64,000 nt of DNA from Moniliella sp. 'wahieum' (Eukaryota), in the NCBI GenBank assembly GCA_003971905.1, contig RSEE01000029.1, positions 248,001 to 312,000 of the forward strand, in the 5' to 3' direction. Of this stretch, positions 1-64,000 are shown piece after piece. Position numbers and translations under genes: made by a program. Within the stretch, counting starts at the first letter, position 1; the number at the start of each line of letters is the position of its first letter. The notes under the pieces are model-generated. The model saw nothing but the letters and a program-made list of their open reading frames with translations, did not search any database and was not told where the DNA came from.

Positions 1-634
1 CATACGTCATCACGTCCACCATGGTGCATCGCGACTTGTACAAGGGTGTCGTGGCACCTCTTAGCCGGCCCTGGCCCTATCTCTTGCACCTCCCTTCCAC
101 TCCGAATCCCCAAGGCACCAAGTTCCTCGGCACCCGTCTGCCCTCCCAGGTGCCCGCCGGACAGTCTCTTCCCGTGGGCCCGCTCGTCACAGCCGAGACA
201 GGCAAGTTCAAGGCATTTTGCCTCTGGTTCATCCGCTTTATCTTTTGCGGCACGGAGCGCAACGACATTCTTGCCCCCTCCATCAGCTTCAGCCAGCGTT
301 TCCAGCGTTTGCTCTGGACCATCGTTCAGGGCCTTGGAATTTCGGCGTTGGTGGTCTGGGCTCCATTCTGGGGCATTTCCCTCTGTATTGTCGCCCCGAT
401 CTGGACTGGTCACCAAATGGCTCACACTGGGTAGGTCCCGCCATCAAGTGCACCTATGGCGGTATCCTGGCGCTTGTCACCAATCCTTTCATTTGTCTCA
501 TGGCCATGGGGGCCGAGTACAACGTCAAGCGCGCCTATCCGGAACTTCAATTATGGCGCGATGACGAGCTGGCCCCAATCAACCGTCAACTGGCCGCCGC
601 AGAGCCTTCCGCCGAAGCTCCCGAGACGAGCTGA
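1..634 (+). CDS. 3' part of a hypothetical multi-pass membrane protein (truncated by window edge; frameshift near 430)
   Basis: ORF 21..434 (hydrophobic LWTIVQGLGISALVVWAPFWGISLCIVAPIW) continues in ORF 218..634 (WVGPAIKCTYGGILALVTNPFICLMAMG...APETS*). No family recognised. Confidence 0.55.
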
Positions 635-1360
635 ATCTGTCTTGATGTTGGGGCCGTGTACCCGATTTGCGTTTTCCTGTCGTCCACCGTGTCGATGACC
701 AAGCCATCGCCCTCGAGCGCATCATGAACTTTCGCGACCGGATTGGCTGCTATTCCCTCGTTTTCAGAGCTTGCCACCGCCGGCTTGCAAGCTACTCGGC
801 TACCAGACTTTCTTTTCGTTTCATGCGTTCCGTCGTATCTAGATAATCATCTGCTGCCATGCTGGCCTACTCTTTCAGCTTGCCTTGAGGTTCGTAAGTG
901 ACCATGTAGACCCAAATATCGGCAGATGCCTTCGTCAAGTTGGCTCCACGTACTTCTGAAAGAAGGCCATTGGACCTGGAGCGATAGGTGTGGGGCGTGG
1001 TCTTGCTCAATTTCATCGGCCTCTAATTCAAAACGCCTTGACAGGACGCCAATCCGTCAGAGGGAGGAACTGTTTATAGGTACGGTGGCTCCCTCCAGAT
1101 GTAAGGCAGGTGAGAATCAACGATAACCGGTAACTTTCTTCGTTTATTCATCAAATCCATGAAGTCGAATTCAAGCCCACACTGGTGAGAGGCCAACCGG
1201 GTTCTCGCTCACTGGTAAGATGTACCATGCAGGTTATCCCCATATACTTGGTGCCAAAGCTGTCAGTAGCCCGTATACATAGCATGTTGCATGATGCAGG
1301 TCAGTTGTTTTGCAAGGGTCCCCCTGGAAATTTATCGCACAACTATCTTACTACCACTTA

Positions 1361-2368
1361 TGTTGACCGTTCGGGACCGCAAACGGCTACGGCCAAAAAC
1401 GCATTTACGAAGCAACGCCAGCGCGGCCGGGCGATGTGGGAGCAGAGTCGACAGGAGCTGCTCCAGAAGCTGGACGCTGACGATGGTCGCCATGTGATTG
1501 AGCACAGCAACCCGCTGAACCACAATAGGCTCTCCGACATTCCGTCCGCCCCGTGCCTCAAGCTCTCTGACCAGCAGGTTCAGGTTGGTCTCCAGCTCCG
1601 CACGCTGTGCCGCTCCACGCGCAGCATGTGCAAGTGCGGCGTCATGTCCTCGCTGGAGCACATCATCGTGTGCACCCGCTCCCAGGCCAAGTTTAGTGCG
1701 TTGCATGAGGCAGTGCGGGAGCCCATTCTCCAGCTCGTGCGCTGTATCCCAGACACTCACATCCGCTAGCGAACCTATGGTGGAGGAAGGGGATGGGACG
1801 AGGCGCAGACGGAGAGCACAGGGCACTGACTACCGCGTGACGGGGCCTGGAGCACTCGGAGGATCAGGAATGGAGGTGGACCAGCGCTGCGCGACACGGG
1901 ATCGCAGGAGGCGCAGAGCGCGTACCGGGTGCACGAGAGCATTGCGTCGCCTTTGGAACGCCGGGAGAAGGAGCTGCTTCGGCTGCTGGAACAAGCAGAA
2001 TGCGACAAGAACACCAAGTACCATGGACGCACTCAAGAGCCGTTTTCCCCCCTGGTTCTGACCACGCGAGGATACTACGGCACCAAGACAACGGGCAAGA
2101 TATTTGCTCATTGGAAGGATTTGGCTACTGAGTCTCAATAGAAATGATTCCTCGCTCGGATGTCTACCACGTTCATCCGTGTCCACACGCCCTTCCTAGG
2201 GTACGGGACCGAATGGCGACCACCGGAGGGTCCTGATATCCTGGCGATCCCCTTGGTTCCTTAACCTTGGTGACGCTTCCAAGCAACCCCGCAAGAGAAT
2301 GGTTCGGTTTAGACGTAGTATTCCCCCTGTCCCACTGTCTTAAGCTCTGTCAATGATACGGATGCAAA
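1361..2368 (+). mobile_element. 5'-truncated CRE-like (Cnl1/MoTeR-type) RLE non-LTR retrotransposon, copy 1 (longest, degenerate)
   Basis: Broken ORF with IPSAPCLKLSD..GLQLRTL, CCHC knuckle CKCG..LEHIIVC..LHEAV, restriction-like endonuclease motifs RTDYRV..EVD, REKE, FSPLVLTTRG, ending PDILAIPLVP* at 2264. Two TGG codons of copy 2 are TAG/TGA here. Followed by the ~100-nt shared 3' UTR. 5' limit approximate. Confidence 0.8.
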
Positions 2369-5300
2369 GCAGAACTTTGTGGAAACGAAGTCTCCGTCAT
2401 ATTTTTCCCCCTTCGCTATACCTCGGCGCGTAGACCCCGACGCTGCACTCTTTAACTTTCCGGAACCGTCCAAGCGGACCTCCGACCCAACCCGTCCTCA
2501 AGCAGTTTGAACATCAAAGGTTACTCCTCCACCCAGCCTGACGGAGCGTCTCTTTCAGTCACAAGATCAGCCCTGTCTGGTCCATCGTGACAGCTGGGCG
2601 ACAAGGCCCATTCTGGCAAACAGGATAACGGTATGCTGTCCTCTTTCATGGTGCCCACATGGCCCTAATTCCTGCGAGAGGAATGTTGATGCAGCTGCTG
2701 GGGGGCCGAAGAGAGAGCCTCGGCGCAATGCTTATAAACTGTGATGGACCGTAGAGGATGGGAGCGGTGGCCCGACCCCCATTTTTTCACTCTGATCACT
2801 TCTTAGGCTACGCATCTTTCGACTGGAGAAGCAGAGACCGAGGGAAAAGTGTAAGTTCAACATTTGGTGCGACATCAGATGTCAGAGGTCACGGTCGCTG
2901 CCGCGTGTTGTACTCTGCATTCCTCTCCTTTCGCCAATCCGTATTCCCCCGAAGGAGCCAGCCGAGGAGAGTATTCCTTTTCTCACTTGACCCGTTCCAG
3001 CAAAGATCCGTCAACTGTATAAGAAATGCGGCGATCATTATGGTATCGGTCCACTAACCTTGGCCGACAAAACGGTAGAAGCTGAGTATCTATGCCATTT
3101 TGTGATTGCATACTGTGCCACTCAAAAAGGCGAACAAAACATGTGGCTTACGCCTCGCCCATCAAGCTTCAAGCTTCAAGCAACAAGCATCAAGCTTCAA
3201 GGCTCGTTCCAAATCAGAAACTCCGCGAACTCACTGCACGTTTGGAGACGTGGGGATCATGAAAAGTAATGCGGCCTTGACCCAATCGAAAGTTGTCTGA
3301 TGGCCTTTTGTGACGACAGAGAGGGAGTATATCCTTCTGACCCCCCCCATTATACTTCGCCCATGATGTTTGTGTCCATTAGAAGCATAACACTCTGTGG
3401 CAGATTCAGTGCATTTCATGTTCTTTCCCGTGGTGCAGAAGTCATACACGAGAGGTGGCTTGGGACCATATCGCCCCTGATCTCGGAATATAATATAGAT
3501 TGTCTTCTTCTGTGGCCACATGGCAATCTCTGTTATGTCTTCCTTTCCGCCACGGTTGTTCCCAGGCGAATCAATCAATTATACCCCGTGTGGATCGCAA
3601 ACCAACCGTCAGTCATGTCATGTCTTAGTATACATATCATCATCGTCAACAACTTCCCACACTCTTCCTCTCTAACATTATTTTTTTACCCGCAAATGAC
3701 CTTCTTGATGGTTACACGTGATATACTACCATACCAAAAAGAGAATGGGGTATTTTGTCCACAATAACTGGTGGCACGGAGTGCGCAAGTGAAATGCTGT
3801 GTTGGTACTGCGCTCCGCAATCTTCTTCGTGTCGGGCGAGTCCGAAGACGGATAATGTGTTCAAGCGTGTCCGGCCGGGCGACGTGGGCTGTATGCGCAA
3901 CCGTGGACGTGGGGGATATTGATGTTTTTGACGACGAACTGCAGCCTAATGGTACCAATCAAAAGAGTTGTGGACGGGCTGACAGGCTGGACTCGCCGTT
4001 CCACTTGGGGTGGTGTTACATGTTACAGGTTCGATGTGTTACACATATACATGTGGGTCTCAAAGCATGGTATTGCTTGTCGATGGTATATAGGGCCGGA
4101 AAACATGATTGTGAGCCAATATGCTTCTACCCGTTCCAACAAGCCGACTCGATTCCCGACGACCTACACCGAAAGCGCGATACGGCAGAAACAAAACAGC
4201 CAGCAGTAATGCCATTGCTGTGAAAAACACCAGCGCTTTTTATCTGGCTTGTAACCGCGTGCAAGCAATTGTGTGGGAGGATTACGTTGTGCGCACTACG
4301 CAGTATTCGTATCATTCATCGTACGCCCTCTTGCATTTTCATTCAATCGAGCCGTCTTGTACACAGGTTCAGCATAATGGCGAGAGAAGAGTACTGCCTA
4401 TATTTTTTGTGAGTGATGAGTAGTGACTACTGAGTCTCAGTACTGTGAGTGCCTGAGTTCTGCGTTACTGAATCCAGGTGTATAATTGACCTGAGCGAGG
4501 ATCTTGAGGAAAGACAGAGCGAGTGTAAGAGGGGTCGAGAGAAGAGAAAACACAAGCATATCTGAGTCGCGCGCCCCACACAGCATATCACATTGTCACA
4601 TGTCACATGTCACATGAATGAGGGAGTTTCGTACGCGTCGGTCCAGTGTGCCGTATCATATGTCAGGCTGTAACACAGTGCCGTACTAGGCTGTGCCCCC
4701 GTTCCTGTAATGTGTGAGACGAGTGACCCACATCCTGCCCACACGAGGTCTCTGCCACAGGACCTCTGGACTTCTCGCCGCCCTCGGCGCCTCTCAGCGA
4801 CTCAGCCTGGCGTTTACACGTTCACATATCAGATGGATGCGCGCCTCAGCCTGAAGCTTCAGAAGCTTCAGATCCATCACGGGCCGCGCCTCAGACCCTT
4901 CAGAACTCAAAAAGGGGACAGATCCTCTCAGATGGTGTGGCATCCAGCAAGTGGCGCTGTTCGATCCTCTCTGCCAGCAATAGCGCCCTCCGATCCGCCC
5001 CTCACTCAGGCCCTATTATTAGGCCCCATAGGACTTCAAGCTAGCTTCAAGCTTCATGCTGAGAGGCCTCAGGCCTCAGGAAACGGTAACGGGAGTTTAC
5101 TGGTGACATGTTGTGGTTTTGCCAACAGTTACTAGTTACTAGTTACGGATACGTATACCCGTTGGACATGTTACTGGCATGTAGGCAATCACGACTTCGG
5201 GGGGGACATGAGCTTATCCTTGGCGCCTGTCCAGTGTCCTTCACACTGCTTGGCAAGACGGCGGGGCTGGAGATATGATGGGACGTTCAGCGCGGTCTAT

Positions 5301-6642
5301 AATACATCAACGTTCAAAAAACGTACTCAACGGAAGAGGCCCGGAGGGGGCGCCGGCGCTTGTCCCGGATTGCCTTGCCTGGGTGGGAGGAGAGTTGGAG
5401 AGTTGGCGAGTGGGGGAGTTGACTGGGTCTCGGCGCTGATTGATGATACTCGATACAGATACATGTGCATCATGTGCAATTCATGAGATCTGAGATCGAT
5501 CAATTCATCTCATTGTCCGCAGTGTAAGACTCTCCTAATGCGCCAGCCCCCATATCTTGTCTCGCACAAAACAAAGTGCAGACTGCGGTGCAGGTATGCA
5601 CATCACGCGCGTCACGCGTCACACGCCCCACATCACAACCCCCAAACACGCAGTACTTCGTTTTACTCAATTACTCAACCCTCAGTACCCAAGGTACTAC
5701 AAGTACGACTAGTGCTTGAAGCTTGAATCTCGACTTGAAGAAAAGGAGACTGCATTCTTGAGGCGGTTTCCTACACAGAGGGCTGTGGAGGGCGTCAGCC
5801 TGCGACAGCTCCGGGCCTCAGTGGCTCGCGCGAGGCATCGGAAGGCGCGTTGAGTTGTCTTGTATATTACGGACATCGGTGGGAGTTGGCCACGCGCAGA
5901 GAGGATCGCAGATGTGTTTGCCTGGCATACGGGTTTGTGCCGGATGGATGGATGGATGATGGAGGCCATTCCGACGTCGATGTTCCTGCGAATATGACAA
6001 TCGCCAAGCTGCGCGGGATCGGGACATCCTTCTGAATAGCGTATTTTAGGTTTTGCGCTTATTGGAGGATGCAGCACACTGCCTCCGCGCTTGCGTCTCC
6101 TGCAACGCGTGACGTCTGATGTGTGACACTGGCATAGGCACTGGATCGGACTAGTCTGGTCTGCTCTTGTCTCCAGCTAGTCCGGTCAAGCTTCGCTTCA
6201 CTAGTCAAATCACCGATGGCCTGGGCGAGTAATTCGATACGTGGTGGAGCGCACAGCACAATCGACGTCACCCACATCCGATTAGGCTAGACCGCAGCGT
6301 GCCTTCGCCCGCCGCTCACAGCCCCATTGTACAAAACACAGCGACACACACCGCCTCCCCACCGTCTTCCGCCCCCTCTCCCTCCGCCCTCGCCTCCTCT
6401 GCCTCCCTCACCACCTCCCTCCCTCGTCTCTTCCATCCCTCCTCCGTTCTCTCTCTGCCCCTCCCGCCCTCCCCCGCTGCCACCACCTCGCCCCCCGCTG
6501 CGACACATTCTTTTGCCCCCCTCTGCGCCCACCATCATCCTACCAGAAGCAGTACTGCGTGCTGCCCTTCGCCCACCCCCGTTGAAAATCCTCGCCCCTG
6601 TCGCCGCAGCATATCTGTCTTTCCTCTTGCCAGCACGCCAGC

Positions 6643-8325
6643 ATGATTGCTGTCACCCACGATACTCATCTTTCCCGCAGCCACAGTGCTCAAACAGTGT
6701 CAAGTGCCACTCACTCGGCCCGCCGCGGCAGCCTGATGGCTAAGGCTAAGCGCCATTCCCTCATCTCTGGCTCCACGAGCACGGCCACAGCTGTTGCTAT
6801 GCGTCGCAATAACTCTGGTTCATCCCACAACGCCCATCCTACTTCCTGTTCTCTTGCGCCCCGATTTACTCAAGACTGTGTTCCCTTGCCTCAGGCCCTG
6901 GAGGCCCCTTCCATTTCTTGTACAAAATTCGACTCGTCCGAGCCTGCTGTGCTTGCCGGTACGACCTCTCTTTCTTCCCCTTTACCTTCATCCCCCGTCT
7001 TGACAAGGCGAGAACAGATTGAACGCTCCTCTTCTTCCCTGAACGACATTTTTGATGATGAGTATGCGGAAGAAATCGTGGCCCACATGGCCCGCCTCGA
7101 AGTAAGTTGTATTTATGCCGGGATGGGGACCCGTATGTACTGACATGACTTTGGCACACAGCAAAAGAACAAACCCCATTTGTCCATGATGGATTCTCAG
7201 CCCGAAGTGACATGGGCGATGAGGCCCTTCTTGGTCGACTTTCTCATCGAGATGCACGCCTCATTTGACTTTAAGCCAGAAACGCTGTTTGTCAGCATGG
7301 GTCTTTTGGATCGATACCTGAGTAGGAGGGTGGTGCTCAAGAAACACTATCAGCTTGCGGGCGCTGCTGCTATGTGGATTGCATCCAAGTACGAGGACGC
7401 CAAAGACACGGTACCCTCTGCGAGTGATCTGGTCACCATGTGCTGTAACTCGCTGGACGAGTCATCCTTCCACCAAATGGAGTCCCACATCTTGTCAACG
7501 CTCAATTACTCTTGCGGAACTCCGTCGCATGAGACGTGGTTGCGCACCTACCTTGGCCGCAATTTGCCGCATGCGTCGTCCAAAACGGATGTGGCCGCCG
7601 TGGCAAGATTGCTCATGGAGTTGAGCCTGTACCACCGTGACCTTGTCCCATTTCCTCCCAGTTCAGTAGCGCGGGCCAGTCTTTGGCTTGCTCAACTCAT
7701 TCACTCTTCGTCGGAACCTCTATCGGCGACGGTGTTACACGCCACGTATGTGCTCGACGCCGAGGCGGCAGAGGCCGCTACTTTACTTTACCATCACCTC
7801 GCTAAGGATAGTCTATCGGGTATCCTCTATCGTAAGCATTCACAAGCCTACGCCGTCGTTCGGGGCGCCTTCCAACGCCCACGCTCTACTAGCCAGATGC
7901 TCCTCACTCCTTCCCCTAGGAGGACCGGTGCCGTGCTACCGCTGCCCGTATCTACACCGCCTCACGGTGATGCCATTGCCCTTCCTGGTTTGGGGGGAGA
8001 GGCCATGTCGCCCACCCCAATTTTGTGGCTTACACCACGGTCGATGTCGGCGGTCAGTGCTGATGAAGACGACGAAGGGCCTCTCACACCGTGCACCTTC
8101 ATTTCCCCGCTGCCCTCGGCGAATGGGGAGACGCATGTTGATCAGCGGGATGCCGGTGATGTCGATCTGGATGTGGGTGGGTTGGGCCTTTGTGGCCCAT
8201 CTCAGGAGATTGGAGTTTCTAACAGCCTAAACCTCATCTTGGACGGCAACGCGCCGTCTTCAAAGCGAGTCGAGTCTGTGGTTCCTATGTCTGGACCGCA
8301 GATTGTGGTCAACAATGGTTTCTGA
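6643..8325 (+). CDS. G1/S-type cyclin (Cln/Puc1-like); exons 6643-7101 and 7162-8325
   Basis: Cyclin box QPEVTWAMRPFLVDFLIEMH..ETLF..LDRYLS..YQLAGAAAMWIASKYED. Intron 7102-7161 (GTAAGT..TACTGAC..CAG) joins the frames. PEST-like S/T-P-rich tail. Confidence 0.92.
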
Positions 8326-8803
8326 TCCCCGCGGTCTAGTCCAAGTCTTTGTTCTTTCCTTTTGTTGAGACTTCTTTTTTAATTTCCCCATCCTGGCCTG
8401 ATGTCGGGGTGGGTGTCCTATGTCTTTCCTGTCTTGCTTGCCTTCCTCTTTGTTCCCACAGCGACCGGTAACCTACGCTCAACATTCATTTTGTGCGCTA
8501 CATCTCTTCATCGTTCCATGCTTCGTCGCGCGCCGTCTTCCCCATTATTGTTTTCAAGCCAATGTCTATTAGTTTCTGTGATCGTTTTTATAGTCAGTAA
8601 CTGAGTACTAAGTGGGAGAAGTCGTGTGATAACGGTTCGCTTTTGGCGGAGATAAAAGAAGGGATACTGAGCAGGAAAAAGCGACGATGGCGTGGTTGCA
8701 AAAAGCCGTCTGATCAAAAATGGATGCGTGGACCCCATTCGAGAACTTCGGTGCCAGAGAAAAGAACAAGTGCATTTGGGACATGCGAAGTTATAATACT
8801 ACT

Positions 8804-10588
8804 TCAAAGCAACCGCAAGAGTCGTGTACCCTTTACTGTCACTTGAGCTAAAGCAAACGTCAAGTCCGGTGAAGGATCACGGCTCACGGACAGGCCCTGC
8901 GAAGCCCAGTCAACCAAGTGGGCCACTTTCTCTTCGAGGGAGGAGGATCCGGTCGCTTGGCGCACGGCTTTGATCTGATCATCCAGATCCTTGGCGTCCA
9001 AGGGGGAGCCGGGAAGAAGCGACGGTACTTGCGCAGCTTGGTCCAAAAGCTCTTCAACTTCAGCATTGCAAGACACTTGGAGTGATCCGCGTTTACTCTC
9101 TCGAGAACTTTTCACGTTGGTTGCGCGAGGCCTCCCGGCATACCCTCCAGGAGACTTGGATGTGGTACTGTTGGCCACGGGGGGGAGGCTAAGCAGGTGC
9201 CCCATTCGCTCCACCTTGGTGCGGAGATACTTTTCAAGCTCGGGGCCTTGGGTGACACAGCCTCCCATCATGGTGAGCCCGCTGCGACGGAGAGCATATT
9301 CAACGTAGCTGTCCTCGCTTCCGTCACTCCACACTTCTTCCTCGTCCTCGTATTCGCCGTCTCCCATTGCAACGGACAACTCGTATGACGGCGGGAGAAA
9401 AGGGATTTTCGAGACACTTGCCGGCCATCACGCTTTCTCCGTCCAAGGGCGTACTAGTGGCATCGGCCTCTGATGTATCGGATACGACGAAAGACGGAGA
9501 AAGCGACGGAGTCCTGGAGGAAACGATCGTCTGGTGGCTATAATGTGCGGTATGACGGTGTGCATGCTTTCGGTGAGTACGGCGACGCCACACGCGAGGT
9601 ACCATAGGGACACGCTCTTCAACTTGCACCCCGACTTGATCGAGCGCCTGGACTTTGTCGGGATTGTTGGTCAAGAGCCGGCACCGCTCTACTCCCAAGT
9701 CGCCGAGGATAGCCGAGGCAATGTCGTACTGCCGTGCATCAGGCAAGTGACCGAGCAGAACGTTGGCCGCGACCGTGTCGGCTCCCATGTCTTGGAGATT
9801 GTAGGCCATGATCTTGTCCAACAGCCCAATACCACGCCCTCTTGGCGCAGGTAAACCACTACTCCACGAGCTTGACCGTCGCGATAGTCCTTCCCGGTCC
9901 GGCCAATCAGACGGATGGCTTCATCCAGTTGCTCCCCGCAGTCGCACCGTTGGGAACCAATCGTCTCGCCGGTGTAGCATTCCGAATGGATCCGTACCAA
10001 GGGCGCGGCCTCATCCACTTCTGCCTTACCCTTCACCCCATGCGATTGAGGCACGGGGCTCGCTTGCTGAAAGTCGGGCCCCAGACGCCCAACGTATGCA
10101 CCTCGCACAATCCGGTCATATGCCGTTTCATCTGCCGACCACACCTCGTCGAGGGTGCGGCTACGGAGTTGGCTGGGCTGAACTGTCCCCGATGCGGTTT
10201 GGGGCACATCCGTTGCATCCGCAGCGAACGTTTGCGATGGGTCCACAACCAGTGCTAGATGCTCTTTGGCATCATGATTGTTTTTGTAAATATGAACAAA
10301 AACATCGCCATGAGGTGTCGGCACCCTCGTCCGGGCATGGCATCGAACTTGAATGCGTGGACGGACGTTGATAAATGGTTTTCCTTGCAACGTCGCCACA
10401 TTGAACCCCAGGGAGTTTTCATCTTCGGGTTTCCCCTTGATAGTTACCCCTCCGATCGAGGCCAGAAGGGCGGCCTGGGTGTCAAGCCGTCGCCCTCCGT
10501 CGCGATTTTTGTTGGCAACATGAAGGGGGGCGGTTGCCAAGGTGTCTTTGGTTCCATTGACCGCGTCTTGGAGCAGCAGCTGATCCAT
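8804..10588 (-). CDS. RIB1: GTP cyclohydrolase II (riboflavin biosynthesis); apparent frameshifts near 9840 and 9390
   Basis: Motifs [32 protein letters not shown](RGIGL), [37 protein letters not shown] across ORFs 9689..10834, 9324..9821 and 8804..9379. Start taken at MDQLLLQD (10588). Confidence 0.92.
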
Positions 10589-11953
10589 GGGGTGAGTACA
10601 TGTGTGTTGGTTGCAACGACGTTGGCCATGACAGGTAGTGCGTGGAAAGGACAGCAATGAGAGAAAGGTGGTAGTTGGGTGCCAAGGAAGAAACGGTGAC
10701 AATAAAAGGAGGCGAATAAGCACATGATGGGCTATGCTCCAACTCCCCTGTCCTGAACTTTGCCGATGCCCCTGCGCCCGGGAATCCAGGGGGCTTGGAG
10801 TTAGCGAGCGAAGATCCCCTTCAACGCCAAGCAAGCCTCAGAGAAGGCTGGGGATTGATGGTCTGATAGCATGATCGATCCAGGACGCCTTCAGGAGCCT
10901 GTTTCAAAGCTAGTGTACATGATACTCATCGATCATATTATATCCCATCGAGGATGCTTTGGTGTCGTTGATCTATCAGTATGTTGTTCGATCTCATCGT
11001 CTCATCTCTTTAATCAATACGCGATCATTATAAACCAAGTGTGGTGCGCCACAACTGGGCGCAACAGATTCCACACAGGATGCCCCCGCTTGACTGAACG
11101 ATCTAGGGGGCTGAGCTCCGCGCTGATATAATGATAATACTCAACCCTCGGGCATCAGTCTGAGCGATCAGGCTGATCGCGTTGATCAGAAGACAGTACT
11201 AGGTGAGCGTGGCCGCGGTGAGCGAACAGTCTCATCGGTGAGAGGCTGTTGATGGTGAGCGAAGAGCGAGCAGGATCGAATGCGAAAGCGGTGCCAGTTG
11301 TGGAGGTAAGACCCAGGAACAAGAGAAATGACTAACATGCAGGAGCACAAAACAGGGCGCAGTCGCACCCCTACTGTCAATCAATACAGAGCAGATGTCG
11401 TGGTCAGTAATAGGGAAACTAGATAATTTCTCCACATCCTCGGCTATACATTTACATGGCCACTGAGATTCTCCGCCTACGCCATACACGGTACTGATAT
11501 TATCGATACTATCCCCGTTACACCTAAGGCCTAACGTCCAAACAATCTTCCCCGTCACGAATCTAGAGACAAAAAAAGTCATTGAGCCTCGAGAAGCCAC
11601 GCCAAGAGACTGGACATGAGCCACTCGGTTGAAAAAAAAAGGTTATCGATCGATTGATCCCATACATTCCGTATTCAGATATCGAGCCCTTTTGAGACTG
11701 TGTTGACGTTGACCGTGGTGTCTCGCTATACACCCCGATTTCATTCAAGTGTTGTACTATATACATACACTCTTGCTGTTATATTAACGGAAATTGTCAT
11801 ACTTCAACGACGATGCTTGCTTCTCTAGTGGAGTGTTCATTGTAAAGCTTATGGCTGCCATTACACATTCTAGCCTTCTAATGCAAACGCTGAAGTGGCG
11901 TTAGATCGCAAACGCAATCGGGCGCACGACTTGGCGACAAGGCTACCCTTATA

Positions 11954-13451
11954 TCAATGCGGTACATATGCAGAGGCGGAGAGGCAAGGGGGGGGCGCGC
12001 CCACATTCACGAAGAAAGGATGTATGCAGAGGGGGAGAGGGGCAAGGGGTGGTCTGGCAACGTCAAGAGCCAATGGGTGATGGTGATGATGACACATTTG
12101 AAGCAGGGACAAAGGAAACGTTAATGTGTCCCAATGTGGCATATCTGCCTTCAACGGCGCGGAGTGCAGCCTCGAGCTCCGCAGCACAGACAACGCTCGT
12201 CTGGGGGGGAAGTACCAAAGCAAACGAAAGAGATGCCTGAGTGCTTGCATGCAGCCAAATCGCGGTAGGCCACCTCAACCTTTGGGCCATTGGCCGATAG
12301 CAGCGGCACTTGCTGGACGGCCAAGGGGAGTGCCTTGTTCATTGTTTCAACCAGTGCTACGCGCTCTGTTGCAGGCACACCTCGATCGAGAATCTGTCCC
12401 AGAGCGGGACCGATGAGGGCAAGGCCCTGGGAGCCAATCGCACATGCTAGCCACGCCTCCAATTGGGTCAATGGCGGGGATACGAGCCAAGACCCTACGA
12501 GGGCCGCCGAGAACCAAAAAGCCTCGGCCAAGCTGTCGGAGCGGTGGTGCAATGCGCTGGCGGTCAGGACACTCGAGTTTTCCCGCTTAGCCACGGCCAT
12601 GTGGCCGGTAGAGGTACTCTTTGGTGGCAAGGCCGAGAAGTACAAGACAATTGCCAAGGGATCTGGTGGTTCTTCCTCGTCGTGTTCATGGTGATGTGCG
12701 TGACCAAGGGACAAAAGTTGAATCAAGGGACGGACAAGGGAGCGAGCCAAAGGGGGAGGTAAGGCAGCAAACGACCGGCGGCATGGGATCCAATCCCAGC
12801 AGCACCCGCTAGAAGAACAGTTGCAATGAGAACACCCAAAAGGTTCGATCCGGCTCGACCGCGTGGCCATCGGTCGTTGGCTGGCGCCTGGGCAGCTTGC
12901 CAACACCCAAGGCAACTAGGTCTGCCACTGTGTCGCTGGCACTGTGAGCCGCATCTGCAATCAGCGCACTGCTGTGCAACCACGTACCGGCCCAGTGCCT
13001 TGGTCACAGCTAGCACCACATTGGTAATCACGGCGACCAATGCGATGCGGCTGCCAGCGTCACCTTTGCCCTGCAATGCCCCAGCAGCAGTGCACCTTCT
13101 TCTGGCCATGGTGGTGATGGTGGTGGTGGTGAGGATGAACATGGCCATGGCTGTCTGTAGGGGGGAATGCTCGTCCTCAACCGGGGCTGGGGCAGGGTCA
13201 GAAGGTGCAGGGGCGCGGGGCGGAGCTGGCCATCGCTGGCGATGGCTGGTGGTGCGACCGATGAGGCCTGGGCTTGGGCGGAGGGCATGGACATGTAGTG
13301 CCGATGAGGCAGTGGGGGGGCGCGAGGGGGCCACGTTGTGTGCAGCCGTCCCGGTGGGTTTGCCGGTGTCGCGCGCGCGGAGGTGGAGGGAGGGAGGTGG
13401 TGGTGGGGGCTGGTGCGGTGATCGGCCAGCGTATGCCGCAGCGGGGGGCAT
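11954..13451 (-). CDS. Cation diffusion facilitator metal transporter, MMT1/2-like (frameshifted)
   Basis: GSRIALVAVITNVVLAVTK; shifted frame gives SSALIADAAHSASDTVADLVALG; TM5 motif ASALHHRSD; His-rich stretch HGHGHVHPHHHHHHHHG around 13105-13152. Ends approximate. Confidence 0.8.
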
Positions 13452-14163
13452 GCACTTGCCCGCAATTCAAGCTTCAAGTGCACGTGGTCACCGGCCCTGG
13501 CCGCCTCACGCCTGGGCTGGGTGTTTGAGCTGGGTTTGAACGTTGAACGTTTGACTTTCGCAGTCACGTGCACTGCCTCAGCCAGCCATGAAACCATGGG
13601 TGGGTGACGTGAGACGAGGTTAGGCCGCATTAGGCCGGCCGGGTGACGTCGGTGTTCGCTTCTTAGCTGGCTCCATGTTGGCCTAACCGTCGGGGAATAT
13701 ATGCCTCGCTACCCTCTTGCTGTTGGCTCTGCAGCCTGGGTGTCGAGGGCGCACACGCTGCCTAGACCATCTTGTCGAGCTGAAGGCAGGGATTGGCGTG
13801 ACAAGATGGGGCGCGAGTCACGTATGGCCGGTGATGTTGAATGTGGTCGGTGGACGCGCAACGCATGGTGGTGGTGACGAGGTGCCGCCCCTCCCCCACC
13901 CTGCCTTGGGGGCTGGGCAGCTGGACTGGGCAGTGGGATGACGTCGAGGCCCAGCGCATGGGGTGGGATGCTGCTGATCGGTGATCGGGCAGGCCTGTGC
14001 AGGCGGAATGGAATGGAGAAAAGTTTTTTAGGCCCAGCGCTGCAGCGCAGGGGCCCTGGCACTGGCATGCGGCATGTGACGGCACTTTTAAGTACCGCGT
14101 GCTTGGCCTTTCCTCGCCGCCGCCATCGCCGCCACCGCCACCGCCACCACTCCTTCCACCACC

Positions 14164-16491
14164 ATGGACGACGAGGGCGCCCTTGATTGGTCTCTCCTGC
14201 CCATTACGGACCAGGCCAAGGCTGTCATTGTGCGCCGCCATCTCAATTGGCCCTCCTCGGCGCCTGAGCCTCAGCTTGAGCCCGAACCCGAACCCTCGCC
14301 AGTATATCTCCCCCACACGTCCCCAGCTTCCTTCATCCTTAGCCCCATTTATCGCTGGGTCCACGATCGAGGTGTGCCTGCCAGCAAACGAGCCCACCGT
14401 CACCGGAGATCTTACTCCCTCGCTGGCGTCGCAATTTCTCAACGTCCTGTCCACCTCGACCCGGACAGGGGCCGCGGAAGAGCCCGTGCAGCTCGTGCCC
14501 TCTCACTTTTGGTTGAGCCCAAACGGGCCTTTCTACTGACTGGCTCTGCCCTGGACCGGTCACCTGGCGCTTTGCGTCGCGCCTTTCTAGCTGTGCGTCC
14601 TTCTACTTTGATGCAGTCACCAAACCCAATTCAGCTGGCCACACTACCCACGTTCATCGATTTCCTCTGCGTGTATGGGCACTTCGCCCCCCCGAATCAC
14701 GGGCAACTTCCCTCTATGAACGCACTCCGTCCTCATCGCCCGCGCCTCCCGCTTGGTCGCCATCTACTACACGCTCCTTGTCGCGGGTGAGGGCTGCGTC
14801 TCGATCCGTCTCGCGTGCCCGATCCTTGTCACGGCAGCCTTCGCTCTCCCGTCTGGCCCCTGTGACTTCCTCACCACGTCTGGTACCACAAGCTACCCCC
14901 ACAACATATCTCCTCGTCCCCGATGAGTCGCGGGAATGGATGGACTCCGAAGACGAATGGGAAGAAGACGTGTCGGACAATCGGAGTGCACTTTTTCCTC
15001 TCTCTCATGCCAGTCCGTACCACTCTACTCATCAGAGCCCGCATCGGTCCTGGACAGGCTCGGACCTCAACTCTAGGTCTGAATCGCTGTCGAATTTGTT
15101 TGCGGCCTCTGCTGTTAGTAGGCCGCTCTCGGTAGTAGAGCGTTACCTTGACTCGGCATCGTGGGCCTATGATCGAATTCGGTCCAGTTGGGCTGAGGGG
15201 GAACATACGCCCTTGTTATTCCCCGACTCCGTCGGTAACAGGAGCTACACTTTCCTCGACTATCGTCCCTCGCGTCCTGTCCGACCCGTGCGTTTGCGAT
15301 CGACGGCCAGGACATGTCTACTCTACACACGATACTTTCTCACTCCCATCCCCCTTTTGCTCCTGAGTCCGGGCGCGGGGGCGATGGGCATGTCCTATGT
15401 CATCTTAGCGGCCGCATTGGTCGCCCTTCTGGCAACGTACGTTCTTGCCCACGCTCGTCTTACCCCTAACCCTTCTCATGCGCTGAATGGTGTATTGGGC
15501 GTTTTGGGGTCCTTGGGCATGGCAGCCATTAATCTCGCTCTGGCTGCTGCCTATGTTTCCGACTTGGTCAACCTTGTCATGGATCCACAAGAGCGCGGTG
15601 GGTATTCTTCCTCGGCCGAGATTACCGTGGCTACTCAAGCCCCTCATCCGCCACCACACACCGTCACCCGTCTCTTCACCTTCCCTCCACCATCGTGGGT
15701 GTACGTGGTCATCTGCGGAGTCGGCTTACTCCCCTCCGTCCTGTCCCGCCATCGAAAGTGGGTGAAGTTAATTGGCGTTTTGGCCGAGATGGGTCTGGCG
15801 GTGGTCCTGCTCGGGACCTTATTTGCACTACACCTTCTCCAACAATTGTTACCTTGCTCCCCCCTGTTTCGCTCATTCCTATCACATGTCTTTCTCTGTG
15901 CCATCTCGCGCCTGTCCCGGATCTAGTGGCACGGATGTTTTCCGGCCCACGCTACACGGGCGCTTCTTCCCCCTCTACTTGGTCTGAGCGCACTGCTCGT
16001 GTTGTCATCGCCCCCTTGGCGGACTTGGGCGTCGCGCCATCATGACATTTCTGCGTATCCCCTCGCTCCATCGGCCCTGGACTTGCTCCCCCCCAACTGG
16101 GATTGATTTTCAAAGCGATTGCTGCGGGCGCGCTTGTACTCCAATCGCCCACGCATTTGGGTCGCGCGATCCATTGGACCGAGCAACGTTGGCTGCCAGG
16201 ACGAAGCGGAAGTTTGATCCTTGGACCAAGGCGTGCAAGAATTTGATCCGCTTTTTGGCGTTGGGTGTGAGCACCACTGGCGGCGCCTGTTGTGCACAGG
16301 AAGTACTGTTCCTTGCATCGCTCGTGGGAGCCCTGACGGCTCTTCCAGGCCTGCTTTTGGTCTCTTTTGTTGCCTGGCCCGGACGAGGTCAGACTTGCTG
16401 GGCTGGACAAGCGCTACTGGCTGTGGCCTGCGCCTTAGGCGTTGCAAGCTTGATCCTTGCCATATTCTTCCCGGCCGATCTGCCGTTCTAA
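14164..16491 (+). CDS. Hypothetical multi-pass membrane protein with long Ser/Arg-rich N-terminal region (possibly a transporter; frameshifted)
   Basis: Chain of + strand ORFs (14164..14790, 14778..15926, 16042..16491) with several hydrophobic helices, e.g. MSYVILAAALVALLATYVLA and LIGVLAEMGLAVVLLGTLF. Family not recognised. Confidence 0.5.
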
Positions 16492-18379
16492 ACTAACCAA
16501 CCCTTTTTTGTCTCTCCGCCGTTCTCCTTTTTCTCGTCGCGTTTCCTCCTCAGTCTAGCACAATGTCGATTGCACCTCTGTTCTTCATGCCTTGCTCCTC
16601 TTGACGCTCTTGACGATCTCCCGCCACCTTGACGCTTTGCCTGTATTTTTACCCACATCAATCCAAAATCTGCTCCAGCATGTGATTGGCAAATGAAGTC
16701 CTTCTACACCCTTTGGCTCCTCGAATCTGCTCCCCTGCATAACCGTTTTGTACCGCAGGCTTTTGTCTGCTTCCCATGAGAAATACTTATTAGTGCCTCC
16801 CTATTCGCATCCGTCAAGACGCATGTTGTGTCTGCCATCGTAATGTGCCCTCACAACTGGCTACAAGGGACGATTAGTGTTGCAAACAGCAGAGTTGGAA
16901 AAAGGCTGCGGACTCACTGAGTACTGATGGTGCAAGGGGGGCGGGGGTGATACTACTAAGGACTGAGGACACCGTCTGTGTTGAACGTGTAATGTACGAT
17001 CCATTCCTCGCTACTGCATTCTTACGGTCTTCGAGTCTCGTGACGGCCTATAGGGTGGATGCCGACAGGTGCTGTGTGATGGCTAGGGGTCACCCCCATC
17101 ACCCCCTTATATTCGCCATACAGGAAAGGAAGTCCACCATCATCCAGGAAGGAGAACATCGCCTATACGACCAGCACAGGCTGCTGCTTATTAACAAAGA
17201 GGGCATTTTGAGGATGCTGTCCTCAGTCAGCGGCTACTTACCTCCTTTGTCGTGATTTCCTTCTTGTCTTGCTTAAACCATTATTGACAGAGCGAAGCAG
17301 GCGCGAAGCCTGCGAAAGCGCCGCGGCACTGTAAAATCGATCTGAGATCTGATAACATTTCCCTGTATCATACGGAGAAAAATAACTGTTCGTATGGGAC
17401 AGCGGAGAGACCAACAAACTTAATCTAATCACAACCGCTGTGCATCTATCATTGTGCCTGAACGATGATGAACTGAACTAACCTATGAAGCTCCCAGGCG
17501 GATGGCAACAGGAAACTGTGGGAGGCGGATGCATACATGTGGCTGGCGTATGCCACTTGTCGATGGCGTTTTTGCGGCAGAGAGGACATTATAATGTCGA
17601 CATCTTCACATCGTCGTTCCACGCGTTTTGGGCGAGCGAGCTTGAGTCACAAAACCGGGGAGTAGACTGGAATTATTGCTTCTGTGGTGGCCTATATAGT
17701 CGGACTTGAATTCAAGGTTGAACCCGATTACGCCGGTTATATCGGTTACCAGTTACCACTTACCGGTTATCCGTTACGCGTTACGCCCGGCCATATCCCG
17801 AGCGAAGAGTTGGTGGGGTGAGAAGGTATTTTGGCCGCACAGCACCTCAGGACATGCATGTCGCTTTTTTGAAATAGCCGAGGACTTTTTACTAGTCGGA
17901 AGATCCGAAGCTTTTGACGCACAAACAAGTCGCGAAAAGTGAGGCCCCAAACTCCAAGCTCTGATCCGAGCCCCAATTGTCTTAACAGGCCCGAGTCTGT
18001 AGTCACATGTCACAGTCAGCCACACTCCTTAAAAAGCAACAAAGGGGCCTCCTACAAAGCAATAAGAGATTGTGGATCAACGTGACCAACACACACTAAC
18101 GTTGGGCGCTGAGCCTCGCTGAGCGCGCGCCGAACTTTCATCTTCAACGTCAAAACGCGTCAAATGCATCTCAACTCTCAAAACGGCAATCTCTGTGTAC
18201 CTAAAAAACCGCCTCTCAAGCTCTTCAAGCTTTTGCGCGTTATACGCAGCGTTATTAGGGTGTGGCCGCACAGACCACACGCCACTTGAGGGTGGTCTTC
18301 GATGATCGATGGTTAATCGTTCAAGAGCAGCGATGGGATAGCATAGATCGCACCGGACGCAAAAGACCCCTCCCCCTTC

Positions 18380-18423
18380 TGCATCCATATCATTGACAGA
18401 GCTTAAGGCTGGGACAGGGGAAC
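18380..18423 (-). mobile_element. 44-bp 3'-terminal fragment of the CRE-like retroelement
   Basis: Reverse complement GTTCCCCTGTCCCAGCCTTAAGCTCTGTCAATGATATGGATGCA matches the 3' ends of the other copies. Confidence 0.8.
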
Positions 18424-18764
18424 ATAAAATGCAGCGTTATTCTTATTTCCCCTTTCTGCTGGTCGATGTGCAAGAACTAGACTGTAATATTCGTGACTTT
18501 TACTGACTGGAGTGACTTAGTGAAGCAAAAGCTGAGAGAGAGAATGAGATGTGAGATCCGTGAGGTCTCAGAGTTCACACTTTCAGCAGACGTTCGGAGC
18601 TGTGGGACGGTGAAGAGCAGGTAATATAGGGGGGCTATCGGTGCCAATGCATCGGGGGGGGGGGGCATTGGGGCATTATCAAACCCTTGGCAAACCACAT
18701 GTCGTCACATACATGTCACACATTGCAAAGACCCAACTCTGACTTATAAAAAAGTTTTTACACT

Positions 18765-18988
18765 GGATATCTACTACGTTCATCGATCCGTGTCCACATG
18801 CGCTACCTCGGGTACGGGACCGGATGGCGAGCACCAGAGGGGCCTGATATCCTGGCGATCCCCGTGGTTCCCCAGCAGTGGTGGCGCTACCAAGTAACAC
18901 ACGCAAGAGGAACGGGTCGGTTTATAGGCATAGCGTTTCCCTGTCCCAAGCCTTACTAAGCTTTGTCAATGATATGCATGGATGCAAA
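18765..18988 (+). mobile_element. ~220-bp 5'-truncated copy of the CRE-like retroelement
   Basis: GGGTACGGGACCGGATGGCG..CCTGATATCCTGGCGATCCCC..GCAAGAG..CCCTGTCCCA..TGTCAATGATA is colinear with 2158-2368. Confidence 0.85.
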
Positions 18989-21275
18989 GTGGTGCTCGCT
19001 TGAAAACGCTTGAAGCATGAAGCTTGAACGTTTGAACGTGAACCGTTGTTGAGTGCGTTGAACGTTTGATGAGATCTGGAGTCCTGATGACGCGCACCAG
19101 ATCCTTGAGGGTGATGCAATCGCACTGGTGGTGGTGGTGGTGGTCTAAAAGCCAACCAACAACGCCTATAGTGGAACATCAATAAGCAGCCACAGCCGAC
19201 ATCAGGCCTCAGGGGCTGTGGGGGTTGCGGAACAAAAGGAACACAGAAGTGACAAAACAACGGAACTCCTAGGCCTGCAGTGACTAGTGTGCAGCTAGTG
19301 ACTAGTGATTAGTGAGTACTGAGTAGCTTGTAGGGCCTGAAGCTTGAAGAGGGATTGAAGGAACGGAACACACGAGCCACTGTACTCATACTGAGTGGTT
19401 GAGTGTCGAGTACGTTTTGAGTATACGTGTTGAGTACGTGTATTCTTCAGATCGTTCGACGTTCAACGTTCTCAACGCGCTCAATGCATCTGAGATTCTG
19501 ATATCTGTTGAGAACGTTGAACGTGAGATCTGAGTTGCCCAAACGCTTTGAGCAGAGCAAGCTGGAAGCTCTTGAAGCTTGAAGCTGGACACGTGTCAGG
19601 CTCAGGCGGGCTGGAGCGAGCCGAAGAGTGCCCCGTGCACAGGTGTGTGGAGGCAAAAGTACCGCATAGCCTGCATAGCTCTCTTGCATGGTATCATGCG
19701 TGCTCCATACACCGCACCATGCATCATGATCATGCACCATGCGTGAAGTGACACATGTTGCATGGGCACTGTACCTGTCTCATACACACGTCTAACTTGA
19801 AATTGAAAGACACACAGCAGAATGGGGTGGTTTCGGGTGGGGCTGGTGTGGTGGAGGCCAGAGACGGGAAAGGAGGGTTGCGTGGTGTGTTCCTGCTTCC
19901 AGGGGTGGGTGGGTGGTGGTGTGGCGGGGGTGGCGGCGGTGGAGGCTGTGGAAGAGGTGGGATGGTGGAGTCTGTGTTCAACTGGGAACTGTGTGGTGGT
20001 GCGTTGCGGCCTGCGGCCCTGAGGGCTGTGACATGTGAGGCTTAGGCAGATGCGCCGAGTACGGAGTTATGAGACGGAGGCCTGCGGCGCAGAGGCGCTG
20101 TAGCGCTGCAAGCGCTCTGGCTCAGCGCTGGTGCTCAGCGGGGCTTGGAGCTTGGACGGAGATCGGGGGAGGAAGAGCAACACGACCAACACACACTAGG
20201 CAAGTGGCTGCGCCGGGTCTCCTCACATCGGCCACTGTGCACTGTGCCCGGCTGGGGCAGCTGCCAGGGGGGCGGCACGTGATGCGGAGCTGGCGCGGCG
20301 GCGAACAGCCACGGATCTCAACACCTTTCGTCCGCGCCAGTAGCGGCAGGCAGTAGGGGGTTGTGCCTTGTGGGAGGCTGTGGGGGCATGTGCGCTCAGG
20401 CGCCCCGGCTGAGCGCTGTGCATGTGAGCAAAGTTCGACGCCCGGAATTCGCATTTGGGCGGCGGGGGGGGCAGCGCAGGCACAGCGTGTGACTGGAATG
20501 GGGGGAGCAGCGCAGGATACAGGCGCCATGCGAGCGGGTGGTCCAACCGATCGGCATGCACATGGTGCGTGCTTGGGCGTTGGCGCGTTGGCCCAGGTGT
20601 TGGTGGGCAGCGGCGTCTCAGAACGCACCGCACGCTCTCACAGGCTCACGCCGTGCCCCAGCTGGAGCGCTGCCACTGAGCACGGGTGCTGTGCTGGTTT
20701 GGAGCAGAGGCACGACCGATGATCCATGCTTGATATTTGATGTCGATGGCCGGGGTGGTGACGAGGCGACCGGTGACGGCCTGCTGACTAGTGACTAGTG
20801 ACTAGCGACCGGTGACCGGCGCGGAGCGCTGTGCCTCAGCGCTGATCGATGACCGGTGACCGGTGGGCAGGTGACTGCCGCTGTGCGGGGCGGGCGGTGT
20901 GTTGGTGTCCACAGCGCAGCAGCAAGCGAGGCTGGCGCGGCCAGAGGGTGATTGTGTAATCGGATGGCATGCAGCCAGCCAGCCAGCCAGCCAGCCGTGT
21001 TGGTTTGCTCCTGCATCCTGCCCGGCAGGCGAACCTGGGGCACAGCAGATCGAGCACAGTGCCAATTGTGCGCAGACCCGAGCCAGACGCCAGACGCGGC
21101 AGCCGAAGCACCCCTCCCCCCTCCCCCCCCCGACGTCGCCACCACTGCCTTGCCCGCAGCTCTTCCTGACCCCGTCGGCTGCCACCCACCACCCGCCCCC
21201 CCTCGTACGCTTCCCGTTTCCTGCCGCTCTCCACCCTTCGCCCCTCGCACAGCCGCCTCGCACAGCCTGCGCACC

Positions 21276-24200
21276 ATGGCGTTTGCCCAGCTTCAGTCGG
21301 CCCGCCGCGCTCCTTCGCCCGCTCATGCCGCCTCCTTTGCCCCGCGCGCTGTCCTGGCATCTGCCCCCGCCCCGTCACCGCCCCTGCTTCCGCCTCCTCC
21401 GCCTCCTCCGCCTCCACCTCCCGTCGAGCCTCTCTTCTCGGAGGCCTGGGCCGCCGCCCAAGCCTGACCCGCAAACCGCCCCCTGTTGGCCCCCACCCCC
21501 CGCTAAACCCACACATGCATCCTCGTCCTCCTCCTCTGCCCCTGCCCCTGCCAAGCCATGCCCTATGCAGCTGCCCCCCAGCCTCCGGGCCAAGTCCAGG
21601 CCAGTCGCCGCCCCCGCCCCCTCCCAGCACGGCTGCTGCACCCACCGGCCGCATTCGCACATCCGCCGCGGCCGCGGCCTCAGCCCCACACCCGCACCAC
21701 CTCGACCAGCATTCCTCTTCTGCCCGTGCGGAACGGCCTCGTCCCACCACCCGCCTTGAAAGAGAAAAGAAACGCGAATTCAACGATCCTGCCATGATTG
21801 GCCCTTGGCAGATCGGCGCCCTGATTGGCACTGGTGCCTCTGGTGGTCGGACTCTCCCCCTCGGCTGACGGTCATATGAATGCGTGTGCTAACTGTATCT
21901 CAGGTCGTGTCCGTCTCGCCCATCATGTGAAAACGGGGGTCAAGGCCGCCGTCAAGATCACCCCGCTACCAGCTTGAGTCCAAGCTGGCCGCCAGTGGCA
22001 CGGGACCCGAGGTCCAGAAACGTCTTCACAAGATGGAAGTGGGCATTGAGCGTGAAATCATTGTGATGAAACTGATCAAGCACGACAACTTACTTTCCCT
22101 GATTGATGTGTATGAGACCAAGAAGGTTCTCTATCTCATCATGGAATACGTCGAGGGCGGCGAGTTGTTCGATCACTTGGTCGCCTGTGGTCGCCTTGAG
22201 GTTAACACGGCCGCGACTACTTCCGGCAAATCATGTTTGGTGTGGACCACTGTCACTCCTTCAACATCTGTCACCGTGACCTCAAACCCGAGAATCTCCT
22301 TTTGTCAAAGGACAAGCGCCAAGTCAAGATCGCTGATTTTGGCATGGCAGCACTCCAACACTCGGGTCGTATGTTGGAGACGTCATGCGGTAGTCCGCAT
22401 TATGCTTCTCCTGAGATCGTTAGCGGAAAGTCGTACGGGTACAGCGACCGACATCTGGTCATGCGGGATCATCCTCTTTGCCCTTCTTTGTGGCCGTTTA
22501 CCGTTTGATGACCCCAATATGAGCACCCTTCTGCAAAAGGTCAAAGATGGTCGCTTCGAGATGCCGCGTCATTTGCGCGACGAGGCGGCCAAGGACCTGA
22601 TCCGGCATGCTGATCGTCGACCCGCGGAAGCGCTATACCATGCCAGAGATCTTCCACCATCCTTGGTTCACGGACTTTGGACGCTTGTCATCGACCAACC
22701 CAGTTCCGGTAGTGACGGATACTGGTCCCATCGAGCTTCCCTTACTCTGGGAGGAAGACGACATTTTCCGTGGCCTTACCTTTCTCTTCCAAGGTTACAG
22801 CAAGGAAAAGCTGCAGGCAGAACTATGCTCGCCAGCTGATACTTGGCCGAAACGATTCTACCGTCTGTTTGCTGAAAAACAGCTGGCTGCCGAGGAGGAA
22901 GAGGAGGAAGAGGAGGAGGATGGGGACTTGGCCACTACTTCGTCCAACGGTTCGTCTGGGGCGCCCTGTTGAGCATTCATCCTCTACCGACTCTCGGCAT
23001 TGCAGGGCTCTCACACCCATGTCCGTGCTTCCTCCACAGCCTCTCATCATACGTCGACAGCGACTTCGTCACCCAATTCGAGCCCGGCCGTGCCTCCGCC
23101 AGAGCTGTATGCCACTTCGAACAAGCGCGCCACGCGCAGGCACCCTTGTCCCAGGCTACCAGCCCCCAAATTGGTGGCCAAAGCGGTCTTCCGGTTCACC
23201 CAATGGTGTCACTCCCCAAGCTGCGGGCGTGGCCGCGGAGGCACTGGCTTCATTACATGCGTACACTATGCGAAATGGGCATGGGCGTCGGCCATCCCTG
23301 TCATCTGCCCCCCTGTTGCTCCGTCAGCAGCAGCAGCGATTGAAGCGCAACGCTATGTACCTACCCCAACCAGCCCTGGGCTAAGCGCATACACTTCTTG
23401 CTCCCGCTACTGCTTATGCGTCTGCCTCCCCTGCCCCCTCCGGCCCAGGTGAAAGGCCATCCAGCGCTCGTCGCCTATCGATCGACTCTTCCTCTGCCCG
23501 ATCCACTACCCCGCAAGTCCTTCTACGCGGTGCTACCCCCGCTGACGCAGCTCACACGGATGCTGTGCCATCCCCCCGGCCGTCCCGCATGTAGGGGATG
23601 ATGCGGCAGTCCAACGCTTCTTCCATGAAGTTGCTGCCGAGCTTGCCATCCTCCGTGCTGAAGGAGGCAACTCTGAGCGTAGCAACCGCCTTCAAGCCAA
23701 GATTGACCAAGCGCAATCGGGTGCGTGGCGGCCCAGTGCAGCGTCGACGCCTACACCTGGCCAGGGGTACCCGCTCAATCAGCTTCAGTGCCAGTTTCCC
23801 CTGCTCTCAGCCCAGCACCGCTACCATCAACGTGGACGCATGAAGCCAAGCCGGTTAGTGCACCCTCACCCGCGGGCGCGCGACGCTTTCTGTTCCCCCC
23901 AGTCCAGCATATGGGATGGCACTTTTGAGCGGCTCGAGTCGTCGGGGATCTACCAGCAGTGCCACAAGTCGTGGCCCTTCGGGGGGCACTACCCCCCGTA
24001 GCGATCGGTTCCAAGACGCCGACGAGGACGAAGGAGAGCCCGATCTGACCGATGTGCCGGGCGAGAGGGTTCCTACCTTTTGGTGGCCGTGCATCGGTGT
24101 TGTCAGCGCACGAGTCTACCATTACCGGTCCTTCCCCAGCGCCTGCCTTTTCCCTGGGCCCTGGGTCGGTTTTGGGTTTGGGTCTGCCAGGCCAATCTAG

Positions 24201-25472
24201 CCCGGCAATGGATGGAAGAGAAGCGGGGCGCCGGCCGAGAACCGAGCCGGTTGTCAAGCGGTTCGACGGCCTTGTCAACCGCTTCAACGACCACTTCAGG
24301 TACGACAACGGCTCCGAGCACCAACAAGAGCGCTACTAATAGCCCATACACACCCATCTCGCCGGGTCTGACCGCCTTGCCTCCTCTGACGTTCAACCCT
24401 ACTACGGAAGGGGACTTTGGTCTTGCCTTCACCTCCCTCGGCAAGAGTGCGGGGCTACAGCTCACTCGGCTGAACCCCACGTGGCGCTAAAAGCTCCCTT
24501 CCGGATCTGTCACTAGGACCAAAGACGAGCCGCACCCCTCCAAGCGTCACGTCCGCTTTGCCTCCAGTGCAGGCCAATAGCTCTCGTATTTCGTCCCGTC
24601 GGCTTACTCGAACGTCGAATGGGTTTGGAAGTCCCACTGTAGGGGCCACATCTATTGACCCGAATCATTTATCGAGGAGTGGCTCAGGTGGGAACGAGTC
24701 TGGGACGCAGCTTCCGCCTTCGACCAATCCTTTCCCTGGTGGCTCTTGGTCGGGCGACTGGCATGGCAGCTCTGACCAATGCGTTGGGCCTGGACCCTCA
24801 TCCGTCTGGCACCGATTCCCGTCCTCTATCGCAGACCTACTTCCGTCCTCTGCTGCCGGTTCGCACTCTTCTCCTCCCGTCGCAGCATCAGCGCGGGCAG
24901 TCAGTGCAGATGCTACGCCCACACTGAGCTCGCTCGGTTGGTGGTGCGACATCCCACCCGAAGAAAAAGCCGAGCTTGACACGCCTCCAGCAGCGCAGCC
25001 CGGGTCTTCCCCTTCGCCTTTCGGGGCACAAGGACGAACCTCTGCCTCTACAGGCAACGAGCCACTTGGGGCACTTCAGAGTCCTCGTCAGGCTTCGTGG
25101 TTTGGCAGTATTTTCAACCGAAAGCCTTCTTCGTACACCCTCTACTCCTCGGCTGGCGTCACGCAGACACGGCAGACACTCTTGACACTGTTACCACAAG
25201 TCGCTTCGGTGAGCATGGTGGACATCCCTGCCCCTCGTTCCTCCATACCTGGATCCGCCTTTTTGCGTGGAACAGCGACAAGCGCTAAGAAGGCAGTCAA
25301 ACTCCGTGTCGAAGTCTGTCCCATTGCCTCTCAGCCAGAGGAGGCAGAGGTTGCGCCTGCAGGAACACAAGTGCGCATCAAGTTCCTCCATGAGCGTGGC
25401 TCGCATGCCACTCCAAGCTGTACACGGGGCGCTGAGAGAAATGTGGACGCTAAGCCCAAGCCAGTAATGTGA
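21276..25472 (+). CDS. Nim1-family Ser/Thr kinase (Hsl1/Gin4/Cdr2-like) with putative C-terminal KA1 domain; intron ~21843-21903; several frameshifts
   Basis: [110 protein letters not shown]. Tail [11 protein letters not shown]. Intron ends GCTAAC..CTCAG. Confidence 0.9.
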
Positions 25473-26322
25473 CATGCTACCTTTCATTTTCTCTCCTCTT
25501 GGTCCCTACCAAACCTTCCTGTTCTCGTTTTTCCTTCTTTCCTGTTCCCCTCTTCCCTTGTCTTTCCTTTCTTGACGCCTATCCGATCTCACGCTCGTTC
25601 CCTACTAGCTACACTCTCATTTGGCCCCTCCTGAGGCCCCCCTTTTTGTATCCTATGCTGCTTTCCAGGCTCCCAGCCGATCTGCCATTGGCTTCCATTC
25701 TTCTCCTTTCCTCTTTCTTCTCAACTTTCCTTCCTTCTTTCCTTTCCTCTTTTCCCCTCGGGACCTATGTGTCTGTGTCAATATGGATGCATGTGTTTGT
25801 CCGGATGCATAATACGAGTCCTTTTTATTTCTTTTCCCTTACCTCAACAACTTTTTTTCTCTCACCTGTCCTGTTTTTTGTTCGTCTCATTCTATACTCT
25901 GGATTCGTGCTTGCCCGCCCGCCCGCCCTTTTCCCATCGTCAACCTCATATGTCTGTCGACAGATCGAAAGATCGAAAGATGGAAGATCGAACGGCCCGC
26001 CTCATCCCTAATGTCTATTACTGATGCCATGGATTGTTGGACCTCGCGTTGAGCGTTGAGCTTCATGATCATGATCAGCTTGTGAACGCAACTGTGCTCA
26101 TTCACCGGGTTCGCCCGACGGCTTATTGGTGGGCTCTTAATCCACTTTGATTTTTCTCCTATTATTGGCTCTAATATGGGGCCGCAAAGGGTAGCGGGGA
26201 AGAGAGAGGCAAGGAGACGGCCCGAACTTTAGAGTATTAATTAGGGATAGGTTTGTGGAGCGACAACTCTTGGCAATCAAGAACGCTCAGTGCCGAGCCA
26301 ATCGCGATCATCCCTAGAGAAC

Positions 26323-27086
26323 GTCCATTTCATTGGCAGACTTAAGAAGGCTGGGACAGGGGGAACGCTACGTCTAAACGTAACCGTTCATCTTGCGGGG
26401 GTTACTTAGGGGCGCCACCAGGGTCAAGGAACCAGGGGGATCGCCAGGATATCAGGACCCTCCGGCTCATGCCATCCGGTCCCGTACCCTAGGAAGCGCG
26501 TATGGACACGGAGGAACGTGGTTGACATCCGAGCGAGGAACCATTTCCACTGAGACTTAGTAGCCAACTCCTTCCAATGCGCAAACAACTTGCTCGCCGT
26601 CTTGGTGCCGTAGTATCCTCGCGTCGTCAAAACCAGGGGGAAAAACGTCTCTTGAGTGCGTCCCTGGTACTTGGCGTTCTTCTCGCATTCTGCTTGTTCA
26701 AGCATCCGAAGCAGCTCCTTCTCCCGGCGTTCCAAGGGGGTTGCGGTGCTCGCGTGCACCACCCTCCGGAACGCGCTGCTGCTGCCAGTGATCCCGTGTC
26801 GCGCAGCGTGTGGTCGACCTCCATTCCTGATCCTCCCAGTGCTCCGGGTCCCATCACGCGGTAGTCAGTGCGCTGTGTCCTCTGTCTCCGGCCATCCTCG
26901 TCCTCCACCATTGGTTCGTTGTGGACATGGGTGTCGGGAATGGAGCGTAGGAGCTGGAGAATGGGCTCCCGCACTGCGTCATGCAACGCTCCAAACTTGG
27001 CCTGGGAGCGAGTGCAATACATGATGTGCTCCAGCGAGGACATGAACCGCACTTGCACATGCTGCGGCACAGCGTGCGGAGCTGGA
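26323..27086 (-). mobile_element. ~760-bp 5'-truncated copy of the CRE-like retroelement
   Basis: Minus-strand ORFs SSLEHIMYCTRSQAKFGALHDAVREPIL..RTDYRVMGPGALGGSGMEVD and LERREKELL..FPLVLTTRGYYG..PDILAIPLVP* closely match copy 1. Confidence 0.88.
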
Positions 27087-28712
27087 ATATAGTGGTGGGA
27101 AACGCCTGTGCACTTTTTACATAAGGCTCACGTCAGCCACCGGGTGGCGCAGCCACCCGTCCCAGCCACCAGCAACAATCGGTGATATTATTTCGTTTTT
27201 CCAGCGTGGAAGGGTTCCAGCGTGGAACGGTGGCGATGGTGGAACGGTGGCTAAGGTGGCGACACAGCAGACCGGGCCGTAGGCCCGGTGGTCTTCTCGT
27301 CCATTATATAGTCTCCATAGCAAGCATATAGCCTGGCACTCAAACATACATCCTAACCCAACAGCAGGACCGGTGAATACACGACTATCACTTCATTATA
27401 CACTGTGGATGTTCATGCCTGCTGGACTATAGTGCATCAGGCCGATTGGATGAATGCTTTTAATGGCATGTCTCTCCCGACCACCGTGGCCCTTACACTA
27501 TTGTGTATGAACCCGCTTGTCGCCGTGAGAGTATCACCTCAAACTCAATGAGTACACCGAACGGACAATGACTCGATCATATATTGCTCAGCTCTCAGCT
27601 CATCAACAAGGAAAACGCCTCTTCGTTTACGTTGTTTACATTTTGCTAAAACATAATGGGTTGTGCGGGTGTGTTGAGCGTGCCATCGTTCAATTGATGG
27701 GGATGTTTAACTCGTGTCCCCGCCAACGCCGTCCTCGCAACTGGTTCCCCCAGTGGACGGCCAGTGCAACACATTTCTTCATCTTGTATGGTATGATTAT
27801 ATCATATGCTTTCCAGTGGAGAGATGTGGAGGCAAACTCGCTGTGACTGCGCTGGGCGCGTGTTTTGGTACAAAAAGGGAGGTCTCAGTCCCGTCCACAG
27901 AGATTGTCGCTCTCAGAAGTTACTGGCTAGGATCAATACTACTTCGCGCGTGGAGAGAAATGTGCGCGACCCTCCTTGCGCGACTTTGGATCATCGCAGA
28001 GGGCGAGAGGTCTGTTGTCTCCGCGTTTTACGGAAGAGTAGGTGATGGTGGTCGCCTTGAAACTTCCTTTCTTTTTCCGTGGTGGGTTAAGTATATATAT
28101 CTACTCTGTCTATGCAACAGCGGGAGGGGGTGCCGGGTCGCCGAAATGACTTCGTGATAATACAGACGTTTTAACCTCCATCTATATATGCCATCAACCA
28201 TGACCAACCGTTTTTCTTCTCATACAAGAGGGCCTTCATATGACGGATTTTATGACACCAGGAGCGTTTTTCATGTGGACAGGGACGGTGGTGGACCACA
28301 CTTCCAGGCATTTACTTTTTGGTGGTTAAAGGACAGACCAAGATTGCGTTCAGGAAAGGTGATGTGTACTATGAAGGGACGCCCATGCCTGTTGATGTGG
28401 AACGGTGGAGTTGAAGGGCAACCGTATTGGGTTATGGAACTGGCGACGGATTGAAGAGCGGCAAGTACTAGGAAGGCACTCGGGACCTGTTCTTTCCTCT
28501 TTTGCCTCCATAACGACACTAGCGGGGACATTATGCTAACACGAGTAGACGGTTCAAGAAGCTGTATGAATACTGGAAGGAGAAAGATCTTGCTGAAGAG
28601 TCGCATTTCGGAGAGGACGTATCGCTCCTAGTATGTATGCAGCACACGCTCATTATTATCCTTTATCGTTCTACATGTGTTTGGAAACCAATGGCAAAAC
28701 CGAGAGCCAGAC

Positions 28713-28855
28713 TGTCATAGTCGGGGCTAAGGCGAGGGAGACCAGGATCGGACTAGGCCAAGGGGTGTAGCAATCGTTCGTGGGGAAGAAGCAAGAACAG
28801 AGGACATGGTGCGAAGTGGAAGGAACAGGGAAGGAGCGAGATCAGCCAAATGACA
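28713..28855. mobile_element. Short solo LTR, family A (143 bp)
   Basis: Termini TGTCAT...ATGACA. Perfect 5-bp TSD CAGAC (28708-28712 and 28856-28860). Homologous to 29761-29940 (opposite strand) and 43694-43841. Confidence 0.8.
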
Positions 28856-29760
28856 CAGACGATCCCGACCTGCTGGTTACGCCATTATTTGCTTTTATAT
28901 TCCTGATTTTTTGGGGCACAGACGGAGACCAAACATCGGATGAGATCCACAACCTCTTCGTAAACGAAACGTTACGCATCTCATTTACCTGATATTGAAG
29001 CTGGGGCTGGGGATAATGACCTATGGAGTATGAAGAGGCGTAGAGCAGAGGAGGCAACTATCATAGAGAGAGTTACCTCTACTGGTTTATGGATTGACAA
29101 AGGTGGTGGAGGCCTCAATGGATCGCGGGGGCAAGCCCACATGAGATGTATTGCACACGGCACGAACTATAAAAACGGGAAACAACGCAGCATATGTGAC
29201 AGTATAATAACGACGGGGAAAGACAAGGGACTATAGAGAACAAGCACCACTCTTCGGGAGACCGTTCCCGGACGGCAACGAGAAAACAAACGGAGAACAG
29301 CTGCCCTTCGTCCCCAATGGAAGAAGAAACGTGGAGAAGAAAGCGAAAATATATAAAGAAGCAAGGAGCGGGAATCTTGGTCATCAAGGATACATGCAGT
29401 AGGGGCGAAGAGATGACTGTGATGCTTTGGCCGCTGGACATGGTAGGAACCTTGGAGAGCCATTCACCTTTATGCCTTCCCCTTTCTACTTTGTTGATTC
29501 GTTAAAGTTCCTGTCCGTATAGCCTTTGTTTATATTCTTTCCCCTCTAATGGGTCATTTTGCAACACAACATCTAGCGAATCCATCCTTGACTAGACACC
29601 AGGTAACACCCGCGTTACTCCCTAGTTCACCACAGCAGTCCCATCGACCTGCTTCAGCGAACACCGTTGGGTCCTTCCGAATCCTTGCGTCCAGGCATCC
29701 ATTTCCGTCGATCTCTCTTCACAGCATTCAGTTTTCTCTGTATATGGATCCCGCGGTGAT

Positions 29761-29940
29761 TGTCACCGAATGACTAAGCTCGCTCCAATTTCCAATTCCG
29801 CATCCTGTGTCTCTCGCTTTCCCTTCCCTTTTGCTTCTGTTCTCTGCCTGATGCCTTCTGTTTCCTCCCACGAACGATCTTGCCTTTCCCCCCGCCTCTG
29901 ACAGGACCTTGGTCTCCCTCGTTTAGCTCCGACTGTTACA
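29761..29940. mobile_element. Short solo LTR, family A (180 bp), opposite orientation to the 28713 copy
   Basis: Termini TGTCAC...GTTACA. Perfect 5-bp TSD GTGAT (29756-29760 and 29941-29945). Reverse complement TGTAACAGTCGGAGCTAAACGAGGGAGACC..ATCGTTCGTGGG aligns to the 28713 copy. Confidence 0.8.
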
Positions 29941-31831
29941 GTGATCCTACATTAGTATAGTTGAGTTCTGTGACAGGACTTGTTCGACCTTTGTCTTCTC
30001 CCTGCGTCAAACTTCCGGCCAAAGCATATGGTTCTCTGTATCTACACACTGCTGGGCACAAGTTCTTGGCATCTGCTCATCACATCACTTGAGTCTGTTC
30101 TTATTGGCTGTGGACGACTCGGGCTGGTAGGTAAATGAAGTGCGTATCAGAATGTCAGTAAGGGTTGGTCCTCTTCGCCAGCTAGTGAACACCATATATA
30201 ACCAGCGACAACTTCGTCTCCGAGTGCAAAGGAAGGCGACAAGGAGGGGCCCCACAAAAAGTTCCGTCGCCACTCATCGTTCCCGGCATGTCTGGATCGC
30301 GAAATACAGAGGTACGCCTCTCTTTTTTGAAGTCTACCAAGTGGAGTGGAATTGGCGATGATCGATGAGGTCGATGGGGCCTCAGCCTGAGGTCCAGGAA
30401 TGATGATGTTAATACGCACGCCCTCAGCGGCCTCAGCGGCCGTAGCAAGCGATCGAGCGAGTCCCTCGAAAAAAAAACACAGTTCTGTATCGCAATCGGG
30501 TCGGGTCCAGTCGAGACCCGTGTGTTAGGCATGTGGGGGAGACGCAAAAAGTCCGAAACATGCAGACAGAGCGAGCCCATCATTTAGTATTCGTAGCAGC
30601 CAGCGCTCGGCCTCCGAGGCTGCGTGCAGGGTTCGTCGGCGCTCAGCCTCAGCGCTCAGCCCAGGCGTGGCATTTCTTACTACTAGTGGAGCCCTTGGAG
30701 GGACCCCAAGCGTCTTGTGTTCCTGAGCCGAGGAGAGCCGAGGATGCACCCCGACGTGCGGAGGGGAGGACGGAAGGGGATGGACTCTATGGTGCTCCTT
30801 CGGGGTTTGGAAAACCGGAATGGCGCGCCAGCGGAGGAAGAAACATGTCAGCATAGGGATGAAAGGCGGGGTGCACACGGCAGGCTTGGGACATCAGCCC
30901 CCCTCGCTGCCCCCTTTCGTCTGATCTCAGACAACAAACATGCCAAAGCCCTCGGGCCGGCGTGACCGGGACCGGTGACTTCAAGCCTCAACGTCTCAAC
31001 GATCTCAACGTTCTACGCTCTATGTTCTACGTTCTCCGGTCTCCGTTTTACCCTCAATATTCAATGCCTCTCAAGGTTCAGAGTACGTTTTACCGTCAAC
31101 GCCTCAATGGCTGCCGCGGTTGCACACCCTTTGTTGATTTTCCAACAAAAGGCTTCCCGGCATAGTCTGCCAGGCTCTCTCCCCTGTGTGGCCCACCTCG
31201 GCTGACCAACCAGTTTGCCCTGACGCCCCCACCCCCTATTTCGGCGGTCGCGCGCGATGCGTAAATCCTAACATGTAGCACTTTAAGTGATACGAGATTC
31301 AGAATGGCGGCGCCGCGCGCTGGCTGCACACAGACGTAGAAGCAACGCGAGGACCTATTCCAGGAAGCAGAAACGCAGAAGCCCGGGGGAGCCGGGAATA
31401 GGCCCTCAGGCCTCAGGTCAGTTTACACCGGCAGGAGAGCCACTCTGAGACTCTTAGTTGCAAGTACTAACTGCCGAAAGTGATGATGATGATCGGTAAC
31501 CGGTAACCGCAGACTTCTTCGTCCACCTCTGTACTCGGGGAGTTTCTCCTTCGCGCCTTCGGCTCGACAGCCATTTTGATTACAATTGCAAATCGGCCAG
31601 ACCGACAATTAGAATTGCGGGAGGAGAGCGAGAGAGAACAAAAGCAGTCAAGCGGACCGCACGTTGTGCAAGCTAAGACTGATGGTGCCCTAGGTGAGGA
31701 GGGATACGTTGACGTGAGGAAAGGGGGGTGAGGCAGTCGGGCAACAGTCGTGGTAGAGGAACAGTAGGAAGGTAGGTCTCTTTAACCAGTAAGGAGTGTG
31801 CGTGTGGAGGAAGAGGAAGAAGGGAGGAAGA

Positions 31832-33928
31832 TTAGGCGGGAACACAACGGGCCAAGGTAGCTACGAGACATGCTTTGAGAAGGAGGGCGGGTGGGCCAGG
31901 GACAAGCCAAAGAAGCGGCCGAGGTAGATTTGCACCACCAGTTCTTCCTGAGGCCCGAACCACGCCCGAGTTGTTGCAGGTTAATGCGCAGTTGACCCGA
32001 GCCGACTGGGTACCCAACGGCTGGTGCGGCGAGGTGGAATAAGGGAGCGTCAAAGGCGGCGCGGACTTGACGAATGGAGAACTGGGATGAAAAAATGGTT
32101 TCCCCACCGCTTCCTGCGATACATTGGTGCAGATTTTCTGAAAGCGGCCCTGATCTTCTGGGTGAATCAGATCCAAGAGGGTACGTTGGACAAGCTCGGA
32201 TTCGGCCAGCCCAAGCAGCTCCGACGCTCTGGTGAGACGCGGATCAATTCATACTCCATTGTACAAACCAATTGACACTCCGTGGAGGAGGGCCAGCTGG
32301 ACCGGTCCGATGGGGAGGAAGAGCGACGGAGAGAATGCTGAGACGGTCTTCGGCTGGCTGTGACGACACAGGATGGGATGGAGCGGGGTTGGTACCCATA
32401 TCGGTCTTCACCCCCTTGTGCTAATGCCACAGGACTGGCCAGTGTCCTGCCGCGTTGAGCGGAGCCTGGAACACCCGTGTGCTGGGGCCCGGTCGAGCGG
32501 GCCAAGCGGTCGGGAAGCAAGCAAATGCGAGGAACCAGAAAACGGAGGATAAGTTGATGTCGGTCCAGCCGGAGGGGGGGGAGTTCCTGGAGCGGGGAAC
32601 TCGCATCTCATCGAGCGACGAGCGACGGTCTCCGCCGGCCCTCGCGGTCCGCGTTCCCACTTTGGGAGAGTGGTGGCCATTCAAACGGCTGCAGTGGCCC
32701 TGAGTACGGACCTGTCTCAATCCGAGATCGCAAGGGTGGGGAGAGTGGTCGGAACGGAATCGTGGTCGTTGGAGAGGGGGAGGTGGGGGGACGCGAGGTT
32801 CACCATGCCAATGATCAGGCACACTGCGTTTCCTCCCGGCTACAAGATGATCCAGCGGGACAAGAGAACGTCCACCGGAAGGGGGGGCAAAGAACGGAGG
32901 GGGGCGGGTCGGAGCCTACCACCGGCTGTGGATACGGGGCAGGAGAGCCTCTTGCCCAAGAGCGGCGGCTTGGGCCCAAGCCTGAAAAGGCTGTGGACCG
33001 ATTCAACGTCGGGTCCGAAGGACGGTGAGCGAGGAAGCGGCGCGATTGACTGTCGTGCACGGGCGAATAGCCCTGCTCAGCAAGCGAGGAACCTGGGACG
33101 ATGCATCTGGGTTTCGGGCATGCGGGGAAGTGTGGGCGGTCATAGGGCGATGTAGCAGGTTGCTGAGGCCGAGTCGGAGTCGGCGTTTGAATCGGAACGA
33201 GTGGCACTGAATGTGATTCAGGCAGTGGGGCCAATGGCTGAGGCCCTGGAGGCGGCTGGGGAGCGTCAATAGACGCTATAAGGGAGTCTTGTAGAAGTTG
33301 TTGGCGAGAAGATGCTCCCCACCCTGCTCCCGGTCTCACCTCCACCGCCAGGGCCGCTGATGCTACGACTCCCGCTTGCAACTCCAGGAGCAGGAGCAGC
33401 AGAGGAGAGGCCAGCGGGGCGACTTTCAGTAGCAAGGTGATGGGTGGGGGATCCATCATAGCACTCGTCAGGGTATACTTGCTTTGGGGGCGCCCACGTT
33501 TTTTGTGTTGTACGTCCACACATGTATCAGCCTTGTCGAGCATAACACATCGTCTGCACGGACGCTGTGCTTCCTGTCAGTTCCGACTGCCTTGGGGCGA
33601 GGAGAATAAAACGTACGGTTAAATCGCAGGCCAAATGGCTGCGCTTGCAATTCGAGCACGCTCTAGCTACGCCTTGTTCTTCCTTGACGTGACGATGTCG
33701 AGCGGCCTTACCCCCGCGCCGTCGGGCTGGAGGGTCGGAAGGTGATCCTCTTCAGGTGGATGAGGCTGGGGTGAAGCGACAGCCTCGAGAGGCGAGGGGC
33801 CAGAAAGCGAAGGTGGGGCTATCCGGGGGGGGGGTTTGGTGGGTTGGTTGCCGGCAGGACCAGTGTGTGGGGGCGGTCAGGTGCACTGCTGGCCTGACAT
33901 CGTCCGGAGTACCACGCAGTGGATGCAT
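31832..33928 (-). CDS. Zn2Cys6 transcription factor with PAS-like region (intron ~33575-33617 in the zinc cluster; frameshifts)
   Basis: Minus strand reads VARACSNCKRSHLACD..RPCRRCVMLDKADTCVDVQHKKRGRP. Downstream LDLIHPEDQ is PAS-like. Start (MHPLRGTP) and end approximate. Confidence 0.75.
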
Positions 33929-34967
33929 GGCCTGCGGTCGCAAACGAGAGAATGGTTAGGAATGCAGGATGAGGTGAGGCCTGAGGGTGGAACCCGGGAA
34001 CTGAGTGATTACTAACAGACCGATCGCCAGCAGCAGCGGAAGCGTGGCGAGCCGAGTGTGCAGTGTGCTAGGGGCTCTGAACGCAATGCGAACAAGGACT
34101 GCCTCCACCAGAAGCTGGGGCGCGGCGGGGGTTGAGTTGGGCTTGCAAGCAAGTGTTGGTCAATGGCGTTTGGAACTGGAAGCCTGATGACGATCAGGGC
34201 GCTTGGGGAATAGAAGGGTTGGAAGCCAGAACTGTACGCAACCGGGGACTCGCTCAATGCGCCAGGCGTTAACGGACACACTGGTGGAAAGAGGGTGCCT
34301 GGAGAAGATGGAAGATGGGAGTAAGGCAGGGGATGGCGTCGTGAGACGAAATGAAGAACGTGAAAGTCGACAAGAGATGGAGAGCCGGCTTGAAGTGAAG
34401 CCTGGCTGGGCGAGGATCGGGCGGCGTTGGGTTGACTAGGACTGTGGCGCGGCCGCCAGGTTGCGAATTGGAGCTCGAAGCTTGATGCTCGAAGCTTGAA
34501 GCTTGAAGGATGAAGCTCTGAAGATCTAAAGCCGGGTGATCGAGATGATCGGGGAGGCTTGCTTGTTCAGGCTTCGAAGACATCTGGGCTTTTGCGCTGA
34601 AGCTTTTTCGCTTGCACATTCAGGTTCAACGTTCCACTGACGCTCAGCGTCGCCGCAATTCAAGCTAGCTTCCCGTCAGTGGCTGAGCACACTCAACTGA
34701 GTCTCAGTACTGAGGCCTGAGGCTAGCTTCAGCTCCAGCTCCAGCTGTTTGGAGCTGGTAGCCAGCGGCCTGCTGCCCGTCATTGCTCCGCCGCCGCCGA
34801 TGTTAGCACCCAAGTGTAGAGCCCACAGAGGATGCGTGACCGGTGACACGTGCGGGATGGTATCGGATGCATGATGTGCATGATGCAGATGAAGTCACTA
34901 GTCACTAGTTAGTCCTAGTCCCTAGTCACCAGCCACATCACGCATGCGGCGGCTGGTCACAGACCAC

Positions 34968-35014
34968 GCATGATGCATGATGCATGATGCATGATGCATG
35001 ATGCATGATGCATG
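34968..35014. repeat. (GCATGAT)6+ heptamer tandem repeat
   Basis: Read directly; unit = ATGCAT palindrome + G. Confidence 0.95.
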
Positions 35015-35713
35015 TCCGAGGGTTGGCTAGGGTCGTGTGATGATGTGTGGTGGATGATCGATGATCGATGATCCGGGGACGCGATCGATGCCAGCCTCAC
35101 GCGCACGGAGCAGGATGGGGTGTGTGAATGTTGTGAAACGTGTGAACGAGAGTGACTGCTAGTGACTAGGTGACTAGCTGTTAGCTCCATGTGCGAGGCG
35201 GCCCTTTCGCCTCTGTTGGGCCTCCGGGCTGCCTTCCCCTGATCGCATCCACACCATCTTTTCCTGCCTTGTTCGCCTTCCACTGCCACACAGTACTAGT
35301 GGCTAATGACAGTGACTAGTGCCTTCTTAGCGTTTAATATTTAAGCGACTAAATCAATTACCCGACAACACAACCATACTTACGCGTTACGCAACATAAC
35401 GATGTTAGTCAACGTAGAGGCCCGTATGCATATTCCACGTGGAGGCTAAGACCTGAGCCTGAGCGCCTGGGTACGTCTGAGCAACCAGAGAACCTGAGGC
35501 TCAGGGCGCGCTCAGGCCCAGGGCTGAGCCTCAGCGCGCCTGAGCGCTGAGCGCCGCAGCGCCCTCATCGATCATCTGAGATCTGACGGGTGATGCGCAC
35601 GATGCTTCAAGCTTCAAGCTTCAAGCTTCACGTGTTAAGCCCTGTTTAACCTTAGGCCCTGTTCCATGTTAGGCCGTGTTCGGCCGGGTTACTAGGTTAC
35701 TGATGCTTAGGCC

Positions 35714-35766
35714 TTAGGCCGGTTAGGCCGGTTAGGCCGGTTAGGCCGGTTAGGCCGGTTAGGCCG
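35714..35766. repeat. (TTAGGCCGG)5+ nonamer tandem repeat
   Basis: Read directly; preceded by TTAGGCC. Confidence 0.95.
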
Positions 35767-38676
35767 AGTACCAATTAGGTCTTACGCTTACGCCTTACGC
35801 GTTACGCCTTAAGCGGCTTAAGCCATAAGCGCATAAGCCTTAAAAGCCTTAACGTTTAAATAAATTTAACCCGGCGGGAATCGATAATTGGGCCAGATGG
35901 TGAGCAAGAAGAGTAGATCGTTAAGCGCTAAACGTTGACTTGATTCTGCAGCACATCTCCTCTCGATAACCTGAAAGGCCGGCTTCTGCACGGGAGCATC
36001 CCACGGGAGACATATTAGAATTCCGTGGTACCACAGATCTCAGTATCTCGTGCCTCCTTCATTGTGCGTTCCGTTCATCGTTACGCGTTACGTGACGGCC
36101 GTGTATGATATGTAGTTTGTGACATGGTGTGACGCGTGACGAGTTTGACGAATGCATGTGGCCTCCGCGTTTTTACTAAAGTGTATATATCAACGACGAT
36201 GAATCTCTTGGGTGTTCGTGGGCGCGGATTCTCCGCGCTCTGAGACCTGATACCTGAGGACGGGGGCGGGGTAGCTGATACTCGATACATGGAGCAAGTT
36301 AGGCGTGAACGTGTGAAGATTGAATATTGAAGCTTGAAGCTTGAAGCTTGAAGGGCTAACATGTGACACGTGCCACCACGTCACGACGTCACTTTTGTCA
36401 CGTGTCCATGTCACGCGTGGTACATGCATGGCGTGCCATATATCACACGCGAGGTCGCATGCCACATGTCACACGCCTTGGTCCTGTCCATGGCATCGAT
36501 CATCGATCGTCCGTCACGCGTCACGCGTCACACATCATGCTTCACATCTCTCGGCATGAAATGAAAGGGCGGGTATATGCGAAGTAGGCCAGGTACCAAG
36601 AGCATTAATGCATGGAGAGAACTGGTGTAAGACCGGGTATGGAGCAACGCTAGAATGCCAGAAAAGCGAATGGCAGCGATCCTCTCATTTTCCCTGTGTG
36701 TAGTCCGGGCGAGCATGATGCATGATGTGCATGATGGTAGTTTTGGTCTGCTACGCGCTACGGCTAGTCGATGGGCCTGCAGCGCTGTGATCGATGATCT
36801 TGCGGAGGAAGCTGAGGCTCTGTGGCCTGACTCAAGCTTCAAGCTTCAAGAGCTTCAAGCCTCACCGGTCACCTCTCAGATCTCAAGTTTCAAGCCTCAC
36901 ACTCTCAGATCTCAGATCTCAAGCTTCAAGCTTCAAGTTGAAGCTTCAAGTTCAATGAACATTGAGACTGTGGCGCAAATGATGCAGGGTGCGCTGTGTG
37001 TAGGGGGGGGGGTTGGTGGTGCATGATGAATAGCGTGGCTGAGCGCTGATGCATTGATGCGTTGGCGTTGACGCGGCTGACTGTGAGGCTCACACCTGAA
37101 GCTCAAGTAAGGGCTAAGCTCCCCAGGCCTGAGGCCCAGGCCTCCCTCAGGGGTCGCTTGCATCATTAATCATCATCATTAATCATTATGCATCTATATC
37201 ATACCCCAGACCTGGGGCCTCAGGCCTCAGGGCCTGAAGTTCAGGGTACCCTGTCAGCATGTCAGATCTCAGAAGATATGGTGGACCGGATGCTGGTGTT
37301 TAGCGCTTAGCGTTTATGGGCTTAAAGCTTAAAACTTAAAGAAGCAGGACGACCCGGTTTCGCCCGGTGTCCCCTGGGAACCGACGGATAACCGGTAAGG
37401 CCGGTAACCGGTAACGCTAACGTTTAGCGCGTGCCGGCAACACTGCGAGGAACGAGTAACTAGTTTACATTATGGCATAACGCTTTAGCATAAGGCCTAA
37501 GAAGAGGCCTCCTAAGGTCTAAGGCCTAAGGCCTAAGGTTAGGCCTAAGGTATGGTGCGTGGTGCATGGTGGCAGATACATGGGATCGAGATACATGGGA
37601 TCGCCGAACATCGATCATCGATCCTCCAAGCTCCAAGCCTCCCGTATTTGTACCTGATTGTGTGTCACACGCCGCATGCTGCAAGTATGAATGTTTGCAA
37701 CATGTCGCGTGTCATATTCATACGCAACATTCCACGAGTCAGTTACGCGTCACGCGTCACGCGTCACTAGTCACTGTCATATTGATGGGGACGCACTGAC
37801 TGGTGCTGAGTACTGACGCATGACTTGAGCCTGCGGCCTGAGGGATTGAGATGCATCGCACCCGCTCGCCCCTCTTCCTCTTTGCCCATATCTTGCCGCA
37901 TGTCATGCATGTCACGGGACTCAATTTATTTGATGACTAGTGACTATTGCAGACAACCGTAACGGGCTCAGGCCACAGGCTGAGAGGCTCAGCGCTTCGC
38001 GCGCATTGGGTGACCGGTGAGGCCGAAGCCCATGTGCATGCAGCATGAGAGCATGCCCAGCAGATTTAAGGCGTTCTAAAATCTACTCGTTCGAGTTCAG
38101 TACGTTCAGACATTCGCCATACTCGATGCGTCCGCACTCCGAAACACATTCTGTGTGGGACTGCGGGTCAACTATTGACGCTTTTTGCCGAGCATACAGA
38201 CCTTCGGATGCGACACATACGACGTCTGGCACGCTGAAGCGCTGAAGCGCTGAAGCTTGAAGCTTGCCCGGTGATCGATCATCGCTGATCGATGATCTGG
38301 GGACGGGTGGCATTGTGGCTAGAATGCTGCGCCCTGCGCCAAGCGCCACATGTGCTCATGCCCTCACGCTAGGGTCTCAACCGTCGAGCACAAACACTCT
38401 TGGGTTTTAGTTCCAACTATGCATGATGCATGATGCATGTGATGCATGATGTGCATGATGGCTGAGCTGAGCGCTGGTATATGAATCTGACAAGGGATTT
38501 GGGAAATCGGTGGTCACCGATCACCGGTCAATATCAATATTCAATCAATCGATACCTCTTGCACATGTAACACTCCCGCGTCACAACGTTTACCGGTCAA
38601 TGAGGCGGATGCAGCTGATGGGAACCGACCTGCGTGTGCTGCTCTTGTGCTGGCTGCTCTTGGCGCCAAACCCGAC

Positions 38677-38734
38677 ACTAGTCACTAGTCACTATAGTCA
38701 CTAGTCACTAGTCACTAGTCACTAGCTAGTCACT
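38677..38734. repeat. (ACTAGTC)n array with ACTATAGTC and ACTAGCTAGTC variant units
   Basis: Read directly. Confidence 0.95.
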
Positions 38735-39627
38735 TCTCCTTGCACTTCTGCCGCAGGCCTCATTGTTCCGCCTCTTGCGCGCACAGGTTTGATTATCTCT
38801 TTCCGGCTCGATCCCCTTTCTTCCCTCCCTGTTGCACTACAAAGGTCACATGGAGACCCACATGTCCCATGAAAACGTGCGTACGTGGCAGAGCAGGGTA
38901 AAAAGCAGGCAATAGAAGAGGGAAGGAAAGTCGGAGCTGGAGGCGACGCTGCTGTGCAGGATGAGATGCATTGCGCAGCATGGGACGGTCATTGGGTGGA
39001 GAGGGGGAGAGAGAAGGGTAGTTATGGTTGCGGGGTTGAACTGGGATGGACTAGACTTGACGATGACAGTAGGAAGTGTTGCAATAAATGCCAGTATAAG
39101 GACTGTCAAAACCCTGTGTCACGGTCCTCGTAGCTAATCAGGCAAATCTTCTCACTCTGTTCTTCGCCGATTGTGTCCTCCTTTCCTCTATCAACGCATC
39201 CTTTGCTTCTTCCCTTTACTTATGGCCTCACACTCGTATCGCGAGACCCATACACTGTGCAGAGTATTATACAAAAAGCACTGGCCAATTTTTTTTTCTG
39301 ACCAAATGCAGACTTGTAGCGACGTCACGCGTCATGGTCCACTCGGCCATGGAGACCGCAATGAATGCCGAAGGTCTGAAGCGTTTAGGACAGCAGCGTA
39401 GGCGATCGATTGCGGGCGAGAGATAGGCGTTGGTGGTAGGAAGCAGGACGAGGGCTACTGGACAAGGCCGCTTACGCTGGTACGCGCCCATCAGCACCCC
39501 TTGAAGTCCGCGGAGCCTCGGGGCTAATGATGCCGGAAGTGCACCGCGATCGGTGAAGCCAGTCACTGTCGCAACCTGGCCGTGTTTATTATGTGGCACA
39601 CGATCGACCCGATTTAATGAATCAGGA

Positions 39628-39702
39628 GGTCGGTTTATTAGGTGCAGCGTTTCTTCGTCCCGCGTCCCAGCCTTAAGCTCTGTCAATCTCGTATGGCTAC
39701 AA
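39628..39702 (+). mobile_element. ~75-bp 3' UTR fragment of the CRE-like retroelement
   Basis: GGTCGGTTTATTAGG..AGCGTTTC..GTCCCAGCCTTAAGCTCTGTCAAT..TATGGCTACAA matches the other copies. Confidence 0.75.
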
Positions 39703-41661
39703 TTGGTAGAGATCGAGATTTAACAAATTTGACGATTGCACAACAGTTTTTTCTGCAGATGCGTGAATGAGAGGGAGGGCTTGAGGCAAGGTGGGGCAGT
39801 GTGGCTGGAACTGGCTGGAACTGAGTACTGATGTGCTGATGCGCTGATGGCTGAGCGCTGAGGCGCTGAGGCAACCACAATTATGTTTTGTCTTGGAATG
39901 TTGCCACACAAGTCGGAAAGAAGCGAGGTCAATTCAGGCACACGGCCGGGGGAGGTTGAGCTCGTCGAGTACATCGATTAAGCATTTCTTTTGGTGCCTG
40001 GTGCCCATATATGTTGGTGCATGCATGGCCTCACACCCGCGGACCGCCAATGTGGAACGTGCGCCGTCATTTCGCGCTGGACCCTTCCATTAGTAATTTT
40101 GCTGCAATAAGAGTCTCAGATCGCCCACCTTCGGGTGGGGTCGAACAGAGGACGGGATTAAGGCCTAAGGCCTAAGGCCAAAGGTGGGACAGGGGGCTCA
40201 ACAGGGTTTAGGCTCAGTCTGTCTGACGTTTAACGTTTAGCGTTTATAGCGAGCATTCGTACGTGAATGGGGGTTTGAAGGATTTAGACCGTATACGCAG
40301 AAGAACCAGGAAAGAGAGGACGTTGGCACCTTCCCCCTTAAGGAGCTCAGCGACTAGCTACCACGCCCGGGACGGCCTGAACCTAAAGCGGAGGAAACAC
40401 CGCTGAATAAATTCATGTCATTTGTTATGCGGCCGAGGTTATTGCGTGGTTATGCTATCGCCACCGTTATGCCGGTTATGCCGGTTAAGCATCACGCATC
40501 ACAAGCATCATAAGCCTCATAGTACATGTCATCGATCAACGATCAGAGGCATTGAGAACATTGATCAATGATCATGCATCATACTCAACCTGAGCGCCTG
40601 AGCGCGTACGTTCAGCGAAAGCGGTGCACGCCAATACACCTGGGCCGCATTGAAAGGATCCTATTATAGACGTCGCGCGGGAGCAGGCGGGAGCAAGCGG
40701 GAGCTGACGCGCTGACGTGGGTCCGATGGACCCTGGATGTTCTCAACGATCGTGATGTTGTGATCGTGAACGCGTGAACTGATACCCTGACGGAGCGGCG
40801 CAGCCGCCAAAGGCCGTAAAAGAGCGACCGCCTCTGAAACTGACGTACTGTTGACCGCTGACCGTCAGCGCTGACCGCCGCACACTGTGGAAGTCAGCTC
40901 GGCTAGGCCGCCAGGCACCAAGCAGCGTCCTGCAGCGCCAAGCTCGGTCGGTCCAGCTTCGCCTTTTGCCACCCTCTCATTCCGGTGCTTCAGTCAGTAC
41001 TCGGTTCATTCAATATTCAACGTACTCAACGTCCAACGAAGCTTCAAACGCTCATACACTCATCGACATCGTTCATCGAATTCAATATTCAATACGGATT
41101 CTCATCGGTCACAGGTCAACTGCATCATCTGTCATGCATCATGTATCATGACTCGGTATACGTACTCATCGAACTCATCGATCATCGATCATCGATCACA
41201 ACCAAGCTGGCAAGGTACTGCGTTCACACGTTCGCAAGAAAAGGCACGCCAATAGTTGCCACAGTAGTACGGCAGGGAGACGGGGATGGGAACGCCGGTA
41301 ACGCGTAACGCGTAACGCTCCGACCCATATGACTGTCACCTTTCGAAGTACCACAGTTAGTAGCTACAGTAGGCTTGTATCCTAGCCCCAGCTGCAGTGT
41401 AGCAATCCTGTAGATTCGGGACGACATTTCCTAGAAGAAGCGCCCCGTCTCATTCATTTCTTCATCACCACTCACTCGCCCATACGCCCCCCCCCCTTCA
41501 TGCTTAAGGCCTCTGTGAGTCGCTATATCGTTCCAAAACCTCGCCCAGTACCTTTCTCCGTTTCACAACCCCTGTGTCTCATGGCAATGTGTATTAGGCG
41601 AAAACTCAGACCCGACCCATAGGTTAGGGGTGCGTTTCGTTGGAGAACGAATGTAAGTTGA

Positions 41662-41776
41662 TCAAGCTTCAAGCTTCAAGCTTCAAGCTTCAAGCTTCAA
41701 GCTTCAAGCTTCAAGCTTCAAGCTTCAAGCTTCAAGCTTCAAGCTTCAAGCTTCAAGCTTCAAGCTTCAAGCTTCA
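41662..41776. repeat. (TCAAGCT)16 perfect heptamer tandem repeat
   Basis: Read directly; unit = AAGCTT palindrome + C. Confidence 0.97.
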
Positions 41777-43092
41777 TTCTTCAAAAGCTCAAACACCATT
41801 GACGGCGAACGGAGGTAGCGGAGAGGAGGTCTATTTACTCAAAATGTATCATCGCGGGGCAACTACGTTTTGTGTATCCGACGGGGTCGGGTGTATATTA
41901 GTGAGACCCTGTTGGCCGTATGCAGTGGTTCTAGAAGGTTCGCTGTGGGAAGGCGAAGTAGTAGGCTATACGACAGGTTTTTGGGCAGATCCCTCCACTA
42001 TGTTCCGAGGCGGTTGGGTTATCTCCGAACATAAGTAACAGCCCCACATTTCTGGTATTAGAAGTACCATGCAAACACGCGCCAGTCCTGTTTTAGGCGA
42101 GTGAGAGTCCCTAGTGACATTCACTAATCACCGGCCAATCACCACAGGCAAGTTATCCATCGTTGCATACCTCTTCGTCGGCAGCTATAGCCATGGTCGC
42201 ATGGTCTCATGATACGATGCTTAATACCCATTTTGCCCCATCTTGCAGAAGACTCCTTCAGACTGCTGCTCCCATTGTGGTGCACTCTGTCAGCAACTTG
42301 AAAGCACAGGCTGCGTCTTTTATATAGTCTTTACTTCTCTGCAAAGCTCCTACATGCCGTGCATACCCGCTCTGATATCTACACTTCATACACAGCCCGG
42401 TTAAAGCCTTGCCAACAGCGTTCCTCATCGACCATCCTCTCTCTTTCCGAAATCGAAGACCGCTTGCCTGTTTCGTCCTACCAACCAACGCTGGTATACA
42501 CATTGGTTTCCCTTCCACCTTTTTCTCTCCTTGCCGCTTGACGGATCACACACACATTCCCACAGGATGTGGGTATGATCCTTGTTCTAGATCTTCCTTG
42601 TCCCCTTTTGTGTCTCTTTCCCCTCATCACGCGTGGTCTACCGTGTGATAGCTTCTCCTTCTCCTCTGGTATATAAGGCGCCATTCCATGCAGCCTGAAT
42701 GAATACCTGTCGGCATCCGAAGCAATCTCCCTCCTACACCGCTCGACTTCTCTATCCATACTATTAGTACCCTTGCGAATTCACGGCTTGCGTTGGTTAT
42801 GCCGCAATGAAAGTAAAATAACGCTTGTCCTTCACTTACGATTCCGTCTCACACTGGTGTGTGCTTACCACGGTGGTGTTAACCGTGGTATAACGGCAGC
42901 GCAGGAACGCCTGGAGCTGCTGGAGCCCTCTGTGGGATCTTGTCGAGACCTACTCGCACTGCTTCTCGTCTCCTTCCTTTTGTGATTTTTGCACGCAGGC
43001 AGCCACACTCATACACTAGAGGCTCTATCTCCCTCGCCACGTCACCCTCTCTTGGTTCTGCACAGGATTTGAAGCCATGGACATACAGTGTG

Positions 43093-43438
43093 AATACCAG
43101 GGACGCACCCACGAACCGTTTTCCCTTTAGTTTTGACGAATACGCCCCCAAGACAGCGGGCAAGATGCTTGGGAAGTGGAAGGAATTAACTACTGAAAGT
43201 CTCAATGGAGAGATGGTTTACTGCTCGGATGTCTACCACGTTCATCCGTATCCACACTCGCTACCTCGTGTATGGGAACGGATGGCGGGCACCAAAGGGT
43301 CCTGATCTCCGGCGATCCCCTGCTTCCTTAAACGGGGTTGGCGCTAACAAGCAATACAGACGCCGGATGAACGGGCCGGTTCAAGCGCAGCGTCTCTTTG
43401 CCTCAGCCTTAAACTCTGTCAATGATATGGTTACAAAA
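43093..43438 (+). mobile_element. ~345-bp diverged 5'-truncated copy of the CRE-like retroelement
   Basis: KTAGKMLGKWKEL and RWFTARMSTTFIRIHTRYLVYGNGWRAPKGPDL match copy 2 (KWFLARMSTTFLRVHTRFLGYGTGW). Ends CAGCCTTAAACTCTGTCAATGATATGG. Confidence 0.85.
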
Positions 43439-43693
43439 TAGAGATAAACAAGGGAAAGAATAACGCAGAGAGGCATATGAAGCAACAAGGGAAGGGACAA
43501 TAACCCTCCCATCCTTAGACAGGAACGAAAGTGGTTGTCGAGCTCATTATTACTACTGTTGACGAGGGCAACGGGTGGATGAAGAGAGGGCTTTGCAAGA
43601 AAAAGAGAACGCGACGACAGATCCGGAAGATTAACCGAACGCTCATCTATGTATTACAAGACCAAAGACGCGAAAAAGTAACCAGATTAAAAG

Positions 43694-43841
43694 TGTCACA
43701 GTCGTCGGGATTAAGTCGAGGGAGACCAGAGTCGAGAGGGAAACGCGGAGGAATGTAGCAATCCTGGTAGGGAAGAAAGAGAGCAGAGGACATGGAGCGA
43801 AGAGGAAAAACAAAAGAAAAGGGCGAGATGCTGTGGTGAGA
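43694..43841. mobile_element. Degenerate solo LTR, family A
   Basis: TGTCACAGTC..CGAGGGAGACCAG..TGTAGCAATC..GGGAAGAA..CAGAGGACATGG.GCGAAG is colinear with 28713-28855. Right terminus and TSD eroded. Confidence 0.7.
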
Positions 43842-44783
43842 ACGAAGAAATTTTATAATGGCAGTAGGATCAACCAAACTATATGTGACCAAACGTACAT
43901 AGAGACCAACAACAACAAGCAGCGTTTGGGCGACCTCGGCCGTACAAACGGGATTCGATATAGTTCGCACAAATGAAGGGAACATGTTCACACCGTTTTG
44001 ATGCAATATATGATGTACATGTCCTGTTCAATGTACCGTGCAACTACGTCAGAATATAGTCATCGCCCGATCTTTACGTGTAGACACAACCTATAGGAAA
44101 AGGTGGAAAGGGGGGCGTGGGCTCGCCCCGGTTTGGTCGTCCGCCATCGCCCGTGAGGTATCACACTCCTACCTTCATAAGGCGTATCCCCACGCTTAAA
44201 AGAAAAAGACGACATCCCTGTGCCCTAACAATGAGCGTCTCGGCGTGTGGACTCACTCCTGCCCCTCCCCCCCGTACATCCCCGAGAGAAACAATGCCAG
44301 TTGGCACGTTTTCTTTTCCCGATATACTTGTTGAATGCACCGTGGGCGCCAGGACCTCGCCTGTGCGCCCCGAAGTCATGGCCACAAATCGGTGCCTGCA
44401 GCGCTTCTCTTTCCTTCGGTCGTGGGTGGTTGGGGGGTACGAGTCCACACTCTCGTCGAGGAGAGTTAGGACGAGAATAAATACCGCCTGCCAATACGGG
44501 CTCACCAGCTGACTCGCAAGCCAACCTGTTTGCCCTTAACGCTGTGCACACTGTGATGCACCTCCGCTGTCCATTCTTCACAAACCCGGGCCCACCATCC
44601 TGATGCACTGCTGTAGCACACATGCACGTATACAGGCCCCATGAATACACACTCGGCCTGATCACAGTCGCAAATCTAGCTTCATGAATCATTCCCATCA
44701 TATCTTCACCGCGTGATTGACAGTTATGTATTAAATGATCATGCTCTCCCATTTCCGATTCCTCTGCCTGATACGTCTATTGC

Positions 44784-46183
44784 TGTCACGGGTGGGCGCC
44801 GCCAGCAGCCCGCCCCCCGGGGGGCGGGGGTTAAAAGGGGCACATTCCCTTAGAAGTCCTAAGGTGGACTCACGGTAGGTACGCGCTTGGGCTGATTGGC
44901 GGGTCCGAGCGGGGCTATATATGAAGAAGGAGGGGCTTCTCATCAGTGTATAGAAGAGGCGACTGTGTTACGGGCCGCGTCGGATGCAAGATGGTCTGAG
45001 CCAAGGTAACGCCCGCCTGCTCTGCACAACCCAGCGGAGCGCGCTCCCCAAGCCCAACCAAGTTTGACGATGGTTGGTTGAACAATGTACGGTGGCCCGA
45101 GTAGCCATGCGTACGCGCGACAGCAGTCGCCCCTGCCCAGGTCCAAGTCGGTTGGTCTAAACAAGGCCATCAAGTATTCAGTATCTTTGTCGCGTCCGTC
45201 GCCCTGTCACCGGGGCTTATTTCTCTTTCTCGGTCGCGCCTGCGGCGATCACAACCCCCCCCTTTTGACGTGTCTTCCTTTCTACACCCCCTGTTGTATC
45301 CATTTTCCCCTTTGATTTAGCCTAGACCCCTGGTCGGGGAATCCCTTTTCCCCACCCTGCATTCTCGTCCTTTCCCGCCTATCCTGTCTCCGACTCCTGC
45401 CCGTTTTCCAGCCAATTGATCTAGTACAGGCAGCCTCCTCTTGTTAGCTCTCGACTCCTCCTCCGACCTCGTCCTCCAGCAATCCGTCAGTCTAGTTGCG
45501 CGAGCCCTCCTCTGGCCGCGTCGATTTCCAGTTTCTATCCAGTCCCCGTTAAGGCTGTGTTTGACCGCCGTTGCCTCCTCCCGTCCCTAAGTCCCGAAGG
45601 CTTCAGACACGTCACAACGGCCCAAACCGGTGCAGACGCAGCCTTGCCATACACGCAGCCGCCCTACCAAAGGCCTCTCCTCGTCCCTAGCTCCGCTCCG
45701 ATTCACCAAATAGCCCAAGCCCGAAACTACCGTGAGTCGTCCTTCCGTCTCTTAAGGGATTGTATCCCAAGAACCTTCTGGGCGAGCCCCCTGGCGGGGC
45801 TCGCCCGTGACAGACTGCAAGTGTGGCAAGGTTGCGTAGCACTGGCATGGGCAGCAGTATAGCTTGTCTGAAGCCTTCGAGCTCAGGGACAGGGAGGTGG
45901 CAGCGAAGGACAAACACTGCCAGACAGGAGCTCGACTGGGACTGGGGGGTTAGCGGCGGCGGATACGTAGAACTGGTAATCGCGCTAGCGGTCAGCCACG
46001 ATCTGATTGAGTTGGATCTGGGAGCACCCTCTACTATTGTTGGGTAGATCTCAGTTGATCGAGATCGCTGAGATCGGATCAGATCAGATCTAGGACCGAT
46101 GATCAACCCGTAGCGGGGGATTAGGAAGATGAAGGGAGCGCGTACCCTCCGCCGCGCGTGCCAGCCAGTCTTCGCCCGTGACA
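44784..46183 (-). mobile_element. Probable older solo LTR, family B (~550 bp net), interrupted by the nested 44966-45812 copy
   Basis: Termini TGTCACGGG (44784) and CCCGTGACA (46183). Reverse complement of 44784-44917 is colinear with 45688-45812. Possible imperfect TSD ATTGC/TTTGC after a 7-bp duplication at the right end. Confidence 0.55.
44966..45812 (+). mobile_element. Solo LTR, family B (847 bp), nested
   Basis: Termini TGTTACGGGC...GCCCGTGACA (9/10 inverted match). Perfect 5-bp TSD GACTG (44961-44965 and 45813-45817). Strand is relative to the outer copy only. Confidence 0.75.
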
Positions 46184-47338
46184 TGTGACATTTGCTCTCT
46201 TCTCTATCCCCTCTTCCATGCTCCCTCTCCCCTGCTCTTTTGACTCTTCCTTACGAACCATTGCTACCCAAGTTACTTGCCTCTCTGTTTCTTCAATGCC
46301 TTGACTTTCGACTTCACGTTTTGGTTTTCTTCGCTTTCGATAGGCCGAGTTCGATGCCAGCTATAATCGAGCTTGATATGAGCTGTTTTCATGGCTCCTG
46401 CCCGCTCAGCACCAGGCGACGAGGCGGGTAAATGTTACAAGTCCATCGAGGAATATCCAAATTCTGATGTTTGTAATGCGAACGCGACGTAACGTGCTCC
46501 TTTCTTTAGTTGCCTGTGCATCAACCGTCCGCACAACCCTTCAGGACCACGGACTACAGAGGCACGCTAGTCTTGCTCGTTTCGGGGCACACACAGCTTT
46601 GCCACGCTATCCGACGCCCCGATCGAGAAGCCTCGCCTCATCTCTAGCTCCGTTATAATCTGCTAGGAGTGTGTTCGAGCTCCATCAACCGTGAGTGGCC
46701 CGTCCTCTCTCTAAAGGAGAAAGCACCCCTAAACTCTCGGTGGGGCCCCCATCCGGGGCCCGCCCATGACAGAATCCAGATGGCCAAGGGAAAAAAGTCA
46801 TATACATTAGCCAGGAGAGTAGTGCTTGCAACGCAGTCCTGTAGCACCTCATCCAAGGAGTGCTCTGTGAGGGTGTACGAAAAAACATCTCTTCACCGCC
46901 CTTAGGGTTATACGGGATGTATCCGAAGGCGGTACTATCCATGCCCCAAAGGTGAGTATAACATAGACCAACACAGTAGTCTCTGTTTCCCCAACGTGGT
47001 GCCGTTCGCCAGTCTGTGTGGTGGTGGGGAGCTAATAGAAGACCCCACAAGAGACGCACAACCCTGACCTCTCGGCCGTGGCATATTTCTGTGCGGATGG
47101 GCAAGGGGGGGTGGCAGGCGGAATTGGGCGGGCGGAGTGGGGATTGCGATTATTAAGCCGGGGCACTGGGCCAGTGAGAGCAGATGCTTGGGCTCATGTG
47201 TGGGTCTGTCTGCTCTGCGTGAGGAGCAGTGGGAGCGACAGGCAAGCGCTCCAACCAACCGAAGTGGCCAGTCGAGGCCACCGCATCCCGTCCTCCTCCG
47301 CCTCACCACCGCGTCCACCCGTCTTGCTCCCGCTGCCC

Positions 47339-48820
47339 ATGCGCCCCCACGTGTTCGCCGGTGCCCTGCGTGCCGCTGCCCCTGCCCGTGGCCCGCTTGC
47401 CTTCGGCCGTCTGTTTGGCTCACGTGGCCTCGCCTCGTCTGTCCGCGCCGCGAATGCCGAGGATCTGCCCGAGTACGAGGTCCCCCCCGGCAGCGCCAAC
47501 CCTCATCGCCTCGAGCACGGGTTTTTTGACAAGCGTATCCCCGTAATCACCACCCCACCAAGGTCGAGCATGACCCGTATGGCGACCGCATCGTTCTGCG
47601 TGCATCGATCGAGATGTCGAACGCGATCTACAAGGAGGCGAGCTCGCGCAAAGAGGCCAACATGCGCCACTTTACTATCAACTTTGGCCCTCAGCACCCT
47701 GCTGCTCACGTGTGCTGCGTCTTATTCTCGAACTCAATGGCGAGGAGATTCTTCGTGCCGACCCCCATGTGGGCCTCTTGCATCGCGGCACAGAGAAGCT
47801 GATTGAGTACAAGAACTACACGCAGGCCATGCCCTACTTTGACCGTCTCGATTACTCGTCGGCCATGACCAACGAATTGTGCTACGTCCGGGCGGTGGAG
47901 AAGTTGCTCAACATTGAGGTTCCCGAGCGTGCCAAGTGGATTCGCACTCTGTACTCTGAAATCTCGCGACTGAACAACCACTTGATGGCTGTCCTGTCCC
48001 ACGTGATGGACGTGGGTGGTCTGACGCCCTTCTTGTGGGTTTCGAGGAACGTGAGAAGCTTATGGAGTTTTATGAGCGTGTCTGTGGTGCCCGTCTGCAC
48101 GCAGCCTACTTCCGCCCTGGTGGCGTGGCTTTTGACCTTCCGGTCGGTCTCCTGGATGACATTCATGTATGGGCCTCCCAGTTTAGCTCACGCCTTGATG
48201 AGGTTGAGGAAGTGGTGACGGGCAACCGTATCTGGCAATTGCGGACGGTGGGCATTGGTCGTGTCACGGCTGACCAGGCCCTCAACTATGGCTTCAGCGG
48301 GCCCATGCTGCGTGGAAGCGGTATCCCATGGGACCTTCGCAAGAGTCAACCGTACGAAAAGTTTGACGAGGTGGACTTCGAAGTGCCGGTCGGCAAGAAT
48401 GGCGACTGCTTTGATCGCTACCTCTGCCGGGTGGAGGAGATGCGGCAATCGCTACGGATCATTGAGCAGTGTATCAACAAGATGCCCCCTGGTCAGGTCA
48501 AGGTGGACGACCACAAGCTCACTGCTCCACCCCGCGCCAACATGAAGGAGAGTATGGAGAGTCTCATTCACCACTTTAAGTTCTCTCCCAGAACTTCAAT
48601 GTGCCCCCTGGCGAGACGTATGCGGCCATTGAGGCACCCAAGGGTGAGATGGGGTCTACCTCGTCTCGGACGGGACCAACCGGCCTTACCGCTGCGCATC
48701 CGTGCCCCCGGTTTCCTCCACCTTGCGGGTGCCGACATGATCTCGCGTCACCACGATGTCGCTGACATGGTAGCCATCATTGGAACGATGGACTTGGTGT
48801 TTGGTGAGGTGGACCGTTAA
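47339..48820 (+). CDS. NDUFS2: NADH:ubiquinone oxidoreductase 49-kDa subunit (mitochondrial complex I); several 1-bp frameshifts
   Basis: [86 protein letters not shown]-terminus [14 protein letters not shown]. Arg/Ala-rich mitochondrial presequence. Confidence 0.96.
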
Positions 48821-48841
48821 TGCATTGCTATGAGCCTCGGT

Positions 48842-50315
48842 CTATTCCAGCAAGGGCACCACGGTCCACCCTTTGCCTTGGGTCCTCAGAGCCGTAGGAC
48901 CTAGGAAACTGAGGAGGCACTCGCTGCAGACCAATAGGTTGCCCCCGACATGGATCCGTGCACCCCCATATAGCAAGTAGCGCGGGAAGCGCATGTCGCA
49001 CAGCTTGCACTTCCCTCCGCGATAAGGCAGCGGTGCCGGCCCCGGCCGGGCATAGGAAATGACAGGGCGTTGCAGTGCAGCGACCGAGAGGAAGGTGGTA
49101 GTGGCGCGGGGCAGGGCGGTGTGGGTCAAGTGAAGCGTTCGGAAGATGAGGAGGTGGGTACAGCTTGTGGCATGGCGAAGCCAGTAGGGCTGCCCCAACC
49201 GGAGTCCTGGGACCGATATCAGGGTTACTTCGTTCCAAGGACGTGCAAAGGCTGTGGTCCCCTCGCAGCTGGCAGCCAGGGTACGCGCCCACGCGCTCTG
49301 GGGATCGGAAAAGTAGAGTTGGTCCCCCATGTGCAGCGCCGCTTGATCGGAAGCAGAGTGATGGTGGTAGTGAGGAAGGCTATCCCCATCAATAGCTTCT
49401 TCTTCTGGTGTATCATCCCACCGACACACCACCGCTGCTCGAAGAAGCGAGGGGCGAGGAGGCATCCAGCTCGAGCGTTTGGTCAAAGTTAAGTCGTCTA
49501 ACAGGGAATGTTGAGTGGGGGCCAGAGGGGTAGCTGCTTTTTCGGCAACCTCATCATCTGACGTGGAACTGGACGAGTCGGATGTTGAGTCGGAGGAGGA
49601 GGAAGTGGTGGAGGCAACGTCGGGTCCGAGGCGGGGGATGGAGAGTGTGGCTGGGGCTGGGTGTGGGTGGCCGGGCGGATCGGCCGCGGTAGTATCCACG
49701 TGAAAAGGGAGTGGGGAGGGACGAATATATGTCAACTGTGATGCACCAATCGGGCTTGCTATTGCTGGGGACCAGCCGTGCACGTTCGTCCCATACGCGT
49801 TGTCCCACACTGAGGATCGATTCGGTAGGCGTGGGCTGGTACAGCACGTTTTGCTCGTGAGGCTGGATGCGATGGGCATACTGCTGGATCACGGTCGTTC
49901 CTTCCTGGCTTCCCGGTGGCAACTCGTACTCGCCAAAGCGAAAGGCACTGGGCAAGCGCGCCTGCATCTCCTCCCAGTGTGGATTGCGAGCGAGGAGGGC
50001 GGTAGGGCCCGGCTGGGGTTCGTCAGCTATGGGTTGGTACGAGGCAGCGGTCTTTTGGCGCTTACGGTCACGATACCGCGTGCGCTTCTCACGGGCAGCA
50101 ATGTGGGCGGGGGTTTGGGACCACGTATCCCATTGGTGCCGCAAGCGGCGCGCCAGCTCGCCGTCATCCAGGATATCTTGCGTGTACTGCCGCGTCTCCG
50201 TGAGCGCAATGGCCTCCCATGCCGATGGAGAAGGCGGCGAGGGAGATGGAGGCCGGAGGGCAAGGGTCTCGTGGAGGAGATGGTCCAGCGCCAACGGAGG
50301 GCCTGGGGGGTCCAT
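48842..50315 (-). CDS. snRNA-activating protein complex subunit 3 (SNAP50)-like zinc-finger protein (frameshift near 49870)
   Basis: LRLGQPYWLRHATSCTHLLIF followed by CKLC..CSEC matches the SNAP50 C-terminal zinc-finger pattern. N-terminal ORF 49554..50315. Confidence 0.72.
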
Positions 50316-50677
50316 GGGGCTGCGTTCTGCGGCGAGAGAAGAGGAAGGGGACAGGGCAGACGGATGGGTGGATCACCAGGACTGCCTCGGCCACTCGTGC
50401 GTCTCCTGCCCAGGACGGATGACGTCATCTGTGCGATGGGATGTGGCCGGTGTGTTGCGATTTCAACTCGACGTTCCGGCCACAACTCGGTCCATGTTGC
50501 ACCGACTGCTAACGTGTATTCCCGACTGGCCCAGGCACTGAGAGATACCAGGACTGGTGACCGGTGACCGGCGGCAGTCATGCTTCAAGTCAAGTCACTA
50601 GTCCCTGAAGGTAGCCAAGGAACAGGCTTGGACCAGCACCACAACCACATCCACATCCGTACGTGCGCCGCGCAAGC

Positions 50678-51943
50678 ATGACACTGCTCGAGGTGGCCGC
50701 GGTCGTGGGACTGGCAGTGTGCCCCCGCTTGTCTACGCTGAGCAGGCGTGGCGTATCCAACAGCGCCGCGACAGCCGCGGCTTTGCCAAGGAGGTGTGCG
50801 GCGTGCTGCTGTTCGCAAATGGCGCGCGGGTGCTCTGGTGGTTCGGGGTGCACTATGAGCTGGCTCTGCTGGTCCAAGCGCTCTTTATGATCGTCGCCCA
50901 GCTCTTTCTATTGCATCTGTGCATCAAGTTTCGCTCGGGCTCGTTTGCCAGCTCGGCCTTCAGCGTCTCCTCCTCCGATCAGCCTGGAGCGGTGGTCTTT
51001 GATGCGAATGACACCAATGCACCCGGCACTGGGCCCCCGCTGTACCCGCTGTGCCCCGATTCCAATTCCGAGTGGATCCTCCTCCAGAGGAGATGGGTGA
51101 GGAAGGCTACCACGCACCCTCGCATCGGCCTGGGTTGGACGATTTTGCTTCATTCTTGTCATCGTCAGGGGAAGCTCTGCGCGATGCGGGCAGAAGACTG
51201 GCGAATCTGCCGCAGCTGGGGATCCAGTCGCTCCAGTCTTCTGCCTCTTCATCCCGTCCCTTTAATTTTTGGAACTGGCCCGAGTTCTCGACGTGAGTGA
51301 AAGAGTTGTGCGATTGGGTCCAATAAGAAGGCTAACCTGTTTTCTCTGGCTCAGATATGTGTTTGTCTTCGCGGGGTACTTGGTTGTCATGGGGGTATTG
51401 CAGCTCTGCCTGGGCTGGTCCCAAACGTACAATTCCATTCTAGGAACTTGGGCAATGGGAGTGGAGGCCTTGTTGCCCATCCCACAGCTTTGGATCAACC
51501 AGCGTCGCCGGTCTTTGTCGGGTTTCCAACTGTCTGTCTTGGCTGGATGGACATTCGGCGATTTGTTCAAATCAGTCTATTACATTGTGCGGAACACACC
51601 ACTCCAGTTCACCTGCTTTGCCCTGATCCAATTGGCAGTCGACCTGGCTATCTGTGCCCAAGCCTACTTTTTCTATCCACAGACTTTGGCCGACGACGCA
51701 GCATTGGCGACTGAACAAGGTAACCATGCCCCTCCCTCTCGTTCCACCTCTCCATCTCCCTCTGCTGCGACCCCCCACGTCCCCCGCGCCTCTTTGCCTC
51801 CACGTGCCGTGGAAGAGGAGCTGGAGCTGCTTCCAGCTGATATGTCGGACGATGAGGATGCAGGCAAGAAGGCAACGCGTGCCCCGTTGCCTACATCACA
51901 GCCGTTCGAGGTCGGGGACATCGAGGCGGACGAGGAGGACTAG
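50678..51943 (+). CDS. PQ-loop protein, PQLC1/SLC66A2/Any1-like; intron 51293-51354
   Basis: PPLVYAEQ..DSRGF..VCGVLLFAN..R..WWFG, RPFNFWNW, EALLPIPQL..SLSGFQLSVLAGWTFGDLFK..TPLQF. Intron GTGAGT..GCTAAC..CAG. Confidence 0.88.
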
Positions 51944-52912
51944 AAAGGGGCGTGATGCAATGCTGGTCCATCGTGTGCACCTACGAGGCGAATGAATTTT
52001 TATCAGTTGCTCAAGGAAAAGTCGAGTGTTCTCCTGGCTGAATTTGTCCTGCTCGTTAGCTGCGCCCGTCTGCGGCCCTACTATTGTGACAACGGGGATA
52101 GTTTGCCAAGTCGTCTCCACCTGCGTTCGTGGCCTTCAATCAATGATTGTGACTCTGAGAGGGCCTCAGGCCGCTGAGGCGACCGATGCAACGCACCGAG
52201 CGCGCACTTTCCTGCCTTACTTCCTTCCTTACTTCCTTCGTCTTTTTCTTAACGCCATAGATTGCCATCCTTTTTCCGTGCCTGTTTGTGGTCATGGGTT
52301 TTCCTCGATCTCTTCAACATCTTCATCGGATGACATGGTGGTGGTCGGTCACAGAGTGGCAACAGAAGCTCCTCGTCTGGGTGCCCAGCATCGATGGTAA
52401 CCGGTAGCCTGAGGCAGCCTAAGGCCTGTCAGCATGTCAGGCCCTCAGGCCAGAGGGCCGCCCTGAGCGTGAGCCGACTGAGGGTGTGACAGGGGCCTGA
52501 GACGGAGGGACTAGGAGGGCTGGAATGGCGGAATTTGTGGCATGCATCATGCATCATGCATCACCCAATCGATGATTATCACGTGATACGCAAGCCTCGG
52601 CTGGCTTGGCGCAACGTTGGTGGCAACGCTAGGTGTGCCTTCTGTCGCAGCCGTCCTGTCTCCGGCACAGGGCAGCTTGCAATTCCGCTGCGCAGCAGTG
52701 GTAGTAAGCTTTGTGCTGCGCAGCCGAGCAGCCGGCTGGCCTGTCAGCTGTCCTCGGAGTTACGAGGCGCTGGTTAAGTAGGTACGTGTCATGCCCCTTT
52801 GCACTCCCTCGCCCTTTTCCAACTGACCAACACCAACGCTCCCCTCCCCCTCCCCCTCCCCCTTCCACTTCCACTCCCACTCCCACTTCACCTCCGCTTC
52901 CACCCTACCAAC

Positions 52913-53928
52913 ATGTCCTCCGCCTTCCCCGCCTCCCCTTCCCATGCCCCCCTCGACCTCTCCCTTACCGCTCTCCTCGACGAGCACAAGCGAGAAAACA
53001 CCCTCACCATCGCCGATGCCATCTTGGGCTTCCCTCCCGCGCAGCCCCCTGCGCAGCTGTCCAGCCCGATCCCATTTTCAGTGGTCCCAACCCCGATACT
53101 CTCTCACCCTTCAGTGACCATCATTTGCCTCAAGCCCTGCTTCTTTGACGTCGCCGGAACGCGCAGCCTCGGTGACAGGCGATGCCGAGAGTCTTCCTCA
53201 TGGTTCTCCCCTGTGGACGCATCTGCCTGATGCCCGCTGCCGGCCCCGATGGATGACCTCATGTCAAACCTGGACGCATTCTCCTTTGCTCCCGCAGCCC
53301 CTGTGCTCATGCCGTCGAGCCAAGCTACCCTCATTCCGCCCGCTGTTCAGCATAACAAGGAGCAAGATTTTGAAACGGCATGTGCCAACTTGCGCGGAAT
53401 GGCCGCCCATGGCCTCCGGCTTCGTCGATGCTGGAGTATGTTAATGCTTCGCGCCCTGGACTTGACCGGAGTATTCCTGCCGAAGTGCTCCTTCAGGGCC
53501 TGATGGAGCTGGAGAACGCCAATCCGGGGAACCATCGTCGCCGTCCGCCTCATCTCAAATCTCCAGCACCGGCCCTCAGCGCCGCTCCCGTCGATCCAAG
53601 CGTCTGACATCAACGTAGCGCCGTACATCATCCCAGCGGGTCCGAGGATGTACAAGTGCGACCAATGTCCTCTAGTATTTGATCGTGCCTACAATTTGCG
53701 CGAGCACCTCAAAACCCACGACCCCACTTGCATCAAGGAATTTTCCTGCCCTCTAGTCCACTGCCCTCATGCATCGCATCGCAGGGCGGACATGCACCGT
53801 CATATCAAGAATGTGCATATCAGAAGGAGGTGCTCACGCCTGAGCACAAATCACTCATCTTGGCTTCTTACCCAGCCATGCGGGGTGACTTTGCCTCCCC
53901 TCGAGGAACGGGTGTCAAGTCTCAGTAA
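52913..53928 (+). CDS. C2H2 zinc-finger transcription factor (two fingers; frameshifted, ends approximate)
   Basis: YKCDQCPLVFDRAYNLREHLKTH and FSCPLVHCPHASHRRADMHRHIKNVH at 53651-53818. Upstream Pro/Ser-rich ORF pieces start at MSSAFPASPS. Confidence 0.8.
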
Positions 53929-54757
53929 TTGGGTATGCATCCTTGTCTTCGGATTTATAAAACTGACCATTTGCCCAGCCCAGCCCCTTCCCTCATTTCT
54001 AGTTTACCAAATCCTCTTTCGACCTCGAGCCCAGAGAACTCTACCTCGTTCACGAGCTGGACCCAATCCAGTCGACTGAACCTGATGAGCATGGGTACCC
54101 CGCACGGTGTTTTTGGCAGCTATCAGGCTCGACTTGTGTCGTGAGCAGACATGCTTACACCTTCCCATCGGGCAACTCCCTTTCTCTGTGTTCCTTGTTC
54201 CACTCCCCTCTCCTTCCCCTCTCCCTTTTCTTCGGTTCCTTCTACAAGGGTCGAGTCGCCGTCAGTCTCCGGCGTTGCCGTCGAGCAGCCTCTCTCCCTT
54301 GTAATAAGGCATGGAACCGCTCCACACAGACACTACTGAATGACTTTATTTGGCATTTGGACTATCATATAAGTCACTTCTCTCATCGACTTTCCCTCTC
54401 TCTCCTTGTTATCTCGATCGAGTTCCTTTGTTAGTGTTCCCTGTCCCCAAGTGTTTTCCACCTGTCATTGCCATGCCTTATTTTCCCCCATCTTTCCTCT
54501 GGCGTAAACAAATGCCCAAACGTCGCCACACTAGCTAGATACGTATAGGACCGACCGTGAGTTTGCGCGTTTGTCAGCACCAGCGGTGTGCCGATGATGT
54601 GGAGGAGAAGCAGCATCCTATGGAAAGAGGCAATCTTATACTACCTGGCTATCTCAAGACAGAGGGTACGGGCCACGCTCATTCAGAACCAAGGGCTTAT
54701 CCCCGTAGATCACCAGAACCATAATGGGTTAGGGGGGGGGGCAAGAGGCTAAATGGG

Positions 54758-55282
54758 TCAAGGCACAACCTTGCCGACGATGTTGTACCTCTGAAGCAGA
54801 TGAGAAAAAAGGATTATGGAACTCGGTCAATTTAGTTCCAGTTAACTAGACAGACAAGGAGAAAAGGGAACGCACTTTAGAATAATAGGCAAACCAGTCG
54901 TTCAGCACTTTGAGTTCCTTCTCGGTCAGGTGCGAATAATCGGCAATTGCATCCTCGGGCTTCAGGGACGATTTCCCCAACGCGGCGCTAGCGTCCTTGC
55001 CGGCAAACACACTGTACCCCTTGCCGGGCTGATACATCTCCCTCCGCGGCGACACATCAAACACCACCCCCTCACTGCCACGTACACAGGCAAACTGTCG
55101 TCGGTGCCATTGTACTTGGCCAGCTCGGCGACCGAGATGGGGTCGTCCTTGGGCGGACTGCCACGTCATAAGGTAAGTACGGCATCCGACAATGCTAGAC
55201 GGGGTTGGGGGCGGGGAAGGGAGGGGACGGGGAGGACGGGGGAGGGTGGTACATACTGCGTGGGCTTCGTTTGGGGTTCCAT
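54758..55282 (-). CDS. Cytochrome b5-like heme/steroid-binding protein (Dap1/PGRMC-type), two introns
   Basis: Spliced reading MEPQTKPT|PPKDDPISVAELAKYNGTD..VYVAV.GVVFDVS..MYQPGKGYSVFAGKDASAALGKSSLKPED..LNDWFAYYSK|RYNIVGKVVP*. Confidence 0.88.
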
Positions 55283-55489
55283 GATTGTAATGGTTGGGAA
55301 GGATAGGAGGTGAGGGTGAAAGCGGGTGTGGGCGAGCCGGCAGCGGGATCGTTGATCCCGCACAGACACAGACCCACTTGCGCCTGGTAAGACCAGCGGA
55401 GTTTGCACGGAGCGGAAACACAGTTCTCTTCATTTCAACGATACATGCTGAGGGTTCCGTATTTTCTCCATGTGCATCGCACTGAACAA

Positions 55490-55571
55490 GGACGGCTGGC
55501 GCAATGGTAGCGCGTCTGACTACGAATTCGTTGTAATCAGGAGGTTGCAGGTTCGACCCCTGCGTCGTTCG
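55490..55571 (+). tRNA. tRNA-Arg(ACG) with 10-nt intron
   Basis: Acceptor GGACGGC/GTCGTTC, D arm GCGC-AATGGTA-GCGC, anticodon arm TCTGA-CT-ACG-A[ATTCGTTGTA]A-TCAGG, T arm GCAGG-TTCGACC-CCTGC. T-run terminator at ~55591. Confidence 0.93.
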
Positions 55572-55801
55572 ACCCGACAGGGCGTCCTCCTTTTTATTTT
55601 TTGTGACTTCTCGCAACACCGCCAAAATAGCATTCTGTGCTCGGTCTACTGCACCCTAATAATGAGTAGCGTCCACAAATCCCATCCAGATGTGTCACGA
55701 GCGTTTTATAGCCCACACTAATTATAGGGAAAAGTGCATTATTCATGGGCGCGACATTCGCATGCAGCCAATCGACGAGGAGGTTGTGTGAAAGGACGAA
55801 G

Positions 55802-56543
55802 TTAGGCCGACGTGAGACGAGCCTCGGCTTCCTTCCAATTGACAACGTTCCTGTAACATATCTAGCGTCAGTACTGGTTGCCGGCCACGCAAGGAGACCA
55901 GGATGGGAATGGATAGGGAGACGTACCAAATCGCCTTAAAGTAGTCAGCCTTGACGTTCTTGTACTGGAGGTAGTAAGCGTGCTCCCATGCGTCAATACC
56001 GACCAGGGGGACATGTGTCAACAGGGGGTCCTGGTTGGCAGTCGTAACGATCTCCAGTTCGCCCGTAGCCTTGTTGTACCCCAGCCAGCCCCAGCCCGAG
56101 CCCTGAATACCAGCAAGGGCAGCGTTGAATTTGGTCTTGAGGTTGTCGAGCGAGCCAAAGTCCTTGCTGATCGCCGTAGCCAACTTGCCGCCCTCGGGAA
56201 GCTCTCCACCGCCCTTGCCTGCAGGCGCCAGGTTCTTCCAGAACAGCGAGTGGTTAATGTGTCCACCACCATTGAAGTTGAGCGCACTTTGCAGCGCGAT
56301 TGTCGCCCCAATGTCGTTCTTGGCTACCGCGTCCTGCAGCTTCTCCTCGGCCACATTGAGGTTGGTCACATAAGTCTGGTGGTGCTTGTTGTGGTGCGTC
56401 TGCATGATTTCCGCACTGATGAAGGGCTCAAGCGCGCCAAAGTCGTAGTCAAGGTCGGGGAGGGTGTGCTTGGCACGCACGCCGGTAGGAATGGCGGTGC
56501 GAGCAGCGCGGACGGCAATGCGCGAAAGGGTGGTTCCGATCAT
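55802..56543 (-). CDS. SOD2: Mitochondrial Mn superoxide dismutase; one intron near the 3' end
   Basis: [58 protein letters not shown]. Spliced end [17 protein letters not shown]. Presequence [17 protein letters not shown]. Confidence 0.96.
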
Positions 56544-57177
56544 GGTGGTAACAAGGGGTGCGAAGCGAGAACACGTCAAGGTGGTGGTGGTGAGAGATGC
56601 GAGCGAAGCGAGGGCTGGCAGTCTGTTATAGGCAGGACGTGGCCAGCGGGTGGCTGGGTGGCTGGGTCGTGCACGGATAGCGCACGGATCGCAGAGGAGG
56701 CGCCTTCGCTGGAGGCACACCTCTGCAGGCGGGCAGAAGCCCAGTGTGTTTACTAAGCCCGATCCCTGTATCCATGCAGGGAGCACAGCGCCAGTATGAG
56801 TCAGCGCCCGGGGTTGCGTCGTGCATGTGTCAGCAGGCCGACATTTGTTGACGTCACCTCAACAAACACAAGCCCCACACATGCCTCGATCTCAGATCCC
56901 ATCATCGCATCCCGATGACATGATGCCAAGGCAATGCCCATGCTAGCGTTAGCATCATGGGCACAGGGCCTTGGGATGCAATAGGGTGCTGCATTTGAAA
57001 TGTTCACCATACACTGTCGTCTGTAGGAAAAGCCAGCTGCTGTGTTGCACCGACCCCGCCCGCCTCGGGTCACGTGTGCCGCTGCCTCTGGTGGTGCCGG
57101 CACATCGACACAGGACAGACGCGTCCAACGAGGCAACAGCTACCTGCCCGACGCCCACCACTACCGGCTGGCTCAAC

Positions 57178-57471
57178 ATGTCGCTGCGTGGATACCCGCG
57201 TGCGCTCCTGCGCCGTAAGCTTCGTGCCCCGCTCTCCGAAGGGTATCGCCTGGGCGCGCGCATCGACTGGGCCGTCATGCTTGCCTATGTCCTCTTCCTT
57301 CGCCGCCTCGCAGCCGAGTGCAAGATCGCGCTCCAAATGGACGCTGCCGAGGCCCCGCCCCCTACCCGTCCAGGACGTCGGCTGTACACCAAGTCCCGAG
57401 CACGGCATGTTCTCCAGCATCGCCACGTACGCGCTGCGGTGCGCCGCCTGGCCAACATGCGCGCCTTGTAG
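57178..57471 (+). CDS. Small basic histone-fold protein, CENP-W/Wip1-like
   Basis: 97 aa: YPRALLRRKLRA..IDWAVMLAYVLFLRRLAAE..LQHRHVRAAVRR fits the CENP-W pattern (YPR..VK..D..LxYxLF...L..E ...H...A). Confidence 0.65.
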   Translation: MSLRGYPRALLRRKLRAPLSEGYRLGARIDWAVMLAYVLFLRRLAAECKIALQMDAAEAPPPTRPGRRLYTKSRARHVLQHRHVRAAVRRLANMRAL

Positions 57472-57907
57472 GGGATGGCGCTTGTTTTCCCCTTCGGCTC
57501 AGCGTTGCTCTTGCACCCCACGCCATAAAGTTGAGCACCACCGTCCCCAAGCGCGTTTTATGGGCACAAATCCGCAAATCAGTCACTATGCAAGATGACT
57601 GCGCTGATCCCACTGACGCTCGGCTGGATGTCTCCCGAGATGATCAAGATATCTCTTCACTCACGACCCTTCAGGCCATGCCTTCCACCACATGTGGCCA
57701 TTCCGTTCTCCAAAGACACGTGATGGTTGACATGCCTAGCAATCCCTATGTAACTCTACCCTGTGCATCCTGCTCGGCTATCACAAGTTCTGGTTGTTTT
57801 TCAAGCTCACCGACAAGGATTATGTTAGCTTGAACATAGACATGACGAATGATCGGCCCAAGCCAGATGGGACAAGACAATGTGCAGAGAAGGGGAGGCT
57901 AAGATAA

Positions 57908-59878
57908 TTATGCCGAAGACTTTTCACGAGGAAAAGATGTTCCCGACGGGTTGGGTGCTACCAAAGACACAGACACGTTCCGCTGGTCTGGACTGGTTCC
58001 CATGGGCAAGGATAATGGCGGACGAGATGATGATCGAGGGACATGGGCACTGCGGCCGCGTGTGCTGCGGCGGATTGAGCGAGAACGATGCCGTGCATAT
58101 CGGTGCTCGCCATCTGAGGGTGAATGGACACGGTGTGAGGCGCTGGTGCGAAAGAGCAGGGTCGTCGAGGAGCCTCGGCGCGATGTAGAAGCGTGGTGCG
58201 AGGTAGTCTCTTGGACATACACAATGAGCTTGTTTCTTCGCCAAGCAATCCACGGGACCACAATAATCAGGTCAAAGATCAGTGTCCCACCCGAACCCAA
58301 CAGGAAAGATAGCCACTTTTGCAAATAGGCTCGGCCGTTCGGCCCTGACGGAGCCAGGTTATAAAGACTGTTGCCGAGAAACACAGAAAAGAAGAGGAGG
58401 ATGCTCCACGCTGCAATGGAAGCACAGGTTACGTTTTGACCTAGAACTGAGGCAATCGGCTGGTAAATTACGGCAGAATGCAAAAACCACGCCGACATGC
58501 GACCCACAGTATGCTCCAGCGTCCCGTCCTGTGCGGGAAGAGGAGGAAGAGAACAAATGAACATGGGCCCCTCCATGGCGATGGGTTTCGAGGCTGTGCC
58601 AAGAAAGATGGCCGAATGAGAAGAGGTAAGGGCCAGCACTGGCCCAGGATCAGACAGTAAAAAGAACACCCACCACGAGCAAAACAATGGAAGGGCCTGT
58701 TGAACGAGATATCTGCCTTGGCCGCGAGCGCCCATGACCATCTCTCTCCAAAGTGCCTCACCTGGATTGGAGGCGGCCAGGAAGTGCAGAGGAGGACCTC
58801 TTCACTGCCTCTGTCACTTGGATCGGAGACACAATTTGGCTCTGGGCCATGAGTGCGGCCTCCCATGAAGAGGGAGACGCCGTGGCAGGTTGCGATCGAC
58901 GAATCGCTCGGCTGATCTGAGCTGGATCTTGAGCCAAGATGCGATCGTGGCGAGACACGCCACAATTGTTGCGGTTCGAGTCATTCCCTGGCCCCGACCA
59001 GCGTCTTCCTCGTCCTCGTCCCCTATCTCGTTCCACACGTCCGATCTCGTGTCCTGCTTTTATCCCATCATCCAATGGAGAGCGCGCGCGCCGGATTGGG
59101 GATTGGGTACGACGATTCGGTTCATCTTGCGGAGTAACCTCTTCGTCGTGGCCCACAAGTTGCTCCATCGCGCGAATCGATTAGACTGGATCCTGCTCGG
59201 TAAAAATGCAATGGAACCAAATTTAGGTTCCAAAGATGAGGCTGGCGGGAACGAGATTTGCCCCAGGCGCCCTGACCATTGTCACGGAGACGAGGTCTTC
59301 TGCGTGGCCCGTATCACCCAGTTGCCTGTTGGGTTTGGGGCGTAGCAACCTGCGGGCAGCGATAGATCAGGATGTACTAAACGAACTGAACCACGATGTA
59401 GAGATCAAAATGCTGCAAAAGTAAGTGGCTACTGCAATGGGGAATGAGGGCTGGTGGGTGAGCCAGCGAGCCGATCCTGTCGCCAATGTCAGCGTCAACC
59501 AAGCCGACCGATCGCACAAGAAGAAACGTACAGATTAAGCACATCGGCCCAGCATCCGCTGTGCCACAAAGACGCCAGACAGGCCATCTACGCTCTTGCG
59601 GCAGTGGTTACTGATGATGAAAACGAAAAAAAAAACTGGTCGATCCACACCAGCCCGATACAACAGCACTGCGCGTAGGTATCACAGACTCAGTCGGTGG
59701 TAGAGTATGGAGGCCTGGTCGGAGCAGCAGTTGCTCGGCGGAGTGAAGAGGTTAGCCGGTTAGGGGCAACCTGGCTAGCATGCCTAGTGTGGCAAACCAG
59801 GGTGCGGACAGGGTGCGGACAGGGTGCGGCAGGTAGGAGCGTGAGCGCGTGAGCGCCAGTGTGTTGGCCAGACATCAT
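57908..59878 (-). CDS. Ypq/Rtc2-like vacuolar PQ-loop amino acid transporter, divergent or degenerate
   Basis: Fragments NHCRKSVDGLS, DVLNL, IAVATYFCSI..DLYIVVQF, VGRMSAW, FLGNSLY, FLLGSGGTLIFDLIIV in shifting frames. Boundaries approximate. Confidence 0.62.
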
Positions 59879-60121
59879 TTCTTTCCTCTTGCCTGCCCGG
59901 AGCAGGGACACGAGCTCGTAGATTGTGGGCGAGTCAGGCGACCGTATTGCTTAATCAGCTGTGGATCGGTGCAACCTGCCGGACCCAAGTGCAGTGGGCA
60001 TGCTGGCAGCAATCGTGCACGGACGATTTGATCCGCAAGACCCCATTCATCTCCGTCTGTCCAATCGCTCTTCCCGCCTCAGCGGAAATCGCCTCAGCTG
60101 TTGATCTCCATCACCACCGCC

Positions 60122-60742
60122 ATGTTCGCTCGCTCTGCGCTTTCTGCCCGCACTGCCTTCCCTGCCGTCTCGCGCTCCCTCCTGCTTCCGGCACGCGCGG
60201 CTCAGCTACTCCCTGCGCGTGCTCTCCACACCTCCCCCCGCCCTCCAGCTCACTGCGCACCACTCTGCTGATGCGCCCGCTGCGCTGGGACCCTACTCTC
60301 AGGTAATCGTGCATGAAGCGACCCAGACCGCGTATGTGTCGGGCTGCATTCCGCTCGATGCTAAGACGGGCAAGTTGGTTGAGGGAGGTGAGGGCGATGC
60401 ATCGGCGCCTGGGGTGATCGAGAAGCAAACCGAACAGGCCCTCACCAACTTGTTTGCGGTCCTCAAAGCCGCCGGAGCGGACAAGACCTCGGTCCTCAAG
60501 ACGACTGTCTTCCTCAAGAACATGGAACACTTTAAACGCATCAACGCTGTGTACGAAAAGGTATGTTTCGTCGTCCCACCCTTTCTCTGGCAGGCTCTTA
60601 TGATTTTCTAACCGAGCTCCCTGAAGGCGTTTGAGGGCCACAAGCCTGCGCGCTCTGCGGTCGAAGTGGCTCGCCTTCCCTCGATGTCGGGGTTGAGGTG
60701 GAGTGCATTGCTGCCGTTATCAAGACCCCTGGAAGCGCCTGA
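60122..60742 (+). CDS. RidA/YjgF/YER057c-family enamine deaminase (Mmf1-like, mitochondrial presequence); intron 60561-60626
   Basis: APAALGPYSQ, YVSGCIPLD, QTEQALTNL, VLKTTVFLKNM..INAVYEK|AFEGHKPARSAVEVARLP, VEVECIA. Confidence 0.92.
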
Positions 60743-61335
60743 TTGCTGAGCAAACGTTTGGCTCCCATCCCACCCAATGTTATTTCCCCGGCTTGGACCT
60801 TCTCCACTGTGGATGTAACGCATATCACGGCCCGCACACTAGTAATTGTCCTTACATACGGTGATCGGAGGACGACACCAAACCGGATACTGGCGTGCGT
60901 GGCCGACGCTCGAATGCCAAGCCTGAAGTTCAAGTGGAGGCGTCTAAGTTCAATTTGTCAAACCTTTATACGTGGAGCGTGGAACGTAATGAACGCTTTC
61001 GGGGGCTGCGCATTGCGCACGACAGGTGCAGTAAAGAGCTATAGGTACGCGCAGAGACCCTGTCTGACAGAACGCCGCAGGACAAGAGGCGAGCTCAGGT
61101 ACCGGTGTGTGGGGCTGATGTGGAGCGGGCCAGAGATAAAGCTTGAAGCTTGAAGTCCCTTTTCTATGAGAGCAAACGTTAAAACAGGCGGTGCCGGTGG
61201 TGGTGGTGGTGGTGGTTCCGGTGGTGGCAAGTGGAATCAGAGTAGAAGCAGGTGGAAACATTCACCAAGCCTTTACGCCGTGCAACAGCTGCGCCCATCG
61301 GCCACGCAACTCCGCCGCCGCCACAGAAAGATAAA

Positions 61336-63552
61336 ATGGCTTCAGAACCCCCCCGTCGTAGATGTCTCCACGATGTCGTCGACTACACCGGTACCAGTCT
61401 CTTCCCCTGAGGAAACCACTCCCTCCACCTCAAACTTCACCCCCATCCTCACCTCTATTTCTCCCGCTTCTACGCCAACTTCCCTTACTCCCAGCCCAAC
61501 CACATCCACCCAATTGCTTTCATCCCGCCAGACTGTGCCGCAGTCCGTTTCCAGCACTGCTCTGCAGTCTGAACAAGGGGGTTCGTCGTCTCCCCAAGCA
61601 TCAAGCTACCACACTTCAGAATCTGTCTCCACTACTGCCTCTGGACCAGAGTCTGGCATCTTCACTAGTACCCAAACCGACAGCACCCTGCCTTCTGAGA
61701 CCGTCGTTACGGGTACCAACGCGCCCCTCTTCTCCGACTCCATCAGCACACACTGATCTCTTCAGAGAACTATCCCACCTGATTCGACCAGCACAATGAG
61801 CGCAGTATCCTCCCGACAGGCTCTAACACGCGCCAGACCAGTGCCGATAGTAGTACCCCCTCCAACCGGCGCCAGTAGTTCACCCTCCTTGGGCACTGTA
61901 TCGTCCACACAGAGTGCGTCTCCCGCACTTTTCTCTGATAAAGTTACTACGAAAGAGGAACAACAACTGACCTTACTTTCTACACAGCTGTGCCCACTTC
62001 TAGCTTCACAGATCTCACAACTACGGACGAAATCAGCTCCTCTACTTTCTCCAATTTGCCGGAGTCCTCCACCCGTTCCGCTTCCAATGCGGAAAGCGAC
62101 CCGAGCACCACCATTGGCCCAACCGCTTCCTCTTCCCTGACAAGTACATTTTCTCAGCCCAGGTCTTCTTTGCTGTCGATTTCGAACACTGCAACACACG
62201 AGACGGGATCCGTCACCATCTCGTCCTCCGTCCCAGCTCCAACATCGGCCCCTGTATCTTCGTCGGCGATTGTGTCGTCAACCACGGAGGCCAGTGCAGA
62301 ATCGTCCAGCAACTTTGATTCTTCCTCTTTCGAGGCTTCCTTCAGTTCAACGGGGCTACCGTCTGCATCTTCTCCTACCGCTTCGAACCATGCACCTGGT
62401 TCCAGCTCCGTTCTGAGCTCCAGTTCCCCCCTGAGCTCTAGCACCGAGAGGTGCTTCAACCGTGACCAGTAGTAGCTATCCCATTTCTTCGACTGCCGTT
62501 GCTGGCTCAAGCCATTCCTCAGCTCCTTCCAGCTCGGAAGTGCCCATCAGTTCGACTCCTGGTTCATATTCAAGTGTTGCAGAACAGAGTAGCACCTTTA
62601 TGCAAAGCAACGGGCCCAGTTTCCTCCTCAACTCCATCCAGCTCCCCTCTACTTTCATCGAGCATTGCTGCATCGTCTACAACAGATGCGGAATCTACTT
62701 CGAGGGCCTCAAGCACGTTGCTTTCCTTGTCAGGTTCATCAACCCAACCTCCCTCATCTGAGAGTACCACGTTGGGCTCCTCGACAACCACGTCCCCGAC
62801 TTCTTCTGATGTCCTAGCCACTAGTACTGCTTCCGAATCTCGATCGACAGTGACGCAGACCTCCACTTCTTCACTTGTTCACTCTTCAGAGTCATCATCA
62901 ACGTCGAAGACCGTGTTCACCTTTCCCTCTGCATCGTCCGGTTCAATGGTGGTCTCCATCCCGCTCAGCCTCCCCCCACCGAGGTGGTGGAAACGTTGAC
63001 AGCGACGCCATCGGGAGGAGGGCCAGGATCGGTGGTCACCTTGACCTCGACTGCCGTCGCCCCGCCTCCGTCGGCGTCTGCAGTGATTGCGGCGATCCCA
63101 ACGACGGCCACGATCGTGGCGGTGCAGGATTTGACGGCGACCCAGACGGTGGTAGAAACGGCTTCGGCCGTGGGCACGAATGTACGTATTTCTCTCTACG
63201 CTTTTGTTTGCAGCCGTGAACAACAAGGAACGGGTTGTGGTTGTGGGCAATAGATCAACGCTGGTGTACTGACTCTTCTCTTCTGTTGTTGTTGATGTTC
63301 CGAAAATTTGGATCGGAATAGGAAGCTGGGTCTTTGACCACCTCGGAGCTGGTTCAGACCATCGTTCTTGTGCCTGTGACCCAGGGCATGTCAACCTTGA
63401 TCCAGGTTACTCCCATCTCCCCTGGGCAGTTGGCCGCGGCAGACAGCGGGGGTGGCCATATGACGACGCAGCCGATCCCTCCCCCTTTTATGCTCCTTGG
63501 GCTTCTGGCCATCATGTTTTTGTCTGGACGCTTGTTTGCGGGAAGACTGTAA
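61336..63552 (+). CDS. Ser/Thr-rich mucin-like protein with hydrophobic C-terminus (possible cell-surface/GPI protein; frameshifted, probable intron near 63180-63320)
   Basis: Successive Ser/Thr-rich + strand ORFs from 61166 to 63253, ending FMLLGLLAIMFLSGRLFAGRL*. No clear signal peptide seen. Confidence 0.6.
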
Positions 63553-64000
63553 AACAAAATTCCATAGTTGAACCCCCCCCCCCCCCAATACCAAAACTCA
63601 CTTGTTTGGTCAACGTGACCCGGACCTTTTCCTCTCGCTTTGGCATCCGTTCTCTTGTTCTCCACGAAAATGGACTCGGGGACTTTTTGCTGCTCTCTCT
63701 TTCTCCCATCTCGTTCTGATTCGAAGAGGGAGTTGTGGGCACAGAGCACACACACTTGCTGTGTTTCCAAAACATGCTCACTTTTCTCACTGGGCCCGTT
63801 CGCCCTTGTTGGGTTTGTTTTTACCGCGCATATCTTCTTCCCTCCACACTTCCGTTTCCATGCAGCGACCCAGCACAGCCTGACGGCGAGAGGAACCGTC
63901 TCGAGATGATGGGCGAGAGGAGAAGCTCTATGGATTCTGGGTTCTTTTTCTTCCATCATATCATAACAAGAACAAGGTTCTCACCGTTCTCCGTTTCAGC

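Follow-up and report, generated by a model that had tools for sequence, protein, structure and literature searches.

Heptamers of TNA and a 4-bp palindrome form a lineage-specific pattern in the intergenic DNA of a 64-kb fungal window

Heptamer arrays in the window

Between the genes of the window, by which we mean the whole 64-kb stretch of DNA that was analysed, lie arrays of seven-base units that combine a TNA triplet with a 4-bp palindrome (Table 1). Period-7 arrays were detected by TRF throughout the window, and nearly all runs fall outside the ORFs with Pfam matches. The sequence-only reading had assigned the pattern to the interval 34440-41780, and 65 of the 108 distinct runs do begin there, with perfect runs occupying 1097 of 7341 nt and roughly one event per 110 bp, but the runs extend from 1124 to 61155 of the window. 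The arrays that it had listed were located, except that AGTACT at 34706 is not tandem and ACATGT at 18710 is part of a degenerate copy.

Table 1. Heptamer arrays and related repeats, in window coordinates
Feature	Position	Strand	Detail
Second cluster	3162-6207	.	TCAAGCT, TCACATG, TCAGGCC, TTACTAG, TGAGATC, TCACGCG, TGAAGCT, TCACTAG
Third cluster	16916-20865	.	TGAGTAC, TGAGATC, TTACCGG, TTACGCG, TCACATG, TGAAGCT, TCAGGCC, TGACTAG, TGACATG, TGATCGA, TGACCGG
Scattered single events	30356-31509	.	TGATCGA, TCAGCGC, TCAATAT, TCAGGCC, TAACCGG
Densest stretch of heptamer units	34440-41780	.	Gene-poor
(TGAAGCT)n, degenerate	34468-34523	+	7.9 copies, 75% match (TRF); perfect core 34491-34508
Single 10-bp palindrome TCAGTACTGA	34706		AGTACT with complementary N; read directly
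(TCACTAG)n	34893-34929	+	
(TGATGCA)n	34968-35014	+	6.7 perfect copies
(TGATCGA)n	35053-35073	+	3 perfect copies
TGAGCGC, TCATCGA, TGAGATC	35540-35586	+	Three short events near one another
(TCAAGCT)n	35604-35630	+	3.9 perfect copies
TTAGGCC heptamers, then period-9 (TTAGGCCGG)	35706-35766	+	Period-9 part x5.9, 7-nt direct repeat + 2 inverted nt
TTACGC(G/C), TTAAGC, TTAACGT	35781-35859	+	Mixed units
TGAATAT adjoining (TGAAGCT)3	36314-36353	+	In register; junction explained by new event at pentamer ATTGA
(ATCGATC) and (TCACGCG)n	36494-36531	+	
TGATGCA heptamers	36713-36736	+	With period-9 variant TGCATGATG
Heterogeneous array	36832-36955	+	TCA in register, inner AGCT/CCGG/GATC/near-palindromes; then flips to TGAAGCT
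(TCAGGCC)n	37216-37231	+	
(TAACCGG)n	37389-37415	+	With interruption
(TAAGGCC)n	37491-37551	+	
(ATCGATC)n	37605-37623	+	
(TCACGCG)n	37745-37775	+	Final TCA common to TCACTAG event
Period-8 (CGCTGAAG)3	38232-38297	+	Minus strand TCAGC+GCT+TCAGC, 3 inverted nt; range includes the units of the next row
(TGAAGCT), (TGATCGA)	within 38232-38297	+	After the period-8 array
(TGATGCA)n	38419-38460	+	2-nt interruptions
(TCACTAG)n	38676-38734	+	6.9 copies
TGAGTAC and TGAGCGC events	39820-39870	+	Inside degenerate CTGATGCG array
(TAAGGCC)n	40159-40184	+	
(TTAACGT)n	40226-40246	+	
(TCATCGA)n	41175-41198	+	TCA exactly at both borders
(TAACGCG)n	41298-41318	+	
(TCAAGCT), longest array, perfect	41662-41776	+	115 nt, 16 units + closing TCA, 16.4 copies
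(TCATGCA)3, isolated	52541-52563	+	

Perfect period-7 tandem runs with at least 2 copies numbered 76 and covered 1408 nt, compared with 56 runs of period 6 and 12 of period 8. A palindromic rotation (6 bp + N) was present in 57 of the 76 and no palindrome in the other 19, while 55 obeyed the rule A-XYY'X'-T-N; in the baseline of all primitive 7-mers, a rotation with a palindrome is found in 10.4% and the A..T form in only 2.6%. The closing pair of the 57 palindromic runs was A....T in 55 and G....C in 2, C....G and T....A being absent.

The corresponding 10-mer, TNA followed by a 4-bp palindrome and the same TNA, occurred 149 times in the window versus 2.28 +/- 1.62 in 100 dinucleotide-preserving shuffles of it. 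These counts, like those of the 12-mers given below, overlap inside long arrays, and the 149 matches collapse to 108 distinct maximal runs, which are the independent units. None of the control pairs GNC (3 observed versus 5.6 shuffled), ANT (3 versus 2.6) and CNG (6 versus 5.3) was enriched, and all 15 outer base pairs other than TNA stayed near background, the highest being ANG (13 versus 3.1). The other spacings, TNA with a 2-bp (13 versus 10) or a 6-bp palindrome (2 versus 0.7), and the other anchors with a 4-bp palindrome, TA (5 versus 4) and TNNA (6 versus 0.8), were likewise counted and mark the geometry as exact, and longer palindromes in general showed no excess in the window. The TNA-palindrome heptamer pattern that had been described for this intergenic DNA is therefore real and far above chance.

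The units were said to take nearly every possible sequence, and indeed every 4-bp palindrome except AATT and TATA occurs (14 of 16), giving 23 kinds of unit once strands are collapsed. N was C in 37 cases, G in 32, T in 11 and A in 5, a usage that tracks pentamer availability. This freedom bears on whether the arrays are selected functional elements, either binding-site arrays for a dimeric protein or a chromatin or structural signal, as their concentration in intergenic DNA and a symmetry of the type read by dimeric proteins might suggest. However, with the inner four bases and N free, T..A alone remains readable by a protein; moreover, the arrays decay through mutation, and copy number and unit type differ between sites without pattern, so that we consider such a function very unlikely. 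A sequencing or assembly artefact is hardly credible, given that the units are short, lie scattered among unique sequence and intact genes, are present as mutated and nested variants, and recur in the same style in two independent metagenome contigs (L067 and L097).

Form of the elementary event

The commonest elementary form was the 12-mer TNAXY-Y'X'-TNAXY, a 5-nt direct repeat with 2 inverted nt, which was found 189 times against 0.3 expected. When the 5-nt direct repeat from TNA was kept, the number of inverted nt peaked sharply at 2 within a range of 0 to 4, the other classes comprising 18 cases with none (expected 5.4), 10 with one (1.2), 5 with three (0.1) and 1 with four (0). The direct repeat was occasionally 7 nt long instead of 5, and with 2 inverted nt it gives the period-9 arrays (16 versus 0 expected). 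Run lengths also peaked at 12 nt (25 runs, versus 7 runs at 10 nt), and among the boundary classes TNAXY-Y'X'-TNAXY led with 15 runs, followed by its mirror image with 9. The plain fill-in product TNATNA was not enriched (112 versus 88 +/- 15).

These results show that the elementary event turns a pentamer TNAXY that was already present into TNAXY-Y'X'-TNAXY by adding seven bases, five of them copied directly and two complementary, in inverted order, to the final two bases of the pentamer; a second TNA and a 6-bp palindrome, AXYY'X'T, result, with N, X and Y free. The sequence-only reading had anticipated a short direct duplication with inverted nucleotides, such as hairpin-sealed ends leave, as opposed to pure direct duplications, and the elementary forms do carry inverted nt. 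It had also centred the break near TNA, and this must be corrected: the event is asymmetric, the inverted bases coming from the TNA-distal XY end, 5 nt off the T, in 189 cases and from the TN end in 18, of which 16 are ambiguous because XY = TN. This grammar, comprising the 5+2 form, the tail of inverted-nt counts and the one-sidedness, is what the present analysis newly adds.

At least 2 nt were templated past the TNA...TNA core on at least one side in 87 of the 108 runs, where random flanks would give about 12%, and in 69 of the 88 runs with two TNA. The templated XY is absent from the remaining 21 runs, and these must either have mutated later or come from another kind of event. Isolated 12-mers lie within unrelated flanking sequence and are thus not the leftovers of decayed long arrays. 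The leading base of 145 first units was T in 120 (83%), C in 9, A in 8 and G in 8, leaving 25 without a leading T, and the events can be parsed either as 5 direct + 2 inverted or as 4 direct + 3 inverted.

Different units had also been described as abutting in register, and among 26 neighbouring array pairs at most 35 nt apart the spacing was a multiple of 7 in 10 (3.7 expected), with a TNA common to both arrays in 4. Three of these 4 junctions are reproduced by a 5+2 event on the boundary pentamer, showing that the edge pentamer of an existing array can host new events, whereby TNA stays in the 7-nt register while the palindrome changes.

Possible origins of the pattern

Ordinary slippage would make the arrays microsatellites whose quasi-palindromic 7-base units form slipped-strand hairpins and expand preferentially, with no special break or enzyme. 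Array strands can self-pair at 6 of each 7 positions, and at least 121 unrelated metagenome contigs carry sporadic (TCAAGCT)3 arrays. Nevertheless, slippage copies directly and cannot produce the 2 bases that the 12-nt seeds, the commonest class, carry in inverted form; it also leaves the biased closing pairs aside, shorter or longer palindromes are not favoured, and other genomes share the AGCT array without the other units. We therefore regard slippage as an improbable explanation of the whole pattern. The earlier claim that it is insufficient stands for the seeds, which carry inverted bases, but long perfect arrays such as the one beginning at 41662 also require it.

The heptamer pattern is lineage-specific. 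In the control of 121 unrelated metagenome loci, each with a (TCAAGCT)3 array, 457,577 nt held 20 non-AGCT 12-mers, compared with 127 in the 64-kb window, a 45-fold higher density, and 85 in the 7.3-kb region. No control locus had more than 3 kinds of unit.

A second possibility is that the units are classical cut-and-paste excision footprints of the form TNA-XY/Y'X'-TNA, in which a 3-bp TNA duplication would flank two terminal bases from each element end, a reading like that put forward for the 10-bp repeats in Ustilago maydis. The 10-bp core does have the shape duplication + 4 nt + duplication, and a 3-bp TNA/TWA duplication is a usual trait of the IS5 and PIF/Harbinger lineage. However, element ends are fixed sequences, yet most of the possible palindromes occur, and XY equals the adjoining host flank in the 87 runs described above and must therefore be templated locally. 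The 3+4+3 scheme also fails to accommodate the forms whose inverted nt number 1, 3 or 4, or the period-9 form, and it demands 65 independent insert-and-leave cycles in 7.3 kb, while no element was found in the 64 kb. The evidence thus argues against fixed transposon-end footprints as well as plain microsatellites, and we give excision footprints a small chance.

Polymerase strand-switching at a nick could act with neither an element nor a dedicated nuclease. Extension would start from a nick 5' of TNA, such as base-excision repair or Okazaki-fragment processing may leave, and displace some 5 nt as a flap; the polymerase would then briefly copy the displaced or nascent strand for 2 inverted nt, and after religation of the flap a 7-nt loop would become the insertion. 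Such a sequence of steps explains the one-sided inverted bases and the constant short direct repeat with an inverted part of 0-4 nt, fits a window without element or transposase, and benefits from the inserted 7-mer Y'X'TNAXY being an odd palindrome that could self-fold. It leaves without reason, however, the strict A and the predominant leading T, as well as the lineage specificity, and its ligation geometry would be awkward, since the nick adjoins a 3-nt loop. We consider strand-switching rather unlikely.

The best explanation, to which we give a little less than an even chance, is a cumulative, lineage-specific insertional mutation in which the break is staggered, one of its ends is processed through a hairpin, and slippage follows. 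A break with a 5-nt stagger would leave a clean end directly 5' of TNA, and filling in of both ends would generate the 5-nt duplication, while the TNA-distal end would become a hairpin, covalently closed or folded back, that is opened about 2 nt from its tip, the P-nucleotide chemistry of hAT, Transib, MULE and RAG reactions. As PMC5499845 describes, these systems make hairpins on flanking DNA; host enzymes, for instance Artemis, probably open them, and end joining then leaves footprints. A nuclease directed to TNA, transposase-like or otherwise, whose gene lies outside the window, may be the agent; it could either belong to a mobile element that goes through insertion and departure or cut without any element. 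Some arrays would then have been lengthened by replication slippage, in one case to 16 copies, and eroded by point mutation and small indels, with selection keeping coding DNA free of events.

In agreement with the earlier statement that no responsible enzyme is visible, we found no transposase among the 127 ORFs of at least 130 aa in the window, nor any TIR element with a TNA-type duplication there besides array self-matches. Taken as a whole, the sequence-only reading is partly supported.

The hairpin model is read from the end products in one 64-kb window, from which hairpin, break and enzyme are inferred. A classical insert-and-excise element predicts hairpins at both flanks and inverted bases on either side, whereas those observed are one-sided. 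The near-constant 7-nt outcome is neater than typical end joining, and TNA at one end of the 5-nt duplication is an asymmetric target, unusual for transposase dimers.

Comparison with known systems

A 5-nt duplication is the length found in Transib and RAG transposition. The footprints of hAT, Transib, MULE and RAG-V(D)J reactions, as outlined in PMC5499845, resemble the present events in combining a fixed-length direct duplication with a few flank-inverted bases, with a mode of 2. In contrast, the inverted bases here are one-sided, the outcome is nearly invariant, TNA lies at one end of the duplication, and the events are piled up in a window where no element or transposase was found. PIF/Harbinger elements (IS5-like, with TWA/TNA duplications) share the TNA directly repeated either side of inserted bases, but they generally excise precisely according to PMC4561436, and the filler here is host-flank-templated and of many sequences.

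The U. maydis genome contains 'numerous small (10 bp) repeats' proposed as footprints of past TE activity, in the words of PMC4081816, which credits Laurie et al. 2012 Plant Cell and Schirawski et al. 2010. U. maydis and the fungus of the window share a fungal subphylum, and the repeats as described there are short, scattered between genes, 10 bp long like TNA + 4 + TNA, and read as scars left where DNA broke and was rejoined. The passages describing them there make no mention of the 5+2 grammar, the one-sidedness, the tail of inverted lengths or the register. The two may be the same phenomenon, and given this earlier footprint proposal it is uncertain that the process is undescribed, as had been suggested.

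Hairpin-prone or quasi-palindromic microsatellites likewise form head-to-tail arrays of variable copy number with self-pairing strands, but the present arrays differ in the inverted bases of their seeds, the T..A closing pairs, the exact 3 + 4 nt composition and the lineage specificity. A further comparison is with fill-in duplications at staggered enzyme cuts, such as the short ones ascribed to trapped topoisomerase II in yeast. There too the length of a short direct duplication reflects the stagger of a protein-made break, whereas here it is 5 nt and not 4, with extra inverted bases and a TNA requirement. The named relatives nearest to the smut-like fungus of the window are Tilletia species.

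TNA-anchored palindromic heptamers in the window

The sequence-only reading had described the gene-poor interval at 34440-41780 as saturated with 7-bp units made of TNA (N being any base) and a 4-bp palindrome of nearly every possible sequence. Direct reading of this interval agreed with that description, and TRF gave period-7 arrays throughout the window. Among perfect tandem runs with two or more copies, the window has 76 of period 7, 56 of period 6 and 12 of period 8, the period-7 runs consisting of 2 to 16.4 head-to-tail copies. When rotated, 57 of these 76 runs take the form of a 6-bp palindrome and a single further base, and the pair closing this palindrome was A....T in 55 of them and G....C in 2, with neither C....G nor T....A represented. 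The two G..C-closed runs, CACTGTG x2 and CCCTGGG x2 (20233-20247 and 24152-24165), are the only ones of their kind and may be due to chance or to rare off-rule events. Plain slippage microsatellites would also show identical units arranged head to tail in differing copy numbers, as these 76 runs do, but slippage predicts no rule for the unit, whereas 55 of the 76 runs obey one that applies to 2.6% of all 7-mers, and it would single out neither the T..A closing pairs nor the 3+4 geometry.

Writing X and Y for any bases and Y'X' for their inverted complement, the 10-mer TNA-XY-Y'X'-TNA with the same TNA on both sides occurs 149 times, compared with 2.28 +/- 1.62 expected from 100 dinucleotide-preserving shuffles of the window, an excess that bears out the enrichment implied by the same reading. 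The other fifteen outer base pairs stayed near background, the highest being ANG (13 against 3.1), and the variant with complementary N, which forms a perfect 10-bp palindrome, reached only 7 against 2.6. An origin of TNA from CNG by deamination was rejected, as CNG units are at background (6 against 5.3). The geometry of TNA plus a 4-bp palindrome is exact: tested against 60 shuffles, TNA with a 2-bp palindrome gave 13 occurrences (10 expected), TNA with a 6-bp palindrome 2 (0.7 expected), TA with a 4-bp palindrome 5 (4 expected) and TNNA with a 4-bp palindrome 6 (0.8 expected). Longer palindromes in general showed no enrichment in the window, and a general fold-back activity was rejected on these grounds.

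The 149 matches collapse into 108 distinct runs in the window, a run being a maximal perfect stretch of TNA plus 4-bp palindrome units. Of these, 65 begin within 34440-41780, where perfect runs span 1097 of 7341 nt, and the rest are grouped in smaller clusters (about 3.1-6.2 kb, 16.9-20.9 kb and 30.3-31.5 kb) or are scattered single sites. Almost all the runs lie outside ORFs with Pfam matches.

Grammar of the elementary event

The run-length spectrum peaks at 12 nt, with 7, 8, 25, 15 and 13 runs of 10, 11, 12, 13 and 14 nt, respectively, which argues against a plain palindrome and a second TNA placed beside random flanks, since this arrangement would give mostly 10-nt runs. Of the boundary classes, TNAXY-Y'X'-TNAXY, a 12-mer seed that combines a 5-nt direct repeat with 2 inverted nucleotides ("5+2"), is the most frequent (15 runs), followed by its mirror image (9 runs). 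In 87 of the 108 runs, templating reaches 2 nt or more past the core on one side or both, compared with about 12% calculated for random flanks; 2 nt are templated on both sides, giving the full 14-nt duplication, in 3-4 runs and on one side only in 21-24 runs. The prevalence of the 5+2 seed over the full 14-nt duplication is again at odds with slippage, by which base inversion is impossible.

These data also bear on the possibility that the units are fixed-end footprints of an element that duplicates 3 bp of TNA type (PIF/Harbinger or CACTA-like). Such an element would account for the presence of the same TNA on both sides (149 against 2.3 expected), but its own terminal bases should supply a few fixed fillers, whereas 14 of the 16 possible 4-bp palindromes are present here, in 23 strand-collapsed unit kinds, and XY matches the host flank in the 87 runs mentioned, that is, it is locally templated. 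In addition, the abstract of PMC4561436 describes PIF/Harbinger excision as generally precise.

The flanks of isolated 12-mers bear no resemblance to the unit, so these 12-mers are newly born rather than decayed arrays. Their N, scored in 85 isolated 12-mers, is C in 37, G in 32, T in 11 and A in 5, and tracks the availability of the pentamers. The grammar was quantified on both strands by counting a segment D that starts with TNA, followed by k nucleotides that repeat its 3' end as inverted complement and then by D again, with expectations taken from 40 shuffles and with the counts for D of 5 nt repeated in a second count. For D of 5 nt, k values of 0, 1, 2, 3 and 4 gave 18, 10, 189, 5 and 1 occurrences against 5.4, 1.2, 0.3, 0.1 and 0 expected, so the direct duplication with inverted bases that the sequence-only reading had proposed is recovered in the seeds. 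With k = 2, the remaining D lengths within 3-8 nt reached at most 16 occurrences, a value found for D of 7 nt (0 expected), which is the form of the period-9 arrays (Table).

The inverted bases come from the XY end, distal to TNA, in 189 cases and from the TN end in 18, of which 16 are ambiguous in having XY = TN. As the T of the second TNA can be read either as a direct copy of T or as an inverted copy of A, 5+2 is indistinguishable from 4+3. The base preceding the first units was T in 120 cases, A in 8, C in 9 and G in 8, and TNA cannot do without its A, which was found in 145 cases compared with 12 for the remaining three bases combined.

Neighbouring arrays no more than 35 nt apart keep the 7-nt register in 10 of 26 pairs, against 3.7 expected, and in four pairs of differing units the TNA is common to both members. 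Of these junctions, three (36321/36328, 36905/36919 and 37750/37764) fit a new 5+2 event at the edge pentamer, defined as the terminal TNA of the array plus two bases outside it, and the fourth (20843/20850) requires one additional substitution. Long perfect arrays, which extend up to 115 nt (41662-41776), need ordinary slippage as well. Orientation switches inside arrays lie outside the 5+2 grammar and are not explained by it. At 36919-36955, a TCAAGCT array inverts to TGAAGCT and is followed by TCAATGAACATTGA, so that an odd palindrome of 13 nt (CTTCAAGTTGAAG) arises together with a second inverted pair.

Candidate break-and-repair mechanisms

A staggered break in which one end passes through a hairpin that is opened off-centre would produce a short direct repeat of fixed length and a small number of inverted bases, most often two. 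By their grammar, the units are possibly footprints of the hairpin or P-nucleotide type, perhaps identical with the Ustilago '10-bp repeats'; we infer, rather than observe, the enzyme, the hairpin and the agent, be it a transposon or a nuclease. Transib and RAG transposition generates a 5-bp duplication and hAT transposition one of 8 bp, and the 5-nt repeat found here matches these lengths for Transib/RAG and not for hAT; hairpin opening by Artemis takes place about 2 nt off the tip. The units resemble the hairpin footprints of hAT, Transib, MULE and RAG reactions in having a direct duplication of fixed length, with 5 nt dominant here, and a variable number of inverted flank bases, here 0-4 with a mode of 2. 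They differ from them in that both flanks are hairpinned in those reactions, whereas here the inverted bases come from the TNA-distal end only (189 against 18). According to a passage of PMC5499845, hAT, Transib, MULE and RAG reactions form hairpins on the flanking DNA, which are probably opened by host enzymes such as Artemis, and end joining leaves the footprints.

Such scars could be left by the classical insert-and-excise cycle of a hairpin-type element. Against this explanation stand the one-sidedness of the inverted bases, the nearly invariant outcome, the asymmetric position of TNA and a density of 65 runs per 7.3 kb without any element remaining. Within the 64-kb window, a transposase domain is absent from all 127 ORFs that are 130 aa or longer, and a scan of the window for TNA-type duplications on either side of inverted termini returned array-array matches and a few others at chance level. 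Two candidate elements of 155 bp (37826-37983) and 422 bp (36813-37237) were rejected, their 'termini' being TGAGGCC-type units. A nick-initiated strand switch during repair synthesis is a serious rival, as it accounts for the one-sidedness and requires no element.

We tentatively put forward, as a possibility that we judge rather unlikely, that an element-independent TNA-directed nuclease repeatedly cuts the non-coding DNA of this lineage, that repair adds exactly seven bases (5 copied and 2 inverted) and that the Ustilago 10-bp 'TE footprints' result from the same process. The nuclease could be a domesticated hairpin-forming enzyme (Transib/RAG-like) or one not yet known. If this nuclease reading were true, at least 15% of the 7.3-kb stretch would have been built de novo by the scar of one enzyme. 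Should the grammar hold genome-wide, a specific break-and-repair reaction in a group of plant-pathogenic fungi would have a clean mutational signature that can be counted, defined by the site TNA, a stagger of 5 nt and hairpin-like processing of about 2 nt, and a comparison of the presence of this signature across genomes could lead to the responsible enzyme. The signature would also reveal how non-coding DNA can grow and diversify without lasting transposon copies, which bears on the old puzzle that certain smut genomes have almost no transposons but are rich in small 'footprints'.

Occurrence elsewhere and genomic setting

As a control, public metagenome contigs were scanned for (TCAAGCT)3, which yielded 121 loci (457,577 nt, G+C 28-65%). 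These loci contain 20 non-AGCT 5+2 12-mers (0.044 per kb), compared with 127 in the window (2.0 per kb) and 85 in 34440-41780 (11.6 per kb), and never more than 3 unit kinds per locus. Thus, single AGCT heptamer arrays are common microsatellites, but the unit family is specific to this lineage. A few of the metagenome contigs share this style, with mixed units in register, clearly L067 and L097 (Table) and more weakly L063, L031 and L070, and the presence of this style in independent contigs argues against an artefact of one assembly. The mixed in-register array found among L067 and L097 reads TGA AGCT x3, TGA AATT, TGA AACGT, TGA AGCT, TCA AGCT. L067 and L097 probably derive from related fungi and the three weaker loci probably from relatives; in L063, Pfam gives just helicase and zinc-finger domains.

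In the literature, a passage of PMC4081816, with reference to Laurie et al. 2012 and Schirawski et al. 2010, places 26 of the U. maydis 10-bp repeats between effector genes of cluster 19A. As described in such citing passages, these repeats agree with the window units in size, 10 bp being that of TNA + 4 + TNA, and in their intergenic scatter, so both may be one phenomenon. The searched supplements of PMC4081816 gave 0 occurrences. In full-text literature searches, which included five 14-nt array strings, a rule of TNA-anchored palindromic heptamers in fungi was not found, the nearest match being the 10-bp repeats referred to in PMC4081816, and PMC8120014, PMC10849329, PMC9172201, PMC4041787 and PMC5811872 offered no relevant passage.

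Pfam matches of stop-to-stop ORFs identify the window as eukaryotic and fungal (Table), with further ORFs for a PQ-loop protein, a C2H2 zinc finger and an L-PSP endoribonuclease. The closest named relatives of the Mn-superoxide dismutase are from Tilletia (73-78% identity), followed by other Ustilaginomycotina, and two proteins without a species name reach 86-88%; this places the source among the relatives of bunt and smut fungi, but in none of the named species. Microsatellite surveys of these fungi exist in the literature. Surveys of this type usually end at 6-bp motifs, and the arrays constitute a rich source of strain markers missed by standard 1-6-bp screens. The GTP cyclohydrolase II and the KA1 kinase are each spread across at least two reading frames, probably reflecting introns. 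Directly downstream of the Mn-superoxide dismutase gene lies an 82-nt tRNA-Arg (anticodon ACG; 55490-55571, +), the sole Rfam/ARAGORN match across the window.

Table. Positions and characteristics of arrays, genes, repeat copies and related metagenome contigs
Feature	Position in window	Strand	Description
Period-9 arrays	35714 (TTAGGCCGG x5.9)		Also TGCATGATG, AGCTTCAAG; D = 7 nt, k = 2
Period-8 array	38232		k = 3 form
Period-9 unit	4853		k = 4 form
Cyclin ORF	7144-8322	+	Pfam
GTP cyclohydrolase II ORF	9327-10837	-	Pfam
Protein kinase with fungal KA1 domain	21931-25469	+	Pfam
Complex I 49-kDa subunit	47960-48817	+	Pfam
SNAPC3	48845-49888	-	Pfam
Mn-superoxide dismutase	55746-56858	-	Pfam
Dispersed repeat copy	1591-2369	+	73-84% identity between copies
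Dispersed repeat copy	26324-27086	- (inverted)	73-84% identity between copies
Dispersed repeat copy	43095-43437	+	73-84% identity between copies
Dispersed repeat copy	18765-18989	+	73-84% identity between copies
L067			Metagenome contig of 1370 nt; several distinct TNA + palindrome units within about 1 kb
L097			Metagenome contig of 621 nt; several distinct TNA + palindrome units

The stretch 26000-47000 is unusually gene-poor, its sole Pfam match being a sub-threshold PAS_3 at 31835-32248, and contains most of the arrays together with two copies of a dispersed repeat. The copies of this repeat have a common 3' end (near ...TCTGTCAATGAT...) and unequal 5' truncation, in which they resemble non-LTR retroelements, and their ORFs gave no Pfam match. 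When the copies were aligned as an internal 'polymorphism', the indels between them were of 9, 6, 6 and other lengths and none was of the TNA type, and therefore they provide no before and after states. A second short repeat pair is located at 28720-28821 and 43704-43807.
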